A DNA stretch of 64,000 nucleotides, taken from NCBI GenBank assembly GCA_015057275.1, contig SVEO01000008.1:5594-69593 (forward strand), written 5' to 3'. The notes under the pieces were generated by a model. The model made no database searches and had not been told where the DNA came from. It was given only the letters and a program-made list of their open reading frames with translations. This DNA comes from Lachnospiraceae bacterium (lineage in GTDB: Bacteria; Bacillota; Clostridia; Lachnospirales; Lachnospiraceae). The translations under genes were made by a program, and so were the position numbers. Below, one piece after another: positions 1 through 64,000 of the stretch (positions within the stretch are counted from its first letter, which is position 1; the number at the start of each line of letters is the position of its first letter).

Positions 1-1
1 A

Positions 2-811
2 CTAGTGACGAAATACTGTGCAGAAAAACATGGCGGAATCACAAGAAAAGCAACGATATGGAACGCGGAAACGGCCAAGGGAAATGGTTATATTCCGGTA
101 AAAATGCACGATGCTAGACTGCAAGATGTGACACGCTATGGTGGAGTGACTGCAGTTTCTGTATCGGGATATTCTTTGGTGGAATATAGAGCAAATGGTG
201 CCTTGGAGAGAAGTTTAGAGTCAATTCCTGTGTATTTGGGACGTATTGATGATGTGGATGAAAAAATTTTAATTGCATATTTTTCAAAAATATTGCAAGA
301 AGAAAATCTGAAAAAGCAAATCACAGACGTTCGTATATGCAGAAAATTTATCCCAAGTGATTCATTGATTAAGTATAATGGATTTTATTATTATTTGGGT
401 GGAAAAAGTAATACTTCCATATGTATTACTAATGCTGTCGAATTGAAGATAGATTATGTTAAAATGAAGTATATAAAGCAAATAGAGAAAGCCTACACTA
501 CTTCCGAATATAGCAAAAAAGATAAGGATGGGTACGAAATTTTGACAAAGGAATGGAACTTCGATATCTATAAAACTATTTTAGAGAAATATGTAGATTC
601 GATATATAAATATCAGAAAGGGCCAGTACCAGGAATTATATTAAACAGCGCTAATATATTTAAGGAATTATCAGTAGAGCAGCAATGCTATATTTTGTTG
701 CAAATGATTAATTATTTAAAAGGTGGTGCTAGCGCAGATTTACAGTTACTTGGAGGGAAAAAGGAGTCGGGAAAGAATATTCTGTCATTAACATTTCAGG
801 AGGTGACTGCA
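2..811 (+). CDS. cas9: Cas9-like (type II CRISPR endonuclease) C-terminal / PAM-interacting region. The 5' end runs off the window. The 3' end appears truncated and has no stop codon of its own.
   Basis: The frame is open from the window edge. The motif order matches, by recall, the last third of type II-A Cas9: [18 protein letters not shown] vs SpCas9 [35 protein letters not shown] vs LPKYSLFELENGRKRML, and [20 protein letters not shown] vs LGAPAAFKYFDTTIDRKRY. The usual terminal QSxTGLYExxIDL segment is missing. The DNA is visibly AT-richer than the DNA after ~800. Confidence 0.55.
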
Positions 812-973
812 ATGAAGTATGTTTGCGATGTTTGTGGATGGATTTATGATGAGGAAGAGGGTGCGCCGGACATGGGCATTGAGCCGGGAACAAAATTTGA
901 AGATCTTCCGGACGATTTTTTATGTCCGTTATGTTCGGTAGGTAAAGATTTTTTTAGCGAGGTAGACGAATAA
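812..973 (+). CDS. Rubredoxin
   Basis: The 53-aa product has two Cys pairs ([13 protein letters not shown] ... [13 protein letters not shown]). AGGAGG at 798-803 lies 8 nt before ATG 812. The stop overlaps the next start (TAATG at 971-975). Confidence 0.9.
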
Positions 974-2082
974 TGGAGCAAAGAAAGGGTATCGCATTCG
1001 GCTTGCAGGAGCGATTGGCGTCAGGCAAGGAGTATTATGAAATTCGTCTGGAAAGTATCGGCGGGCTGGGCGCAAATTTATGTGGGAAAATGTTAGGTGA
1101 ATTGGGCGTTAGGTATTTGGATTTAAATAGCAGCAGCTTTTCCAGTTATGGCTCCGAGAAGACGGGCACGCCGGTCAAAGGCTTTATAAGATATTGTAAA
1201 AAAGACAAGGAAATCCGTGTACATTCACCGGTCATAGAGCCGGATTTACTGGTGATATTTCATCAGGCACTTTTAAAGGACAAATCGGTCTGGAAAGGGT
1301 GCACTCCGGAAACAGCAGTGATTATTGCTTTGGAACCAGGGCAAGAGCAGCCGGAAATAATGGGAGAACAATTTGGAACTTGTTACGGATTGGAAGCGCA
1401 GAGAATTGCTATGGAAACGCACTCAAGAATTAATGTGGTAATGCTTGGTGCAGCTTTAAAAGTCATGGGGATAGAGAAGCTGGCAGTTGGTGAGCAAATT
1501 TGTAAAGACACGCTCGGAAAGAAGTATCCGGATGCTCTAAAAGGTAATTTGGAAGGCATGAAAAGAGGGTATGAGGAAGTCAGAGAATTGCAGATAACCG
1601 TAAATCTGCAGCAGACGACAGGGCGAGGCAGTACCGAAACGTCCGAATGGGGTTATGCGACTGCACCCATTGGCGGCATCAATCCGAGGATTGGCAGTAC
1701 GGTAATCGCAGATTTATCGCCGTCCAGACAGGGGTACATTCCTCTTTTCATTAAGGAGAGATGTATCAACTGCGGACTGTGTCATTCGACTTGCCCGGAT
1801 ATGGTATTTCAGTTTGCAAAAGGTGAATATAAAGGCCGGGAGATGATGGTGAATCAGGGCTTAGATTATTACCACTGCAAAGGCTGCCTGCGCTGCGTGG
1901 ATGTCTGTCCGGTCGAAGCACTTGTGACAGGCGTTGAGGCTGAGCATGCCAACAAAGAGTATTTTATGCCGAATCAGGAGCTTTTGCGGATGCCGGAATA
2001 TTATGAAGAGGCAGGGCCGGATGGTTATATTACGTCGGAATCTTATTTGACAGAGAAGCGAATGGAAGGAGGAGAGGTATAA
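973..2082 (+). CDS. 2-oxoacid (pyruvate-type):ferredoxin oxidoreductase, fused gamma + delta (2x[4Fe-4S]) subunit
   Basis: The N-terminal domain is POR-gamma-like. The C-terminal part carries two ferredoxin motifs, CINCGLCHSTCP and CKGCLRCVDVCP. It is translationally coupled on both sides by TAATG overlaps. Confidence 0.8.
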   Translation: MEQRKGIAFGLQERLASGKEYYEIRLESIGGLGANLCGKMLGELGVRYLDLNSSSFSSYGSEKTGTPVKGFIRYCKKDKEIRVHSPVIEPDLLVIFHQALLKDKSVWKGCTPETAVIIALEPGQEQPEIMGEQFGTCYGLEAQRIAMETHSRINVVMLGAALKVMGIEKLAVGEQICKDTLGKKYPDALKGNLEGMKRGYEEVRELQITVNLQQTTGRGSTETSEWGYATAPIGGINPRIGSTVIADLSPSRQGYIPLFIKERCINCGLCHSTCPDMVFQFAKGEYKGREMMVNQGLDYYHCKGCLRCVDVCPVEALVTGVEAEHANKEYFMPNQELLRMPEYYEEAGPDGYITSESYLTEKRMEGGEV

Positions 2083-4259
2083 TGAAAAATCAAGTGATGG
2101 AATACGCTTCCGGAAATGAAATGGCTGCAATTGCTGTAAAGCAGATTGGCTATGATTTGATGGGTTATTATCCGATTACTCCTTCGACGCAGATTGCTGA
2201 AAATTTAGATATTATGCGTGCCAACGGAGAAACAGATTTAGTTATGATAGCGGCTGAAGGGGAGCATAGTGCGGCCGGCATTTGCTATGGTGCATCAGTG
2301 GCTGGCGGTCGTGTGATAAACGCCACGAGCGCCAATGGACTTCTCTATGCGATAGAACAGTTTCCGGTACAATCCGGCACCCGGTATCCGATGGTAATGA
2401 ATGTGGTGTGTCGAACAGTTTCGGGCCCATTGTCTATTAAAGGCGACCACAGTGATATTATGTACATTTTAAATGCAGGCTGGCCGATTTTATTTGCCAG
2501 CACGGTGCAGCAGGTATACGATTTTAATATTATTGCCTTAAAATTAGCAGAGCAGGTAAGGCTTCCGGTGGTGGTGGCTTACGATGGATTTTTTACCAGC
2601 CATCAAAAAGGGCGTTGTTATCGTTTCGCTGATGATGAGACTGTCCGAGAATATATTGGAGCAAAGCAGGAGGAATATCCATTTCTGGATTTTGAACATC
2701 CAATTACAGTAGGCTCTTATATGAATGAGCCGGATATTATTAATAACCGATATCAGCTGCATTTGGCCATGGAAGAGGCTGACCGTTTACTGCCGCAACT
2801 ATTTGCGTCTTATGAAAAGATTTCCGGAAGAGGGTATGGTAAGGTGGAAGGAACTGGCTGTGAGGATGCTCAAAATGTGTTGGTTCTTTTAGGTTCCTCA
2901 TATGATACGTCTATGGATGCGGTAGAGGAAATGCGAAAAGACGGGAAAAAGGTAGGTGCAGCGACATTACATGTGCTTCGTCCTTTCCCGGGAAAAGAGC
3001 TGTTTGAACTGTTTGGTCAGGCGGAAAACATTTTGGTGGCAGATCGACAGGACAGCTATGGCGCAGGCGGTGGAAACTTGTCGTTAGAGGTGCGTGCCGC
3101 CATGCAGAAGTATGGCAGTCAGGCAAAGATGAAAAGTCTGGTTTATGGCTTAGGTGGTAAGGATTTCTTCAAGAATGATGCAAAGACGATGCTGAATTGG
3201 GCGGCGGATTCTTCGAAGCCTGATTTTGATTATTATGGTGTGACACCGGGAGAAGGCTTGAATGTAGCAGATGAGCCATTATTTACACCTGTCAAGAGCG
3301 GTATAAAGGTAACCGGCGGCAGCTTAAATGCGTCTACTGCCATGCCGGGACGCATCGCGCCGGGGCATGGAGCTTGTCCGGGCTGCGGCATTCCGGTAAA
3401 CTTAAATCTACTCCTAAGAGGAATTGAAGATCCGGTTGTGTTCTTGTTCCAGACCGGCTGTGCGATGATTGTGACGACGGCATACCCAAGGACAAGCTTT
3501 AAAGTTCCGTATCTTCATAATTTATTTCAAAATGGTGCCGCTACCTTAAGCGGTGTGGCGGAAATTTGCTATCGTAAACAGCAAAAAGGAGAAATTCCGC
3601 CGGGAGATATCGTCTTCGTTATGGTTAGTGGAGACGGCGGTATGGATATTGGCATGGGTTCTGCACTTGGCACGGCACTGCGCGGCCACAGACTGCTCAT
3701 CTTCGAATATGATAACGGCGGATATATGAACACAGGTTATCAGCTTTCTTATTCTACGCCATTAGGCGCTAGAAGTTCGACTTCTCATGTAGGAAAAGAG
3801 CAATATGGTAAGACATTTTTCCACAAAGATATGCCGGGAATTATGGCGGCCACAGGAATTCCGTATGTGGCAACCGTGGCAGAATCCAATCCTGTGGATT
3901 TCATGAAAAAGGCAGCGAAGGCAGCGCATTATGCAAAGACGACCGGAACCGCCTATGTCAAGGCAATTTCCGCTTGCCCGTTAAACTGGAACGACAAGCC
4001 GGCGACCGAGCGAAAGGTCATTGAAGCCGCTGTCAACTGTTGTTATTTCCCATTGTACGAAGTTGAACAAGGTGTGACCAGACTTTCTTATGACCCGGAA
4101 AAGACCGGAAAGAAAATTCCGGTGCTGGACTGGCTTTCTATGATGGGAAGAACTAAGCATCTGCAGAAAGAAGAGTACCGACAAGTGGCAGAACGGTTGC
4201 AACAGGAAATTGATGCAAGATTTTACAAGTTAAAAATGAGAGCGGAGGGAAATCGTTAA
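2082..4259 (+). CDS. 2-oxoacid:ferredoxin oxidoreductase, fused alpha + beta (TPP-binding) subunit
   Basis: The N-terminal half is POR-alpha-like (YPITPSTQI). The C-terminal half has the TPP-binding GDGG motif (VSGDGGMDIG) and cluster Cys residues (GACPGCG). Confidence 0.8.
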   Translation: MKNQVMEYASGNEMAAIAVKQIGYDLMGYYPITPSTQIAENLDIMRANGETDLVMIAAEGEHSAAGICYGASVAGGRVINATSANGLLYAIEQFPVQSGTRYPMVMNVVCRTVSGPLSIKGDHSDIMYILNAGWPILFASTVQQVYDFNIIALKLAEQVRLPVVVAYDGFFTSHQKGRCYRFADDETVREYIGAKQEEYPFLDFEHPITVGSYMNEPDIINNRYQLHLAMEEADRLLPQLFASYEKISGRGYGKVEGTGCEDAQNVLVLLGSSYDTSMDAVEEMRKDGKKVGAATLHVLRPFPGKELFELFGQAENILVADRQDSYGAGGGNLSLEVRAAMQKYGSQAKMKSLVYGLGGKDFFKNDAKTMLNWAADSSKPDFDYYGVTPGEGLNVADEPLFTPVKSGIKVTGGSLNASTAMPGRIAPGHGACPGCGIPVNLNLLLRGIEDPVVFLFQTGCAMIVTTAYPRTSFKVPYLHNLFQNGAATLSGVAEICYRKQQKGEIPPGDIVFVMVSGDGGMDIGMGSALGTALRGHRLLIFEYDNGGYMNTGYQLSYSTPLGARSSTSHVGKEQYGKTFFHKDMPGIMAATGIPYVATVAESNPVDFMKKAAKAAHYAKTTGTAYVKAISACPLNWNDKPATERKVIEAAVNCCYFPLYEVEQGVTRLSYDPEKTGKKIPVLDWLSMMGRTKHLQKEEYRQVAERLQQEIDARFYKLKMRAEGNR

Positions 4260-4423
4260 GCCGGTTTTTGCAAAAAGTAGGCAGTGGTCTGTGATAATGT
4301 CATAGGCTGCTGCTTATTTTTTTCGCAGAATTCAATTGTACTTCATACGGACGCGTGGTAGAATAGAATTCTAACGAGGGAATCGATAGAAGGTAGGAAA
4401 AATGCCGGAGGTGGCTCTGAAAT

Positions 4424-5044
4424 ATGAATATTACACAATGGACGGAAAGAGTACACAACAGAGCCGATATCGTGACACGGCTTACGCATCTGACAAGAGC
4501 AACTGAATCCATGGATGCTTTGGAGGTGTTAGTAAAAATTCTTGAGGATAAAAGGCTAATCGGAAGCACGACGCAGTCGGGCTATATTGTTGGAAATACA
4601 CCGGCAGTATGCCTTCAAGAAACACCATTAGAAGCTCTGGCCGCACATATACGATATGAGAATGAATCGTTTGGGCAGATTGATAAGTGCGATGTAAGAT
4701 ATTCGGGAATCGGAATCCGATTTAACAAGGTCTTTGTTTACAGAAGCGGCGGCCGACCGGTGATATATGATAAAACAGAATATCTGAAATCTATTTTACC
4801 GGAAGAACAGTATTGGAGAATTGTAAATTTTGATTTGGATAACAATGAAAATTGCATAGATTGGACGCATGAGCGGGAATGGAGAGTACCGAACGAATTG
4901 GTGTTTGATTACGATAAAATTGAATTGATATTTCCGACCGACGAGGTGTACCGAAGATTTGTATCCTACTGCGAAGAGAATAATAAAATACATATCATGA
5001 AAGAAATACATGGAATTTTGATTTTGTCAAGTATTGTGAGTTAG
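4424..5044 (+). CDS. Hypothetical protein, AbiGi-like (abortive-infection family) architecture
   Basis: The layout recalls the AbiGi family: an N-terminal helper region, PAVCLQETPL, GIGIRFNKVFVYRSGGRPVIYD, and a late HEREWRVP motif. This is based on recall only, and no partner AbiGii-like gene is present. Confidence 0.35.
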   Translation: MNITQWTERVHNRADIVTRLTHLTRATESMDALEVLVKILEDKRLIGSTTQSGYIVGNTPAVCLQETPLEALAAHIRYENESFGQIDKCDVRYSGIGIRFNKVFVYRSGGRPVIYDKTEYLKSILPEEQYWRIVNFDLDNNENCIDWTHEREWRVPNELVFDYDKIELIFPTDEVYRRFVSYCEENNKIHIMKEIHGILILSSIVS

Positions 5045-5055
5045 GAGGTTTGGGA

Positions 5056-5520
5056 ATGATAAAAGTATTATTCATCTGCCACGGCAACATCTGTCGTTCC
5101 CCGATGGCAGAATTCGTCATGAAAGATATGGTGCGAAAAATCGGCTTGGAGAAGGAGTTCTACATAGCTTCCGCGGCGACCAGCACGGAGGAAATCGATA
5201 ACGACATTCATTACGGCACGCGCAGAAAATTGCGTGAAGTGGGCATTCCGACGTCGCCAAGGCGCGCGGTACAGTTGACAAAAGCGGACTATATGCGATA
5301 TGATTATCTCATAGCGATGGACTCGTGGAATGTGCGCAATATTTTGCGGATAGTCGGCGCAGACCCGCAGAAGAAGGTGTCGTTGCTGCTTGAGTTTGCA
5401 GGGTTACACCGTGATATCGCAGACCCGTGGTACACCGGAAATTTTGATGCCACCTACGATGATGTTTGCAAGGGATGTCAAGCGCTGCTTGAACAGATTT
5501 TGGCAGGGAACATGGAGTAA
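5056..5520 (+). CDS. Low-molecular-weight protein-tyrosine phosphatase
   Basis: It has the CX5R(S) P-loop LFICHGNICRSPMAE and the catalytic Asp context DIADPWY. AGGAGG at 5043-5048 favours ATG 5056 over the TTG at 5050. Confidence 0.9.
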   Translation: MIKVLFICHGNICRSPMAEFVMKDMVRKIGLEKEFYIASAATSTEEIDNDIHYGTRRKLREVGIPTSPRRAVQLTKADYMRYDYLIAMDSWNVRNILRIVGADPQKKVSLLLEFAGLHRDIADPWYTGNFDATYDDVCKGCQALLEQILAGNME

Positions 5521-5532
5521 ATAAGTGCAGTT

Positions 5533-6192
5533 ATGAACATGTCGATACAAAGGATTCTTGATATGCTTACGAAGAATGGGGAGCAGCTCTCCGGAGAGGA
5601 GAGGGTTCTGTTAGAGGATGCCTACGCGTTTGCAGCGAAGGCCCACGAGGGAATGGTGCGCAAAGGCACGGCGTTGCCGTACATCGTGCATCCGATGGAG
5701 ACAGCAGAGCTAGTGGCACAGCTGACTGACGATGTAAAGGTGATTGCGGCCGCGGTGTTACACGACGTGATTGAGGATTGCGGTGTGACGAAGGACAAGC
5801 TGGAGCTGATTTTCGGCAGGCGTGTCGCGCAGCTTGTGGCCGATGAGAGTGAGGATAAGCGACCGCATATGTCGAAGGAAGCATCATGGAAGATTCGCAA
5901 AGAAGAGACGCTGGCGCATATTGCGTCTGGTTCGCGGCAACAGCGCATCATTGCAATGTGTGACAAGATTTCCAACCTTCGCAGCACGCGCAACGACTAC
6001 TTGAAAATGGGTGATGACGTGTGGCTGCGTTTTAATCAGAAGGATAAAAAGATGCATGCCTGGTATTATTGGAGCATTGCCAAGTTGACAGAGGAAGAGT
6101 TCGGACACACAGCGCTCTGGCAGGAGTTCGTCGGCATGTGTATGCAGGTGTACGGCTCGCCGGATGGCTATGATTGGGAACTGCCGGCATAA
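5533..6192 (+). CDS. HD-domain phosphohydrolase (RelA/SpoT-type (p)ppGpp hydrolase-like)
   Basis: Motifs YIVHPMETA and AAVLHDVIEDCGV match the SpoT hydrolase-type HD domain. Confidence 0.75.
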   Translation: MNMSIQRILDMLTKNGEQLSGEERVLLEDAYAFAAKAHEGMVRKGTALPYIVHPMETAELVAQLTDDVKVIAAAVLHDVIEDCGVTKDKLELIFGRRVAQLVADESEDKRPHMSKEASWKIRKEETLAHIASGSRQQRIIAMCDKISNLRSTRNDYLKMGDDVWLRFNQKDKKMHAWYYWSIAKLTEEEFGHTALWQEFVGMCMQVYGSPDGYDWELPA

Positions 6193-6204
6193 CATTAAAA
6201 ATAA

Positions 6205-6240
6205 GAGGATGAAAATCATTGCGATTTTCATCCTCATTTT
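6205..6240. terminator. Bidirectional intrinsic terminator between convergent genes
   Basis: A perfect 13-bp stem (GAGGATGAAAATC / GATTTTCATCCTC) has a 5-nt loop, with an A-run before it and a T-run after it. Confidence 0.8.
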
Positions 6241-6265
6241 TATGCTCAGAGTTGCAAAAAGGTAG

Positions 6266-7372
6266 TTATTTCTTCGTATAAAACTCAATCACGCGGTCGG
6301 CCCTGGCACTCATACCTACAAGTAGCATATCCAACAGCACGATGGCGGTCATCGCCTCCACGACAACCACGGCGCGTGGCACGATAATCGGATCGTGACG
6401 GCCTTTAATCTGCAGCATCATATCTTCGTGTTCGCGGGAAACGGTCTGCTGCTCAGAGAAAATCGACGGGGTCGGCTTAATCGCCGCACGCAGGAACAAA
6501 TCGGAACCATCGCTGATGCCGCCCAAGATGCCGCCGGCATGATTCGTGAGTTTTGTGACCTTGCCGTTTTTCATTGCAAAAGCATCGTTATTGGCAGAAC
6601 CGAAAGCGGTAGCAGCGGAAAATCCGTCGCCGATTTCCACGCCTTTTACAGCGCCAATCGAGAAAATCGCTTTTGACAAATTCGCATCCAGCTTTTCAAA
6701 CACCGGCTCGCCGATGCCTGTCGGTAATCCGGTTACGGAGCAGGCAATCACTCCACCGACTGAATCATAGTTTGCCATCTGCTCGGCTACAAGCTTGGCA
6801 GCTTCCTCAGCCGCCGTCGCATCCGGCATGTTCAGTGGATTTGTGTCGCGAGCTTCCTTATCATCAAATCGCGCAGCATCAATCTTCACATCGCCGATGC
6901 TCTCGGTGTAAGCATAAACTTCAATGCCCATCTGGTAAAGCAGCTTGGCGGCAATTGCACCGGCAGCCACTCGGGCAATCGTCTCGCGCCCGGAGGAGCG
7001 TCCGCCCCCACGGTAGTCGCGAAAACCGTATTTTTCATCAAATGTGTAATCTGCATGACCCGGGCGGTAGCAGCGGGCAATCTCGCCGTAATCCCCCGAA
7101 CGCTGCGTCTTGTTATAAACGACCATCGAAATCGGTGTGCCGGTTGTCTTGCCCTCAAACACGCCGGACAAAATCTCCACGGCATCATCCTCTTTGCGTG
7201 GGGTTGAAAACTTCGACTGCCCAGGCTTTCTTCTATTTAAATAAACCTGAATGTCATCTTCACACAGTGCCAGGCCTGCCGGACAACCGTCCACAACGAC
7301 GCCGATGCCCTTGCCGTGTGACTCGCCCCAGGTTGATATTTTAAAAATGGTACCAAAAACTGAACCGGCCAT
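6266..7372 (-). CDS. aroC: Chorismate synthase
   Basis: The N-terminus is FGTIFKISTWGESHGKGIGVVVDGCPAG, with later motifs GGGRSSGRET and KGRHDP. Confidence 0.95.
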   Translation of the reverse strand: MAGSVFGTIFKISTWGESHGKGIGVVVDGCPAGLALCEDDIQVYLNRRKPGQSKFSTPRKEDDAVEILSGVFEGKTTGTPISMVVYNKTQRSGDYGEIARCYRPGHADYTFDEKYGFRDYRGGGRSSGRETIARVAAGAIAAKLLYQMGIEVYAYTESIGDVKIDAARFDDKEARDTNPLNMPDATAAEEAAKLVAEQMANYDSVGGVIACSVTGLPTGIGEPVFEKLDANLSKAIFSIGAVKGVEIGDGFSAATAFGSANNDAFAMKNGKVTKLTNHAGGILGGISDGSDLFLRAAIKPTPSIFSEQQTVSREHEDMMLQIKGRHDPIIVPRAVVVVEAMTAIVLLDMLLVGMSARADRVIEFYTKK

Positions 7373-7458
7373 TTCAAAACCTCCGTAATTTCCAATCTGT
7401 TATTAAGAATAGCATAGATACTTTCAGAATACAATTAAAAATTCATACAAATTTCCCC

Positions 7459-7487
7459 TTGATAAATTACACATTACCCCCTATAAT
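7459..7487 (+). promoter_or_regulatory. Sigma-A type promoter for tgt
   Basis: TTGATA (7459-7464), a 17-nt spacer, then TATAAT (7482-7487). Confidence 0.5.
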
Positions 7488-7545
7488 GGATAGGTATTAC
7501 TAAAAATAGGGGAAATTTTACCCTTTTCAACGGAATGAGGAGAAA

Positions 7546-8676
7546 ATGTATCGAATTATTGCAACCGAAGGACGCGCGAAACGCGCTGAATTTCACACCG
7601 TCCATGGGGTGATTCAGACACCGGTGTTTATGAACGTGGGAACGATTGCGGCGATTAAGGGCGCAGTATCCACGGAAGATTTACAGCAAATTGGCACCCA
7701 GGTGGAGTTGTCAAACACATATCACCTGCATGTGCGACCGGGCGACCAGATTGTCAAGCAGCTCGGCGGTCTGCACAAATTTATGGTGTGGGACAAACCG
7801 ATTCTTACCGACTCCGGTGGCTTCCAGGTTTTTTCACTGGCGGGCCTGCGCAAGATTAAGGAAGAAGGCGTTTACTTTAATTCACACATTGACGGCAGGA
7901 AAATCTTTATGGGACCGGAGCAAAGCATGCAGATTCAGTCGAATCTGGCATCGACGATTGCGATGGCATTTGATGAGTGCCCACCGCATCCGGCGACAAG
8001 AGAGTATATGAAAAACAGTGTCGACCGCACCACACGCTGGTTGGCACGTTGTAAGACCGAGATGGCACGCTTAAACAGCTTGGAGGATACGATTAATAAA
8101 AATCAGCTCCTTTTCGGCATCAATCAAGGCGGCACGTTCGAGGATATCCGCATCGCGCACGCGAAGACGATTTCCGAGATGGACCTCGACGGATACGCAC
8201 TCGGCGGTCTGGCCGTCGGTGAGAGCCATGAGGAGATGTACCGCATCCTCGAGGAAACAGTACCGCATCTTCCGCAGAACAAACCAACATATCTGATGGG
8301 GGTAGGTACACCGGCGAATATTTTGGAGGCAGTAGAGCGTGGCGTCGACTTCTTTGACTGTGTTTACCCGAGCCGTAACGGTCGCCACGGTCATGTATAT
8401 ACGAATTTCGGCAAGCTCAATTTGTTCAACAAGCAGTATGAGTTAGACGAACGCCCGATTGAAGAGGGGTGCGGTTGTCCGGCATGCCGTACCTACAGCA
8501 GAGCGTATATCCGCCACTTATTAAAGGCCGGCGAGATGCTTGGCATGCGCCTTTGCGTACTGCACAATCTCTATTTCTACAATCACATGATGGAAGAAAT
8601 CAGAGAGGCCATCGAGCAAGGCAGATTTGCTGTCTATAAGAAAGAAAAGCTGGCATCGATGTCCGGCGGAAAGTAG
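7546..8676 (+). CDS. tgt: Queuine tRNA-ribosyltransferase (tRNA-guanine transglycosylase)
   Basis: Motifs are TDSGGFQVFSL, GLAVGE, and the zinc site CGCPACRTYSRAYIRHL. Confidence 0.95.
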   Translation: MYRIIATEGRAKRAEFHTVHGVIQTPVFMNVGTIAAIKGAVSTEDLQQIGTQVELSNTYHLHVRPGDQIVKQLGGLHKFMVWDKPILTDSGGFQVFSLAGLRKIKEEGVYFNSHIDGRKIFMGPEQSMQIQSNLASTIAMAFDECPPHPATREYMKNSVDRTTRWLARCKTEMARLNSLEDTINKNQLLFGINQGGTFEDIRIAHAKTISEMDLDGYALGGLAVGESHEEMYRILEETVPHLPQNKPTYLMGVGTPANILEAVERGVDFFDCVYPSRNGRHGHVYTNFGKLNLFNKQYELDERPIEEGCGCPACRTYSRAYIRHLLKAGEMLGMRLCVLHNLYFYNHMMEEIREAIEQGRFAVYKKEKLASMSGGK

Positions 8677-8738
8677 AAAGTAATTAGGAAAAAAGAATTC
8701 TATATTCTTTGCATATTTAGAAAACGGAGGAATTTAAT

Positions 8739-9047
8739 ATGACAGATTTATTATTAGTTGCAACAGGCAACGGCACAGGAAACATTCTTTGGATTGTTGG
8801 TTATATCGCATTTTTTGCACTGCTTATGTACTTCATGGCAATCCGTCCGCAGAAGAAGCGTGAACAGCAGCAGAAAGCCATGCTTGAAAAGTTAGAAGCA
8901 GGCGATGCAGTATTAACAACCGCAGGTTTTTACGGCGTAGTTATCGATATCACAGAAGATACGGTAATCGTTGAATTCGGTAACAACAAGAACTGTCGTA
9001 TCCCAATGCAGAAGGCAGCGATCGTAGAAGTAGAAAAGGCTGAATAA
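8739..9047 (+). CDS. yajC: Preprotein translocase subunit YajC
   Basis: It has a single TM segment followed by RPQKKREQQ and GDAVLTTAGFYGVV, the typical YajC pattern. It follows tgt, as in many bacteria. Confidence 0.85.
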   Translation: MTDLLLVATGNGTGNILWIVGYIAFFALLMYFMAIRPQKKREQQQKAMLEKLEAGDAVLTTAGFYGVVIDITEDTVIVEFGNNKNCRIPMQKAAIVEVEKAE

Positions 9048-9078
9048 TCTGGAATAATGCAGGGAAGGAAGCGAAAAT

Positions 9079-10161
9079 ATGAAAAAGAATATTACGGTTA
9101 TTCCGGGCGATGGAATCGGTCCGGAAATCGTGACAGAAGCAAAAAAGGTGCTTGACACAGTCTGTGAAAAGTATGGTCACGAATTTGCATACACAGAGAT
9201 TTTGATGGGCGGATGCTCCATCGACGCTTGCGGTGTGCCTTTGACGGAGGAGGCACTTGCCACAGCGAAGGCTTCTGATGCCGTGCTCTTAGGCGCGGTC
9301 GGCGGCGTGGTCGGCAAGGACAAGTGGTATGAGCTACCGCCGAATTTGCGTCCGGAAGCAGGGCTTTTGGCAATTCGTAAGGGACTTGGTTTATTTGCCA
9401 ACCTTCGCCCGGCTTATCTTTATGATGAACTTAAGTCGGCTTGCCCATTAAAAGAATCGATTGCCGAGGAAGGCTTTGACATGATTGTTGTCAGAGAATT
9501 GACCGGCGGTCTTTACTTCGGAGAGAGAAAGACCGAAGAAATCGACGGTGTTATGACGGCGATTGATACATTAAAATACGATGAAAATGAAATCACTCGT
9601 ATCGCAAAGAAGGCCTTTGAGATTGCCGGCAAGCGCAGAAACAACGTCATCAGCGTAGACAAGGCAAATGTTTTGGACAGCTCCAGACTTTGGAGCAAGG
9701 TAACCGCCGAGGTTGCCAAGGATTATCCGGACGTTACCTTAACAAATATGTTAGTTGACAATTGCGCGATGCAGTTAGTAAAGAATCCGAAGCAGTTCGA
9801 CGTTATATTAACTGAGAACATGTTCGGCGATATTCTTTCCGATGAAGCCAGCATGATTACCGGTTCCATCGGTATGCTGCCGTCTGCCAGCTTAGCAGAA
9901 GGCAAGTTCGGTTTATACGAGCCGAGCCACGGCGCAGCTCCGGATATCGCAGGCAAAAACATTGCCAACCCACTGGCCACCATCTTATCGGCAGCGATGC
10001 TTCTTCGCTACTCCTTTGATATGGACGCGGAAGCAGATGCTGTGGAAGCGGCTGTGCGCCAGGTATTAAAGGACGGTTACAGAACTGTGGATATTATGTC
10101 TGAAGGATGTAAGCTAGTCGGCTGTAGCGAGATGGGTGACTTAATCTGCGAGCGCATCTAG
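9079..10161 (+). CDS. leuB: 3-isopropylmalate dehydrogenase
   Basis: Motifs are [13 protein letters not shown] and [26 protein letters not shown]. Confidence 0.95.
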
Positions 10162-10221
10162 GGCGGCAGATAACTTGATTTGAAAAAACGGATGGCGCTA
10201 AGCGCCGGAATGGAGGTATAT

Positions 10222-11898
10222 ATGAGAAGTGATGCAGTAACAAAGGGTGTTCAGCAGGCACCGCATCGTTCCCTTTTTCATGCCCTCGGCATGACAAAAG
10301 AGGAACTCGAAAGACCTTTGATCGGTATCGTCAGCTCCAAGAATGATATCGTTCCGGGTCATGCTCACCTTGATAAGATAGTAGAAGCTGTAAAGACGGG
10401 TGTACTGATGGCAGGAGGAACACCGATTGTGTTCCCGGCAATTGCCGTATGCGACGGTATTGCGATGGGCCACGTCGGCATGAAGTATTCTCTTGTTACA
10501 AGAGAATTAATTGCAGATTCCACCGAAGCTATGACGATGGCACATCAGTTTGATGCCTTGGTTATGGTTCCAAACTGTGATAAGAATGTACCGGGCTTAT
10601 TGATGGCAGCAGCAAGATTGAATGTGCCGACGATTTTCGTCAGCGGCGGTCCGATGTTGGCTGGTGTTTTAGATAGTGGTAAGAGAACTTGTCTTTCTCA
10701 CATGTTTGAGTGCGTAGGCGCTTACAACTCCGGCAAGATGACGATGGAAGAAGTAGAAGAATACGAGAACAAGGCGTGTCCTTCCTGCGGTTCCTGTTCC
10801 GGTATGTATACCGCAAACTCCATGAACTGCTTAACGGAAGTGTTAGGTATGGGCTTAAAGGGCAACGGCACGATTCCGGCTCCGCTGTCCGAGCGTATCC
10901 GTCTTGCTAAGCATGCGGGTATGAAGATTATGGAATTATTAGAAAAGAATATCCGTCCGAGCGACATTATGACCGAAAAGGCATTTATGAACGCTTTAAC
11001 TGTCGATATGGCTCTCGGCTGTTCGACCAACAGTATGCTTCATTTGCCGGCAATTGCCCATGAAGCAGGCGTTGATTTAAATCTTGAGATTGCAAACGAT
11101 ATCAGTGCAAAGACACCGAACCTTTGCCATCTCGCACCGGCAGGCAATACATATATGGAAGATTTAAATGCTGCCGGCGGTGTATATGCCGTTATGAATG
11201 AATTAAATAAGAAGGGACTTCTCCACACGGATATCATGACCTGTACCGGAAAAACAGTCGGTGAGAACATTGCAAACTGTTTCAACAAGAATCCGGAAAT
11301 CATTCGTCCGATTGAGAATCCGTACAGTGAGACCGGCGGTATTGCTGTATTAAAAGGTAATTTGGCCCCGGATTCCTGCGTTGTAAAGCGTTCCGCCGTG
11401 GCAGAGGAAATGTTAGTCCACTCCGGTCCGGCAAGAGTATTCGATTGCGAAGAAGATGCCATCGCGGCAATTAATGCGGGCAAGATTGTAGCAGGTGATG
11501 TTGTTGTCATCCGTTACGAAGGTCCGAAGGGTGGCCCTGGTATGAGAGAAATGTTAAATCCAACATCTGCCATCGCAGGTATGGGACTTGACAAGGAAGT
11601 TGCACTCATCACTGACGGACGTTTCAGCGGTGCAACCAGAGGTGCTTCCATCGGACACGTATCTCCGGAAGCAGCAGTCGGCGGGCCGATTGCATTCGTG
11701 GAAGAAGGCGATATCATTCATATCGATATTAACAAAAACACGATTGATTTCGAAGTTTCCGATGAGGAATTGGCAGCAAGAAAAGCAAAGTGGCAGCCAA
11801 GACAGCCGAAGATTACTTCCGGCTACTTAAAGCGCTACGCTGCGTTAGTTACATCTGCAAATACAGGTGCGGTATTGAAAGTGCCGGGCGAAGAATAA
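10222..11898 (+). CDS. ilvD: Dihydroxy-acid dehydratase
   Basis: Motifs are [22 protein letters not shown] and [21 protein letters not shown] precedes ATG 10222, so the ORF-track start at 10180 is probably an upstream extension. Confidence 0.93.
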
Positions 11899-11920
11899 AA
11901 GTTAGGAGGCAGTATAATTT

Positions 11921-13612
11921 ATGAAGTTAACAGGTTCAGAAATTATCGTAGAATGTTTAAAAGAACAGGGTGTTGATACCGTATTCGGTTATCCGGGCGG
12001 TACCATCTTAAATGTATACGATGCATTGTATAAGCATCAGGATGAAATCACACATTACTTAACATCTCACGAGCAGGGAGCCGCTCACGCAGCAGACGGT
12101 TACGCTCGTGCAACAGGTAAGGTCGGTGTTTGTATGGCAACCTCCGGTCCGGGTGCAACAAACCTTGTTACCGGTATTGCAACTGCATACATGGATTCCA
12201 TCCCGGTAGTAGCAATCACTGCAAACGTAGCAAAGACAGGGCTTGGCAAGGACTCCTTCCAGGAAATCGATATCGTTGGCGTTACGATGCCAATCACAAA
12301 GCACAACTTTATTGTAAAAAACATCGAAGAATTAGCTCCGACCATCCGCAAGGCATTTCAGATTGCTCAGAGCGGCAGAAAAGGTCCGGTTCTCGTGGAC
12401 GTAACAAAGGACGTTACCGCTGCAATGTATGAATATGAAGCGGTTGCACCGGAAGCCATTGCTCCGATGACTGAAAAGATTACCGAAGCTGATATCGATA
12501 AGGTGGCTGGTTACATAAATAAAGCAAAGAAGCCGTTCATCTACGTAGGTGGTGGTGCAATTCTTTCTGATGCAGCAGAGGAAATTCGTGAATTTGCACA
12601 CAAGATTGGTGCTCCGGTTTGCGACTCCTTAATGGGTAAGGGTGCATTCGACGGTACCGACGAATTATACACAGGTATGATCGGTATGCACGGTACAAAG
12701 GCAAGTAACTTAGGTGTTACAAAGTGTGACCTTTTAATTGCGCTCGGTGCAAGATTCTCCGATCGTGTAACAGGTAATCCAAATACATTTGCCAAGAATG
12801 CGGCAATCGTACAGATTGACGTAGACTCCGCAGAAGTGAACAAGAACGTATTAACATCTGCCAGCGTCATCGGCGATGTAAAAGAAGTATTAAAGCAGAT
12901 GTTACCAAAGATCGAAGAAGTAGACCGCAGCGAATGGATTAACGAAGTGAAGGAAATCTCTGCAAAGTTCCCGTTAAAGTACAACCAGGATGCTTTGACC
13001 GGTCCTTACGTAATCGAAAAGCTGTATGAAGTTACCGAAGGTGATGCGATTATCACAACAGACGTTGGTCAGCATCAGATGTGGGCTGCACAGTTCTACA
13101 AATATAAGAACCCAAGGACATTACTTTCTTCCGGCGGACTTGGTACTATGGGCTATGGTGTTGGTGCATGTATCGGTGCTAAGGTAGCAAAGAAGGATAA
13201 GACAGTTGTAAATATTGCAGGAGATGGTTGCTTCCGTATGAATATGAACGAAATCGCAACCGCTACCCGTTACAATATCCCAATCGTGCAGATTGTATTG
13301 AACAATCATGTTCTTGGTATGGTACGCCAGTGGCAGACATTATTCTACGGCAAGCGTTATTCCCAGACAATGCTCAACGACCAGGTTGATTTTGTAAAGA
13401 TCGCTGAAGGTATGGGCGCAAAGGCTTACCGCGTGACAAAGAAGGAAGATGTGGAACCGGTTCTGCGTGAAGCAATTTCCTTAAATATTCCGGTTGTTGT
13501 CGAAGTTATGATTGACAGTGATGATAAGGTATTCCCGATGGTGGCACCGAACGGTTCCATTTCGGAAGCATTTGCAGAAGAAGATTTAGCGGCAAGAGGT
13601 TTACAGCAGTAG
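11921..13612 (+). CDS. ilvB: Acetolactate synthase, large (catalytic) subunit
   Basis: The TPP enzyme pattern is present: GYPGG, GPGATN, and GLGTMGYG...GDGCFRMN. Confidence 0.9.
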   Translation: MKLTGSEIIVECLKEQGVDTVFGYPGGTILNVYDALYKHQDEITHYLTSHEQGAAHAADGYARATGKVGVCMATSGPGATNLVTGIATAYMDSIPVVAITANVAKTGLGKDSFQEIDIVGVTMPITKHNFIVKNIEELAPTIRKAFQIAQSGRKGPVLVDVTKDVTAAMYEYEAVAPEAIAPMTEKITEADIDKVAGYINKAKKPFIYVGGGAILSDAAEEIREFAHKIGAPVCDSLMGKGAFDGTDELYTGMIGMHGTKASNLGVTKCDLLIALGARFSDRVTGNPNTFAKNAAIVQIDVDSAEVNKNVLTSASVIGDVKEVLKQMLPKIEEVDRSEWINEVKEISAKFPLKYNQDALTGPYVIEKLYEVTEGDAIITTDVGQHQMWAAQFYKYKNPRTLLSSGGLGTMGYGVGACIGAKVAKKDKTVVNIAGDGCFRMNMNEIATATRYNIPIVQIVLNNHVLGMVRQWQTLFYGKRYSQTMLNDQVDFVKIAEGMGAKAYRVTKKEDVEPVLREAISLNIPVVVEVMIDSDDKVFPMVAPNGSISEAFAEEDLAARGLQQ

Positions 13613-13624
13613 GAGGATAAGACG

Positions 13625-14707
13625 GTGAGTAGAGTGTACAATTTTTCCGCAGGCCCGGCAGTGTTGCCTGAGGAAGTATTAAAAGAAGCAGCAGATGAAA
13701 TGTTAAACTATAAAGGAACCGGCATGTCTGTGATGGAGATGAGTCATCGTTCCAAAGCATATCAGCAGATTATCGACGAGGCAGAGCAGGATTTAAGAGA
13801 TTTATTGAACATCCCTGACAATTACAAAGTATTGTTCTTGCAGGGCGGTGCATCCTTACAGTTTGCTATGATCCCGATGAACCTAATGAAGAATGGTGTA
13901 GCTGACTATATCGTGACAGGTCAGTGGGCAAAGAAGGCATATCAGGAAGCTTGTATTTATGGTAAGGCAAATGCCATCGCGTCATCTGCGGATAAGACAT
14001 TCTCTTATATTCCGGATTGCTCCGATTTGCCAATCAGCGAGGATGCAGACTACGTCTATATTTGTGAAAATAATACAATTTACGGAACAAAGTTTAAGAC
14101 ACTTCCGAATACAAAGGGTAAGACGTTGGTAGCGGATGTATCTTCCTGCTTTTTGTCCGAGCCGATGGACGTAGAAAAGTACGGCGTGATTTATGGCGGC
14201 GTACAGAAAAATATCGGTCCGGCAGGTGTTGTGATTGCCATTATCCGCGAGGATTTAATCACAGAAGACACACTTCCGGGAACCCCGACGATGATGAAGT
14301 ATAAGATTCATGCTGACAACGGCTCCTTATACAACACACCGCCGGCCTACGGTATTTATATTTGTGGTAAAGTATTTAAATGGTTAAAGAAGATGGGCGG
14401 TCTTTCGGTAATGAAGGAGCGCAATGAAGCCAAGGCTAAGATTTTATATGATTTCCTCGACCAGAGCGAATTGTTTAAGGGCACCGTACGCAAGGAAGAC
14501 CGTTCTTTGATGAACATACCATTCATTACCGGCGATGCTGATTTGGATGCAAAGTTTGTAAAAGAGGCAAAGGCTGCCGGGCTTGAAAACTTGAAAGGAC
14601 ATAGAAGTGTGGGCGGCATGAGAGCAAGTATTTACAATGCAATGCCAATCGAAGGCGTGCAGGCGCTTGTTGACTTTATGAAGAAGTTCGAAGAGGAAAA
14701 TAAATAA
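13625..14707 (+). CDS. serC: Phosphoserine aminotransferase
   Basis: Motifs are YNFSAGPAVLPEEVL and GGVQKNIGPAG (PLP lysine context). It has a GTG start 8 nt after AGGAGG. Confidence 0.93.
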   Translation: MSRVYNFSAGPAVLPEEVLKEAADEMLNYKGTGMSVMEMSHRSKAYQQIIDEAEQDLRDLLNIPDNYKVLFLQGGASLQFAMIPMNLMKNGVADYIVTGQWAKKAYQEACIYGKANAIASSADKTFSYIPDCSDLPISEDADYVYICENNTIYGTKFKTLPNTKGKTLVADVSSCFLSEPMDVEKYGVIYGGVQKNIGPAGVVIAIIREDLITEDTLPGTPTMMKYKIHADNGSLYNTPPAYGIYICGKVFKWLKKMGGLSVMKERNEAKAKILYDFLDQSELFKGTVRKEDRSLMNIPFITGDADLDAKFVKEAKAAGLENLKGHRSVGGMRASIYNAMPIEGVQALVDFMKKFEEENK

Positions 14708-14730
14708 AACAGCTTTGGAGGAAATGACAG

Positions 14731-15894
14731 ATGTACAAAATTAATTGTTTAAATCCAATTGCTTCGGTCGGCTTAAATTTGCTGACAGAAGATTATGAGA
14801 AAGTTGATAATTTTGCAGAAGCGGATGCTGTGCTCGTGCGCAGCGCTGCGATGCATAATACGGAAATGCCGGAGCAGCTTCTTGCAGTAGCCAGAGCAGG
14901 TGCCGGTGTAAACAACATTCCGCTTGATGTATGTGCAGACAAAGGAATTGTCGTATTCAATACACCGGGAGCAAATGCTAACGGCGTGAAAGAGTTAGTA
15001 ATCGCAGCAATGCTCCTTGCTTCCCGTGATATCGCAGGTGGTATCGAATGGGTTAAGTCAGCAAAGAATGAAGCAGATATTGCCAAGCTCGCAGAAAAGA
15101 CAAAGAAAAACTTTGCCGGCAGCGAGATTATGGGCAAGACACTCGGTGTTATCGGTCTCGGTGCTATTGGTGCCAAGGTTGCTAACGCAGCTCTTTCTCT
15201 CGGAATGGAAGTCATCGGTTATGACCCGTTTTTATCCGTTACCGGTGCATTAGCATTATCCAGAAGAGTGCAGGTCGTAAAGACACTTGATGAAATCTAT
15301 GCAGCCTGTGACTATATCACGATTCATGTGCCGGCATTAAAGGACACGACCGGCATGATTAATGCAGAATCCATCGCTAAGATGAAAGATAACGTTGTCA
15401 TCATCAATCTCGCTAGAGATCTTTTGGTAAACGAAGGTGATATGGCAGAGGCATTAAAGTCCGGCAAGGTGAAAAAGTATGTAACTGACTTCCCAAATCC
15501 GGTATCTGCGAACATGGAAGGAGCTATCGTCATCCCTCACCTCGGTGCATCAACGGAAGAATCCGAAGATAACTGTGCGGTAATGGCAGTAAAGCAGTTA
15601 AGAGAATATTTGGAAAACGGTAACATTGTAAATTCTGTAAACTACCCGAACTGCTCTAACGGAATTTGTACACATGCGGGCCGCGTGACTATTTTACATA
15701 AGAATATTCCGAACATGCTGACACAGTTTACTGCCGCATTTGCAAAAGACGGTGTAAACATTTCTGAGATGGTAAACAAGAGCCGTGGCGAATATGCATA
15801 CACGATTCTCGACTATGATAGCGAATCTCCGGCAACCATCGTGGAGGATTTGATGAAGATTGACGGTGTAATTAAGGCTAGAGTCATTAAATAA
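14731..15894 (+). CDS. serA: D-3-phosphoglycerate dehydrogenase
   Basis: The NAD fold is GVIGLGAIGAKVA. Other evidence is HVPALKDT, PHLGASTEE and a C-terminal ACT-like domain. It is adjacent to serC. Confidence 0.9.
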   Translation: MYKINCLNPIASVGLNLLTEDYEKVDNFAEADAVLVRSAAMHNTEMPEQLLAVARAGAGVNNIPLDVCADKGIVVFNTPGANANGVKELVIAAMLLASRDIAGGIEWVKSAKNEADIAKLAEKTKKNFAGSEIMGKTLGVIGLGAIGAKVANAALSLGMEVIGYDPFLSVTGALALSRRVQVVKTLDEIYAACDYITIHVPALKDTTGMINAESIAKMKDNVVIINLARDLLVNEGDMAEALKSGKVKKYVTDFPNPVSANMEGAIVIPHLGASTEESEDNCAVMAVKQLREYLENGNIVNSVNYPNCSNGICTHAGRVTILHKNIPNMLTQFTAAFAKDGVNISEMVNKSRGEYAYTILDYDSESPATIVEDLMKIDGVIKARVIK

Positions 15895-15944
15895 TACGAT
15901 ATGTTGCAAAAGCAGCAATAACATATTATAATTAGGAGGCTATT

Positions 15945-16802
15945 ATGTTACTTTTAAATGCAGACACTCAGGAAGTAATCAAAGAAGCAAATGTGCTTCT
16001 TGAGACAATTGAAGGGTACATTCCAAAGTTAATCGGTTTCGGTGTAAACGTACTGATTGCCCTTCTCATTTTCTTTGTCGGCAAGATTATCATCAGCTTA
16101 GTATTGAAGCTTGTGGGCAAACTTATGAAGCGTGCAAACATTGATGAGAGCGTAACAAAGTTCTTAGATTCCGTGCTCAAAGTGGTGATGTACATTATCC
16201 TCTTAATCATCATTTGCAGCAAGATTGGTATTGAAACCACATCCATCATCGCAATCTTTACCTCTGCATCCTTGGCAGTAGGTCTTGCTTTACAGGGGGC
16301 ACTGTCCAACTTTGCAGGCGGCGTGATGATTTTACTTATGAGACCTTTTAAGGTTGGCGACTATATCTCTGCCAACGGTGTAGAAGGTGTGGTAGAGCGT
16401 ATCGACTTATTCTACACAAGATTAGTTACAGTTGATAACAAGCTTGTGCTTGTACCGAACGGCGAAGTTACCTCTGCAAAGCTGACAAATGTTACCGCTT
16501 TTGACACAAGAAGAGTAGATTTGAACTTCTCTATCGGCTACGGCGAGGATATCGACAAGGCAAGAGCAGTCATTGCATCCACCATCGCACGATGTGAAAC
16601 AGCACTTCATGTTCCGGAAGATGCTATTTTAGTCAGCGAACTTGGCAATTCCGGCGTGGTAATCCAGACGCGTACTTGGACAAAGACCGCAGATTACTGG
16701 ACAACCTATTTCTTCATTCAGGAGAATGTGAAGAAGGCGCTCGACAGCAACAAGATTAATATTCCATATAATCAGATTGATGTTCACATTGTTGAGAAAT
16801 AA
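15945..16802 (+). CDS. Small-conductance mechanosensitive channel (MscS family)
   Basis: It has three N-terminal TM segments, followed by LMRPFKVGDYI and LVTVDNKLVLVPNGEV. Confidence 0.85.
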   Translation: MLLLNADTQEVIKEANVLLETIEGYIPKLIGFGVNVLIALLIFFVGKIIISLVLKLVGKLMKRANIDESVTKFLDSVLKVVMYIILLIIICSKIGIETTSIIAIFTSASLAVGLALQGALSNFAGGVMILLMRPFKVGDYISANGVEGVVERIDLFYTRLVTVDNKLVLVPNGEVTSAKLTNVTAFDTRRVDLNFSIGYGEDIDKARAVIASTIARCETALHVPEDAILVSELGNSGVVIQTRTWTKTADYWTTYFFIQENVKKALDSNKINIPYNQIDVHIVEK

Positions 16803-16824
16803 GAAAATTCTTAGATTTCAAGTG

Positions 16825-16857
16825 ACCGGCACAGCAGATTGGCTGTGTCGGTTTTTT
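16825..16857 (+). terminator. Intrinsic terminator after the mscS-like gene
   Basis: The stem ACCGGCACAGC / GCTGTGTCGGT is followed by a T-run. Confidence 0.75.
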
Positions 16858-16910
16858 ACCACTAAGCTTTAGCTTTCATGCAAAAGATTGTGTGATATTA
16901 AAAAAAATGC

Positions 16911-16938
16911 TTGCATTTTCAGAAATCTCTGTTATAAT
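16911..16938 (+). promoter_or_regulatory. Sigma-A promoter for tRNA-Glu
   Basis: TTGCAT (16911-16916), a 16-nt spacer, then an extended -10 TGTTATAAT (TATAAT at 16933-16938). Confidence 0.6.
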
Positions 16939-16951
16939 ACATAAAGTATTC

Positions 16952-17023
16952 GGCCTGTTGGTCAAGCGGTCAAGACGCCGCCCTCTCACGGCGGAAACAG
17001 GGGTTCGATTCCCCTACAGGCTG
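16952..17023 (+). tRNA. tRNA-Glu (anticodon CTC)
   Basis: A hand-folded cloverleaf gives acceptor GGCCTGT/ACAGGCT, anticodon stem CCGCC/GGCGG with loop CTCTCAC, and T-arm AGGGG-TTCGATT-CCCCT. No CCA is encoded. Confidence 0.85.
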
Positions 17024-17026
17024 TTG

Positions 17027-17059
17027 GAAGCTCCAGACTATGTCGGGAGCTTTCTTTTT
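17027..17059 (+). terminator. Hairpin plus T-run after tRNA-Glu
   Basis: The stem AAGCTCC (17028-17034) / GGAGCTT (17046-17052) is followed by TCTTTTT. Confidence 0.55.
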
Positions 17060-17074
17060 AAATTTTATATCCCT

Positions 17075-17306
17075 AACACGTTGATGAGACGAGTAGAGAA
17101 AACAGAAACAGACAGAGAATTGCACCTTGGCTGGAAGTGCATATGCGGAGTTTTCTTGAAAACTACCTCGGAGTGGCCCTAATCCGGCCCGGTAATTCCG
17201 TTACCATTATTTGAGTGATTCTAGAAATAGAATAATTAGGGTGGAACCACGAATTTTAAGCGTCCCTTTCGAATGCGTTATGCATTCGGAAGGGCGTTTG
17301 TGTTTT
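17075..17306 (+). promoter_or_regulatory. T-box riboswitch leader (threonine specifier) controlling thrS
   Basis: Stem I elements are present (GA/K-turn-like TGATGAG, and an AGAGA box in GACAGAGAA). The specifier region AACUACCU contains Thr codons ACU/ACC. The conserved T-box AATTAGGGTGGAACCACG lies at 17234-17251, followed by a terminator hairpin at 17261-17306 ending in a T-run. Confidence 0.85.
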
Positions 17307-17333
17307 AAAAGCAAAAAGAAAGGAAGAAAAACG

Positions 17334-19286
17334 ATGAAGATTTCATTAAAAGACGGCTCTGTAAAAGAGTATGCAGGTGCAATGAGTGTCATTGACATTG
17401 CAAAGGATATCAGCGAAGGCTTAGCAAGAATGGCTTGTGCAGGCGAAGTAAACGGAAAGGTTGTGGACCTTCGTACCGTGATTGAGGACGATTGCACATT
17501 AAACATTCTCACATTCAACGATGAGGAAGGTAAGGCTGCATACCGTCATACCACATCTCATGTTTTGGCGCAGGCAGTAAAGAATTTATATCCGGAAGCA
17601 AAGCTTGCCATCGGACCGTCTATCGAAAACGGTTTCTACTATGATTTCGAATGTGCACCGTTTACGAGAGATGATTTAAATAAAATCGAAGCTGAGATGA
17701 AGAAAATCATCAAGCAGAACGATAAGCTCGAGCGCTTCACATTGCCGAGAGCAGAAGCAATTAAGTTCATGGAAGAAAAGGGAGAGCCTTATAAGGTGCA
17801 GCTGATTTTAGACTTGCCGGAGGATGCAGAGCTTTCCTTCTACAAGCAGGGCGAATTCGTAGACCTTTGCGCAGGCCCGCACTTGATGTCTACCGGCGCC
17901 ATCAAGGCATTCAAGTTAATTTCTTCTTCCGCAGCATACTGGAGAGGAAATTCCAACAACCAGACATTAACTCGTGTTTACGGCACATCCTATACAAAGA
18001 AGGCTGATTTAGATGCATATCTTGAGCATTTAGAGGATATCAAGAAGAGAGACCACAACAAGCTCGGCCGTGAAATGGAACTGTTCGCAACCGTCGATGT
18101 GATTGGTCAGGGGCTGCCTTTATTATTGCCGAAGGGTGCGAAGATGATTCAGACGATGCAGCGCTGGATTGAAGATGAAGAAGAAAAACGTGGTTACATG
18201 CGTACAAAGACGCCATTAATGGCAAAGAAGGATTTGTATGTGATTTCCGACCACTGGGGACACTATAAGGAAGGTATGTTTGTGCTCGGAGACGAGGAAA
18301 AGGATGATGAAGTATTTGCACTGCGTCCGATGACATGCCCATTCCAATATTTTGTATACAAGCAGAGCCCAAAGAGCTACCGCGACCTGCCATGCCGCTA
18401 CGGCGAGACATCGACACTCTTCCGTAACGAGGACTCCGGCGAAATGCATGGACTTACCCGTGTGCGCCAGTTCACGATTTCTGAGGGTCACTTGATTGTA
18501 ACTCCGGAGCAGGTAGAAGAAGAATTTAAAAACTGTTTGGACTTAGCGGTTTATTGCTTAAGAACCTTAGGCGTAGAAGAAGATGTAACGTACCGTTTCT
18601 CTAAGTGGGACCCGAACAACAAGGAAAAGTATCTTGGCGACGAAGCTCAGTGGGAAAAGACACAGGGCAGAATGAGAGAAATTTTAAACAATCTCGGTTT
18701 GACTTTCACAGAAGAAGAAGGCGAAGCGGCATTCTATGGGCCGAAGTTAGATATTCAGGCGAAGAATGTTTACGGCAAAGAAGATACGATGATTACCATT
18801 CAGCTTGACTTTGCATTGGCTGAGCGTTTCGATATGACTTATATTGATGCAAACGGTGAAAAGAAACGTCCGTTCATCATTCACAGAACAAGCATGGGCT
18901 GCTACGAGAGAACTCTTGCATGGTTAATCGAAAAGTATGCCGGCTTATTCCCGACATGGCTCTGCCCGGAACAGGTAAGAGTATTGCCGATTTCCGAAAA
19001 GTATCATGACTACGCGAACAAGGTAGCTGCAGAATTAAAGGAAAACGGTATCTTATGTACCGTTGACGAACGCAGCGAAAAGATTGGTTATAAAATTCGT
19101 CAGACAAGACTCGACCGTGTACCTTACATGCTCGTAGTTGGTCAGAAGGAAGAAGAAGAAGGCAAGGTTTCCGTAAGAAGCAGATACCTTGGTGACGAAG
19201 GACAGAAGGACTTGAGCGAATTTATCGATGCCATCTGCAAGGAAATCCGCACAAAGGAAATTCGCAAAATCGAAGTGACAGAGTAA
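17334..19286 (+). CDS. thrS: Threonine--tRNA ligase
   Basis: MKISLKDGSVKEY is a TGS-domain start. Other evidence is the editing-domain RHTTSHVLAQA, class II core motifs, and an anticodon-binding C-terminus. The ORF-track start at 17211 lies inside the T-box leader, so ATG 17334 is the likely true start. Confidence 0.95.
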   Translation: MKISLKDGSVKEYAGAMSVIDIAKDISEGLARMACAGEVNGKVVDLRTVIEDDCTLNILTFNDEEGKAAYRHTTSHVLAQAVKNLYPEAKLAIGPSIENGFYYDFECAPFTRDDLNKIEAEMKKIIKQNDKLERFTLPRAEAIKFMEEKGEPYKVQLILDLPEDAELSFYKQGEFVDLCAGPHLMSTGAIKAFKLISSSAAYWRGNSNNQTLTRVYGTSYTKKADLDAYLEHLEDIKKRDHNKLGREMELFATVDVIGQGLPLLLPKGAKMIQTMQRWIEDEEEKRGYMRTKTPLMAKKDLYVISDHWGHYKEGMFVLGDEEKDDEVFALRPMTCPFQYFVYKQSPKSYRDLPCRYGETSTLFRNEDSGEMHGLTRVRQFTISEGHLIVTPEQVEEEFKNCLDLAVYCLRTLGVEEDVTYRFSKWDPNNKEKYLGDEAQWEKTQGRMREILNNLGLTFTEEEGEAAFYGPKLDIQAKNVYGKEDTMITIQLDFALAERFDMTYIDANGEKKRPFIIHRTSMGCYERTLAWLIEKYAGLFPTWLCPEQVRVLPISEKYHDYANKVAAELKENGILCTVDERSEKIGYKIRQTRLDRVPYMLVVGQKEEEEGKVSVRSRYLGDEGQKDLSEFIDAICKEIRTKEIRKIEVTE

Positions 19287-19376
19287 AAATTTTAAAATTT
19301 GCATAAAAATTTTTCACACGGCGCAGACTAGTTCAGGGAAGCGTTTGCAAGCGTTCTCAGAAAGGATGATAAGGAT

Positions 19377-19703
19377 ATGCCAAGATTAGACTGTAGTGTG
19401 AAAACCTGTTATTACAACAAAGAAAACCGCTGCTGCCGCGAAGGAATCAAAGTAGAAGGTGCCGATGCGATGAATGCAAGGAGCACGGCGTGCGGAAGCT
19501 TCCGTGAGCGCCAGATGGAGACTGCAAAGAATGAGTGCGGATGCCGCACAGCACCGGAGCAGCGTCTGGAGGTAGCGTGTGATGCCGTAAAATGTATCTA
19601 TAATGATAATCATGTATGCTCTGCAGAGCATATCGGCATTGCAGGAAACGGAGCAAAGCATGCCAAAGATACTGAGTGTGCAAGCTTCGTAAACGAAAAA
19701 TAA
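19377..19703 (+). CDS. DUF1540-type Cys-rich small protein
   Basis: The motif C-x-V-x-x-C-x-Y-N ... C ... I occurs twice (CSVKTCYYNKENRCC and CDAVKCIYNDNHVCSAEHI). Confidence 0.6.
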   Translation: MPRLDCSVKTCYYNKENRCCREGIKVEGADAMNARSTACGSFRERQMETAKNECGCRTAPEQRLEVACDAVKCIYNDNHVCSAEHIGIAGNGAKHAKDTECASFVNEK

Positions 19704-19719
19704 TTTTTGTAAAAAAAAG

Positions 19720-19748
19720 TTGACAATCCCGCCGCACTATGATAAAGT
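19720..19748 (+). promoter_or_regulatory. Sigma-A promoter of the infC-rpmI-rplT operon
   Basis: TTGACA (19720-19725), a 17-nt spacer, then TGaTAAAGT (an extended -10, hexamer at 19743-19748). Confidence 0.6.
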
Positions 19749-19754
19749 GTAGGA

Positions 19755-19901
19755 GTTGCAAAGCAAGAAGAGTATCCACTCTCACCCTGACACACAGGTG
19801 CTCAGGCGTTCATAGTGCGGTGTATTGTCGGCTGATTTTATGTCGATTTACATAATTATGGATTTGAGTGTGGGTAAGTAGATTGCTTATCCACTTTTTT
19901 T
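19755..19901 (+). promoter_or_regulatory. L20 ribosomal-protein leader (attenuator) upstream of infC
   Basis: This is a structured ~150-nt leader between the promoter and infC. It ends in the terminator hairpin GTGGGTAAG (19870-19878) / CTTATCCAC (19886-19894) plus a T7 run. Position and layout match the Firmicutes L20 leader. The call rests on context and hairpins, not a covariance model. Confidence 0.55.
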
Positions 19902-19932
19902 GCGGGGACACTGGTTATGGAGGTGCAGTACT

Positions 19933-20439
19933 ATTAGCGATTATATGATTAACGAACAAATCAGGGACCGTGAGGTTCGTCTGATCGGTGAAAATGGAGA
20001 GCAGCTGGGAATTATGCCGGCAAAGGAAGCTCTTAGACTTGCAAGAGAGGCAGAGCTTGACCTTGTAAAGGTAGCTCCTACAGCAAAGCCACCGGTATGC
20101 AAGATTATTGATTATGGCAAGTTCCGTTACGAGATGGCTCGTAAGGAAAAGGAAGCCAAGAAAAAGCAGAAGGTCATTGAAGTTAAAGAGGTTAGACTTT
20201 CTCCAAACATCGAAGAGAACGATTTGAAGACGAAAGCTAATAACGCCAGAAAGTTTTTGGAAAAAGGCGACAAGGTAAAGGTCACCTTAAGATTCCGCGG
20301 CCGTGAGATGGCTCACGTGGCAAGCAGCAAGCACGTTTTAGACGATTTTGCAAAGATGCTTGAGGACGTATGTGTTATCGAAAAGCCGGCAAAGCTCGAA
20401 GGTAGAAGCATGGGCATGACATTGGCAGCAAAGAGATAA
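19933..20439 (+). CDS. infC: Translation initiation factor IF-3
   Basis: INEQIRDREVRLIGENGEQLGI is a typical IF-3 N-terminus. GGAGG at 19919-19923 lies 9 nt before ATT 19933, consistent with the atypical start codon used for IF-3 autoregulation. ATG 19945 is the alternative start. Confidence 0.9.
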   Translation: MSDYMINEQIRDREVRLIGENGEQLGIMPAKEALRLAREAELDLVKVAPTAKPPVCKIIDYGKFRYEMARKEKEAKKKQKVIEVKEVRLSPNIEENDLKTKANNARKFLEKGDKVKVTLRFRGREMAHVASSKHVLDDFAKMLEDVCVIEKPAKLEGRSMGMTLAAKR

Positions 20440-20478
20440 AAGAAAACAGCAATAAATACCATTAAGGAGGACATAAAA

Positions 20479-20676
20479 ATGCCAAAATTAAAGACAAGCA
20501 GAGCAGCAGCAAAGCGTTTCAAAGCTACAGGTACAGGTAAGTTAAAGAGAAATAAGGCTTACAAGAGCCATATCCTTACTAAGAAGACAACCAAGAGAAA
20601 GAGAAATCTCAGAAAGTCTACCATTACCGATGCAACAAATGTAAAGAATATGAAGAAGATTTTGCCTTATTTATAA
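20479..20676 (+). CDS. rpmI: 50S ribosomal protein L35
   Basis: [24 protein letters not shown]. Confidence 0.95.
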
Positions 20677-20705
20677 GCTAAGGTACGGATTAGGAGGAAT
20701 TTGAA

Positions 20706-21059
20706 ATGGCAAGAATTAAAGGCGGCATGAACGCAAAGAAGAAGCATAAGAGAGTATTAAAGTTAGCAAAGGGTTACAGAGGCGCTAGATCCAAGCAGTA
20801 CAGAATTGCTAAGCAGTCTGTAATGCGTGCTTTAACATCCGCATACGCTGGTCGTAAGGAAAGAAAGCGTCAGTTCAGACAATTATGGATTGCTCGTATC
20901 AACGCAGCAGCTCGTATGAACGGCATCTCCTACAGCAAGATGATGCACGGCTTAAAGGTTGCAGGTGTTGATGTGAACAGAAAGATGTTAGCTGAATTAG
21001 CAGTGAACGATCCTGCAGCATTCACAGCTTTAGCAGAAGTTGCAAAGCAGAACGCATAA
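20706..21059 (+). CDS. rplT: 50S ribosomal protein L20
   Basis: [27 protein letters not shown] ... [11 protein letters not shown]. Confidence 0.95.
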
Positions 21060-21075
21060 ATTACATTTTCTATTA

Positions 21076-21108
21076 AAAGGATGGACTTTTTAAGTCCGTC
21101 CTTTTATA
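21076..21108 (+). terminator. Intrinsic terminator after rplT
   Basis: AAAGGATGGACT / AGTCCGTCCTTT hairpin followed by a T-run. Confidence 0.75.
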
Positions 21109-21248
21109 AAATATCGCGAAAAATATTTACAAAAATTTCTTGAAAAAAGTTCAGAAGTTTTGAAAAAAAGTTCTTGCATTCCGCAAGGACTTGTGGTAGT
21201 ATAGTCACGTTCGCGAGAACATAGCTCTTACGAACGAGTTGAATATAT

Positions 21249-21332
21249 GCACTCGTGGCGGAATTGGCATACGCGCTAGACTAAGGATCTAGTCCGGGTT
21301 ACTGGGTACGGGTTCAAGTCCCGTCGAGTGCA
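21249..21332 (+). tRNA. tRNA-Leu (type II, long variable arm); the anticodon reads AAG
   Basis: The fold has acceptor GCACTCG/CGAGTGC, anticodon stem CTAGA/TCTAG with 7-nt loop CTAAGGA (positions 34-36 = AAG), and T-arm ACGGG-TTCAAGT-CCCGT. Confidence 0.8.
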
Positions 21333-21344
21333 TTTTTTCTATTT

Positions 21345-21428
21345 GCAGTTGTGGCGGAATTGGCATACGCGCATGATTCAGGTTCATGTCCGGGTTCCCG
21401 GGTGTGGGTTCAAGTCCCATCAACTGCA
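21345..21428 (+). tRNA. tRNA-Leu (anticodon CAG)
   Basis: The fold has acceptor GCAGTTG/CAACTGC, anticodon stem CATGA/TCATG with loop TTCAGGT, and a long variable arm. Confidence 0.85.
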
Positions 21429-21480
21429 TTTTTTATTTTTATGAATAATTTCGATTATTCGTGATATAATAATTATGTAT

Positions 21481-21553
21481 TCCTCGATAGCTCAGTCGGT
21501 AGAGCGCGCGGCTGTTAACCGCGTTGTCGTAGGTTCAAGTCCTACTCGGGGAG
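21481..21553 (+). tRNA. tRNA-Asn (anticodon GTT)
   Basis: A full cloverleaf folds by hand: TCCTCGA/TCGGGGA, D-arm GCTC..GAGC, anticodon stem CGCGG/CCGCG with loop CTGTTAA, and T-arm GTAGG-TTCAAGT-CCTAC. Confidence 0.9.
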
Positions 21554-21648
21554 CTTAAATAAAGAGTTCGTACGCGGACTCTTTATTTTAAAGTATTTGC
21601 CTGCGTTTGTGGGTAAATATCAGCCATGTCCGAATGGCTTAAACATTC

Positions 21649-21990
21649 GGGGTTGTCATGGTTTCGACAGGCCGGTAGAAGGTGGAGAAGCTATCGGAAG
21701 CCCGGGACTTCCTTAAAACTCGGAATTAAAAATAAACGCTGAAGATAATTTAGCATACGCTGCCTAGTAGGCAGTTGTCGGACTGAGCGGACCTGCACGT
21801 TCTGACCCCGGCATCGACTCAGCAGGAAACGATGCGTTCAAAGCTTTGAGAATGTAGGCGTATTATGAAGCTACTAAAGCGTTAAGGCTGTTTTTGGCCG
21901 TGACGCGGAGGGAATGTCAAAACAAAAACTATGATAGTAGAAGTACGGTGGAAATCGGTTTGGACACGGGTTCGACTCCCGTCAGCTCCA
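21649..21990 (+). ncRNA. ssrA: tmRNA (SsrA)
   Basis: The 5' end GGGGTTGTCATGGTTTCGACAGG pairs with the 3' end GGACACGGGTTCGACTCCCGTCAGCTCCA, forming a tRNA-Ala-like acceptor with a G3:U pair. The tag reading frame GCT GAA GAT AAT TTA GCA TAC GCT GCC TAG TAG (21738-21770) encodes AEDNLAYAA followed by a double stop. Confidence 0.92.
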
Positions 21991-21991
21991 T
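21971..21991 (+). repeat. attL core (part of the functional tmRNA 3' end)
   Basis: TTCGACTCCCGTCAGCTCCAT is identical to 29526-29546. Confidence 0.9.
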
Positions 21992-22060
21992 AGCTGGAAA
22001 TGCTCGGAAACAAGCCATTTTTGGGCATTTCCAAACAAACATAAAACATGAAATTGACTA

Positions 22061-22080
22061 TTTTAGACCGTTTTAGACCG
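22061..22080 (+). repeat. Tandem 10-mer TTTTAGACCG x2 inside the attL arm
   Basis: An exact tandem duplication read directly from the sequence, followed by a partial TTT. Confidence 0.8.
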
Positions 22081-22095
22081 TTTCAAATCGAAACG

Positions 22096-22119
22096 ATTGG
22101 GGTCAAAATTGGGGTCAAA
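22096..22119 (+). repeat. Tandem 12-mer ATTGGGGTCAAA x2 (candidate integrase arm-type site, attL side)
   Basis: An exact tandem copy. The same motif pair recurs at 29442-29464. Confidence 0.8.
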
Positions 22120-22167
22120 AATGATAAAGGCAATTTGAATCGAATTTAGCATACTTGAGAGTATATT

Positions 22168-22227
22168 AAAAACAAAATCGTAAAAAATAGGGAGTATAAT
22201 CTACCATAAAGTAGACCGTACTCCCTA
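22168..22227 (-). terminator. Intrinsic terminator of the tail-tip gene (minus strand)
   Basis: The stem TAGGGAGTA (22188-22196) / TACTCCCTA (22219-22227) is followed on the minus strand by a T-rich run. Confidence 0.65.
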
Positions 22228-22265
22228 TCATACGTTAAATGTAAAAATAAAAAATCACATTTTAT

Positions 22266-25200
22266 TTAAATTGGAAAAGAAAAATCAATTGACAACCAAC
22301 CAATATCACCAGTAACTTCACTTCCATCCGATAAATTTCTAACCCACTGTAAAGCAACAGACCCGGTGGAAGGATTAACTGCATATCTTGCCATAACATT
22401 TCCTGCGCCACTATTGGTTACACAGTATGTAAGGCTAGTAGATGAACGGTATGTTGACGGAAGCGTGAAAAGAATCATAGATTCACCTGCAACCTTATTT
22501 GTCACACCAAAACATCCACGAACGTATACAACACCATTATGTCGTCTATACTGTACTGGCTGTACCGTACTACCATTGTTATGATATACCAGGTTTTCAG
22601 AAGCCATTTTTTCTCCTACAATATAATGCCATCCTGTGTCGCCCAATCCTACATCTTTGCCACCAACGATAACGTGTAAGGTATCGGTTGGGCTTGTAGG
22701 TGCTTGGATGAAATTAGAAGAATTACCACCATAACCAAACGCCAACACAGATGGGTCTAAACTGATATATTTTCCATAACCCGATTCTGATAGCCTCTCC
22801 TCTGCTATCAGATAACCCGTCTTGGGGTCTATTTTAATAGCCATGTCACCTACGTTACTAGATGAACCAAAACGTGCATATCCAGAAGTGCCATCAATAT
22901 ATGTGTTACCAAAATAAGCCGAGCCAGAAACACCATCAATATACGTATTACCAAATCGAGCCGAGCCGTTGCCGTACAATATAAAATTGCCTTTATAGCC
23001 CGTGTCGGTGCTACTTTTTGTTTGACATGATAATATCCATGTTTCGCCGGGATTATCCTGTCCGGGTGGCTGAAGATATACTCGATAATCGGTGCCGTCA
23101 ACAGTCACGTCTTTGGATAAATATCCTTCGTTAATATCCCATCCGCCAATTTCTCCACTAAGGGCGTTAATTTCGCCTGAAACAGATACAGATTTTGAAT
23201 CCATGTCTAATGAGAAAACAACATTACCTTCGTCATCTTTTGAAAGCAGTGTTCCAGTAGTGATTGCATCCGCATTGATGTTGGTAATGTTTGCACTTCC
23301 TACCTTTAGCGTTCCATCTTCAATTTTGCATCCGCCTATTTTTCCACTAAGAGCATTAATTTCACCCTTTATATAAGCCTTTCTGTTTTCATTGTCTATG
23401 GCAAAATTAGGAGAGTATATATTACCATTCTCTAAGTTTAAATAAGTTCCGTCGATACTATATGGCGAAGTAGTATCTGTATTTTCTTCGTAGTATGTTG
23501 ATTTGATAATGTCAGTAGATATCATACCATTTTGCATGATGATAGATTTTCCGTCAGGAGACTTTACAACAAACTGCCCTGTCAATGCACTAAGAGCAGA
23601 ATCCGTGAGTGTCAAAGAAGATTCATTAGAACCATCCTTTACCAACCAGTAAAATTGGTTTGCTGTTTGTAGGGCAGTAGTAATCTGTTTCCTTAATCCT
23701 TCAGAATCGGTAGTGCCTACCGTCGTTGTTATTCCATCAAGGCTTATAATCTGTTCAGCGATACGGTCAATAATGTTGTAAGCATCTTGCTCTTTTACAA
23801 TATTGCCATCTTCATCATAAACATAATTGCCATTTTCGTCCTTTACGGGATAGTACAGGTATGTACTTTCCCACACGGAATCTTTGATAGTCAAGGATTC
23901 TTTATCAATTACAGATTCTACAGTAGTTTGAACCGATGCTATATTTTCTGCTGTCTCTTCAATCTGTGACTGAATATCTTCCGGAGCAGGAGTCCAGTCG
24001 GTAGCGCGGTTGCCTCGTTCAAGTTTTGCTTCCGATGCTTCATCCCATGGATACGATACTAGTAAGTAATAAGCGTTCTCAGGCGAGGTCCAAGTATATG
24101 TTCCCGCCAAATTAGCGCCTATTTCAGCAATAACTTTTCTACTAATATAGTTTTTATCAGTGTCGTACCAATTGAATCTGAAATAATCACCACCACCCGC
24201 AGAACGTGAAAACGTGTATTGTGTATTCGGTTTGATGGAAATATAACTGGTCATCGCAGCGCTACCGAATACAGAACCAGTCGCAAGATTTCCATCTATA
24301 TTATAATGAGCGTCCAGCTTCGACTGAGAACGAATAATTAAATTCCTTCCACCAATTTCTAAATTATTGATATCAGCTTGAGCATTATCAGCCGCGTTTT
24401 GAGCCGTGGTAGCGGCATCTTTGGCTTCGTTAGCTACGGTATCATCCGTATACTTACTAGCAGCTACCCAATCTGAAGTTGCATAGCTTTGTTCTGCCAC
24501 TTTAGCTGTAGAGCAACGCAAAATATCGCCATCATCCCCTTGAACCCATAGGTCACCTTTATCGTATGGTGGGGATGGTGTCGTATAAAATACTCTTCGT
24601 TTTTGGTCAGCCGTATCTTGCGCTGTTTGAGCATCTGCTAATGCCTTTGTGACATCTGTATCAGTAATACGTTGCCAAGAGTATACATTATTTAATACTT
24701 GCCACCGATAACAATAACCGGTGATAGTATCATAATATAAATCACCTAAATGAATGTTCTTAAGTTCAACTGTCGTCCAATTAACAGCAGGTTCATTAGT
24801 CTCCGTAGGCTCCACTTCGTAAAACCAAGTGGTAATGCTTCCATCAATCTGTGTTTGAAGATTCGCAATATCATTATTAAAGGTAGTAACAATATTCGCC
24901 ATATCTTCGGCATTTTGATTAGCGGTAGACCATGCTTCGTCTGCTGTTGACTGGGCATTTGCAATGTCCAAGTCCATATCTTCAGGAGCAGGCGACCAAT
25001 CGGTAGCTTTGTTACCAACTTCCAATTTTACACCCTTGATTTGGCATCCACTGAGATTGTATCGTTGAAATTGTACAATAACATAGTATGTACCATCTTC
25101 TGTCATTTCCTCAGAACCGCTTTGAAATAAATCATCGGTTACATCGTATTGGATAGTATATCTACGCCAATCTGTTGGTAAATCATAACTACCATCGGAA

Positions 25201-28200
25201 TTTCTAGCCCATTCACCTCTGTACCGTATTCTACTTGAAGTTTCCGATGTTGCAATACATAGATTTGCCAATAAGCTGTTGTAAGCCGCAGATGTGCCAG
25301 TTGTATTTGCATCAGCCCTAGCATAGAAGGATAGCGTCACAGTTTTGTTCCTGATTTTACTATAAGGAAAATTTGGTCTTGACTGAACTGTTCTCCAATC
25401 TACTGTTTCGGCATCGGAAAATGTTGCAACCGTTAAACCATCGGAATCTTCGGAAAATGTCACGGTGGGATGATACAACCAACCATTCATGTCTCTCGTA
25501 TTTCGAACTAAATTCGTTCCACCGATTTCTAAATTTTTTAACTCATTAATAGCAATATTAGTTTCAGTCTTAAACTCTGTATAACGTTCTCCCAAAGAAT
25601 CCCCATTTTCATCTAAAATCTCCGAGATAGAAACTTTGCCGTTTTCATCCGTTTCAACAATAGGAAAGTTTAGTTTTTCTTTTCCCAAAGTTCCATCGGA
25701 AACCATATTGTTTTTAATTAAGCCGTCAGATACAGCATTCTCGGTAATTCCTTGCGAAGTCATTATCGTTGCGCCGTTCTCATCTTTTACAATAATAGAC
25801 GGATACTCATTATCTGCATAGCCAATTTGAATACCGACTTCGCCATCAGGATTAAGAAACTGTAATGTATTTCCGTCAGCAAGCATATTTCCATTCTCAG
25901 ACATAATTCTCATTTGGTCAGAGATAGTTATATCACCAGTTTTTAAATCAGCTACCGTTATATTTTTTGCAACAATATCTGCAATATAAGCAGCATCAAT
26001 CACTGCCTTTGCAGTAGTCGTACTGAGTGCATTTAATTTATCTGTAAACGTGATATTCGCAAATAAATCATCAAAATTACCCGTATTGGCAGCAAGAAAA
26101 TCAACATCAATATAAGTAGAAAAAAGTTTTTCAAACGATGCTTCATCGCCGGTAATCTTATTCACATCAATTGTCTGGAATTTTGCATAATTAGCAATAA
26201 GCCGATTAACTTGTTCTGCATCAATGTCACCACTCGTATTTGATGCAATATTTTCTACTGTATTTTTAAACAAACGATTCTTTATCATCATCTGCAAGAA
26301 ATTCGTCATATATTCTTTATCAGAATCAGAATTCCCTGTCCCGATGGAAATACTGTTTTTAGAACCACGATTACTTTCGCCATTAAGAATGTCTGTTAAA
26401 TCACTTCGACCAGAACGAGAAGTAATCATGTTCGAAAATTCGACAGTCAAATCGGGACTTACCTCACACGGATTCCACGACCTGCCAACAAGCCTTAACT
26501 TAACACTGTAATCATCACGGATTCCAAGCCGGATATACCTTAATAATTTAAAATCGTTATGCCAGCATTGAAACGCATCTAAATTTAGCAAATTGTCCAT
26601 GTTAGCAGTGAACTTCATTTGTGGCTGTGAAACTTCTGATAATTTGCTTACAGAATCATCGTATAATTCCTTTTCTCTATCAATCACTGTAACTGTAGTG
26701 TCGACAGAAGTAGAGAGGATATTTGTATTTTGATAATCCGTATCATGGAGTAAAATATGAATGGTTAAGATATCATCGTCGTTAAAACCCCATGCTTCAT
26801 ACGACATATCCGACTGTTCAATCATAGACAAACGCTCGTTATCAATAGCGTCCAATTCCGATTCGATGACGGTTAATTCATCATTTAACTTTTTTAACTG
26901 ATACAGAAGCGTTCCTTCGGTAGATGCCGTACCAAGATAGCCGGAGATTTCTATATATTTCGAACGTCCAAGGATATTATACTCGTCTTCGCCTCCAGAA
27001 TAAGAAGCTTTTTCTTCGTCTGTCATTAACTCCCATGCTGTTTCAAAGCCCTTTAAAGCCTCTAATTGTTCTTCATAATCTTTCTTTTTGGCAGTTAATT
27101 CTTCTATACCATACAATTCCCAATTGGTTTCGTAATCCTTTACAAAATCTTTTTTATTGTCGGAAGAAACGCCCAGATTAGAGATTGCAATTTCAATATT
27201 TGGAATGATGTAATTTAATACTTCCCAATAAGTATAATAACCACCGTAACCATTTGCTAACTCGTATAACAAAGTTAAATACTTGTCATGGTCAACGGTT
27301 ATATCCTCTGTTTTCCAAGGTATGTAATTACCGTCAGAATCGTACTGTGGGTCAGTATCAACAGAAATCTGTAAACCGGTAAGGAGCGCATTATAATACG
27401 CAAGATTTTCATATAAAAGTTCTTCTGTCATAGCGTCCCACTGTTGCCAATCGTCTCCATCGTTCGGGACGCGGTATTGCAGTTCCGAGATTTTTTCTTC
27501 TTTATTCGCGCGGTCTTTGGATAAATTTGCAAAAGTTTCTCTATTATTTTTACGCCAGTCTAACCATGCTTGCACTTTAGAGATAAGCTCCGTTGACATA
27601 TACGGTTCATGCATAAAATAGGATAAATCAATAATACGGGAATCGTTGTAGTTCCAATTCCGCACATTTAAACCATCCGCACCCTCGCAATTAAAACGGG
27701 TGTAAATCGTATCTTCATCTACGCTAATATCAACGGAATTTGCCAAATTGCGAAATCCAATGAAAATATTTGTTTCGTAATCCAGACTGTGTTTGCTGAC
27801 TGCTTTGATGCGCTTGTGAAGTATATCAAACAAAAATATACATTCCGCTTTCGGCGCAATAGTAGAAGTGAGCAGTGCATACAGATTTATATTATCTTCG
27901 CTAAAGGATAATTTTACATCCCACAACAACGGGTCAATATCTTCATCTAACACCGTCCAACCGGGAATTCGTTCCAGTACGAGATTAATCAGCGATAAAT
28001 CTTTTCTCTCCGGATTATAAAATTTTACAAACTCCTTCGCAAACCCTAACTCGTCAACATTATTTTCGGCAAGCTGCTCCAAGGAATCCGTCTCACCGGT
28101 ATTGATTTTTAAACCAACCCAGTCTTTATCTTCAAATTCCTTATCTATCGAATAGGCAGTAATTGACTTTGTTTCTTTTACCCCGTCATTATTAACATTT

Positions 28201-28454
28201 GGGTACTGCATCTGAAAATATCCGATATCTTCAAGATATAAATTGAGATATACATCTAATAGGTCATAACCATTTGATTTTACTTGTTTACCGTCAATTA
28301 CGATATATTCATCAACCTCAAACGAAAGAGTTGAAAAATCCTTTACGTGTTCATCATAATTTACGCTATCCGTCTTCACACCGTTCAGTACCGTGATTGG
28401 TGTAAGGTTCGGTCGGCATAAATATATTTTTTTACCGCTTGGAATCATAACCAT
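22266..28454 (-). CDS. Phage tail-tip / host-specificity protein (Tal-type N-terminus fused to a long receptor-binding fibre), 2062 aa
   Basis: The N-terminal ~350 aa resemble the phage minor structural protein / tail-associated endopeptidase family (by recall). Coiled-coil stretches follow. There are two copies of a module bounded by LEIGG(T/R)NL ... KLE(V/R)GN(K/R)ATDW(S/T)PAPED, and two copies of EINALSG(K/E)IGG. The gene overlaps the upstream tail-gene stub by 10 nt, which is typical phage gene packing. Confidence 0.8.
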   Translation of the reverse strand: MVMIPSGKKIYLCRPNLTPITVLNGVKTDSVNYDEHVKDFSTLSFEVDEYIVIDGKQVKSNGYDLLDVYLNLYLEDIGYFQMQYPNVNNDGVKETKSITAYSIDKEFEDKDWVGLKINTGETDSLEQLAENNVDELGFAKEFVKFYNPERKDLSLINLVLERIPGWTVLDEDIDPLLWDVKLSFSEDNINLYALLTSTIAPKAECIFLFDILHKRIKAVSKHSLDYETNIFIGFRNLANSVDISVDEDTIYTRFNCEGADGLNVRNWNYNDSRIIDLSYFMHEPYMSTELISKVQAWLDWRKNNRETFANLSKDRANKEEKISELQYRVPNDGDDWQQWDAMTEELLYENLAYYNALLTGLQISVDTDPQYDSDGNYIPWKTEDITVDHDKYLTLLYELANGYGGYYTYWEVLNYIIPNIEIAISNLGVSSDNKKDFVKDYETNWELYGIEELTAKKKDYEEQLEALKGFETAWELMTDEEKASYSGGEDEYNILGRSKYIEISGYLGTASTEGTLLYQLKKLNDELTVIESELDAIDNERLSMIEQSDMSYEAWGFNDDDILTIHILLHDTDYQNTNILSTSVDTTVTVIDREKELYDDSVSKLSEVSQPQMKFTANMDNLLNLDAFQCWHNDFKLLRYIRLGIRDDYSVKLRLVGRSWNPCEVSPDLTVEFSNMITSRSGRSDLTDILNGESNRGSKNSISIGTGNSDSDKEYMTNFLQMMIKNRLFKNTVENIASNTSGDIDAEQVNRLIANYAKFQTIDVNKITGDEASFEKLFSTYIDVDFLAANTGNFDDLFANITFTDKLNALSTTTAKAVIDAAYIADIVAKNITVADLKTGDITISDQMRIMSENGNMLADGNTLQFLNPDGEVGIQIGYADNEYPSIIVKDENGATIMTSQGITENAVSDGLIKNNMVSDGTLGKEKLNFPIVETDENGKVSISEILDENGDSLGERYTEFKTETNIAINELKNLEIGGTNLVRNTRDMNGWLYHPTVTFSEDSDGLTVATFSDAETVDWRTVQSRPNFPYSKIRNKTVTLSFYARADANTTGTSAAYNSLLANLCIATSETSSRIRYRGEWARNSDGSYDLPTDWRRYTIQYDVTDDLFQSGSEEMTEDGTYYVIVQFQRYNLSGCQIKGVKLEVGNKATDWSPAPEDMDLDIANAQSTADEAWSTANQNAEDMANIVTTFNNDIANLQTQIDGSITTWFYEVEPTETNEPAVNWTTVELKNIHLGDLYYDTITGYCYRWQVLNNVYSWQRITDTDVTKALADAQTAQDTADQKRRVFYTTPSPPYDKGDLWVQGDDGDILRCSTAKVAEQSYATSDWVAASKYTDDTVANEAKDAATTAQNAADNAQADINNLEIGGRNLIIRSQSKLDAHYNIDGNLATGSVFGSAAMTSYISIKPNTQYTFSRSAGGGDYFRFNWYDTDKNYISRKVIAEIGANLAGTYTWTSPENAYYLLVSYPWDEASEAKLERGNRATDWTPAPEDIQSQIEETAENIASVQTTVESVIDKESLTIKDSVWESTYLYYPVKDENGNYVYDEDGNIVKEQDAYNIIDRIAEQIISLDGITTTVGTTDSEGLRKQITTALQTANQFYWLVKDGSNESSLTLTDSALSALTGQFVVKSPDGKSIIMQNGMISTDIIKSTYYEENTDTTSPYSIDGTYLNLENGNIYSPNFAIDNENRKAYIKGEINALSGKIGGCKIEDGTLKVGSANITNINADAITTGTLLSKDDEGNVVFSLDMDSKSVSVSGEINALSGEIGGWDINEGYLSKDVTVDGTDYRVYLQPPGQDNPGETWILSCQTKSSTDTGYKGNFILYGNGSARFGNTYIDGVSGSAYFGNTYIDGTSGYARFGSSSNVGDMAIKIDPKTGYLIAEERLSESGYGKYISLDPSVLAFGYGGNSSNFIQAPTSPTDTLHVIVGGKDVGLGDTGWHYIVGEKMASENLVYHNNGSTVQPVQYRRHNGVVYVRGCFGVTNKVAGESMILFTLPSTYRSSTSLTYCVTNSGAGNVMARYAVNPSTGSVALQWVRNLSDGSEVTGDIGWLSIDFSFPI

Positions 28455-28672
28455 CCACCTACTTTCTTATATGGGCAGGAATACGCAATCGTTATATTAG
28501 CGTTTCCTGTAACTTCAAGGGTATTTATCCCATGCAACAATCTCAGCCAATAAATATTACCAACATCTGTCCAGCCCAAATCTGCATACGAAATTAAACC
28601 ATTCGTGGTTGCGTCGCTGGGAATACAGTGGGCACAATCAAATACCATAGCTCCGTCAGGATTAAAAAAGAT
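28445..28672 (-). pseudogene. Remnant (C-terminal ~70 aa) of a phage distal tail protein (Dit-like)
   Basis: The ORF has no credible N-terminus, and the open frame ends at a stop at 28724-28726. The C-terminal sequence LRLLHGINTLEVTGNANITIAYSCPYKK resembles ends of siphovirus tail-family proteins (by recall). It abuts the integrase fragment head to head. Confidence 0.5.
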
Positions 28673-29441
28673 AACCGATTTGTTACGTCCATGTTTGAAT
28701 AAAGCGGTATCAGAAGGAGTTATTCATAAAAATCCGTGCGATGACGTGTTATTGCCAAAAGAAAGTTGTATCGAAACAGAAACAAAAAAACAGTTTTCAC
28801 TATCTGATACGGAAATAAGTCAAATGAGGGATGCATCTTTAAGCAGATATAAAACAACAAAAGAATATCGTAGCAGAGATGCTTTTGTTCTTTTATTGAT
28901 TATCAATCTCGGTTTAAGAGTTGGAGAAGCAGTTGCACTTGAATGGAGTGATATTGATTTTAACAACCGATTGATTTATATTCGTAAAATATTACAAAGC
29001 AACATCATGAAAACTGCTGATGGAGAAGGGGGTAAAAAAGTATACAGCAGAATAAAAAAATCATCAAAAACAAGTGCAGGTGTTAGAATTTTGCAATTGA
29101 ATAAGGAAGTTGTTTGGTATCTAAATGAACTAAAAGAATATGACAAAAGAAATAACATTCAATCTCAATATATCGCATGCACAAATGTCGGAACAAGAAA
29201 TACGCCGAGAAATCTTCAAAGAAGTCTTGACAGACTGATACGCAATACAACAATAGATAAGAATGTTACATTGCATACGTTGAGGCACACATTTGGTTCT
29301 ACTCTATTAAGGAGAGGAATTCGTATTGAAGTGGTCAGCAAATTAATGGGTCATGCGAATATTTCTGTTACCTATAACAAGTATATTCACACAATCAAAG
29401 AGGAAGAAGCGAAAGCAATGAACATGGTAAAAGTATGTTAA
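28664..29441 (+). pseudogene. int: Tyrosine recombinase / phage integrase, N-terminally truncated
   Basis: The catalytic domain is complete: LGLRVGEAVAL (Arg I), HTLRHTFGS (HxxR), and GHANISVTYNKYIH (His/Tyr nucleophile). The arm-binding domain and most of the core-binding domain are absent. The ORF-track start at 28605 is a GTG lying in the antisense of the tail-gene stub. Confidence 0.8.
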
Positions 29442-29464
29442 ATTGGGGTCAAATTGGGGTCAAA
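29442..29464 (+). repeat. Tandem ATTGGGGTCAA(A) x2 (candidate integrase arm-type site, attR side)
   Basis: ATTGGGGTCAA followed by ATTGGGGTCAAA starts right after the integrase stop codon, in the same orientation as the pair at 22096-22119. Confidence 0.8.
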
Positions 29465-29525
29465 GCACGTTACTGAGTGCTGAAAAATGCAGTAAATATG
29501 GGCATTTTCAGTGTTTGACATTATT

Positions 29526-29546
29526 TTCGACTCCCGTCAGCTCCAT
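29526..29546 (+). repeat. attR core (displaced original tmRNA 3' end)
   Basis: TTCGACTCCCGTCAGCTCCAT is identical to 21971-21991. A strong terminator follows immediately. Confidence 0.9.
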
Positions 29547-29548
29547 TA

Positions 29549-29590
29549 GAAGGCTGTTAGAAGATAGTTTCTAACGGCTTTTTTCTTTTT
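29549..29590 (+). terminator. Displaced native terminator of ssrA
   Basis: A ~13-bp stem AAGGCTGTTAGAA / TTCTAACGGCTT (with two G:U pairs) is followed by TTTTTCTTTTTT, directly after attR. Confidence 0.75.
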
Positions 29591-29755
29591 TGTCGAAAGA
29601 AATCTTGTATGATGCACGATCCGATGCGAATCCGGCATTGTCATTTCTTTGTTGGTTTGTTATAATTAAAAATAGATTGTTTGTTTTAGAATAAAACTTA
29701 CCACGAATGGAAAAAATAACGTCAACATCAATTTCCATTCGAAAGGAGAACAGCT

Positions 29756-30376
29756 ATGAAAAGAATATTAGCTTTTACTATGGCAACGCTTATGATGCTT
29801 TCACTTATAGGCTGCGCCTGCGCAACGAATGATAATCAGGGAAATGAAACAGGCACATCCCTTGTTGACGGTAACCAGACAAACGATAATAATGAAAACA
29901 ATACAAATAACCAGACGAACGAGGGAGAAACCACCGGTAATAATGCAGCCGGCGGTAACTCCGGTGAAACAGCTGATACGGTAGCGCAGGCATTGCTGGC
30001 CGATTTTAAAGCGCAGGTTGCGAAGAACACGGATATTGATGCACAAGAAATCGCTGATAAACTTCTGCAGAATAACGTGATTAAGTTTTCCGGTGCGACA
30101 ATGGAAGTGGAAGAAGGTTTGCTGACCGGCTTTGGCGAGGCGGAGATCCGCGGCTTTGATGATGGCGTAATGTTTTCACCGATGATTGGTACGATTCCAT
30201 TTATCGGTTATGTATTTGAACTGGAGGATGAAACGGATGCATCTGCTTTTGTACAGATGCTTAAGGATAATGCAAATCCGCGTTGGAATATTTGTACGGT
30301 GGCAGAAGAGACAGTCGCAGAAAATGTCGGCGATATGGTATTCTTTGTCATGAGTCCGCAACAATTTGAAGAATAA
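29756..30376 (+). CDS. Lipoprotein with an N/T/G-rich linker, function unknown
   Basis: The signal peptide has the lipobox LSLIGC. A low-complexity linker (NDNNENNTNNQTNEGETTGNN) precedes a ~120-aa globular domain. Confidence 0.7.
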   Translation: MKRILAFTMATLMMLSLIGCACATNDNQGNETGTSLVDGNQTNDNNENNTNNQTNEGETTGNNAAGGNSGETADTVAQALLADFKAQVAKNTDIDAQEIADKLLQNNVIKFSGATMEVEEGLLTGFGEAEIRGFDDGVMFSPMIGTIPFIGYVFELEDETDASAFVQMLKDNANPRWNICTVAEETVAENVGDMVFFVMSPQQFEE

Positions 30377-30428
30377 CAGGTAAACCGGGTGCGGAGAGAT
30401 TCGCACTCTGTTTTTATAGGAGGCAGCC

Positions 30429-31829
30429 TTGCTTTTTTCGAGTATTCCGTTTTTATATTATTTCTTGCCGGTGGTGCTTATATTATACTTCATCACACCG
30501 GCGCGACTGAAAAATTACACATTGCTTCTCGCAAGCCTATTCTTTTATGCATGGGGCGAACCACGCTATGTGGTGCTGATGCTCGTATCCGTCGGTGTAG
30601 GATATATTCTCGGTTTGCTCACAGAAAAAAGTAGGGGAAAAAAGGCTGCGAAAATGTGGCTTGCCCTGTCGGTGTTGTTTAGTGTATGTATGCTCGGTTA
30701 TTTTAAATATGCGGATTTTTTTCTTGCAAATTTTAATGCTGCAACCGGCTTATCCGTGCCGCTGTTACGAATTGCTTTGCCAATCGGTATCAGTTTTTAC
30801 ACATTTCAGCTCTTGAGCTATAATATCGATGTATACCGTGGTGATGCAGCAGCGCAGAAAAATCCATTTACGCTGGCGATGTACATTTCCTTGTTTCCGC
30901 AATTGATTGCGGGACCGATTGTGCGCTATGTGGATGTAGAGGAGCAGCTTGCGCGCAGAGGACATAGCTTTACGCGCGTAGCGCTTGGTATCCGCCGTTT
31001 TGTATTCGGACTTTCGAAAAAGGTGCTGATTGCCAATGCTCTTGGTGAATTGTGTGACATTTTTCGTGCTTCCGGCGAGTTGTCCGTGCTTTTTTACTGG
31101 ATGTACGCACTAGCTTTTACTTTGCATATTTATTTTGATTTTTCCGGCTACAGCGATATGGCCATAGGACTGGGACATATCTTTGGTTTTCATTTTATGG
31201 AGAATTTCCGCTACCCGTACATTTCAGCAAGCATTACGGAATTCTGGCGTCGCTGGCACATTTCATTGGGGAGTTGGTTCCGCGATTATGTGTATATTCC
31301 ACTCGGCGGCAACCGCGTCTCCAAACCAAGATGGTTTTTCAATATTTTTCTTGTGTGGATGTTGACCGGATTTTGGCATGGCGCGGCATGGAATTTCGTC
31401 GTTTGGGGACTGTTTTTTGCAGTGCTGCTGATAATTGAAAAACTGTGGCTTTTAAATGGACTTAAGCGTGCAAAAGTTTTATCACATATTTATGTGATAT
31501 TTTGTGTGGTTGTAAGCTTTGTGATTTTTAACGCTGCGGATTTGAGTCAGGCGATGGCCGACCTTGCGGGCATGTTTGGCGGATTAAATCTTCCGCTTGT
31601 GTCAGCAGAAACGGTATATTATTTGCGCAGCTTTCTGGTAGTGTTTGTGATTGCCATTATCGGAGCAACTCCGCTGCCGGTAAAAATTGTAGAGGCAGCA
31701 AAAAAAAGTAAGGCAGGGCAGCTTGTGTTAGATATCACAGAGCCGCTTTTGCTTGTGGTGTTTTTGCTACTTGTTACTGCGTACCTTGTGGACGGCTCAT
31801 TTAATCCGTTTTTATATTTCAGATTTTAG
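30429..31829 (+). CDS. MBOAT-family O-acyltransferase (AlgI/DltB-like)
   Basis: It is a multi-pass membrane protein starting MLFSSIPFLYYFLP, with the conserved region FWRRWHISLGSWFRDYVYIPLGGNR including the catalytic His. It has a TTG start 5 nt after AGGAGG. Confidence 0.88.
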   Translation: MLFSSIPFLYYFLPVVLILYFITPARLKNYTLLLASLFFYAWGEPRYVVLMLVSVGVGYILGLLTEKSRGKKAAKMWLALSVLFSVCMLGYFKYADFFLANFNAATGLSVPLLRIALPIGISFYTFQLLSYNIDVYRGDAAAQKNPFTLAMYISLFPQLIAGPIVRYVDVEEQLARRGHSFTRVALGIRRFVFGLSKKVLIANALGELCDIFRASGELSVLFYWMYALAFTLHIYFDFSGYSDMAIGLGHIFGFHFMENFRYPYISASITEFWRRWHISLGSWFRDYVYIPLGGNRVSKPRWFFNIFLVWMLTGFWHGAAWNFVVWGLFFAVLLIIEKLWLLNGLKRAKVLSHIYVIFCVVVSFVIFNAADLSQAMADLAGMFGGLNLPLVSAETVYYLRSFLVVFVIAIIGATPLPVKIVEAAKKSKAGQLVLDITEPLLLVVFLLLVTAYLVDGSFNPFLYFRF

Positions 31830-31840
31830 GAGGTGCCGGC

Positions 31841-32947
31841 ATGAGAGAAAGATTAAAAAGTAAAATGATTGTCAGCGTGATAGCGGCGGTCTTCTTTCCG
31901 CTTGCGGCATGGTGCATGTCAAAGGCGCCGGATGAATATTCGGACAGTGAGCGCAGGGTGCTCGCAGCGTCACCGGAGCTTACGCTCGAAAGTGTGCTGT
32001 CGACTGATTTTATGACGGATTTTGAAGATTATGCAACCGACCAGTTCCCGCTGCGCGACAGCTTTCGTAAATTAAAATCTACCACAGAATTCCATATATT
32101 TCACAAAATGGACAATAATGGTTTGTATTATAGAAGGGGGCATTTGTGCAAAATGGAATATCCGTTAAACACGGCGATGTTAGACCATGCAGCGGAGAGA
32201 TTTTTTTATCTGTATGAAGCGTACATGCAGGGCACGGATGTGAATATTTATTTTGGAATTGTGCCGGATAAAAATATGTATTTGGCAGGAGAAAGCGGAC
32301 ATTTGGCAATGGATTATGACGCACTTGCGGATTATATGCAGGAGCGGACGACGTATATGGAATACATCGACCTTTATGACATGCTTTCCATCGATGATTA
32401 TTATAAGACAGACACGCACTGGAAACAGGAGTGCATTGTCGATGTGGCGGAAAAGATTGCAGCTTGTATGGGTGTGACGTTGGAGGCAGGCTACACGGAA
32501 AATGTACTTGCGCATCCTTTTTATGGAGTGTACTACGGACAGGCATTGCTGGATGTGGATGCGGATGCGTTGACCTATCTTACGAATGATGTACTCGCGG
32601 CATGCAAGGTAACAAGCTATGATACCGGTATGCCGAAAGAAGTACCGCTTTACGACATGGATGCGGCAGCAGGCAAGGACCCGTACGAGATGTTTGCGGC
32701 CGGCTCCGATGCGCTGATTACCATTGAGAATCCGGGCGCAGAAACGGAACGCGAATTGGTAATTTTCCGTGATTCATTCGCAAGTAGCTTGGCACCTTTG
32801 CTGGTTGACGGATACTCGAAGATAACACTTGTAGACATTCGTTATGTGCAAAGCGCGATGCTTGGCAACTTTATTGATTTTGACAATCAGGATGTGCTGT
32901 TTTTATACAGTACGTTACTTTTAAATGACAGTTTAGCAATGAAATAA
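31841..32947 (+). CDS. DHHW-family protein (AlgX/AlgJ-like partner of MBOAT acyltransferases)
   Basis: It has an N-terminal anchor and a YYKTDTHW motif (a DHHW variant). It lies immediately downstream of the MBOAT gene, the usual pairing. Confidence 0.7.
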   Translation: MRERLKSKMIVSVIAAVFFPLAAWCMSKAPDEYSDSERRVLAASPELTLESVLSTDFMTDFEDYATDQFPLRDSFRKLKSTTEFHIFHKMDNNGLYYRRGHLCKMEYPLNTAMLDHAAERFFYLYEAYMQGTDVNIYFGIVPDKNMYLAGESGHLAMDYDALADYMQERTTYMEYIDLYDMLSIDDYYKTDTHWKQECIVDVAEKIAACMGVTLEAGYTENVLAHPFYGVYYGQALLDVDADALTYLTNDVLAACKVTSYDTGMPKEVPLYDMDAAAGKDPYEMFAAGSDALITIENPGAETERELVIFRDSFASSLAPLLVDGYSKITLVDIRYVQSAMLGNFIDFDNQDVLFLYSTLLLNDSLAMK

Positions 32948-32972
32948 TTCAGAGAACGGAAGGGAGATTTTT

Positions 32973-34010
32973 GTGATTGAGATAAAAAACCTGACAAAAT
33001 TCTACTACAGTAGCGAGTCGGTGGCGCTGGCGCTTGACGATATCAGTCTTACGTTTGCGGTAGGCGATTTCGTAGCAATTACCGGCGAAAGTGGCAGCGG
33101 CAAAAGTACATTGCTCAAAGTGATGAACGGTACGGAAACGTACGAGGAAGGTGAGATGTGCTTCGATGGCGTGAAGACATCGGCGTTCGGCGATGAGGAC
33201 TGGGACCGACTGCGACGTGAGGAAATCGCAGTCGTCTATCAGGACTATCAAATATTGGACAATTATTCCGTGTTGGAAAATGTCGAGAGTGTGCTTTTGA
33301 TTTGTGAGGAACGCCTCGGCAAACTGACGCCGAAGGAGCGGCGGGCAAAGGCGATGTCCTACCTGGAAATTGTCGGATTAACCAAGCAGGCGAAACAGAA
33401 AGCCAGTCACATCTCCAGCGGACAGAAGCAGCGCCTGGCGATTGCCAGAGCGTTGGCGAAAAATTCGCAGATTATCATCGCCGACGAACCGACCGGCAAC
33501 CTTGACGTGGAAAACGGGCGCATGGTGATGCAGTTGCTCGCGGAGATTGCCAAAACGCGCTTAGTGATTGTCGTAACACACAACTATGAGCAGGCCGAGG
33601 ACTTTGTTACACGCCTGATCCGTCTGTATCGCGGTCAGGTTTCCGATGATATCCGCTTGCGGGAAAGCGCTCAGCTTCCGGCAACAGGAGCGGAAGCTGA
33701 GAATCATGAAACGCCTGAAAAGCGCATGCGAAAGAGAGACGCGGCCGGTGTATTTCTGAAGATGAATCTGCGAAGACAGCCGATTCGCAACGGATTTTTC
33801 TTCCTGTTGTGTCTGTGTCTGTCATTAGCGTTCCTCGTGTTCCTCGGTATCATCGCACAGAATCTCGATGACGCACAGGCGATGGAATACAATGAAAAAG
33901 CCTACTTTAACGGCGATGACACCCGCATTTTAATTCGCAATGTCGATGGCAGCGAGCTTACTGCAGACGATTTTGCGGCAATCTCGCAGGTAAAATATGT
34001 GGAACGGTGA
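32973..34010 (+). CDS. ABC transporter ATP-binding protein (FtsE/MacB-like) fused to the first TM and start of an FtsX-type permease
   Basis: It has Walker A GESGSGKST, signature SSGQKQRLAIARAL and Walker B IIIADEPTGNLD. A TM segment (FFFLLCLCLSLAFLVFLGII) and the start of an extracytoplasmic domain follow. Confidence 0.85.
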   Translation: MIEIKNLTKFYYSSESVALALDDISLTFAVGDFVAITGESGSGKSTLLKVMNGTETYEEGEMCFDGVKTSAFGDEDWDRLRREEIAVVYQDYQILDNYSVLENVESVLLICEERLGKLTPKERRAKAMSYLEIVGLTKQAKQKASHISSGQKQRLAIARALAKNSQIIIADEPTGNLDVENGRMVMQLLAEIAKTRLVIVVTHNYEQAEDFVTRLIRLYRGQVSDDIRLRESAQLPATGAEAENHETPEKRMRKRDAAGVFLKMNLRRQPIRNGFFFLLCLCLSLAFLVFLGIIAQNLDDAQAMEYNEKAYFNGDDTRILIRNVDGSELTADDFAAISQVKYVER

Positions 34011-34647
34011 AGAAAAAGTTTACTATGACTTGGAGATAAAGCATGAGACATTGGCAGACGGTACACAGACGACGGAGGAATCTGCTTCCGGACGCTACAC
34101 AATGAACGTCAGTCAGGAATTTTTCGACACCATCTATCCGGACCGCAAAACGGTACAGGGGGCAGTATATATTAAGGACTATGCCTACACGGACCGTGTC
34201 ATTAAGCAGTTGACCGACATGGGTTACGAAGCGATTAGTGTATTCCGGCTCGGTGCGGTGGCGTATGATGTAGAGATTGTTTACGAACGCCTGACCTCTG
34301 TATGCGTGGCAGCCGGTGCGCTGCTGGCGTTGTTTACCATCGGGGTAGTGCTGCTGGCGTTAATGATGAAGACAAAACAGCGGGATGATACGATTTTGCA
34401 TCTGCTCGGTATGAAACATAATGTAATTCGTAAGATAAATATGTTGTATTTTACAGGAATGCTTGTCGGTTCCGGCATACTTTCTGTTCTGCTGATGCAC
34501 GTACTAAAAGCTGCGGAAGTAAAACAAGTGGTCGATCTTGAAAAATATTTTATGTGGCCGCAGTACCTGATTTTTGGCGTTATTTTGGCCGTGCTTGGCA
34601 TTCTTCTTGGCAGGCGATATATGAAGCAATGGAAAAGTAGAATTTGA
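33997..34647 (+). CDS. FtsX-type permease, C-terminal part (rest of the extracytoplasmic domain plus 3 TM segments)
   Basis: TM segments lie near the C-terminus. It overlaps the previous ORF by 14 nt in another frame and looks like the continuation of the same protein. Confidence 0.65.
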   Translation: MWNGEEKVYYDLEIKHETLADGTQTTEESASGRYTMNVSQEFFDTIYPDRKTVQGAVYIKDYAYTDRVIKQLTDMGYEAISVFRLGAVAYDVEIVYERLTSVCVAAGALLALFTIGVVLLALMMKTKQRDDTILHLLGMKHNVIRKINMLYFTGMLVGSGILSVLLMHVLKAAEVKQVVDLEKYFMWPQYLIFGVILAVLGILLGRRYMKQWKSRI

Positions 34648-34681
34648 CAAAATAAAAGTAAAATGGTAAGCTAAAAGGAAG

Positions 34682-35866
34682 ATGATTTCCGGAGAAAGGA
34701 ACAGTAGGCGAATGGAGAACATGCAGTTGCCGATTAAAAGGCTTCTCTATGAAAAAGCGGCGAGAAATCATGTACCTGTTGGCGGAACCTTTGAATTAAC
34801 GCCCCGCTGTAATTTCAACTGTAAAATGTGTTACATACGGATGAGTGAGCAGGAAATGCGCCGTTACGGGAATGAGAAAAGCGCGGAAGAATGGATTGCT
34901 ATGGGGGAAGCGTGCGCAGAACAAGGAATGTTGTTTTTGCTTCTTACCGGCGGAGAAATCTTTTTACGTCGCGATTTTCTAAAAATTTATGAAGCCTTGG
35001 CAAAAAAAGGACTGTCGATTCAACTGAATACCAATGGTCTGCTGTTGAATGGAGAAATGCAGGCCGCATTGCTTGAGACACCGCCGGCAGTGATTAACGT
35101 CACGCTATATGGCGCCTGTGATGCCACATACGAGCGCTTATGTGGTATAAAAAAAGGCTTTACCATGGTGTCAGAGAATCTTGTTCGGGCGAAAGAAGCG
35201 GGGCTGAAAATAAACTTGCACGCCAGCTTTACGCCGGATAATGTGATGGATATGGATGCCATGTACGCATTTGCGAAGGAATATGATTTGCATATAGAAC
35301 CGGCATCTTACATGTTTCCACCAGTGAGAAATCATAAAGAAGGAATCCTTGAGGAAAATGTGAGATTCTCTGCGGAGGAAGCAGGTTTGGCAAGAGCAAA
35401 AGCTGTGTGCCTTGGCAACTTGCCGCAACATCTTTTTATGCTTGCAGAAAGGATGCAGGCTGCAAAGAAGGCAGAAACACAGGTTGCGCCGTCACTTGAA
35501 ACGATGTCGAAGGAACAAAGGCATATGGCGTGTATGGCGGGACGAGGGTCTTTTTGGATTACATGGGATGGCAGGATGACACCGTGCGGCATGATGAATG
35601 GCCCGGCAGTACATCCGTTTGAAAGCGGATTCGCGGATGCATGGCAGCGTATGACCGAATTGACGAAAGAAATTTATCTGCCGCAGGAATGTGTTCGATG
35701 TCACAAACGAGAATTCTGCATTTTATGCGCCGCTTTGGCCGGAGCGGAATCCGGAGGTGACACGGAAATCAAACCGGAGTATTTGTGCCGGATGACAGAT
35801 ATCTATATAGATGAAATATTACAATATGTAAAAATGAAGCAGGGAGGTATGCACGATGGAAACTAA
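34682..35866 (+). CDS. Radical SAM enzyme with a C-terminal SPASM domain
   Basis: The CX3CX2C motif is TPRCNFNCKMCY and the glycine-rich SAM motif is LLLTGGE. C-terminal auxiliary-cluster cysteines are CMAGRGSFWITWDGRMTPCG ... CVRCHKREFCILC. The radical SAM motif lies within ~50 aa of the N-terminus, leaving no room for an N-terminal RRE domain. The start could be ATG 34712. Confidence 0.85.
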   Translation: MISGERNSRRMENMQLPIKRLLYEKAARNHVPVGGTFELTPRCNFNCKMCYIRMSEQEMRRYGNEKSAEEWIAMGEACAEQGMLFLLLTGGEIFLRRDFLKIYEALAKKGLSIQLNTNGLLLNGEMQAALLETPPAVINVTLYGACDATYERLCGIKKGFTMVSENLVRAKEAGLKINLHASFTPDNVMDMDAMYAFAKEYDLHIEPASYMFPPVRNHKEGILEENVRFSAEEAGLARAKAVCLGNLPQHLFMLAERMQAAKKAETQVAPSLETMSKEQRHMACMAGRGSFWITWDGRMTPCGMMNGPAVHPFESGFADAWQRMTELTKEIYLPQECVRCHKREFCILCAALAGAESGGDTEIKPEYLCRMTDIYIDEILQYVKMKQGGMHDGN

Positions 35867-36572
35867 AACGGAGAAGAAGAAACTGATTGCAGCAATCGTA
35901 TCGGGAGTAGTGCTGGTACTAATTTTGGTATGTGCAACATGGTTTGCGAAGAACGACCTAAAAAATTCTTTGGTTGACAATGAAACGACAAAGTATGAAG
36001 AAGAAACAACCGAAGGCGACGGCGAAGATGAAGCGGTTGACGGAAACACCGGCGGCGAAGGAAATACGAATAACGAAAGCACCGGCGACGAAGAAGACAA
36101 TGCAGATAACGGAAGCACCGGAGGGAACGAAGGAAATACAAATACCGGAAGCACCGGCGGCGAAGGAAACACAAATAACGGAAACACCGGCGGCGAAGGA
36201 AACACGAATAACGGAAGCACCGGCGGTGAAGGAAACACGAATAACGGAAGCACCGGAGGGAACGAAGGAAACACGAATAACGGAGGCACCGGAGGGAACG
36301 AAGGAAACACGAATAACGGAGGCGCCGGAGATAACGAAGGAAATACAAATAACGGAAGTGCCGGCGACGGCGAAGGAGATTCGGAGGAAGCAACCACCGG
36401 CGGCAAAGTAGACTCGGAGGAAGAAACTACCGGCAGCGAAGGAGACTCGGAAGAAGAAACTACCGGTAGCGAAGGAGATTCGGAAGAAGAAACCACTACC
36501 GAAAAACCAACCATTATCATTGAGCCGATTGAGGGTGGCAATGATGGTAAGTGGAGTGAAATTGTAAAATAA
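35856..36572 (+). CDS. Membrane-anchored low-complexity repeat protein
   Basis: AGGGAGG at 35841-35847 lies 8 nt before ATG 35856. The start overlaps the radical SAM stop by 11 nt. It has one TM segment (LIAAIVSGVVLVLILVCATWF), about 10 copies of an 11-12-aa unit (S/N)TGG(N)EGNTNNG, then 3 copies of DSEEETTGSEG. Confidence 0.7.
   Translation: METKTEKKKLIAAIVSGVVLVLILVCATWFAKNDLKNSLVDNETTKYEEETTEGDGEDEAVDGNTGGEGNTNNESTGDEEDNADNGSTGGNEGNTNTGSTGGEGNTNNGNTGGEGNTNNGSTGGEGNTNNGSTGGNEGNTNNGGTGGNEGNTNNGGAGDNEGNTNNGSAGDGEGDSEEATTGGKVDSEEETTGSEGDSEEETTGSEGDSEEETTTEKPTIIIEPIEGGNDGKWSEIVK
36042..36500 (+). repeat. Imperfect 33/36-bp coding tandem repeats
   Basis: The unit ACCGGCGGCGAAGGAAACACGAATAACGGAAGC is repeated head to tail, followed by three 33-bp GACTCGGAAGAAGAAACTACCGG-type units. 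Confidence 0.85.
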
Positions 36573-36688
36573 CAGCTTAAGGAACCGAAATTTTAAAAGT
36601 TTTGGATATGAAATCATATTCCAAGGTGCTTCTAAAATGTTGTGGAGGAAAAAGTTTCAATAAATGCTTTATTTTAACAATTATTCGA

Positions 36689-36717
36689 TTGACAGATAAG
36701 AAAATGTTATTTAGAAT
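36689..36717 (+). promoter_or_regulatory. Sigma-A promoter for the giant GH43 gene
   Basis: TTGACA (36689-36694), a 17-nt spacer, then TAGAAT (36712-36717), in an AT-rich 286-bp intergenic region. Confidence 0.5.
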
Positions 36718-36858
36718 ATATAATTGACAAAGTTTATGATTGTGGGTTACTGCATAATTGGTGCTTCGCGGAAGTGAGGATTTTACTTGTTTTTGCACAG
36801 TACAGAATTATGAAAAGGTAACAAGACAACGATTAGTAAAAAAGAGGAGGAAAAAAAG

Positions 36859-39800
36859 GTGAAGAAGAAATTCAACAGAATTTGCGCACTGGCAATGGCG
36901 TTTATTATGTTATTTTTCGTAGTCAGCCCGTATATCACATCATCAAAGATTGATGCTGCAGTATCGGATCCGAACGTGAATTATGTAAACAATAACGCAT
37001 ATGCAAGAGTACACGATCCGGTAATATTGGAGGACAACGGTACATACTACATGTATTCAACCGGTATTATCGGATGGGGCGTGGAGTTGCGTACATCTAC
37101 TGACTTGGTAAATTGGACCTATGTCAGTGAATTTGCAACATCACATGACAATGAACTTAAAGTGCCAGACGTTATGAATGCAACGAATAATGCAATGACA
37201 AACGTTTGGGCACCGGAAGTTATTAAGGTAGGCAGTGAATACTGGATGTACTACAGTTGCTCTGGGAGTGGTGGCCGTAATTCCTGTATGGCACTTGCGA
37301 AAGCAACCAGCCCGACAGGTCCGTTTACTTACGAAGGTATTGTGCTTCAGACAACTAACAGCACAGAATCTTACATGAACGGTATTGACGCTTCCATCGA
37401 ATACGACCAGGATGGCAATATGTGGATGTCCTATGGCTCGTTCTTTGGTGGTATCCGTGTGGTACAGTTAAACAGCAGCACCGGATTTTTAATGACAAGC
37501 GGAGATGAAGGCACGCTGATTGCCAGCAGACCATCTTCCATTGATAACGGTGCTGTAGAAGCTCCGGTTATCCGTTATCATGATGGTTATTACTATTTGT
37601 TTGTATCCTATGATAACTTATTTGGACCGGAACGTGGTGGCGGTGGAAGTTATCATGTACGTGTCGGCAGAAGTACAAGCATTACCGGTCCGTATGTTGA
37701 CCAGGATGGGGAAGCTATGCTTGTTGCCGGTGAAACAACCGGCTATAAGCTGACAGCAAACTACAAGTTTGACGGTGCAACCGGCTGGTGGGCAGTTGGA
37801 CACTGTGATATTTTAGAAACATCCGACGGAAAGTGGATTTATGCTTCTCATGCACGTGTGAACGGAGATCAGAATGCTCCGTATTCCTATATTCATCAGA
37901 TGACGTGGAACAAGGAAGGCTGGCCGACGCTCAGTCCGGAACCATATGTTGGTGAAACAATCGGAACGATGACGGAGGCAGATGCAGCAGGTAAGTATGA
38001 GCGTCTTGCTTTCCATGATAATAAGGAAACATTAGCAAATACACTGACTTCCGTTGAGATGAAGTTAAATTTGGATAAGACAGCAACCATCGAGGGAATC
38101 AGCGAAACCGGTACATGGAGTTTTTCCGGTGACAATACGGTAACCGTTACTGTTGGTGATGTAACAGAAGTTTACACATTGATGGAAGCATGGGACGCTG
38201 AAAACAATAAGGCAACGGTTGTATTAACCGGTAATGATTCCAACACACAGTTACAGCGTTGGGCAAAGCGTACGACGCAGTATAAAGAATCTGACGGCGC
38301 ACCGGTTGCACATTATGTGTCGGATGGCGCAACTTTCTATGATACCGTTACGGGAACATTAACCGGAACACTGGCAGGAAATGCAACCATTAGCGGTGAC
38401 AGTGTAACAACAACATACGAAGCTGGTAATACCGGACATACAAACTATGTTCAGATGACCAATCCGCTCAATGGAACAGAGGTAGACGAAGTTACGATTT
38501 CCTTGTTAGGAACCGTTGCTGCGAACGGACAGTATGCTCAGGTATTTACGTTCTATACATCTGCAGGATTCTTCTCTTTGAATGCGGATGGTTCCATTCA
38601 CTTTAATGACTGGAGCGGAAATTATTTTGATGATGCAGTAGATACTGCAATCAGCAATCAGACATCAGAGCATTTGTATTCCTTGGTAATTTCCGGAAAT
38701 ACGATTACGGTCTATTGTGATGAAACAGTCATTAACACCTATACAAATGCAACAAATGTTGCAGCGGTAAAGACGTTCTTAGCATCAGCAGATTATATGT
38801 CTCTTGGTACCGGTAATGATACTATGGGTGCCGGCGGACAGAACTGGTCTTGGCCAACCGCAGGTATGACTGTAAAAGAATTTATCGTACTTGATGAAGC
38901 GGTACCGGCAGATGAATTACTTGATTTGCCGGGAGTTGATGAGGCAGTTAAGTATACTGTAACAGCAACCGCAACTCCAGCCGCAGGCGGTAGCGTAAGC
39001 GGTGCAGGCACATATAAAGAAGGTGCAAGCGTGACATTGACCGCAACACCAAACACCGGTTACAGATTTACCGGATGGACGATTGGCGGTGAAAGCGTAG
39101 GAACTGAGACGACATATACGATTTCTTCTCTTGCTGAGGATGTGGAAGTGGTAGCAAACTTTGCTGAACTTCCAAAGTACACAGTAACAGCAACAGCAAA
39201 TCCAACCGCAGGCGGTAGTGTAAGCGGTGCGGGCGAATATAGTGAAGGCGCAAGTGCAACGGTAACCGCAACCGCAAATAGCGGTTATCAGTTTGTACGT
39301 TGGGAAGCTGCAAACGGTACGCAGGTAAGCACGAATGCAAGCTATACCTTTGAAGTAACTGCAGACACAGTATTGACTGCAGTCTTCGCAGAAAAGACAT
39401 TTGCACCGATTGCATATTATATTTCGGATGGCACAGAGTTCTATGATACCGTTCGAGACGGAGAAATCGGAACATTAGCAGGTAATGCAACCATTAGCGG
39501 TGACAGTGTAACAACAACATATGAAGCTGGTAATACCGGACATACAAACTATGTTCAGATGACCAATCCGCTCAATGGAACAGAGGTAGACGAAGTTACG
39601 ATTTCCTTGTTAGGAACCGTTGCTGCGAACGGACAGTATGCTCAGGTATTTACGTTCTATACATCTGCAGGATTCTTCTCTTTGAATGCGGATGGTTCCA
39701 TTCACTTTAATGACTGGAGCGGAAATTATTTTGATGATGCAGTAGATACTGCAATCAGCAATCAGACATCAGAGCATTTGTATTCCTTGGTAATTTCCGG

Positions 39801-42800
39801 AAATACGATTACGGTCTATTGTGATGAAACAGTCATTAACACCTATACAAATGCAACAAATGTTGCAGCGGTAAAGACGTTCTTAGCATCAGCAGATTAT
39901 ATGTCTCTTGGTACCGGTAATGATACTATGGGTGCCGGCGGACTGAACTGGTCTTGGCCAACCGCAGGTATGACTGTAAAAGAATTTATCGTACTTGATG
40001 AAGCGGTACCGGCAGATGAATTGCTTGATTTACCGGGCAATGCTCAAACAACCGAGTATACAGTAACTGCAACTGCAGATCCAACCGAGGGCGGTACAGT
40101 GAGCGGCGCAGGCACATATAAAGAAGGCGCAAGTGTGACATTAACCGCAACACCAAACACCGGTTACAGATTTACCGGATGGACGATTGGTGGCGAAAAC
40201 GTAGGAAATGCAACAACCTATACGATTTCCGATCTTGCAGCAGATACGGAAGTAGTAGCGAATTTTGAGGCAATTCCGACCTATACGGTAACAGCAACAG
40301 CAAACCCAGCCGCAGGCGGTAGCGTAAGCGGTGCAGGCACATACAGTGAAGGCGCAAGCGTGACATTGACAGCAACTGCAAGTATCGGCTATAAGTTTAC
40401 CGATTGGACGATTGGTGGCGAAAGCGTAGGAACTGAGACAACCTATACGATTTCTTCTCTTGCTGAGGATGTGGAAGTGGTAGCAAACTTTGCTGAACTT
40501 CCAAAGTACACAGTAACAACGACAGCAGATCCGGCCGCAGGCGGTAGTGTGAGCGGCGCAGGAACATATACGGAAGGATTTAGTGTAACAGTAACTGCTA
40601 GTGTAAATGAAGGATACAGATTTGTAGGATGGGAAAACGCATCCGGCACAGTCGTAAGCACCAATGCAAGTTATACGTTTAATGTAACAGAGGATGTCGC
40701 ATTAACAGCTGCATTTGAAGTAAAACCGGAAGGTGAATACGATGCACTTGCTTACTTTGTTTCCAGCGGCAATGTATTTTATGACACGGTACGTCCGGGA
40801 GAAGTTGGTGAGCTTGAGGGTGCATCAACGATTAACGGAGATACAGTAACAGTAACCAATAGCGGAGATGGTAATACCGGACATACAAACTATGTTCAGA
40901 TGACCAATCCACTCGCCGCATCAACGGTAGATGAAGTTACGGTTTCCTTATTAGGAACTGTTGACGCCGACGGAGAATATGCGACAGTATTTGCATTCTA
41001 TACAGATGAAGGCTTCTTCTCGCTTGCAGCAGACGGAACAATACACTTTAATGACTGGGATGGAAATTATTTTGATGATGAAGTAGATACTGCAATCAGC
41101 GATACCGCTTCCGAACACATGTATTCCTTAGTGATTTCCGGAGATACGATTACGGTATATTGTGATGGAGAAGTGATTAACACATATACAGATGCAACGA
41201 ATGTTGGATATGTAAAGACATTCTTGGCATCGGCAGATTATATGTCCATTGGTACCGGTAATGATACAAGTGGTGCAGACTGGTCCTGGCCATCTGCAGG
41301 CGTGAGCGTAAAAGAATTTATTGTTCTTGATGAGGCAGTACCGGCAGAGGATTTGGTTGATTTGGCGGGAACCTATCCGACACCAAGCTACGCGATTGCA
41401 ACGGACAAAACCGAAGGTGGTAAAGCAGCCGGTGGCGGTACTTACACAGCAGGTACAAGCGCAACTGTAATTGCGAGAGCGTTTGACGGTTATAAGTTCA
41501 CAGGTTGGACCAATAGTGATGGTAAAGTTGTAAGTAAACAATCCACATACACATTTGACGTCATCGAATCCACAACATTAACAGCAAACTTCAAACCGGT
41601 TAGTGCCGGCGCAAGTGATGGTCTGTTGTTCGGTTATGACTTTAACGATCCGGATGACTTGTTTGCACTTGTTGCAGGTAATACAGATATTCTTGAAACA
41701 TACACGGTTGTGGATTGGTATGAACAACCAAAGGTTCATGATATTTTATATGGCCCTCGTGATGAAGGTGTATTGGATGAAGCTTGTCCGGACCATATTA
41801 CAGCGGACCGTATCGATATGCCTTGGGGACCTTCAGCTAAGGAAGGTGATTATTATCTTGATTTCCTTGGTGTAATGAATAATACTTTTGATACTACCCA
41901 TATGTATGGTCTCAAAGCAGGTGGTACAGTAACATTACCTGAGAGTACAACATTTACGTTGTCCTACGATTACTATTCACCGTACAATCAGTTGGCTGCT
42001 GACTTTGGTACGATTACATTGCAGTTTGGTGATGCAAATCATTACTTAACAATCAAGGCGGGTGCTAGACAGATTTACGTTCAGAATGGTACTACCGGAT
42101 ATAATTTAAATCTGTTCTCAATTGAAAACGCACCAACAACATCCGTTGCAGTAGAAGACGTTTGGTATCATGTAACATTAAGTTTTAAATTGGATGAAGC
42201 TACGGACACCAGTAAGTTGACTGTGTATCTGACTCCTTACGATTCGGAAGGTAATTTATTAACCGACCAGCAGTTGGTAAGTACACAGGATACATTGACA
42301 AATCAAGAGTTCACCGTTCCGGCATTTGATTCAGAAGAAATCACAATGTATATCGGTACCGGTATCAATGCTTCTTACACACACAACTCTTACCTTGATA
42401 ACCTGTACATGTTCTCGGATGCTATGACAGACGATGAAGTTCAGGAAGAAATTGAAAACATCAATCGTCCGGTTGTTACCGGTAACAAGGTTATTGTACT
42501 GGACTACGGTTTAGATGTAACAACAGAAGTATTAGGCAGTCTGACTGCAACAGAAATTTTCAGTAAAGAACTGGTTGGTATTCGTATTTCTTCGGAAGCA
42601 TTACCGGAAATTGGTGATACCTTAGCAAGTGGTTTTGAAACCACAGCAACCGGCACGTATGGAACCGCATCCATGTCGGGCTCATATATCAGTTATTCGC
42701 TTGATAAGATGCTTAGCAATACAGAAGTAATTCAGTTTGCTGTGAAGTATACTTATATTGATTTGAGCGAACAGTATGTATATCATACCTTATCGATTGT

Positions 42801-44379
42801 TCCGGCAAAGACGGTATATTATGAAGATACTTTCGTATCATCCAATACCGTGAACGAGGAAGGTTCGACACAGAAGGATTCGCAGAGTGATGCGAATATC
42901 GTATATGGTTATGACGACGCATATGCAAACACAAGTAATGTAAACAGTAACGGTACCGTTGCCGATCTTGAAAGTGGCACAACCTTTACATTTACCGGTA
43001 CCGGTTTTGACTTAATCGGAAGAACAGACACCGATGGTTATATGATTAAGGTAACAGTCAAAGACGCATCTACCAATGCAACGAAAAAGATTGTGTACCT
43101 GAACACCTTCTATGAGGATGGTGCATTATATCAGTTACCACTTGTCAGCGTTACCGGATTAGCGCACGGAGATTATACCGTTCAGATTACATTGTTTGAT
43201 AAGAATAGCACGGAAGATGGCATGGGATGGAATTTCTATCTCGATGGTGTAAGAATTTACGATCCGTTGACAGAGAATGATGAAATGAAACTGTATTATG
43301 CAGATGGTGAAGCAGATGCAACCTTTGAAGAGTTCCGTAACTTAATCTTAGGAGACGATCCGTTGGCATTCATTACAGCATACACAGATGGCAGCATCGG
43401 TATCGGTGCAGGTTCTACATTCGTAGAGCAGTATGACGGTACGAATTATGACGAGGAAGACACCTTAACCAATAATCCTTCCAAGAATGTTCAGGCTTTG
43501 GAAGATTATTTACAGAGTGGTCCGAATAACGAGTTATACCTGACACCTGGTAATGCAGTTGCATTCTATGTTGAAAACGTTGTATCTTCTGAAAAACTGT
43601 TACAGTTTGGTGCGAAGTCCTTAAATGGCGGAAGCGGAACCGTAACGGTTGCAACCGTTACCGGTGGCACCACAAAGACAGATGTTCATCCAATTCAGAC
43701 AAGAACAGAAATGTATTATGCAATTAATACGGCAAATCTTTCAGCGACGGATAAGACATTGGTTGTGATTGCGAATACAAGCACAAGCGAATATATTTCT
43801 TTGACACAGTTAAAGAGTTGTGGTTATGCTTTAGCAGAAACGATGCTGACACAGGAAGAGATTCTGATTTCCATGTCAGGTACAGAATACGAAGAGATTA
43901 TTGCAACCCTCGATTACATTTATCTTGGTAATGCGGAAGTAGAAAATACAGACGGATTTGATATTGAAATTATGGGTTCGCAGATCGATACTGCAAAATC
44001 AGGAACACTTGGTATTGTTGCCGGTATGCCGGTTCTGGATTACTACAATAACATTGCAGGACTTACAGAAGTCGGAATGGTACTGATGACAGCGGATGAC
44101 ATTGCGAATATGGATGCAGTTACAGAGAGCGTGAAAGCAGATATGGCAGAAAGCTTGACCGTAAATGCTTCCGGTGCAACAACCGTTAGCACACCGTCCT
44201 TGCAGTATGACTATTCGGAAAGCTCAACAGCAGCATTCAGAGTTATTATTTCAGGCATTACAGAAACAGAAACGGTTTATTTTGCAAGAGCTTATGCGAT
44301 TGTAAACGGTGAAACGATTTATGGTGATGTATATGCGACATCTCTTGCATATGTACAAGAGCAGTTGGGGGTACAATAA
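36859..44379 (+). CDS. Secreted multidomain protein, 2506 aa: N-terminal glycoside hydrolase family 43 domain, three lectin/LamG-like modules, and ~8 InlB-B-repeat-like (Listeria-Bacteroides repeat type) modules
   Basis: It has a signal peptide. GH43-like motifs are VHDPVILEDNGTYYMYST, NVWAPEVIKVGSEYWMYYS and GAVEAPVIRYHDGYYYLFVSYD. The repeated module is YTVTATA.PAAGGSVSGAGTY.EGASVTLTATPN.GY.F.GWT. It has a GTG start after AGGAGG. Confidence 0.8.
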   Translation: MKKKFNRICALAMAFIMLFFVVSPYITSSKIDAAVSDPNVNYVNNNAYARVHDPVILEDNGTYYMYSTGIIGWGVELRTSTDLVNWTYVSEFATSHDNELKVPDVMNATNNAMTNVWAPEVIKVGSEYWMYYSCSGSGGRNSCMALAKATSPTGPFTYEGIVLQTTNSTESYMNGIDASIEYDQDGNMWMSYGSFFGGIRVVQLNSSTGFLMTSGDEGTLIASRPSSIDNGAVEAPVIRYHDGYYYLFVSYDNLFGPERGGGGSYHVRVGRSTSITGPYVDQDGEAMLVAGETTGYKLTANYKFDGATGWWAVGHCDILETSDGKWIYASHARVNGDQNAPYSYIHQMTWNKEGWPTLSPEPYVGETIGTMTEADAAGKYERLAFHDNKETLANTLTSVEMKLNLDKTATIEGISETGTWSFSGDNTVTVTVGDVTEVYTLMEAWDAENNKATVVLTGNDSNTQLQRWAKRTTQYKESDGAPVAHYVSDGATFYDTVTGTLTGTLAGNATISGDSVTTTYEAGNTGHTNYVQMTNPLNGTEVDEVTISLLGTVAANGQYAQVFTFYTSAGFFSLNADGSIHFNDWSGNYFDDAVDTAISNQTSEHLYSLVISGNTITVYCDETVINTYTNATNVAAVKTFLASADYMSLGTGNDTMGAGGQNWSWPTAGMTVKEFIVLDEAVPADELLDLPGVDEAVKYTVTATATPAAGGSVSGAGTYKEGASVTLTATPNTGYRFTGWTIGGESVGTETTYTISSLAEDVEVVANFAELPKYTVTATANPTAGGSVSGAGEYSEGASATVTATANSGYQFVRWEAANGTQVSTNASYTFEVTADTVLTAVFAEKTFAPIAYYISDGTEFYDTVRDGEIGTLAGNATISGDSVTTTYEAGNTGHTNYVQMTNPLNGTEVDEVTISLLGTVAANGQYAQVFTFYTSAGFFSLNADGSIHFNDWSGNYFDDAVDTAISNQTSEHLYSLVISGNTITVYCDETVINTYTNATNVAAVKTFLASADYMSLGTGNDTMGAGGLNWSWPTAGMTVKEFIVLDEAVPADELLDLPGNAQTTEYTVTATADPTEGGTVSGAGTYKEGASVTLTATPNTGYRFTGWTIGGENVGNATTYTISDLAADTEVVANFEAIPTYTVTATANPAAGGSVSGAGTYSEGASVTLTATASIGYKFTDWTIGGESVGTETTYTISSLAEDVEVVANFAELPKYTVTTTADPAAGGSVSGAGTYTEGFSVTVTASVNEGYRFVGWENASGTVVSTNASYTFNVTEDVALTAAFEVKPEGEYDALAYFVSSGNVFYDTVRPGEVGELEGASTINGDTVTVTNSGDGNTGHTNYVQMTNPLAASTVDEVTVSLLGTVDADGEYATVFAFYTDEGFFSLAADGTIHFNDWDGNYFDDEVDTAISDTASEHMYSLVISGDTITVYCDGEVINTYTDATNVGYVKTFLASADYMSIGTGNDTSGADWSWPSAGVSVKEFIVLDEAVPAEDLVDLAGTYPTPSYAIATDKTEGGKAAGGGTYTAGTSATVIARAFDGYKFTGWTNSDGKVVSKQSTYTFDVIESTTLTANFKPVSAGASDGLLFGYDFNDPDDLFALVAGNTDILETYTVVDWYEQPKVHDILYGPRDEGVLDEACPDHITADRIDMPWGPSAKEGDYYLDFLGVMNNTFDTTHMYGLKAGGTVTLPESTTFTLSYDYYSPYNQLAADFGTITLQFGDANHYLTIKAGARQIYVQNGTTGYNLNLFSIENAPTTSVAVEDVWYHVTLSFKLDEATDTSKLTVYLTPYDSEGNLLTDQQLVSTQDTLTNQEFTVPAFDSEEITMYIGTGINASYTHNSYLDNLYMFSDAMTDDEVQEEIENINRPVVTGNKVIVLDYGLDVTTEVLGSLTATEIFSKELVGIRISSEALPEIGDTLASGFETTATGTYGTASMSGSYISYSLDKMLSNTEVIQFAVKYTYIDLSEQYVYHTLSIVPAKTVYYEDTFVSSNTVNEEGSTQKDSQSDANIVYGYDDAYANTSNVNSNGTVADLESGTTFTFTGTGFDLIGRTDTDGYMIKVTVKDASTNATKKIVYLNTFYEDGALYQLPLVSVTGLAHGDYTVQITLFDKNSTEDGMGWNFYLDGVRIYDPLTENDEMKLYYADGEADATFEEFRNLILGDDPLAFITAYTDGSIGIGAGSTFVEQYDGTNYDEEDTLTNNPSKNVQALEDYLQSGPNNELYLTPGNAVAFYVENVVSSEKLLQFGAKSLNGGSGTVTVATVTGGTTKTDVHPIQTRTEMYYAINTANLSATDKTLVVIANTSTSEYISLTQLKSCGYALAETMLTQEEILISMSGTEYEEIIATLDYIYLGNAEVENTDGFDIEIMGSQIDTAKSGTLGIVAGMPVLDYYNNIAGLTEVGMVLMTADDIANMDAVTESVKADMAESLTVNASGATTVSTPSLQYDYSESSTAAFRVIISGITETETVYFARAYAIVNGETIYGDVYATSLAYVQEQLGVQ
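38381..38933 (+). repeat. Internal near-identical duplication, copy 1
   Basis: The ~550 bp are almost base-for-base identical to 39485-40037 (offset 1104 bp = 368 codons). I saw only a handful of substitutions. Confidence 0.9.
39485..40037 (+). repeat. Internal near-identical duplication, copy 2
   Basis: See copy 1. A third, clearly diverged copy lies around 40800-41340. Confidence 0.9.
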
Positions 44380-44412
44380 CAATAGAAACTTAACATAGAA
44401 AGGGATTATGAA

Positions 44413-44715
44413 ATGAAGAAAACATATATAAAGCCATGTGTTTTTCGTGAGGAATATATTCTGAGCCAAATGATTGCGGGTAGCTGTGATTCCGGTTTAA
44501 AGGTAAATTCCAGTGGTTACGATTGTTTCAAAACCTACTACGACACCAATGGTGGAACCGGCAATCCGATTATTGATATGATTTATCAGGATTCTCTTTT
44601 AGATGGCGGCAAATTGTTCTCCGGCGGAGTTGGCGGATGTAGTGAATGGTATGGAGAAGATACGTTAGGCGGTCTTTGCTATCAGAACTCCGGTTTAGTT
44701 GTATTCTCTTCTTAG
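44413..44715 (+). CDS. Small Cys/Gly-rich protein with a RiPP-leader-like N-terminus (candidate precursor peptide)
   Basis: It begins MKKTYIKPCVFREEYILSQMIAGSC (a YxxPxV motif), has 4 further Cys and Gly-rich stretches, and ends in VVFSS. There is no signal peptide. A hairpin and an HPr-kinase-like gene follow. Confidence 0.5.
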   Translation: MKKTYIKPCVFREEYILSQMIAGSCDSGLKVNSSGYDCFKTYYDTNGGTGNPIIDMIYQDSLLDGGKLFSGGVGGCSEWYGEDTLGGLCYQNSGLVVFSS

Positions 44716-44749
44716 TCGGAAAACTACAGGTTTAAAGTAAAATGATTAT

Positions 44750-44789
44750 GGGGATGCTTTTACGTATTACGAAAAGGCATCCCCTTATT
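44750..44789 (+). terminator. Hairpin (possible leaky terminator) between the small ORF and the kinase-like gene
   Basis: GGGGATGCTTTT / AAAAGGCATCCCC (one bulge) with a 10-nt loop, followed by TTATT, which is a weak T-tract. Confidence 0.5.
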
Positions 44790-44793
44790 CAAA

Positions 44794-45696
44794 GTGATGG
44801 GTACTGGTAAAATGATAAAATATTTTTACAATATTCAATTGGCAGAAAATAAAATCCGTATCGTCAGTGATTTCCCAATTGCACAGACAAAGAAAAATTG
44901 CAAATTTTTTACGGAGTGCGATGCTTCGGAGGCGGAAGAGGAAATACCGGCTTATCGCGTAACTTGTGAAGATTTTAAAATACCGGAGCAAGCGGTGGTA
45001 TGCGGGAATAACGGTGATAAAAATTTATACCGAGATAGAAATGTATATTATCGTGAGTTGATTCGCATGATGAACGGGTCCAACATCCGTGCGGTTTCCG
45101 TGTATTCGAGTGAATTCATGGGATGCGCCGGGAACATCTACGTTGATGAGCGAATTCGCGACGGTCTTCAGGGGGAACTGAATATAATTGATTATCTGCC
45201 ATTAGAACAGATGCTGCTTTGGCAAAAATCATTAATTTTGCATAGCTCCTTTGTCCTGCATCATGGTGTTGCTATATTGTTTACCGGTCCGAGTGGCATC
45301 GGAAAATCCTCGCAGGCAGATCTTTGGCGGAAATACTTGCAGGCACAGATTATTAACGGTGACCGTGCAATCATTAAATGGCATGCAGAAAAGGACAGAT
45401 ATTTTGCATATGGGAGTCCATATTCCGGTTCATCGCCATATTGTGAAAATAAGAGTGCGCCGCTTGTCGCAATCATTTTGCTGGAGCAGGCAGAAAAAAA
45501 TCAAATAGAACCGGTTTCATCTGCAGAAGCATACATGAAACTGTTCAGCCAGGTTACAATCAATCAGACGGACAGAACAAGCGTAGAAAACGCACTGGAA
45601 ATGGTAGAACAGTGGGTACGAAAAATACCGATATATCGCCTGAAATGTCGATTGGATAAAGAGGCGGTAGAGCTTGTTCGAAAAGTAATTGAATAA
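44794..45696 (+). CDS. HPr-kinase-related P-loop protein (HprK C-terminal-domain-like)
   Basis: The C-terminal half reads LHSSFVLHHGVAILFTGPSGIGKSSQADLW ... INGDRAII ... YGSPYSGSS, which matches the HprK-type P-loop arrangement seen in RiPP-associated HprK-related kinases (by recall). The start is uncertain (GTG 44794 or ATG 44812). The gene is AT-richer than its flanks. Confidence 0.6.
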   Translation: MMGTGKMIKYFYNIQLAENKIRIVSDFPIAQTKKNCKFFTECDASEAEEEIPAYRVTCEDFKIPEQAVVCGNNGDKNLYRDRNVYYRELIRMMNGSNIRAVSVYSSEFMGCAGNIYVDERIRDGLQGELNIIDYLPLEQMLLWQKSLILHSSFVLHHGVAILFTGPSGIGKSSQADLWRKYLQAQIINGDRAIIKWHAEKDRYFAYGSPYSGSSPYCENKSAPLVAIILLEQAEKNQIEPVSSAEAYMKLFSQVTINQTDRTSVENALEMVEQWVRKIPIYRLKCRLDKEAVELVRKVIE

Positions 45697-45705
45697 AAAA
45701 GAAGT

Positions 45706-45746
45706 GAGTGGGAATTTATTTGTATGAAATAAGTTCCCACTCTTTT
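45706..45746 (+). terminator. Intrinsic terminator after the kinase-like gene
   Basis: GAGTGGGAA (45706-45714) / TTCCCACTC (45734-45742) followed by TTTT. Confidence 0.7.
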
Positions 45747-45852
45747 GATTTGCAAGAAAAAAGGTTGAATTTCCGAGCATTTAATAGTAAAATAATAATA
45801 ATTATGCAATCTTGTAAGTTTACGTTCGCAAGGACAAGAATGGAGGATAAAT

Positions 45853-46725
45853 ATGGGATTATTGGAATCAATCTTTTTGGGCATAGTACAGGGACTGACT
45901 GAGTTTTTGCCGGTAAGCAGCTCCGGGCATCTGTCAATTTTTCAGGTGCTGTTTGGCATGGATGAGGTACCGGCAAGCTTTGACGTGATGTTGCACGTCG
46001 GTACGCTGATTGCAGTATTTATCTGCTATTGGAATGATATCTGGAAATTGATAAAGCACGGTTTCGGCATGCTGCTTGATGTGGTGGTAAATGCGATTGT
46101 TTTCGTGTTACGTAAGGTTAAAAAATCGGATTTGGATTATCGCAAGGTAATTACAAACAGTTATCGGAAATTTGCGTTGATGATTATTGTATCCACAATT
46201 CCAACCGGTATTATCGGTATTTTGATTGAAGATATCAGTGACTTTGCAGCATCCACACTCATTTTTCCGGGCATTTGCCTGTTGATTACCGGTGTGATTT
46301 TGCAGATTTCTGATCACCTGCCGGAGGGCACGAAGGTTCCGAAAACTGCAAGCTATACAAATGCTTTCATTATCGGTATTGCGCAGGGCCTTGCGGTACT
46401 TCCGGGCATTTCCCGCTCCGGTACGACGATTACCTGCTGCCAGTTAAATCAGTTTGAACGCAAATTTGCTGTGAAGTATTCTTTTATTATGTCGATTCCG
46501 GCAATTTTAGGCGCGGCTGTTTTAAAACTGCCGGATGCAATTTCTGAGGGAATGACGGCTGCGCAGGGTGCGAACTATATTGTCGGCGTCGTTGTGGCGG
46601 CTGTGGTAGGATTTGTTTGTATCAAGTGGATGTTAGTATTAATTAAAAATAAAGGATTTCGTTATTTCTCATATTACTGTTTTGCAGTGGGTGTACTGTC
46701 GATTTTGATTGGAATTTTCCGCTAG
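45853..46725 (+). CDS. uppP: Undecaprenyl-diphosphate phosphatase
   Basis: Motifs are LGIVQGLTEFLPVSSSGHL and PGISRSGTTI, in a multi-pass membrane protein. Confidence 0.93.
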   Translation: MGLLESIFLGIVQGLTEFLPVSSSGHLSIFQVLFGMDEVPASFDVMLHVGTLIAVFICYWNDIWKLIKHGFGMLLDVVVNAIVFVLRKVKKSDLDYRKVITNSYRKFALMIIVSTIPTGIIGILIEDISDFAASTLIFPGICLLITGVILQISDHLPEGTKVPKTASYTNAFIIGIAQGLAVLPGISRSGTTITCCQLNQFERKFAVKYSFIMSIPAILGAAVLKLPDAISEGMTAAQGANYIVGVVVAAVVGFVCIKWMLVLIKNKGFRYFSYYCFAVGVLSILIGIFR

Positions 46726-46769
46726 GTATAAGATAAATTCGCAGGATAGGATAAAAAAACGAGATTTCT

Positions 46770-49463
46770 TTGACAGAAGGGGATAAAAAATTGGCAACAC
46801 AAAAAAAGAATACCGGGACGGCGAAAAAGACAACAACAAAGGCAGGGTCTAGGAAAAACACCGGTGGAACAGCAAGAAAACAAAATAATGCACGACAGAC
46901 GACGAGACGTGGGACTAAAACTGCAAAGCAAACAAAGAAAAAGGGTGAATCAATGAGCGCCGGCGTGCGCAATGAGGTAATGTTACTTGTTGTGTTCGCG
47001 ATTGTACTGATTTGTATGTTAAGCGTCTTTGGACTTTGCGGTAAATTCGGACAGTACATAAGTGATGTATTGTTTGGCATTTTTGGCGTATTTGCTTACG
47101 TTATGCCGATTCTTGTATTTGCAGCTATTGCATTTTATGTGTCAAACATCGGCAATACAAAGGCGATTGTGAAATTAGTGGCAGCAATTGTGGGTGTGCT
47201 TGATTTATGCGGATTCATGCAGCTTTTAACTGTGCCGTATGACGCGTCTGAGAAGATTATGGCGGCTTACGAGAAGAAAGCCGGCGGCGGTCTCATCGGC
47301 GGTGCGATACAGCATGGACTTTGCGGCATCATGGATGTAGTCGGTGCGTATATTGTGATTATATTTATTCTGTTGGCATGTATCGTGATTATTTCCGAAC
47401 GCTCCATTATCGGGGCTGTGCAGAGTGGCAGTGAGAAGGCGTATCGTACGGCCAAGGAAGATATTGAACATCAAAAGGAGCGCAATGAGGAACGTCGTAT
47501 CCGCAGAGAAGAGGAGCGCAGGGAGCGTGAGTTACAGCGTCAGAAAGAGATAGAAGAAGCAAACAGACCACGCCGTACGGACCACAAGGTGCGAGGAGTG
47601 GCGATTGGCGCAAGGGTTGTAGATGAGGAGACGGCAGAGCAGGATTTAAACGAGGCGTTCCGTCATATTCAGCAGCAAGAAACAAAAAAGGAGCATTTTG
47701 TTGCGCCGTGGGAACAGGCACAGAAAGAACCGGTGCAGCCGGATACAGAGGAACAGGAAATGTTTGTTCCGGATTTTGATGCTCCGACCTCGATTAATTA
47801 TGTAGATGAAAAAGTAGAACAGCGTCTTGACCTGTTCGATGAAGAAGAAAAACTGTTTGAACCGAAGGAGCAGATTATCGTCAGCGAGGCAGCAAAGAAT
47901 GAGATGAAGCGCAAGCCATTTTCAAATGAGGCAATGCCGGTGGCGGAAGAAAAGCCGGTGACGGAAGAAAGTGCGCCGGAGAAAAAGGAAGAAAAGCCTG
48001 TACCGCCGAAACCTTATGTGATGCCGTCAACCAGTCTTTTAAATCGGGGGCATCATTCGGCATCCGGTTCCCCAATGGAACTGCAGAGGACGGCGAATAA
48101 ATTGCAGGAAACCTTGCAGAAGTTCGGTGTAAACGTGACGATTACCGATGTGAGCCGCGGACCGTCTGTAACCCGCTACGAATTATTACCGGAACCGGGA
48201 ACACGTGTGAGCAAGATTACATCACTTACGGACGATATTAAACTTAATCTGGCGGCGACCGATATCCGCATGGAAGCGCCGATTCCGGGGAAATCTGCCA
48301 TCGGTATTGAAGTGCCGAATCAGGGGCGTGACACGGTATATCTAAGAGAATTAGTTGAATCGCAGGAACTGAAAAATCACCCGTCAAAGATTGCTTTTGC
48401 GGCTGGCAAGGACATTGCCGGTAAGGTAATTGTTGGCGACATCGCCAAGATGCCGCATATGCTGATTGCAGGAACAACAGGTTCCGGTAAGTCAGTGTTT
48501 ACAAATTCCATTATTATGAGTATTCTCTTCCGCGCAAAACCGACGGAAGTGAAGATGATTATTGTCGATCCGAAAGTCGTAGAATTTGGTGTGTATAACG
48601 GAATTCCACATTTGTTGATTCCGGTAGTGACCGACCCAAAGAAGGCGGCCGGCGCATTAAGCTGGGCGGTTGGTGAAATGACCAGACGTTACAAGCTGTT
48701 TGCGGATGCCAATGTGCGTGATTTAAAGGGATATAATGAGAAGATTGTCAAGGAAGGTCTAACGGACGAAAATGATAAGCCGTTAGAGAAGCTTCCGCAG
48801 ATTGTAATTATTATCGACGAGTTGGCGGACCTGATGATGGTAGCGGCTAAGGAGGTAGAAGAATCCATCTGCCGTTTGGCACAGCTTGCCAGAGCGGCAG
48901 GCATCCATCTTGTGATTGCTACCCAGCGACCGAGTGTAGATGTTGTTACTGGTCTAATTAAGGCAAATATCCCATCTCGCGTGGCGCTTCTTGTGTCCTC
49001 CGGTACAGACTCACGTACAATTATTGATATGAATGGTGCGGAGAAACTGCTCGGTAACGGCGATATGCTGTTTGCACCATCCGGCTATGCAAAGCCGATT
49101 CGTGTACAGGGAGCTTTTGTTTCCGATGAAGAAGTGCAGCGAGTTGTGAATTTCTTAACGAACCAAAATCCGGATGTGAAATACAATGAATCACTGGAAA
49201 ATCATATGGTGGCACCTGTACAGCAGGAGGAAAGCGAGCAGAGCGAGCGTGACCCATATTTTGAAGACGCGGGACGCTTTGTGATTGAAAAAGATAAAGC
49301 ATCTACCAGTATGCTGCAGCGTATGTTCAAGGTTGGATTCAACCGTGCGGCACGTATTATGGAGCAGTTGGCCGAAGCCGGTGTGGTCGGCGAGGAAGAA
49401 GGCACTAAGCCTCGAAAGGTGCTGATGACGATGGATGAGTTCAACGAAATGATGAGTAAATAA
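46770..49463 (+). CDS. ftsK: DNA translocase FtsK/SpoIIIE
   Basis: It has a basic N-terminus, 4 TM segments and a charged linker. Walker A is LIAGTTGSGKSV and Walker B is VIIIDELADLM. The C-terminal gamma winged helix reads ASTSMLQRMFKVGFNRAARIMEQLAEAGVV. Confidence 0.93.
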   Translation: MTEGDKKLATQKKNTGTAKKTTTKAGSRKNTGGTARKQNNARQTTRRGTKTAKQTKKKGESMSAGVRNEVMLLVVFAIVLICMLSVFGLCGKFGQYISDVLFGIFGVFAYVMPILVFAAIAFYVSNIGNTKAIVKLVAAIVGVLDLCGFMQLLTVPYDASEKIMAAYEKKAGGGLIGGAIQHGLCGIMDVVGAYIVIIFILLACIVIISERSIIGAVQSGSEKAYRTAKEDIEHQKERNEERRIRREEERRERELQRQKEIEEANRPRRTDHKVRGVAIGARVVDEETAEQDLNEAFRHIQQQETKKEHFVAPWEQAQKEPVQPDTEEQEMFVPDFDAPTSINYVDEKVEQRLDLFDEEEKLFEPKEQIIVSEAAKNEMKRKPFSNEAMPVAEEKPVTEESAPEKKEEKPVPPKPYVMPSTSLLNRGHHSASGSPMELQRTANKLQETLQKFGVNVTITDVSRGPSVTRYELLPEPGTRVSKITSLTDDIKLNLAATDIRMEAPIPGKSAIGIEVPNQGRDTVYLRELVESQELKNHPSKIAFAAGKDIAGKVIVGDIAKMPHMLIAGTTGSGKSVFTNSIIMSILFRAKPTEVKMIIVDPKVVEFGVYNGIPHLLIPVVTDPKKAAGALSWAVGEMTRRYKLFADANVRDLKGYNEKIVKEGLTDENDKPLEKLPQIVIIIDELADLMMVAAKEVEESICRLAQLARAAGIHLVIATQRPSVDVVTGLIKANIPSRVALLVSSGTDSRTIIDMNGAEKLLGNGDMLFAPSGYAKPIRVQGAFVSDEEVQRVVNFLTNQNPDVKYNESLENHMVAPVQQEESEQSERDPYFEDAGRFVIEKDKASTSMLQRMFKVGFNRAARIMEQLAEAGVVGEEEGTKPRKVLMTMDEFNEMMSK

Positions 49464-49535
49464 TACGGCGAAGCATCCGGTTTCATTGGAGTTAATAAAT
49501 TAACAGAGCCGATTTACGGTGCTGAAAGGAGAAGA

Positions 49536-51209
49536 ATGATGAAAACAGATATCCAAATTGCACAGGAGGCGCAGATGCTTCCAATCAAAGAAGTGGCAGC
49601 AAAGTTAGATATTACCGAAGACGATTTAGAGCTTTACGGCAAGTATAAAGCGAAGATTTCTGATGAGTATTGGGAGAAGATAAAAGACCGCGAGGATGGT
49701 AAGCTGATTCTCGTGACCGCCATCAACCCGACGCCGGCCGGTGAAGGTAAGACAACCGTGTCCGTCGGTCTCGGTCAGGCATTCGGCGCACTTGGCAAGA
49801 AGGCAGTCATCGCCTTAAGAGAACCTTCGTTAGGCCCATGCTTTGGTATCAAAGGTGGCGCTGCCGGCGGCGGTTATTCTCAGGTTGTGCCAATGGAAGA
49901 ACTTAATCTTCATTTTACCGGTGATTTTCACGCTATTACCTCAGCAAACAATTTATTAGCAGCATTGCTTGACAACCACATTCAGCAGGGAAATGAGCTC
50001 GGTATTGACCCGAGACAGGTTGTGTGGAAGCGTTGTCTTGATATGAACGACAGAGTTTTAAGAAATATCGTTGTCGGCCTCGGTTCCAAGATGGACGGTG
50101 TCGTGCGTGAGGATCATTTTGTCATCACCGTAGCATCCGAAATTATGGCAATCCTCTGTCTGGCAAACGATATGAATGATTTAAAGAAGCGTCTTGGCGA
50201 AATTATCGTAGCCTACAACTATGCAGGGGAACCGGTTCGTGCTTCTCAGTTAAACGCAGTAGGTTCTATGGCAGCATTATTAAAGGATGCCATGAAGCCG
50301 AATATGATTCAGACATTAGAGCATACACCGGCAATTGTGCATGGTGGTCCATTCGCAAACATTGCACATGGTTGTAATTCTGTGAAGGCAACAAAAACTG
50401 CCTTAAAGCTTGCAGATTATGTTATTACAGAGGCCGGTTTCGGTGCTGACTTAGGTGCAGAGAAGTTCTTTGACATTAAGTGCCGCAAGGCGGGACTTGC
50501 ACCATCTGCGGTAGTGTTGGTAGCGACCATTCGCGCATTAAAATATAACGGCGGTGTTCCAAAGACGGAACTTAACACAGAAAATCTCGACGCATTAAAG
50601 AAGGGTATCGTAAATCTTGAAAAGCACATTGAGAATTTGCAGAAATTCGGCGTACCGGTTGTGGTAACGCTTAACTCCTTCGTGTCTGATACCGAGGCAG
50701 AAATAGAGTTTGTGAAGAATTTCTGCGAAGAAAGAGATTGTGCATTTACTTTGGCAGAAGTTTGGGAAAAAGGCGGCCAGGGCGGCGTGGCACTGGCAGA
50801 AAAGGTCATCGAGACCATTGAGACAAAGCCTGCAAACTTCAAGCCATTATATGAAGACGAACTTCCGTTAGTGGATAAGATTAAAACGATTGCCACTGAA
50901 ATCTACGGTGCAGACGATGTTACCTTTGCACCGGCAGCTGCCAAGGAATTAAAAAAGATTACCGAGCTTGGCTACGGTAACCTTCCGGTTTGTATGGCGA
51001 AGACACAGTATTCCTTATCCGATGACCAGACAAAGCTCGGCCGTCCGACCGGCTTTACCGTAAATGTAAGAGAAGTTTACATTTCGGCGGGCGCAGGATT
51101 TGTAGTTGTTGTGACCGGAGCGATAATGACAATGCCTGGTCTGCCAAAGAAACCGAGCGCAAACAATATTGATGTTGATGACAACGGCGTGATTACCGGC
51201 TTGTTCTAA
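49536..51209 (+). CDS. fhs: Formate--tetrahydrofolate ligase
   Basis: Motifs are [14 protein letters not shown] and [17 protein letters not shown] spacing slightly favours ATG 49539. Confidence 0.95.
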
Positions 51210-51236
51210 AAATATCATGCAGATAGGAGATTAATT

Positions 51237-52076
51237 GTGACACAGGTAATTGATGGGAAAAGGATTTCAGCAGAAATAAAAGATGAACTAAGAGAAAAAG
51301 TAACACAATATAAGGAGCAGGGCATCACGATTAAGCTGGCTGTAATTCAGGTCGGCAACGACCCAGCCTCTTCGGTATATGTAAATAATAAAAAGAAAGC
51401 GTGTGCTTATATCGGCATCGAATCGCTGGCATACGAATTGCCGGAGGAGACGACGGAGCAGGTATTGCTCGATTTGATTGCCGAGCTGAATGCGCGTGAG
51501 GATGTGAATGGTATTTTAGTGCAGATGCCTCTGCCGAAGCACATGGATGAGCAGAAGGTTATCGAAGCTATTGACAAGGATAAGGACGTTGACGGCTTCC
51601 ATCCGATGAATGTCGGCGCACTTTCCATTGGAAGAAAAGGGTTTGTGTCCTGTACGCCATTTGGCATCATTCAGTTATTAAAGCGCAGCGGTATTGAAAT
51701 TCGCGGCAAGGAATGTGTGGTTGTTGGTCGCAGCAACATCGTCGGAAAACCGATGGCGATGTTATTACTCCGCGAAAACGGTACAGTAACCATTTGTCAT
51801 TCCGCGACGAAGGATTTAAAAGAAGTAACCAAGCGTGCGGACATTCTGGTAGTGGCTATCGGCAAACCGAAGTTCATTACTGCTGAATACGTAAAAGAAG
51901 GTGCGGTCGTTATCGATGTCGGCATCCATAGAAATGAGAACAATAAGCTTTGCGGGGACGTCGATTATGACAGTGTAGCGCCGAAGACAAGCGCCATCAC
52001 ACCGGTGCCGGGTGGCGTCGGACCGATGACGATTGCAATGCTTATGTATAATTGTGTAAATTCTGTAGAAATATGA
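51237..52076 (+). CDS. folD: Bifunctional methylenetetrahydrofolate dehydrogenase/cyclohydrolase
   Basis: Motifs are IDGKRISAEIK, VGRSNIVGKPMAMLL and PVPGGVGPMT. It has a GTG start. Confidence 0.95.
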   Translation: MTQVIDGKRISAEIKDELREKVTQYKEQGITIKLAVIQVGNDPASSVYVNNKKKACAYIGIESLAYELPEETTEQVLLDLIAELNAREDVNGILVQMPLPKHMDEQKVIEAIDKDKDVDGFHPMNVGALSIGRKGFVSCTPFGIIQLLKRSGIEIRGKECVVVGRSNIVGKPMAMLLLRENGTVTICHSATKDLKEVTKRADILVVAIGKPKFITAEYVKEGAVVIDVGIHRNENNKLCGDVDYDSVAPKTSAITPVPGGVGPMTIAMLMYNCVNSVEI

Positions 52077-54106
52077 AATATGCAAAAGTAATTGTAGATA
52101 TCTCACATGAAAAACTGGATAAGACATTCCAATATATCATTCCGGAGGAACTTGCAGATACGCTGAGAGTCGGTATGCAAGTGTCAATTCCGTTTGGCAA
52201 TGCCAAGCGTCGGGGATATGTGGTAGAGTTGACTGACTGCGCGGAATATCCGCCGGAGCTGTTAAAGGAGTTGAACGGTGTTGTAAAAAAAAGCGTCACA
52301 GCATCCGGGCAATTGATTGAACTGGCATGGTGGATGAAGGAGCAGTACGGCTGCACGATGAATCAGGCGTTAAAGACGGTTATTCCGGTTAAAAAGGAAG
52401 TTAAGCGCAGAAAAAGCAAAATTGAATCGGTGTATGAGCAGGAAGATTTCGCAGAGGAGATATCGGTAAATCCGCAGATTGTGTTAAACAAGGAGCAGCG
52501 GCAGGTGACGGACGATTTGTGTGCGGCATTGGGGGAAAAGGAGCCCGGCGTGCATCTGTTGTTTGGTGTGACCGGCAGCGGCAAGACCGAGATTTATCTG
52601 GAAGTGCTACAGCAGGCTATCGCAAAGGGGAAGCAGGCAATTGTACTGATTCCGGAAATTTCTCTGACTTATCAGACGATTTTGCGGTTCCGCAGAAGAT
52701 TCGGTAATAAGGTTGCTGTCATTAACTCGAAAATGTCTGCGGGTGAAAAATACGAGAACTTTGAAAAAGCAAAAAAAGGCGAGATTTCCATTATGGTTGG
52801 CCCACGCAGTGCGGTATTCACACCGTTCCCACATTTGGGGCTTGTTATAATGGATGAGGAGCATGAAGGCGCTTATAAGAGCGAGCAAATGCCGAAATAT
52901 CATGCCAGAGAAGTGGCAATTAAGCGAGCCCGGATGAACGGCGCAATGGTCATTCTTGGCTCGGCGACCCCATCGTTGGAGAGCTATTACCGCGTAAAAA
53001 ATGGAGTGTATCAGCTTCATGTCTTAAAGAAACGCGGAGGCGAAGGCACATTGCCGGACGTTTCCATTGTTGATTTGCGTGCGGAATTGCTGGCGGGAAA
53101 CCGAACGATTTTAAGTCTTGAATTAAAAGAGAAAATACAGGAAACTTTAGAAAAGAAGCAGCAGATAATGCTATTTTTAAATCGCAGGGGTTACTCTGGA
53201 TTTGTGTCATGTCGTAGCTGCGGTGAGGTCTTTACCTGTCCGCACTGCTCGGTGTCGCTCAATGCACACCGGGGCGGCGTGTTAAAATGTCATTACTGCG
53301 GACACCGGGTTGTCTTACCGAAGCTTTGCCCGAAGTGCGGTTCGCCGTACATCGGTTCGTTTGGTACGGGCACGCAGAAGGTGGAAGAGTTTGTAAAAAA
53401 ACAATTTCCGGATGCAAAAGTTTTGCGCATGGATTTAGATACGACTTCCGGCAAGGAAGGACACGAGAAAATTTTGGCAGAATTCCGCAGCGGGACGGCT
53501 GATATTTTAGTCGGCACACAGATGATTGTCAAAGGACATGATTTTGCAAATGTCACGTTGGTCGGAATTTTGGCAGCGGATTTATCGCTCTTTTATTCCG
53601 ATTACGGTGCTGCAGAGCGGACCTTCCAGTTACTGACACAGGCGGCAGGCAGAGCCGGACGCGGCAGGGAGCGCGGGCAGGTCGTGATTCAGACGTACCG
53701 GCCGGAGCACTACAGTGTGGTGCGTGCGGCAGCACAGGATTACGAAGGATTCTTCGCAGATGAGATGGCGTTTCGGCGCATGATGCATTATCCACCGTAT
53801 CATCAGATGGCAGCATTCGTCGTAACTTCAGAAAAGGAAGAGGAAGCGCGCGGTATAGCGGCGCATATTCATCACACATTGCAGGAATTCAAGCAGGCAC
53901 AGCAGGAAGAACGGCTGACAATCATCGGTCCGGTGGAGGCTACGATAGCGAAAGTGAAAGACAAATTTCGCATGGTCATTTATTTAAAGCATGAGGAGCT
54001 GCAAGTAATTTTAAGAGCAAAAGATGCGGCGATTGCCGCTTTTGATACCACAGAAAAAACCGACAGTATGTTGCAGTTTGATTTGTCAGTGCAGGGTACA
54101 ATATAA
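52073..54106 (+). CDS. priA: Primosomal protein N' (replication restart helicase PriA)
   Basis: It starts MKYAKVIVDISHEKLDKTFQY. Walker A is GVTGSGKTE, followed by DEEH. The Cys-rich zinc region is CRSCGEVFTCPHCSVSL...CHYCGH...CPKCGS. The ATG overlaps the folD stop (ATGA). Confidence 0.93.
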   Translation: MKYAKVIVDISHEKLDKTFQYIIPEELADTLRVGMQVSIPFGNAKRRGYVVELTDCAEYPPELLKELNGVVKKSVTASGQLIELAWWMKEQYGCTMNQALKTVIPVKKEVKRRKSKIESVYEQEDFAEEISVNPQIVLNKEQRQVTDDLCAALGEKEPGVHLLFGVTGSGKTEIYLEVLQQAIAKGKQAIVLIPEISLTYQTILRFRRRFGNKVAVINSKMSAGEKYENFEKAKKGEISIMVGPRSAVFTPFPHLGLVIMDEEHEGAYKSEQMPKYHAREVAIKRARMNGAMVILGSATPSLESYYRVKNGVYQLHVLKKRGGEGTLPDVSIVDLRAELLAGNRTILSLELKEKIQETLEKKQQIMLFLNRRGYSGFVSCRSCGEVFTCPHCSVSLNAHRGGVLKCHYCGHRVVLPKLCPKCGSPYIGSFGTGTQKVEEFVKKQFPDAKVLRMDLDTTSGKEGHEKILAEFRSGTADILVGTQMIVKGHDFANVTLVGILAADLSLFYSDYGAAERTFQLLTQAAGRAGRGRERGQVVIQTYRPEHYSVVRAAAQDYEGFFADEMAFRRMMHYPPYHQMAAFVVTSEKEEEARGIAAHIHHTLQEFKQAQQEERLTIIGPVEATIAKVKDKFRMVIYLKHEELQVILRAKDAAIAAFDTTEKTDSMLQFDLSVQGTI

Positions 54107-54149
54107 AGATTTGAAGCAAAGCGCTATGCGCTTCGGAATGGAGGAAAAG

Positions 54150-54650
54150 ATGGCAATTAGAAAGATTCGTGAATTGGGAGACGATTGTTTAAGAAAGCAG
54201 TGCAAGCCGGTCAAGGAAGTGAACGGCCGCACCGCACTTTTGATTGAAGATATGTTAGATACGATGTATGAGGCAAACGGTGTCGGTTTGGCGGCGCCTC
54301 AGGTCGGAATTTTGAAGCAGATTGTGGTAATCGACATTGGTGAGGGTCCGATTGTTATGATTAATCCGGAGATTATCGCTACGGACGGCGAGCAGACCGG
54401 CAACGAAGGTTGCTTAAGCGTCCCGGGCAAGGCCGGCACAGTAACAAGACCAAACTATGTAAAGGCAAGAGCGTACGACGAGAATATGGAACTCTACGAA
54501 ATCGAAGGTACTGAACTTTTGGCACGTGCGATTTGCCACGAGCTCGACCATTTGAAAGGTGTCGTATATGTTGACTTGGTTGAAGGAGAACTGGTCGATG
54601 TCACATATGAGGAAGAAGACGAATACGAGGATTACGAAGACGAAGAATAA
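54150..54650 (+). CDS. def: Peptide deformylase
   Basis: Motifs are GVGLAAPQVG, EGCLSVPG and HELDHLKG. GGAGG precedes ATG 54150, so the ORF-track start at 54024 overlaps priA and is unlikely. Confidence 0.95.
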   Translation: MAIRKIRELGDDCLRKQCKPVKEVNGRTALLIEDMLDTMYEANGVGLAAPQVGILKQIVVIDIGEGPIVMINPEIIATDGEQTGNEGCLSVPGKAGTVTRPNYVKARAYDENMELYEIEGTELLARAICHELDHLKGVVYVDLVEGELVDVTYEEEDEYEDYEDEE

Positions 54651-54693
54651 TTGATGAAAATCATCCGAAAATAAAAGGAAAGGGTGAAGCACA

Positions 54694-55644
54694 ATGAAAT
54701 TAGTATTTATGGGAACGCCGGACTTTTCCGTGCCGACGTTAGAATCACTGATTGCAGGCGGACATGAGGTGGCTGCGGTCGTAACCCAGCCGGATAAGCC
54801 GAAGGGACGCGGCAATGTAATGCAGTACCCACCGGTCAAGGAAACCGCGTTAAAGTACGATATTCCGGTATATCAGCCAATCAAAGTAAAAGCGGACGAG
54901 GAATTTATGCAGGCGATGGAAGAAATTGCTCCGGACTGCATCGTGGTCGTTGCATTTGGCCAAATTTTACCAAAACGCTTGCTTGATTTGCCGAAGTATG
55001 GCTGCATTAACATCCATGCATCGTTGCTTCCGAAATATCGCGGAGCGGCGCCGATTCAATGGGTCATTATCGATGGGGAAAAGACGACCGGTGTGACGAC
55101 GATGAAGATGGATGTTGGCCTCGATACCGGCGATATGATTGACAAAATTGAAATTCCGATTGCTGAAAAAGAAACTGGCGGCAGTCTCCATGATAAATTA
55201 ACACAAATCGGGGGACAATTAATCTTAGAAACATTAAAAAAGCTGGAAGAAGGAACGGCGATTTATACGAAGCAGCAGGATGAACAGTCCTGTTACGCGA
55301 AAATGCTTAGTAAACAACTCGGTTCGATGGATTTTACAAAATCTGCGGTAGAGCTGGAACGTCTGGTACGCGGCTTGAATCCATGGCCGAGTGCTTACAC
55401 CTCATACAAAGGAAAGACGATGAAGGTATGGCAGGCTGAATGTCTGCCGGAGACGGAGACGTGGCATTTCGCAAAACCCGGCGAAATCGTCGAATTAAGA
55501 AAGAATGGCATCCTTGTAAAAACGGGGGATGGCATCTTAATGATTACAGAGTTACAGCTTGAAGGAAAGAAACGAATGGAAGCGGAGGCGTTCCTACGCG
55601 GCTTTGCAATGGAGGTCGGTGCTGTTTTAGTACCAAAGGCGTAG
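54694..55644 (+). CDS. fmt: Methionyl-tRNA formyltransferase
   Basis: Motifs are FMGTPDFSVP and NIHASLLPKYRGAAPIQW. Confidence 0.95.
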   Translation: MKLVFMGTPDFSVPTLESLIAGGHEVAAVVTQPDKPKGRGNVMQYPPVKETALKYDIPVYQPIKVKADEEFMQAMEEIAPDCIVVVAFGQILPKRLLDLPKYGCINIHASLLPKYRGAAPIQWVIIDGEKTTGVTTMKMDVGLDTGDMIDKIEIPIAEKETGGSLHDKLTQIGGQLILETLKKLEEGTAIYTKQQDEQSCYAKMLSKQLGSMDFTKSAVELERLVRGLNPWPSAYTSYKGKTMKVWQAECLPETETWHFAKPGEIVELRKNGILVKTGDGILMITELQLEGKKRMEAEAFLRGFAMEVGAVLVPKA

Positions 55645-55669
55645 ACACAGCTTCGGAAGGGAGTAAACT

Positions 55670-56398
55670 ATGATTCAGGCATATGGGATGTTTTACGGGT
55701 TTTATTTTGATCCGACTTATATTTTGCTGATTATCGGCATGATTTTGTGTTTAGCAGCTTCTGCGAGGGTAAAGAGTACCTTTGCGAAATATAACAATGT
55801 GCGTGCAATGTCCGGGTTGACCGGCTATGAGACGGCTATGCGGATTTTGCGCAGTCAGGGGATTACGGATGTACAGGTCGGTCATGTAAAAGGAAATCTG
55901 ACGGATCATTATAATCCGACGACAAAGACATTGAATTTGTCTGATGCAACTTATAACAGTACTAGTGTGGCGGCCATCAGTGTGGCAGCACACGAATGTG
56001 GCCATGTGATGCAACATGCCTATGGATATGTGCCGATTCGCCTGCGCGCATCGCTCGTACCATTTGCAAACTGGGGAGCAAGGTTATCATGGTTACTTAT
56101 TTTTGTGGGAATTTTTATTAATAGTGCCTCCTCGCAAACAATTATCAATTTGGGAATTTTTGCATTCTCGCTGGCAGTGTTGTTTCAGCTTGTAACCTTG
56201 CCGGTAGAGTTTAACGCTTCCAAGCGGGCACTTATGCTGCTTGAATCGATTGGTATCTTAGGTTCACAGGAAATTTCGCCGGCAAGAAAAGTATTGTCTG
56301 CGGCGGCACTTACCTATGTGGCGGCGGCAGCTTCCTCGATTTTACAGTTACTGCGACTGGTGATTTTGTTCGGCAACCGCGGCAATAACAGAAGATAA
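55670..56398 (+). CDS. Membrane zinc metallopeptidase (YugP-like)
   Basis: It has the HExxH motif AAHECGHVMQH flanked by TM segments. Confidence 0.75.
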   Translation: MIQAYGMFYGFYFDPTYILLIIGMILCLAASARVKSTFAKYNNVRAMSGLTGYETAMRILRSQGITDVQVGHVKGNLTDHYNPTTKTLNLSDATYNSTSVAAISVAAHECGHVMQHAYGYVPIRLRASLVPFANWGARLSWLLIFVGIFINSASSQTIINLGIFAFSLAVLFQLVTLPVEFNASKRALMLLESIGILGSQEISPARKVLSAAALTYVAAAASSILQLLRLVILFGNRGNNRR

Positions 56399-56438
56399 GA
56401 TGCGCAATCGCACAAATTTAACAGATAGGAGGATGACC

Positions 56439-57734
56439 ATGGCAAAAACAGAACGTGAGCTGGTGCTCGATATTTTGACGGAAGTGCTTGAAAACGGTAA
56501 ATTTTCGCATAAGGTCATCGGTCCGATGTTAGAAAAACAGCCGCTTAGCAGGCAAGAAAAGGCGTTTATTACAAGACTCTCTCAGGGGACGATGGAGCGC
56601 CTGATTACAATGGACTACATCATCAATCTTTATTCAAAAACGAAAGTAAACAAAATGAAGCCGGTTGTACGTAATGTGTTGCGTTTCAGTGTCTATCAGA
56701 TGTTTTATATGGAGCAGATTTCCGATGCTACGGCGTGCAACGAGGCAGTAAAAATTATGATAAAACGAGGCATGGGTGGACTGAAAGGCTTTGTCAATGG
56801 TGTGTTGCGCACCATTGCCCGAGAAAAAGAAAACATCGCTTATCCGGATATGGAGAAAGACTTTGTGAAAGCGTCCTCGGTCATATATTCGGTGCCGGAA
56901 TGGCTGGTGAAGCATTTTAATGACAGCTACGACAAAGAAAAAACGATTGCTATTTTGCGTGGATTTTCCGGTGAGCGTCCGATGACGGTGCGCGTCAATC
57001 TGCAAAATGCAACGTTGGAAGCAGTGGAGCAGTCGTTGGCTGAGGAGGGCATCGTGGCAAGCAGACATCCGCATGTAGATAATGCACTTTTCTTAGAAAA
57101 GGTCGGCGCTATTCACAAAACAAAGGCATTTCGTGAGGGATGGATTCAAGTGCAGGATGCAAGCTCGATTCTCGCGGTAGCATCTGCCGGTATTGAAAAT
57201 GGGATGTGTGTACTTGATGTATGTGCGGCACCGGGCGGCAAGAGCATGTTTGCAGCAGATTTAACCGGAACGCAAGGCAGTGTCATAGCCCGCGATTTAA
57301 CCGAGAAAAAGGTTGATTTGATTCGTGAGAGCAAGGAACGTTGCAAGTTCGCTCATCTGCACCCGCAGGTGTTTGATGCAACACAGCTTGATGAAAGTAT
57401 GGTTGCATGGGCTGATGTGGTATTAGCTGATTTACCGTGTTCGGGACTGGGAATTCTCTCCAAGAAGCCGGATATCAAATACCGCGTGCAAAAAGAAGAT
57501 TTGAACGAACTCGTAGAATTACAGAAGAAAATATTAGACGTAGTCTGGCAATATGTGAAGCCGGGCGGCGTGTTATTATACAGCACCTGTACCATTAATC
57601 CGCAGGAAAATGAGGGGATGGTGCAATGGTTTTTGACACAGGGATATCCGTTCACATTAGAGTCTATGCAGCAGCTCTTTCCGGGTGAGTATGAGACGGA
57701 CGGATTTTTCATGGCAAAGCTAAGGAGAAAATAA
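56439..57734 (+). CDS. rsmB: 16S rRNA (cytosine967-C5)-methyltransferase
   Basis: It has a NusB-like N-terminal domain, the SAM site LDVCAAPGGKS, and catalytic Cys motifs DLPCSGLG and YSTCT. AGGAGG at 56427-56432 favours ATG 56439. Confidence 0.9.
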   Translation: MAKTERELVLDILTEVLENGKFSHKVIGPMLEKQPLSRQEKAFITRLSQGTMERLITMDYIINLYSKTKVNKMKPVVRNVLRFSVYQMFYMEQISDATACNEAVKIMIKRGMGGLKGFVNGVLRTIAREKENIAYPDMEKDFVKASSVIYSVPEWLVKHFNDSYDKEKTIAILRGFSGERPMTVRVNLQNATLEAVEQSLAEEGIVASRHPHVDNALFLEKVGAIHKTKAFREGWIQVQDASSILAVASAGIENGMCVLDVCAAPGGKSMFAADLTGTQGSVIARDLTEKKVDLIRESKERCKFAHLHPQVFDATQLDESMVAWADVVLADLPCSGLGILSKKPDIKYRVQKEDLNELVELQKKILDVVWQYVKPGGVLLYSTCTINPQENEGMVQWFLTQGYPFTLESMQQLFPGEYETDGFFMAKLRRK

Positions 57735-57735
57735 G

Positions 57736-58827
57736 TTGTCAGAAAAGATTGATATCAAATCATACAACTACATAGAATTGCAGGACTATTTTGTACAGCT
57801 TGGCGAGAAAGCATTCCGCGCAAAGCAGGTGTATAGCTGGCTTCACGAAAAGCTGGTAACCGATTTCACACAGATGACAAACATCGGTGCAGCGTTAAAA
57901 GAAAAGCTGGAAGCGCAGTGCTATATCACTGCGTTAACACCGGTGGAGGTATTGGAATCGGCAGTGGACGGTACGAAGAAATATTTGTTTCGATTGGTGG
58001 ACGGCAATATCATCGAGAGTGTATTTCTGCCATATAAGCACGGCAACTCCGTCTGCATATCGACGCAGGTCGGCTGTCGTATGGGATGTAAGTTTTGTGC
58101 ATCGACGCTCGATGGACTGACCCGTAATCTGACAACCTCGGAAATGCTCGAGGAAGTATATCGCATCCAGACATTGTCCGGACAGAGAATTTCACATATT
58201 GTACTGATGGGCGCGGGTGAGCCGCTCGATAATTTTGATAACGTTGTCAAGTTTTTGGAGATGATTTCCGACGAACATGGTTTAAATATTAGCCAGCGTA
58301 ACATTACACTTTCTACTTGTGGACTGGTACCGCAGATGAAAAAGCTCGCAGAAAAAGATTTGCAGATTACATTAGCGATTTCTCTACACGCATCGACGCA
58401 GGAGACGCGCCGTGAGCTGATGCCGATTGCCAAACGCTATGAAATTAGCGAGGTCATCGAAGCCTGTCGGGACTATTTTAACAAGACCGGGCGGCGTCTG
58501 ACCTTCGAATACAGCCTTGTGCGGGATGTCAACGACACGAAGGCGGAAGCCGAAAAACTGGCGAAATTACTGGCAAAACTTAACTGCCATGTCAATTTAA
58601 TTCCGGTAAATCCGATAAAAGAGCGAGATTTTAGGGAATCCGGGGCCGCAAACATAGCGAATTTTAAAAATACTCTTGAAAAGAACGGAATAAATGTTAC
58701 AATAAGAAGAGAAATGGGTCGCGATATCAACGGGGCCTGTGGACAATTGCGAAAGAGTTATTTGGAAAACAAGAGTTCCTTTCAGGACTCGCGTTCTAAA
58801 AGGAACTCAGCAAATTTTGAGAAATAA
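57736..58827 (+). CDS. rlmN: 23S rRNA/tRNA (adenine2503-C2)-methyltransferase, radical SAM
   Basis: Motifs are FRAKQVYSWLH and the CX3CX2C sequence GCRMGCKFCAS, plus a late GACGQL. It has a TTG start. Confidence 0.93.
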   Translation: MSEKIDIKSYNYIELQDYFVQLGEKAFRAKQVYSWLHEKLVTDFTQMTNIGAALKEKLEAQCYITALTPVEVLESAVDGTKKYLFRLVDGNIIESVFLPYKHGNSVCISTQVGCRMGCKFCASTLDGLTRNLTTSEMLEEVYRIQTLSGQRISHIVLMGAGEPLDNFDNVVKFLEMISDEHGLNISQRNITLSTCGLVPQMKKLAEKDLQITLAISLHASTQETRRELMPIAKRYEISEVIEACRDYFNKTGRRLTFEYSLVRDVNDTKAEAEKLAKLLAKLNCHVNLIPVNPIKERDFRESGAANIANFKNTLEKNGINVTIRREMGRDINGACGQLRKSYLENKSSFQDSRSKRNSANFEK

Positions 58828-58839
58828 GGAGGAGGGAGA

Positions 58840-59559
58840 ATGAAAGCATACGGAAAAACAGATGCAGGAGCAATCCGTGCGATGAATCAGGATGTTATTT
58901 TCTATTCTGAGAATCCGGTGGGAACTCTTCCAAATCTGTTTATTGTAGCAGATGGCATGGGTGGACACCGTGCTGGTGACATTGCATCTTCCTTGGCGGT
59001 AAAGACGTTTGTTGATTTTATCAAACGTTCGCAGAATATAAATCCGATTACACTGCTTGAGGAAGGGATCGAACTTGCCAATATGGCAGTCATTGAAAAG
59101 GCGTTCGAGGACGAAGGATATCACGGGATGGGCACGACGATTGTCGTGGCAACCGTGAAGGACGGCTTGCTGTATGTGGCGAATGTCGGCGACAGCCGCT
59201 TGTATCTAATTAATGATGAGATTCATCAAATCACGCGCGATCACTCTTATGTGGAGGATTTAGTCAGTCTCGGACAGCTGGACAAAGAGAGTGCGAGAGT
59301 CAATCAAAAGAAGAACATTATTACGAGGGCGATTGGAGCTGAACCGAATGTTGTACCGGACTTTTTCGAAGTTGAGTACAATGGTACGGACAGATTCCTG
59401 CTTTGCTCGGATGGATTATCGAATATGGTATCAGACGAGGAAATCCGCAAGGTGATTACCTCAGAGGATGATTTGTCGGATGCAGTACATAGATTAATCG
59501 ATTTGGCGAATGAGCATGGGGGACGGGATAATATCTCGGTGGTGCTTGTCGGCAGATAA
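58840..59559 (+). CDS. stp: PP2C-family Ser/Thr protein phosphatase
   Basis: Motifs are NQDV, VADGMGGHRAG, LLCSDGLSN and GGRDNISVV. Confidence 0.93.
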   Translation: MKAYGKTDAGAIRAMNQDVIFYSENPVGTLPNLFIVADGMGGHRAGDIASSLAVKTFVDFIKRSQNINPITLLEEGIELANMAVIEKAFEDEGYHGMGTTIVVATVKDGLLYVANVGDSRLYLINDEIHQITRDHSYVEDLVSLGQLDKESARVNQKKNIITRAIGAEPNVVPDFFEVEYNGTDRFLLCSDGLSNMVSDEEIRKVITSEDDLSDAVHRLIDLANEHGGRDNISVVLVGR

Positions 59560-59607
59560 ACAAAAAGCAAAGTATGAGTATATTTTTTCAATAGGAGAGG
59601 ATAACGT

Positions 59608-62097
59608 ATGTTGAGAAATGGCATGTTTTTGGCAGACCGCTATGAGATTCTTGGGAAAGTCGGCTCGGGCGGCATGTCGGACGTTTACAAGGCAAAGTGC
59701 CACAAGTTAAATCGTAATGTGGCGATTAAAGTGTTAAAGCAGGAGTTCAGCGAGGACAAGAATTTTGTTTCCAAGTTTAAGGTGGAAGCACAGTCCGCGG
59801 CAGGACTTGCGCATCCGAACATCGTCAGCGTTTTTGACGTAGGAGAGGACAGCGGTTTAAATTATATTGTTATGGAGCTGATTGAAGGCATTACGCTAAA
59901 AAAGTACATTGAGCGTAAGGGTCGTTTAAGCGTAAAGGAAACCTTGAGTATCGCTGTACAGGTGGCACAGGGTATTGAAGCTGCGCATAATAATCATATT
60001 ATTCACAGGGACATCAAGCCGCAGAATATTATCATTTCCCGCGAGGGTAAGGTAAAGGTTACGGATTTTGGTATCGCAAGAGCAGCAAGCGCGAATACGA
60101 TTAATTCGAATGCTATGGGCAGCGTACATTATATTTCTCCGGAGCAGGCAAGAGGCGGATACATCGATGAGAAAAGTGATATTTATTCTCTCGGTATTTC
60201 CATGTTCGAAATGCTGACAGGCCATGTGCCATTCGAGGGTGACACTACGGTAGCAATTGCCCTGCAGCACATTCGGGAAGAACTTCCATCGATTGCAGAC
60301 GAGGTGGAGGATGTTCCGGTAAGCGTGCAGAAGATTATTATGAAGTGTACGCAGAAAAAGGCGGATGCAAGATATTTAAAGGTATCCTCCCTGATTGCGG
60401 ATTTAAAGCATGCGTTGATTGCACCGGAAGAAGATTTCGTGCAGATGGCGCAAGTTGCCAGCACATCCGCAACTGTGATTATTAATAAGAGTGAATTGGC
60501 GCAGATTAAGTCGGCTGCAAACAAGAAGGATATAGCGGACTTAGATTTGGAAGATGACGATGACTTGGATTTATTGGACGATGACGATGACGATGAGGAA
60601 GATGACATCGAACAGGACGAAGATGATACCGATATCGACGCAGTTAATCCGGAGATGGACAAGGTAATCAATATTGTCAGCATTATCATTGCAGTTATGA
60701 TTGTAATTGCCTTGATTTTCGGTGGTATCAAAGCGTGTGATATGCTTGGCGGCGAAAAAAAGCCACAGGAAGAAGAAACATCCGGTTTGGCGGCTGATGA
60801 AGTTTATATGCCGTCCGTGCTTGGTATGACAGAAGAGGAAGCGATAGAAACATTAACAGAAAATGATTTGGGCTTCAAGATCGTTGGCTACGAGCACAAC
60901 CCGAAATATCCTAAAGATCAGGTATGCAAGCAGTCTGTTGAGGCAGAAGAGGTTGTTAAGAAGGGGACGACGATTCAGCTGACTATCAGTCAGGGTTCCG
61001 CAAATGTAGCTGTCATTGATTTTACAGGTTACACCAGAGCGGACATTGAGACCTGGTGTGAGGAAATCGGCGTAACACCAGAATTTACTTATGAAATTAA
61101 CGATGATATTGAAATGGACGTTGTTATCAGCTGGTCACCAACCGCGCCGGCAGAGGTAAGTGCAGGCGATACGATGCAGTTTGTGCTGAGTCAGGGTACG
61201 AATGAATTGGAAGAGATTCCGGTGCCGAACTGGGTTGGTAAGACCTTAGTAGAGGCAAGACAGGAAGCATTGAAGCTTGGACTGGTGATTTCTGTTAAAG
61301 AATCCGTATATGATGATAGCGGAGAATATGCAGCCGGTACGATTATGAACCAGACACCGGCAAGTGGTACTTTGCCGAAAGGTTCGTCCATTACGGTAAC
61401 GGAAAGCTTAGGCTTGCCGATGGCTGTAGTTGAATATGTTGTAGGTAAGACAGAAGAAGAGGCAAAGGCTATTCTTGAAGATTTGGGATTTGTTGTTTCG
61501 GTAACGAAGCAGGCAAGCGAGGAAATAGAAAAAGGTCTTGTAATCAGTCAGAGTGTAGTTGCAGACTCCAAATTGGCAATTGGTTCGACCATTGAATTAG
61601 TGGTAAGCAGTGGTAGTGCAACTGTTCCGGTTCCGAATGTACTTGATCTTAGACGTGATAAAGCAGAGAAGGAATTAGAAGACCGCGGCTTTGAATATGT
61701 GATCGAGGAAGAGGCAAGCACCACGGTAGATGCAGGTTATGTAATTCGTCAGTCAATCCCGGGAGGAACGGCAGTTGCGACTGACACTGTAATTACGATT
61801 GTAATCAGCACCGGTGCGCCGGAGTATGAAGTGTTTATTCCTGCGATTTCCAATGATATGCTTGACTTATCAAGTGCAACGGTAGTGGAAACCAGCACGA
61901 TTACAGTCAAAGTGTATGTAACGATGGCAGATGGTTCCGAAATTACAAAGCAGCTAGCGAGTGAAACCTATACTTCCGAGTGGTCCTTCAGTGAGACAGC
62001 GATTACGTATAGCTCAGAAATTGCTTCTGCAGAGATTGAAGTTACGATTGATGGTGTAGTTGTTTACACATTGACGGATTTGACAATTTCAGCGTAG
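59608..62097 (+). CDS. prkC: Ser/Thr protein kinase with extracellular PASTA repeats (PrkC/PknB-like)
   Basis: Kinase motifs are GSGGMSDVYKA, AIK, HRDIKPQN, DFG and SPEQ. One TM segment is present, then four PASTA-like repeats (e.g. VPNWVGKTLVEARQEALKLGL). Confidence 0.93.
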   Translation: MLRNGMFLADRYEILGKVGSGGMSDVYKAKCHKLNRNVAIKVLKQEFSEDKNFVSKFKVEAQSAAGLAHPNIVSVFDVGEDSGLNYIVMELIEGITLKKYIERKGRLSVKETLSIAVQVAQGIEAAHNNHIIHRDIKPQNIIISREGKVKVTDFGIARAASANTINSNAMGSVHYISPEQARGGYIDEKSDIYSLGISMFEMLTGHVPFEGDTTVAIALQHIREELPSIADEVEDVPVSVQKIIMKCTQKKADARYLKVSSLIADLKHALIAPEEDFVQMAQVASTSATVIINKSELAQIKSAANKKDIADLDLEDDDDLDLLDDDDDDEEDDIEQDEDDTDIDAVNPEMDKVINIVSIIIAVMIVIALIFGGIKACDMLGGEKKPQEEETSGLAADEVYMPSVLGMTEEEAIETLTENDLGFKIVGYEHNPKYPKDQVCKQSVEAEEVVKKGTTIQLTISQGSANVAVIDFTGYTRADIETWCEEIGVTPEFTYEINDDIEMDVVISWSPTAPAEVSAGDTMQFVLSQGTNELEEIPVPNWVGKTLVEARQEALKLGLVISVKESVYDDSGEYAAGTIMNQTPASGTLPKGSSITVTESLGLPMAVVEYVVGKTEEEAKAILEDLGFVVSVTKQASEEIEKGLVISQSVVADSKLAIGSTIELVVSSGSATVPVPNVLDLRRDKAEKELEDRGFEYVIEEEASTTVDAGYVIRQSIPGGTAVATDTVITIVISTGAPEYEVFIPAISNDMLDLSSATVVETSTITVKVYVTMADGSEITKQLASETYTSEWSFSETAITYSSEIASAEIEVTIDGVVVYTLTDLTISA

Positions 62098-62107
62098 GAT
62101 TTTAAGA

Positions 62108-62995
62108 ATGCAGGGAAAGATTATGAAAGGCATTGCCGGATTCTACTATGTGCATACCGCACATAGTGGAATCTATGAATGCAAGGCAAAAGGAATTTTT
62201 CGTAATAAAAATCAAAAACCTTTGATTGGCGATGATGTGGAGATTCAAATCGTCGATGAGGAAAAAAAACTGGGAAATATCATTGAAATCAAAGAAAGAA
62301 CCAATGAACTGATTCGACCGGCGGTTGCCAATATCAATCAGTCATTGGTTGTTTTTGCAATAACTTCACCGGAACCGAATTTAAATCTTCTCGACCGATT
62401 TTTGCTGATGATGGAGTATTTGGAAATTCCGGTCGGCATCTGCTTTCAAAAGTGCGATTTGGATGCGGAGAAGCGTGCGCAGGAGTTAAAACAGATTTAT
62501 CAAGCGGCGGGGTATCCGGTGTTTTTGGTTAGCGCCAAAGAAGAAAGTGGTTTTGAATCGCTGCAGGCATTTTTGAAAGGCAAGACAACGGCACTTGCCG
62601 GACCATCTGGTGTCGGAAAGTCGTCGATGTTAAATGTGCTTTGCGCGGAAGAATTAATGCAGACCGGTGAAATCAGTGAAAAGATTGGTCGAGGTCGTCA
62701 TACGACGCGTCACACGGAGTTATTTCCGCTGGATGCGGATACGTATTTGTTTGATACGCCGGGCTTTAGTTCACTGGCTGTTTGGGAGATAGAAGCAGAA
62801 CAGTTGCGGTTTTATTTTCCTGAGTTTGCAGAACATGAGGGTACGTGCAAATATCAAGGCTGTGTGCATGTGTCCGAACCCGGTTGTCAGGTAAAAGCGG
62901 CGGTAGAGGCAAAGCAGATTAAAAAGTGCCGTTATGACAGCTACGTTATGTTTTTTAAAGAATTATATCAAAGACAGAAGAATCAATATAAATAG
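62108..62995 (+). CDS. rsgA: Ribosome small-subunit-dependent GTPase A
   Basis: It has circularly permuted GTPase motifs (FQKCDL, then GPSGVGKSS) and a zinc knuckle CKYQGCVHVSEPGC. Confidence 0.93.
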   Translation: MQGKIMKGIAGFYYVHTAHSGIYECKAKGIFRNKNQKPLIGDDVEIQIVDEEKKLGNIIEIKERTNELIRPAVANINQSLVVFAITSPEPNLNLLDRFLLMMEYLEIPVGICFQKCDLDAEKRAQELKQIYQAAGYPVFLVSAKEESGFESLQAFLKGKTTALAGPSGVGKSSMLNVLCAEELMQTGEISEKIGRGRHTTRHTELFPLDADTYLFDTPGFSSLAVWEIEAEQLRFYFPEFAEHEGTCKYQGCVHVSEPGCQVKAAVEAKQIKKCRYDSYVMFFKELYQRQKNQYK

Positions 62996-63017
62996 CGACG
63001 GACATGGAGGGTTGCGT

Positions 63018-63680
63018 ATGATTAAATTATCACCATCAATTTTAGCAAGCGATTTTGCAAATCTGGGAGCGCAGGTACATGAGGCTTTGGATGCAGGAGC
63101 GGATTATGTGCATATCGATGTGATGGACGGTGTGTTTGTGCCGAATATCTCATTTGGCTTGCCGATAATCAGCTCTTTGAGAAAAGCATGTCCGGACGCT
63201 TTTTTCGATGTACATTTGATGATTGTTGAACCGGAGCGTTATATCGAACGGTTTGCAAAGGCAGGTGCCAGTATGATTACGATTCACGTAGAGGCATGCG
63301 AGCCATTGCGCGAAACTGTGCTGAAAATCCGCGAACTCGGATGCAAGGCGGGTGTCGTGCTGAAACCGGGCACACCGATTTCGTCATTGGAGAATGTGCT
63401 TGAGTACGTGGATATGGTGCTTTTGATGACTGTAGAACCGGGCTTTGGCGGTCAGTCTTACATGGATAGCTGTACACAGAAAATTGCTGATTTAAGGAAA
63501 GTTGTCAAAGAAAGAGACTTGGATGTAGATATCGAAGTAGACGGTGGCATCAAGATTTCTAATGTAAAGACAGTGCTCGATGCAGGCGCCAATGTGATTG
63601 TAGTTGGTTCCGGTGTATTTGGCGGCGACATTGCAAAGAATGTGACAACCTTTAAGGAGATTTTTGCGGAGTATGAATAA
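63018..63680 (+). CDS. rpe: Ribulose-phosphate 3-epimerase
   Basis: Motifs are LSPSILASDFANLG, HIDVMDG, MTVEPGFGGQ and VDGG. GGAGG precedes ATG 63018. Confidence 0.95.
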   Translation: MIKLSPSILASDFANLGAQVHEALDAGADYVHIDVMDGVFVPNISFGLPIISSLRKACPDAFFDVHLMIVEPERYIERFAKAGASMITIHVEACEPLRETVLKIRELGCKAGVVLKPGTPISSLENVLEYVDMVLLMTVEPGFGGQSYMDSCTQKIADLRKVVKERDLDVDIEVDGGIKISNVKTVLDAGANVIVVGSGVFGGDIAKNVTTFKEIFAEYE

Positions 63681-64000
63681 TCGTTGTCTGATGGTGGCTG
63701 GAGGTACGGTAGAACAGAAATTTCTTGAAAAGTATTTGCAGGAGAATCAATTTCGCTACATATTTGCGGTAGACAGAGGATTGGAAGCCTTGGCGGCGAT
63801 TGGGGTTTTGCCGACACATATGGTCGGCGACTTTGATTCGATAGCATCGGAAATCCGTGAAAGTTACGAGCAGAATGAACACATATCCGTGTGTCGCCTG
63901 ATTCCGGAAAAAGATGATACCGACACGCAACATGCCATAAACATGGCAGTAGAGCTGGGTGTGGAGGAAATTACCATTATTGGCGGTTTTGGTACGAGGT
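63673..64000 (+). CDS. thiN: Thiamine pyrophosphokinase (3'-partial at the window edge)
   Basis: This ORF is not in the ORF track because it has no stop in the window. Hand translation gives MNNRCLMVAGG...FAVDRG...GDFDS...PEKDDTD...IIGGFGTR, the TPK motifs. The ATG overlaps the rpe stop region. The gene order matches the B. subtilis rpe-thiN arrangement. Confidence 0.8.
   Translation, partial: MNNRCLMVAGGTVEQKFLEKYLQENQFRYIFAVDRGLEALAAIGVLPTHMVGDFDSIASEIRESYEQNEHISVCRLIPEKDDTDTQHAINMAVELGVEEITIIGGFGTR

Follow-up and report, generated by a model that had tools for sequence, protein, structure and literature searches.

Type II-A loci, their known losses, and the locus examined

Among the nearest homologues of the locus described here, the canonical type II-A layout of the Streptococcus pyogenes type is represented by three intact loci (L039–L041), which carry cas9, cas1, cas2, and csn2 in this order together with an array, and in which a tracrRNA gene lies antisense upstream of cas9. 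The repeat of these intact loci is GTTTGAGAACCTTGTAAGTTTGTAAAGGTGTAAAAC, present in 62 copies in one of them. The best relative of solved structure is FrCas9 from the type II-A system of Faecalibaculum rodentium (PDB 9jwk and 9jwn), which aligns with residues 3–1360 of the protein here at E = 0 and shares its domain order (RuvC, bridge helix, REC, HNH, and PI, the PAM-interacting domain). In FrCas9, Q1334 is a residue that contacts the PAM (PMC12926199). The loss of such systems by deletion is documented as well, for example as an escape from self-targeting (PMC6990116; PMC3630108). In losses of this kind, cas genes, the array, or both disappear in one deletion, and a stump is left behind, often with an intact tracrRNA.

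The locus examined here departs from these deletions in that nearly the whole of cas9 survives, the break falling within its last 29 codons, and in that the remainder is joined in frame to a metabolic gene. It is found in the 1.88-Mb genome (30 contigs, 95% complete) of a gut-type bacterium and was analyzed from a window of 64,000 nt, which corresponds to C25:5594–69593; positions given without a contig name are those of this window. It is probably the scar of one step, a deletion or another illegitimate recombination, by which a type II-A CRISPR-Cas9 locus was put out of action. The metabolic gene is a rubredoxin at the head of an operon for a 2-oxoacid:ferredoxin oxidoreductase (POR), and counterparts of this operon, with the rubredoxin free-standing, occur in uncultured Lachnospiraceae (L034, L037, and L038).

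A Cas9 without its C-terminal tail

The open reading frame (ORF) starts at C25:2364, 3.2 kb upstream of the window, and stops with TAA at 971–973, comprising 1,400 codons in 4,203 nt; within the window, the frame is open without interruption from 2 to 973. Extension upstream therefore recovers a cas9 that is otherwise full length. The complete product matches the PADLOC Cas9 model (E = 8.5e-235) and contains, in standard order, the Pfam domains Cas9-BH, Cas9_REC, HNH_4, Cas9_RuvC, and Cas9_PI, and the RuvC-I, HNH, and RuvC-III motifs are intact, readable as DMGTSSVGWA, DIDHIYP, and NNYHHAHDAY, respectively. The nuclease, REC, and PI domain set of the Cas9 family is present, and the complete C-terminus of the PI domain, with its LIxQSxTGL...(I/V)(D/N)LL strands, is absent.

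The 3' end of the truncated gene, which encodes the PI domain, occupies 2–787 on the plus strand, and the Pfam, PADLOC, and 9jwk matches together with 42 full-length homologues indicate that 1,339 Cas9-derived codons have been kept. The 270-aa translation of 2–811 matches Cas9_PI strongly (E = 1.1e-40), covering profile positions 6–240 of 265 only. The first-pass annotation, which read the first ~810 nt as a Cas9 C-terminus, was accordingly right about the domain and slightly wrong about its extent, as alignment to the 42 homologues ends at GKNILS, window 787, and 788–811 is a rubredoxin leader. Its further observation that the ORF never reaches the terminal QSxTGL segment is borne out: past the junction column, each of the 42 full-length homologues has another 29 residues, neither more nor fewer, with this segment among them, and none ends at the equivalent of window ~800. 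The missing tail has the consensus KKISnAeEvvLIhQSVTGLFraEIDLLtV, and its conservation (3.11 bits per column) exceeds that of the remaining PI domain (2.78).

The anatomy of what is lost can be read from an AlphaFold model of the PI domain of the nearest intact homologue (299 residues; mean pLDDT 81, above 90 over most of the core). Two β-strands, 279–284 and 291–295, fall inside the missing tail, and a third, 267–270, lies just before the junction, so that, as modeled, the truncation takes away the last two β-strands of the PI domain. Given the loss of these terminal strands and of any crRNA source, the truncated Cas9 is probably crippled. The alignment with FrCas9 extends to chain residue 1339 of 1372; if only the Cas9-derived part is aligned, it ends at the equivalent of residue ~1341, and the octapeptide LTFQEVTA plus a 53-aa rubredoxin stand in place of the terminal strands. 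Since FrCas9 Q1334 aligns with the E of GGKKESGKN in the protein here, the loop that reads the PAM has been kept, and the break follows it by a few residues.

The rest of the gene appears healthy. No stop, frameshift, or other sign of decay is found in the retained 1,339 codons, and at the 240 columns that are invariant among 43 homologues, the protein has two conservative differences (I669V and K1237Q), ranking 15 of 44, which is typical. Because the retained cas9 is free of decay, the event looks recent; either it is so, or the gene is still constrained.

The rubredoxin–POR operon

The rubredoxin gene lies at 812–973 on the plus strand (53 codons plus TAA), in the frame of cas9 and with an RBS and ATG (812–814) of its own. 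It is complete, matching PF00301 at 47/47 positions (E = 1.7e-23) and the NCBIfam rubredoxin model (E = 1.9e-24), and it contains both iron-binding knuckles, CDVCG and CPLC, that characterize the family. Its stop overlaps the start of the next gene (TAATG), which encodes at 973–2082 (+) a 369-aa POR subunit made up of a POR gamma domain and a 2×[4Fe-4S] domain (Pfam POR and Fer4). The large subunit of 725 aa, with POR_N, PFOR_II, and TPP_enzyme_C domains by Pfam, is encoded at 2082–4259 (+) and is the last gene of the three-gene module shared with the relatives.

In L034, L037, and L038, a free-standing 53-aa rubredoxin with 78–82% DNA identity heads the same operon, the module as a whole being 77–80% identical in DNA, and the TAATG overlap recurs in L034. 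POR-subunit homologues at 80–84% identity are common in assemblies of uncultured Lachnospiraceae, and distant POR operons of other families (45–50% identical) have no rubredoxin. DNA homology to the relatives is limited to the module (L001:6393–9844, which is window 800–4251), and the flanks differ in every relative. The module of the relatives is preceded either by a flavodiiron-protein gene across a gap of 28 nt, as in L034, or by an intergenic region of ~295 nt, whereas here it is cas9 that lies beyond 24 nt. The deletion might be thought to have taken a flavodiiron-protein gene as well, given the layout of L034, but a homologue of that protein, 52% identical, is encoded on C17 of the genome here.

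With its native upstream region gone, the redox operon presumably needs transcription from upstream. The promoter of cas9 may now serve it, or else a cryptic one within the AT-rich cas9 sequence, although this is a guess. In a promoter scan, promoter-like sites were no commoner than in shuffled sequences, with none convincing near the junction, and the same holds for the intergenic region of a relative. In L037, the region upstream of the module contains a palindrome, CCGTATACATTGCATAATATACGG, at L037:6732–6755, 45–70 nt upstream of the rubredoxin start, which is a candidate operator of the rubredoxin–POR operon; the counterpart of this region is missing here.

Directly after the operon lies an ORF of 206 aa (4424–5044, +), whose matches to Pfam Pox_D5 and DUF2971 are below threshold. 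An earlier description of this ORF as AbiGi-like finds no support as a defense assignment, given the sub-threshold Pfam matches and the lack of any match in PADLOC.

The junction and the reading frame

The recombination junction is located at 787/788 on the plus strand, between TCA (Ser), the last codon with homology to Cas9, and the first base of the rubredoxin leader. By comparison with the leaders of L034, L037, and L038, homology on the rubredoxin side starts at 788, ~24 nt before the ATG, and thus directly adjoins the last Cas9 codon. The leader remnant of 24 nt (788–811, +), TTAACATTTCAGGAGGTGACTGCA, contains AGGAGG at 798–803, yields LTFQEVTA when translation continues from cas9, and aligns, with the ATG that follows, to the leader of L037 and L038, ttaatttatggagggctgcaATG. 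As first proposed, the cas9 frame passes through AGGAGG to the in-frame ATG at 812 with no stop, and none is present before 812 in 10 independent assemblies.

Of the three possible frames in which the 24-nt leader can be entered, a single one leads into rubredoxin; a second meets a TAA immediately (789–791), and the third comes to a stop after 20 codons. Even without any selection, one such join in three would thus be in frame, and chance suffices to explain it. We infer that the in-frame join is a coincidence and that the chimeric ORF most probably arose by accident. For the same reason, namely that deletions produce in-frame chimeras at a one-in-three rate, a domain combination in a single clone is no evidence of function. 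The combination has no parallel so far: among 49 Cas9 homologues, the protein here is the only one with a rubredoxin domain (PF00301), the rubredoxin motif is absent from the 67 long proteins among the best 150 matches in a library of 1.84 billion representatives, and no natural Cas9–rubredoxin fusion was found in the literature. Nor does the architecture recur in independent lineages, as all known copies are base-identical.

Base composition changes across the junction on the scale of genes. The cas9-derived part has a GC content of 36.6% (32% at third codon positions, GC3), similar to the cas9 genes of the homologues (34–36%, GC3 29–32%), and the values rise to 42% (GC3 37%) in rubredoxin and 46.5% (GC3 44–48%) in the POR genes, with 43.5% GC for the whole genome. 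The shift from AT-rich sequence to the local norm noted in the first-pass annotation is thus real between genes (36.6% versus 42–46.5%), but windows of 60 nt are too noisy for composition alone to place the switch at 790–800. For this reason, the junction was placed by homology.

What remains of the CRISPR locus

That cas1, cas2, csn2, and the repeat array have given way to a rubredoxin/oxidoreductase operon is confirmed at the level of the genome, 95% complete, in which none of them was detected either upstream of cas9 or elsewhere. Pfam searches of the genome returned no match for cas1 (PF01867), cas2 (PF09827), or csn2 (PF09711), the csn2 family search having been run without a positive control. 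Searches by tblastn with the Cas1, Cas2, and Csn2 proteins of a homologue were likewise negative, and the positive control on L041 worked. The 36-nt repeat of the homologues has no copy in the genome at up to 9 mismatches; it should be noted that arrays may fail to assemble, so the absence of an array is not absolute.

A k-mer scan raised array candidates on C3, C11, C22, and C23, all of which are tandem repeats with no unique spacers and were rejected as CRISPR. Those on C11 (35793–35970) and C23 (98536–98707) are at contig ends and share a 21-nt tandem repeat, GGTATCCGGCAATGCAnnG, which is oppositely oriented in the two and probably lies within coding sequence; they probably belong to one repeat-rich gene that broke the assembly. 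The other two, C3:57730–57950 and C22:86840–87100, each comprise about three tandem copies of a unit of ~100 nt that looks non-coding.

Compared with the canonical type II-A locus, then, cas1, cas2, csn2, and the array are lacking genome-wide and cas9 has lost its last 29 codons, whereas the antisense tracrRNA gene upstream of cas9 is shared. Subtype II-A is assigned by descent only, on the ground that the nearest homologues have csn2 directly behind cas2. The predicted tracrRNA gene runs on the minus strand from about C25:2303 to 2205, antisense and upstream of cas9, with the core of its anti-repeat 78 nt before the cas9 ATG compared with 71–74 nt in the three intact loci. Its elements follow in the order of anti-repeat, nexus-like AAGGAUUCAUCCG, short hairpin, and terminator hairpin with a T-run. 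It is ~97% identical to the copies of the homologues over 66 nt, and the stem of the terminator has been preserved through a compensatory change. The duplex of the anti-repeat with the repeat of the homologues has a predicted energy of −26 kcal/mol, compared with −8.9 ± 2.0 for shuffled sequences, none of 500 being as good. Just before the tracrRNA gene, on the same strand, is a promoter-like site, TTGACA-17-TAGTAT, with an upstream TG. The gene was found through the homologous loci; an Rfam scan of C25:1–7000 gave two unrelated matches below threshold and none to a tracrRNA or CRISPR-DR family.

Two further ORFs lie 0.9–2.1 kb upstream of cas9. One encodes a HIRAN-domain protein of 132 aa (C25:1101–1499, +; Pfam E = 1.6e-18), which matches the PADLOC candidate defense family PDC-M03B at E = 1.7e-15, and the other, overlapping it, a protein of 290 aa with a weak DnaJ-domain match (C25:269–1141, +). 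The cas9 remnant may be situated within a small defense island.

Origin of the chimeric gene

The interpretation of the locus as a deletion scar, put forward in the first-pass annotation, is supported by the junction, the missing genes, and the surviving tracrRNA, and the related loci agree with it, rubredoxin being free-standing in L034, L037, and L038 and the cas loci intact in L039–L041. According to this scenario, the left break would lie inside cas9, 29 codons before the natural stop, and the right break 24 nt upstream of the rubredoxin start codon, at the head of the operon. A single event would have removed the 29 codons of cas9, cas1, cas2, csn2, the array, and the native upstream region of the operon, leaving the antisense tracrRNA gene, a tail-less cas9, and an intact three-gene redox module. 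Ribosomes that translate cas9 would now run on into rubredoxin, yielding a chimera of ~160 kDa, and free rubredoxin could still be produced, as its gene retains an RBS and an ATG. Neither form of an ancestral allele, an intact cas9 followed by cas1 or a rubredoxin site that is still "empty", was found, and the Cas9s closest to this one among intact homologues are 63–68% identical; hence, a deletion in situ is deduced rather than observed. The only other genome compared from the same genus has neither cas9 nor the rubredoxin–POR operon, and no free-standing 53-aa rubredoxin of the exact sequence is on record.

Among the alternatives, the one that survives best, although it is unlikely, holds that a complete type II-A system was never present and that a foreign fragment with the tracrRNA gene and a cas9 lacking its 3' end recombined beside the rubredoxin operon, for example when sheared DNA was taken up or when the transfer of a defense island failed. 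The AT-richness of cas9, which resembles that of foreign homologues (36.6% versus 43.5% GC for the genome), its absence from the other genome of the genus, and the flanks of the rubredoxin–POR module, different in every relative, would all fit an import, as would the candidate defense protein with a HIRAN domain upstream, which suits a variable island. However, an import needs two illegitimate joins rather than one, the promoter-like sites, tracrRNA, and cas9 start are arranged exactly as in intact loci, and there would be little to favor the fixation of a fragment that brought no benefit. Both scenarios end in the locus as it is seen today, and the data thus do not distinguish an imported fragment from a deletion in situ.

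It is very doubtful that the chimera is anything other than junk, although two roles can be envisaged. The cas9 frame and promoter could supply the redox operon with transcription and with ribosome traffic that protects it from polarity, or the truncated Cas9–rubredoxin, Cas9(deltaC)-rubredoxin, could form with the tracrRNA an array-independent, possibly redox-responsive, RNA-guided DNA-binding regulator. That a supposedly useless gene should show no decay at all over 4 kb would also be compatible with selection that continues to act on it. A fusion maintained by selection, whether as such a regulator, perhaps with the tracrRNA, or through the cas9 frame or promoter driving the redox operon, would account for 1,339 codons without a stop, a frameshift, or excess change at invariant sites, for catalytic motifs that are intact, for the retained loop aligned with FrCas9 Q1334, and for a tracrRNA whose promoter-like site and terminator are preserved; the operon, its native upstream region gone, would also require transcription from upstream. 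Nevertheless, the architecture is confined to one clonal lineage, the tail that was lost never varies in length, ranks with the better-conserved parts of the PI domain, and comprises two β-strands, one frame in three fuses by chance, and a recent event explains the intactness equally well. A new function under selection is accordingly highly improbable.

An artifact, in the form of a chimeric contig or a stop missed at the junction, might be suspected because the genome is a draft of 30 contigs and the contig of the window begins at a repeat where all assemblies break, but it is effectively refuted by 10 contigs with identical junction and gene, which come from different samples and two data sources and were built by different assemblers. 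The exact product of 1,400 aa has been called on 15 contigs of metagenome assemblies, and the 10 contigs compared, from seven JGI and three ENA samples assembled separately, are base-identical over the 4,203 nt of the gene, and some of these contigs reach as far as 2.3 kb upstream and 6 kb downstream of it. Such agreement between separate assemblies excludes misassembly or a missed stop for practical purposes; as the copies are clonal, they are silent on the age of the event and on selection.

Some features of the contigs deserve mention in their own right. The first 127 nt of C25 (C25:1–127) recur in inverted orientation at either end of C7, a contig of 5,594 nt, and at the end of C27. This points to an inverted repeat, 127 nt long or longer, on both sides of a segment that may invert or was left unoriented by the assembler; the ORFs listed for C7 are apparently housekeeping genes. 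The metagenome contigs all break at this point or within 14 nt of it. Near the end of L005, where it aligns with C25:7603–7848, the sequence changes to another POR allele, whose 48 mismatches mostly lie multiples of three bases apart, suggesting a co-occurring related strain. The first 105 nt of L006, upstream of C25:1689, are different in sequence, which hints at another junction on the upstream side or at a contig end that is chimeric.

Implications for the loss of CRISPR-Cas9

The locus is best regarded as an ordinary loss of CRISPR-Cas9 with an unusual-looking scar, a tidy case of a known process and no new kind of system. It offers a base-resolved snapshot of a dying CRISPR-Cas9, in which the memory, the adaptation genes, and the last two strands of the nuclease are gone and the 4-kb gene and the tracrRNA still look healthy. 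Annotation pipelines call the gene a "Cas9" of 1,400 aa, and it is so recorded in many metagenomes; the mining of Cas9 proteins should therefore check for the C-terminal motif and for the presence of an array. In addition, the redox operon, left without its own upstream region, is a natural case for promoter capture after a deletion. The surviving tracrRNA, for its part, predicts the repeat that was lost and opens the way to a direct test of the activity of the truncated enzyme.

Follow-up and report, generated by a model that had tools for sequence, protein, structure and literature searches.

Among the described systems closest to the locus is the SynChlorMet (SCM) cassette, which we take to be a bioinformatic definition only. 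It comprises ScmC, the radical SAM/SPASM proteins ScmE and ScmF and a PqqD homologue (TIGR04249-04251). A small protein is the target of radical SAM chemistry in quinohemoprotein amine dehydrogenase, whose gamma subunit QhpC is crosslinked by the radical SAM/SPASM enzyme QhpD. In the lasso peptides, the HprK-type kinases PadeK and PsmK phosphorylate the C-terminal Ser of leader-bearing precursors, and an NTP-transferase extends the phosphate (PMC6993621). The kinase precedent had been named in the original prediction for this locus and is borne out by that paper. Literature searches on ScmC, SynChlorMet, and HprK/HPr kinase with radical SAM and RiPP returned lasso-peptide papers only.

Layout of the locus and its relatives

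The window is the whole stretch of Lachnospiraceae DNA that was analysed, 64,000 nucleotides in length. The following features, all on the forward strand, are considered here.

32973..34647, +, 345-aa ABC ATPase overlapped by a 216-aa membrane protein (possible exporter)
34682..35866, +, radical SAM/SPASM maturase, 394 aa (Pfam Radical_SAM, 1.7e-21; SPASM models)
35856..36572, +, 238-aa protein, TM-anchored at its N-terminus, then G/N/T/E low-complexity repeats (translation)
36689..36717, +, promoter-like site TTGACA-17-TAGAAT (11/12 matches, a consensus match only)
36859..44379, +, giant secreted protein, 2,506 aa (domain matches, giant-family membership)
42466..43908, +, conserved module of the giant, aa ~1870-2350 (BLASTP segments)
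44413..44715, +, precursor-like gene of 100 aa, here called SMALL (translation, family HMM, alignment, pN/pS)
44750..44784, +, intercistronic stem-loop between SMALL and ScmC (MFE -25.7 kcal/mol, z=-4.3 vs shuffles)
44794..45696, +, ScmC-family P-loop protein, 300 aa from GTG (PF27840, HMMs, AF2, Foldseek)
45706..45742, +, terminator-like hairpin and T run (16-pair stem, then TTTTGATTTG)

The promoter-like site precedes the giant gene, and the strong, intrinsic-terminator-like hairpin at 45706..45742 closes the giant-SMALL-ScmC unit. As the three genes are bracketed by these sites, the arrangement is consistent with one operon. The imperfect hairpin that had been predicted after the SMALL gene proved to be real, with a T tract too weak for a classical terminator. 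A phase-variable promoter (inverton) linked to the nearby integrase was considered and rejected, as the promoter regions have no flanking inverted repeats.

The comparison set consisted of 83 related loci, 42 of which carry SMALL. In all 42 the small gene is immediately adjoined by ScmC, and in 37 of the 42 a homologue of the radical SAM enzyme (rSAM) lies within ~2 kb. SMALL also co-occurs with a giant gene (35/7/2/39 across the 83 loci; Fisher p=5e-14). The canonical order of the cassette is GIANT - SMALL - (TM protein) - ScmC - rSAM - PqqD. A search begun from SMALL, not from ScmC, recovers the same cassette, as GIANT - SMALL - 229/244 aa - ScmC - rSAM - PqqD. In the window the order is rSAM - TM protein - GIANT - SMALL - ScmC, and this copy is a reduced and rearranged cassette without PqqD. 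An HMM built from the PqqD proteins of 46 related loci gave a best E-value of 0.44 in the window, and no PqqD was found. HMMs for Wzz/BY-kinase, CpsB, NTP_transf_5 and surface-Ig likewise found nothing among the window ORFs.

The related cassettes are often embedded in surface-polymer loci of the capsule/EPS type (Wzz/BY-kinase/CpsB/LCP), NTP_transf_5 genes recur in 19 of the related loci and fused ABC exporters in 45, and AgrA/AgrC-like LytTR two-component systems are present in type B cassettes. In the loci of the closest homologue (L001-L006) and in L022 no rSAM gene lies within 10 kb; the rSAM step may be one that can be dispensed with, or it may be performed in trans. In the same loci ScmC stays with SMALL where rSAM, PqqD and the polymer genes are missing. 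The window behaves similarly: ScmC is kept with SMALL though PqqD and the polymer genes are absent and rSAM is distant.

As in the SCM cassette, a ScmC-family protein has an rSAM/SPASM partner, here one whose alignment to ScmE extends over the full length, and the full SMALL cassettes contain PqqD as well. The SCM cassette has two rSAM enzymes, whereas the SMALL cassettes have one and are found in Clostridia. They differ further in having an identifiable precursor family, giant proteins and surface-polymer genes, and the window copy has no PqqD.

The small protein family

The 100-aa ORF at 44413-44715, which had been predicted to end in Ser-Ser, does so on translation (MKKTYIKPCVFREEYILSQMIAGSCDS...GLVVFSS). 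A purine-rich RBS, aaaggga, stands 7-8 nt 5' of it. The leader occupies approximately residues 1-22 (44413-44478), with A22 as the predicted core start. The predicted details of the core also hold, namely four Cys after Ala22, Met at -2 and no Asp/Glu at positions 7-9 (G-L-K).

The ORF has zero matches in Pfam and NCBIfam, and the family to which it belongs is unnamed, with no earlier database annotation. It is nevertheless matched by an HMM built from the other loci only (E=1.5e-10). A profile search puts the family at 593 clusters when sequences are grouped at 90% identity and at 2,123 representatives when the level is 50%. The hosts are gut and rumen Clostridia, and the carriers include the cultivable Faecalicatena contorta, Dorea acetigenes and Bariatricus sp. 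The family pattern consists of an MKK-x-Y-x-K-P leader, E-x-F, I-A at ~21-22, four Cys, a C-Y motif and a C-terminal (F/I)-x-S. In an alignment of 98 members K3, Y5, P8, A22, C25, C38, F69, C89, Y90 and S100 are invariant, and position 10 is hydrophobic. Four Cys are present in 89 of the 98. Ser is the last residue in 90 and is followed by one further residue in the remainder. The core is 60-78 aa long and is variable in sequence apart from the conserved Cys.

All of the invariant columns are present in the window ORF, whose conserved positions are C25, C38, F69, C76, C89-Y90 and the C-terminal S100. It also contains a ~20-aa core insertion, common only to P0002. The window protein thus belongs to an unannotated family whose members have ~80 aa, and is itself divergent and extended. 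Comparison with a 65%-identical homologue gave pN=0.22 and pS=0.77 (pS being saturated), which shows purifying selection on the window gene. That the ORF arose by chance between genes is hardly credible; its small size and the missing annotation are all that speak for such an origin. Against these stand 2,123 diverse homologues of constant length, pN far below pS, the RBS and the conserved synteny.

The Y-x-x-P motif of the original prediction is recovered in the invariant K3, Y5 and P8, and marks the leader as of the RRE-binding, lasso-like type. The leader is of the same design as the lasso leaders of Firmicutes (PMC7533575). The system resembles the paeninodin and pseudomycoidin clusters (PadeK/PsmK and the nucleotidyltransferase PsmN) in its MKK-x-(Y/W)-x-x-P leader, its C-terminal Ser and the HprK-fold gene beside the precursor, and in the PqqD, NTP_transf_5 and ABC genes of the SMALL-related loci. 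It differs from them in having no cyclase, B2 protease, Thr at -2 or ring Asp/Glu. Its core is 3-4 times longer with four conserved Cys, and its partner is an rSAM/SPASM enzyme.

The decayed cluster that had been suggested, or a highly atypical lasso cluster, from which cyclase and protease would have disappeared, is very improbable. The leader, the terminal Ser and the HprK-like neighbour would fit such an origin. However, no Asn-synthetase-like cyclase was found among the cluster ORFs or the scanned window ORFs of at least 500 aa. No transglutaminase-like B/B2 peptidase was found among the cluster ORFs, the large window ORFs or the recurrent families of the 83 loci, and the cyclase is likewise missing from those families. 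Neither Thr at -2 nor a ring-forming Asp/Glu at core positions 7-9 is conserved in the SMALL alignment. The family is moreover large, under selection and consistently paired with rSAM/SPASM. The presence of SMALL always beside an HPr-kinase-fold enzyme, and usually with rSAM and a giant, indicates a peptide or small-protein maturation system rather than a broken lasso cluster. The original prediction was to stand or fall partly on whether the ORF has homologues and whether these occur with such kinases. Homologues are many and always lie beside an HprK-fold protein, so it is not refuted on that ground.

AF2 gave no confident fold for SMALL with the 98-sequence alignment (pLDDT 46.6), as is expected of a precursor. 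No signal peptide was found on it.

The ScmC-family protein and the radical SAM enzyme

The neighbour of SMALL had been described as HprK-like, which agrees with its predicted fold and, apart from one metal-binding Asp, with its active-site motifs. Its scores fall below the Hpr_kinase_C and TIGR HprK cut-offs, and it belongs instead to the ScmC family. The NCBI model of the gene starts at the ATG at 44812 and encodes 294 aa. The identical protein P0003 has a precomputed PF27840 assignment, as do nearly all of 270 homologues. The best NCBIfam match is TIGR04249 (2e-5), with 24 bits against an equivalog cut-off of 125, which makes the protein a family member and not an equivalog. Hpr_kinase_C (PF07475) gave E 0.012 and 15.6 bits against a cut-off of 33.3, TIGR00679 14.3 bits against 240 and TIGR04352 13.3 bits against 200.

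The AF2 model of the protein has a pLDDT of 94.5, and Foldseek matches it to PEPCK and HprK/P (E~1e-5 to 1e-6, TMt ~0.5). The modelled structure is thus that of an HprK/PEPCK-type kinase fold. The predicted motifs FTGPSGIGKSS, INGDRAII and YGSPYSGSS are present, and H-x-S...G-x-S-G-x-G-K-S...D-R lines up with the HprK structures 1jb1 and 2qmh. His150, the P-loop G-x-S-G-x-G-K-S, D190 and R191 are kept, but ScmC has an invariant Gly (NGDR) where HprK has the first of its two metal-binding Asp (ADDR). Fold and motif are what ScmC has in common with HprK/P (PF07475, TIGR00679), from which it is set apart by scores under the family thresholds, Gly for the first Asp, a different, all-beta N-terminal domain and the lack of an HPr/PTS context. 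Compared with the lasso kinases it is probably a different subfamily, with NGDR in place of the ADDR read from HprK 1jb1/2qmh. The N-terminal domain was also considered as a hidden RRE; this was rejected, as the model is all-beta and not a winged helix.

ScmC homologues also lie beside other families of small proteins, in which the terminal Ser is lacking and a Cys stands 3-6 residues before the end. A general tie of ScmC to a terminal Ser was therefore rejected, and the role of C-terminal-Ser kinase cannot be general for ScmC. This bears on the possibility that ScmC does not act on SMALL but serves the surface-polymer machinery or the giant, leaving SMALL as an rSAM-only substrate or a signalling peptide. 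Such a division of labour would suit the unrelated partners of ScmC, many without a terminal Ser, the embedding of loci in capsule/EPS-type genes and the LytTR systems of type B cassettes. It is considered improbable, given that ScmC is next to SMALL in 42 of 42 loci, even where rSAM, PqqD and the polymer genes are missing, and that the Wzz/BY-kinase/CpsB genes were not found in the window.

The original prediction had noted an absence of lasso machinery. This holds for the cyclase, the protease and PqqD, but an rSAM/SPASM maturase is encoded in the window at 34682-35866. The enzyme aligns full length to the AhbD, NirJ2 and ScmE SPASM models. Its cysteines comprise CNFNCKMC (CX3CX2C) and C284, C302, C336, C339, C346, C349 and C368, and these seven C-terminal Cys, read directly, form the SPASM auxiliary-cluster motif. 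Homologues (E 1e-78 to 1e-100) adjoin ScmC and SMALL in type A loci; the window gene is 8.5 kb upstream of SMALL with the giant gene in between. The suggestion of a new, kinase-modified system stands in so far as the type is undescribed. It is not, however, kinase-only, as the regular partner is rSAM/SPASM, with PqqD in full cassettes.

The 238-aa gene overlaps the rSAM stop and occupies the place of the TM-anchored unk263 of related cassettes. An unk263 HMM detected no homology among the window ORFs, and the protein is a positional analogue only. The ABC ATPase/membrane protein pair stands directly upstream of the rSAM gene. It is a possible exporter, its membership of the system being uncertain.

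Sactipeptide and ranthipeptide systems (SCIFF, subtilosin, freyrasin) share with SMALL the Cys-bearing leader peptides, a 7-Cys rSAM/SPASM and, in full cassettes, an RRE/PqqD. In contrast, the SMALL rSAM is not fused to an RRE, the core is much longer with only four widely spaced Cys, the HprK-like partner is obligatory and the thioether is only predicted.

The giant protein and the proposed pathway

The giant protein contains a signal peptide, GH43 and GH43_C, six Flg_new_2 repeats and duplicated LamG-like blocks. A module of ~450 aa (aa ~1870-2350) is the only region common to the giants of 37 related loci by BLASTP; it has zero matches in Pfam and NCBIfam. It is probably the hallmark of the family of giants found together with SMALL. 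An LPXTG anchor is lacking in most of the giants that were examined. The gap between the giant gene and SMALL is 1-34 nt across the loci, often with translational coupling. The link to a giant secreted protein did not figure in the original prediction. A second giant ORF in the window, at 22266-28454 on the reverse strand, bears no relation to the giants of the cassettes; its resemblance is to a phage tail protein.

The best explanation as a whole, with a probability of roughly 0.6, is that SMALL is a genuine precursor matured by rSAM and ScmC and has a surface role with the giant. The leader would dock the precursor on a PqqD-type RRE, encoded in the full cassettes and absent from the window. 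The rSAM/SPASM enzyme may then modify the core, most plausibly by Cys-derived thioether crosslinks. By analogy with PadeK/PsmK, ScmC would move a phosphate of ATP to a hydroxyl, most plausibly that of the C-terminal Ser. The mature product could be exported via an ABC transporter and, as the synteny suggests, would work alongside the giant protein on the cell surface. Counted against this explanation are NGDR for ADDR, the missing window PqqD, the SMALL loci with no rSAM nearby (L001-L006 and L022), the ScmC partners without a terminal Ser and a core (60-78 aa) far longer than typical RiPP cores.

A fuller version of this pathway is put forward tentatively. The locus may represent an undescribed system in which a lasso-type leader/RRE/kinase toolkit is combined with radical SAM chemistry to give a crosslinked, C-terminally phosphorylated small protein of ~60 aa, a dedicated partner of the giant. 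The product, possibly also glycosylated, might be an anchor, adaptor, activator or signal for giant adhesins/glycosidases, recognising them via the shared ~450-aa module.

A rather unlikely alternative takes SMALL for a structural or accessory subunit whose maturation follows the QhpC/QhpD pattern. After removal of the leader and crosslinking of the Cys by the rSAM/SPASM enzyme, the product would serve the giant as an anchor, an adaptor or a stoichiometric partner, with ScmC as a maturation kinase or an ATP-dependent chaperone. The analogy with the Qhp precedent lies in a leader-bearing small protein of ~80-100 aa, few essential Cys, an rSAM/SPASM enzyme and a larger extracytoplasmic partner. 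The small-protein size of the core, the tight coupling and strong association (p=5e-14) of SMALL with the giant, and giants with one common module and without LPXTG anchors would all agree with a subunit. However, QhpC/QhpD has no sequence relationship to SMALL, there is no quinone cofactor context and the partner protein is another. AF2 finds no fold for SMALL, which also has no signal peptide, and the dedicated ABC exporters of the loci would suit a released peptide equally.

Among the dominant bacteria of gut and rumen are the Lachnospiraceae and Oscillospiraceae. To our knowledge, little has been established about the retention, maturation or regulation of the giant glycosidases and adhesins that they secrete. 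The association of more than 2,000 diverse small genes with an HprK-fold enzyme, rSAM/SPASM and giants represents a widespread, tractable and uncharacterised system. If the proposed pathway is true, it would show RiPP research a lasso-type leader/RRE/kinase module recombined with radical SAM chemistry, and SMALL would be the first identifiable substrate family for the orphan ScmC/SCM-type cassettes.

SMALL, a conserved precursor-like family

The 100-aa ORF named in the original prediction is encoded as quoted, 33 nt downstream of the stop of a giant ORF, and is preceded by a purine-rich RBS. The hairpin and P-loop gene placed after it are also present, the latter with all three of its quoted motifs.

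36689-36717: best promoter-like site (TTGACA-17-TAGAAT), 5′ of the giant gene
36859-44379 (+): giant ORF, 2,506 aa
44413-44715 (+): SMALL ORF, 100 aa, from translation
44750-44784: stem-loop, -25.7 kcal/mol, z=-4.3, without a good T tract
44794-45696 (+): P-loop gene (ScmC), 300 aa, FTGPSGIGKSS, INGDRAII, YGSPYSGSS
45706-45742: strong terminator-like site, 3′ of the P-loop gene

As the promoter-like and terminator-like sites bracket them, the giant gene, SMALL and ScmC look like one transcription unit, judged by consensus sites.

A single-sequence search with SMALL returned only an identical protein from a Lachnospiraceae MAG and P0002, a homologue at 65% identity (pN=0.22, pS=0.77, the latter saturated). 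Loci around ScmC homologues were then fetched and scanned for KK.Y.KP, giving ~28 distinct small ORFs immediately 5′ of the P-loop homologues. A profile search extended the family to 593 clusters (90% identity) and to 2,123 representatives (50% identity), 738 of them with E<=1e-10. All 2,123 are stand-alone proteins of roughly 75-105 aa. No Pfam domain was found among the members listed, and the few named by their source are 'hypothetical protein'. The window protein matched an HMM built without it at E=1.5e-10. SMALL is a true gene, one of a large family.

The design consists of a leader, Cys residues and a C-terminal Ser. K3, Y5, P8, A22, C25, C38, F69, C89, Y90 and S100 are invariant in the alignments, including that of 98 members, and M1, K2, K7, E13, F15, I21 and C76 are nearly so. 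Exactly four Cys occur in 89 of the 98 members; Ser is the last residue in 90 and the penultimate in the remaining 8. A ~20-aa insertion in the core sets the window protein and P0002 apart as a longer branch. Both also carry an extra Cys within the leader (KPC; Cys9, window 44437-44439; locus L001, 10043-10045), which is missing from every other aligned member listed in full. When AlphaFold2 was run on the 98-member alignment, no confident fold emerged (pLDDT 46.6), which is consistent with a precursor that may be structured by modification or by a partner.

Longer relatives of 100-150 aa, with the leader MK..W/Y..P....F..NEYVAAC, a C-terminal Ser and different cores, adjoin rSAM (radical SAM/SPASM) and ScmC genes (L013 2583-2891 and 10399-10854; L024 8010-8456; L040 8060-8482; L070 8100-8489). 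The leader appears to be a module common to several core families.

The kinase-fold neighbour ScmC

The resemblance of the P-loop protein to HPr kinase holds for the fold, the catalytic His, the P-loop and the Asp-Arg pair. The curated HprK models are matched weakly and over the P-loop only (Hpr_kinase_C E=0.012, TIGR00679 0.018, TIGR04352 0.033), and the family is instead ScmC: TIGR04249 is the best NCBIfam match (2e-5, below cut-off), and PF27840 is found on the identical protein and on nearly all of 270 homologues in a large protein database. Because of the sub-threshold scores and the different context, it is not HprK/P proper.

An 82-homologue profile searched against PDB sequences gave HprK/P (1ko7) as the best match (E=0.0023). 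LHaS...FtGPSGiGKSTQA...iiNGDR aligns with MHGV...ITGDSGVGKSETA...LIADDR of the L. casei enzyme; the catalytic His, P-loop, second Asp and Arg are retained, and the first Asp is replaced by an invariant Gly. AlphaFold2 modelled the protein confidently (pLDDT 94.5, pTM 0.90), and the Foldseek matches of this model are structures of ATP-dependent PEPCK and of HprK/P (E 1e-5 to 1e-6). The PEPCK-like kinase fold is a known fold that includes HprK. The P-loop protein is thus a ScmC-family enzyme with a predicted HprK-type fold. The N-terminal ~130 residues were considered as a PqqD/RRE winged helix and rejected, the model being all-beta with no resemblance.

Partner enzyme, giant proteins and cassette architecture

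The original prediction had found no lasso machinery. Cyclase and protease are indeed missing, the other large window ORFs scanned being housekeeping genes with no Asn-synthetase-like cyclase among them, but a partner was overlooked. The ORF at 34682-35866 (+) encodes a radical SAM protein that aligns over its full length to the SPASM-type models AhbD, NirJ2 and ScmE, with CNFNCKMC and seven C-terminal Cys in the SPASM pattern. Across 92 fetched loci, a ScmC homologue almost always adjoins a homologue of this enzyme (E 1e-47 to 1e-100); the window rSAM groups with the SMALL-accompanying clade (E 1e-78 to 1e-100).

Recurrent families from clustering of all neighbour genes (number of related loci)
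PqqD: 46
Fused ABC exporter: 45
Wzz + BY-kinase-like: 40
Giant proteins: 37
~270-aa surface-Ig protein: 35
unk263 (TM-anchored, ~260 aa): 33
CpsB: 24
NTP_transf_5: 19

Further recurrent neighbours are LytR_cpsA_psr, S24-like peptidase, epimerases, LuxR-STAND regulators and LytTR/GHKL two-component systems. Type A cassettes take two forms, (PqqD - unk263 -) SMALL - ScmC - rSAM - GIANT and GIANT - SMALL - (unk263) - ScmC - rSAM - (unk263) - PqqD. Type B cassettes lack a giant and read PqqD - rSAM - other small-protein families - ScmC - ABC - surface-Ig - Wzz/BY-kinase - CpsB. The co-occurrence of SMALL homologues with the kinase-like gene was borne out by three look-ups seeded with SMALL, independent of ScmC, each giving GIANT - SMALL - 229/244 aa - ScmC - rSAM - PqqD. 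SMALL and GIANT occur together in 35 of 83 de-duplicated loci (SMALL only 7, GIANT only 2, neither 39; Fisher p=5e-14), and rSAM lies <=~2 kb from SMALL in 37/42.

In the window the genes run integrase - lipoprotein - MBOAT - DHHW - ABC ATPase - membrane protein - rSAM/SPASM - p238 - GIANT - SMALL - ScmC, followed by UppP and FtsK. PqqD, unk263, Wzz/BY-kinase, CpsB and NTP_transf_5 were not detectable across the 64 kb. The P0002 loci hold just GIANT - SMALL - ScmC, with no rSAM found within 10 kb, and L022 resembles them in its reduced content. ScmC and SMALL are therefore the most tightly linked pair, and the window/P0002 branch is a reduced cassette.

The 238-aa protein p238 (35856-36572, +), whose start overlaps the rSAM stop codon, has a TM anchor and is nearly all G/N/T/E low-complexity repeats (GGNEGNTNNGxTG units); a 240-aa antisense ORF over the same DNA is probably spurious. 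The MBOAT acyltransferase and DHHW genes (30429-32947, +) precede the ABC and rSAM genes and make up a pair of the type used for O-acylation of surface polymers; MBOAT has homologues in L039 and L071 as well. A tyrosine recombinase (28605-29441, +) adjoins a 2,062-aa ORF (22266-28454, -) that has no relation to the cassette giants and is similar to a phage tail or host-recognition protein. As a related integrase also lies upstream of the L010 cassette, this may be a mobile stretch or what is left of a prophage.

The N-terminal payloads of the giants vary: the window giant carries GH43 and Flg_new_2, that of L010 VWA and Ig, and those of L093 and L095 GH20. The single region common to them, window giant aa ~1870-2350, has no Pfam or NCBIfam match. 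The giants examined carry Sec signal peptides, and for the most part they lack an LPXTG anchor. Many cassette giants end in a similar amphipathic, aromatic, basic tail (e.g. ...IERFIKNLQSVIKNIFGRWF, ...FFEKMFQKIGQWFQNLFGGK, ...MWNWFKSLF), among them, without LPXTG, those of L010 (3419-7648), L029, L030, L035, L036, L044, L058, L059, L063, L050, L089 and L090. This tail, missing from the window giant, may be a common signal for retention or sorting. In the window, the giant gene encodes two nearly identical ~350-aa blocks (aa ~480-830 and ~850-1200; AxYxSDG...LamG-like...VPADELLDLPG) besides repeated Flg_new_2 units. These repeats point to recent internal duplication and could be a source of assembly or recombination problems.

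In type B loci such as L080, L082, L088, L071, L052 and L069, the region surrounding the ScmC match (position ~10 kb) combines ScmC, rSAM and PqqD with 90-150-aa families marked by the motif W-x-x-W/GF-x-G-x-GW and by a Cys lying 3-6 residues before the C-terminus. Their small genes adjoin Agr-like LytTR response regulator/GHKL histidine kinase pairs and Wzz/BY-kinase/CpsB, and the product may be a modified-peptide quorum signal that controls surface polymers.

Proposed maturation and relation to known systems

The locus is not a lasso cluster, because cyclase, protease, Thr at -2 and ring acceptor are all missing. The suggestion of a decayed one gives way to the recurrent rSAM/SPASM cassette. 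The SynChlorMet cassette, a bioinformatically defined combination of ScmC, rSAM/SPASM and PqqD, is similar; what the present system adds is a precursor family that can be recognised and a giant protein as partner. The literature search found no paper on ScmC or SynChlorMet, nor on radical SAM RiPP clusters with HprK-type proteins; the papers found that combine PqqD, HPr kinase and nucleotidyltransferase are on lasso peptides. The system is placed within RRE/rSAM RiPP-like maturation.

The SMALL leader is similar to leaders of lasso precursors from Firmicutes, for example MKKDWTIPTLEV..., MKAWNTPVIETLEINETAA|GG and MTYNKPSFEK... (PMC7533575), and would presumably be bound by the PqqD-type RRE of full cassettes; the window itself has no RRE, which speaks against such docking here. 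The four invariant Cys would most plausibly be crosslinked by the rSAM/SPASM enzyme. ScmC would most plausibly phosphorylate a hydroxyl, the obvious candidate being the invariant terminal Ser. PadeK and PsmK, of the HprK family, phosphorylate exactly this residue of lasso precursors (PMC6993621). The nucleotidyltransferase-family protein PsmN adds a hexose to the phosphate (PMC6993621). Against this target, ScmC also accompanies small-protein families without a terminal Ser; against a kinase role, it lacks the first metal-binding Asp. The ABC genes suggest export, and synteny suggests a role with the giant. The significance of the system lies in the SMALL family itself, which is large and host-associated.
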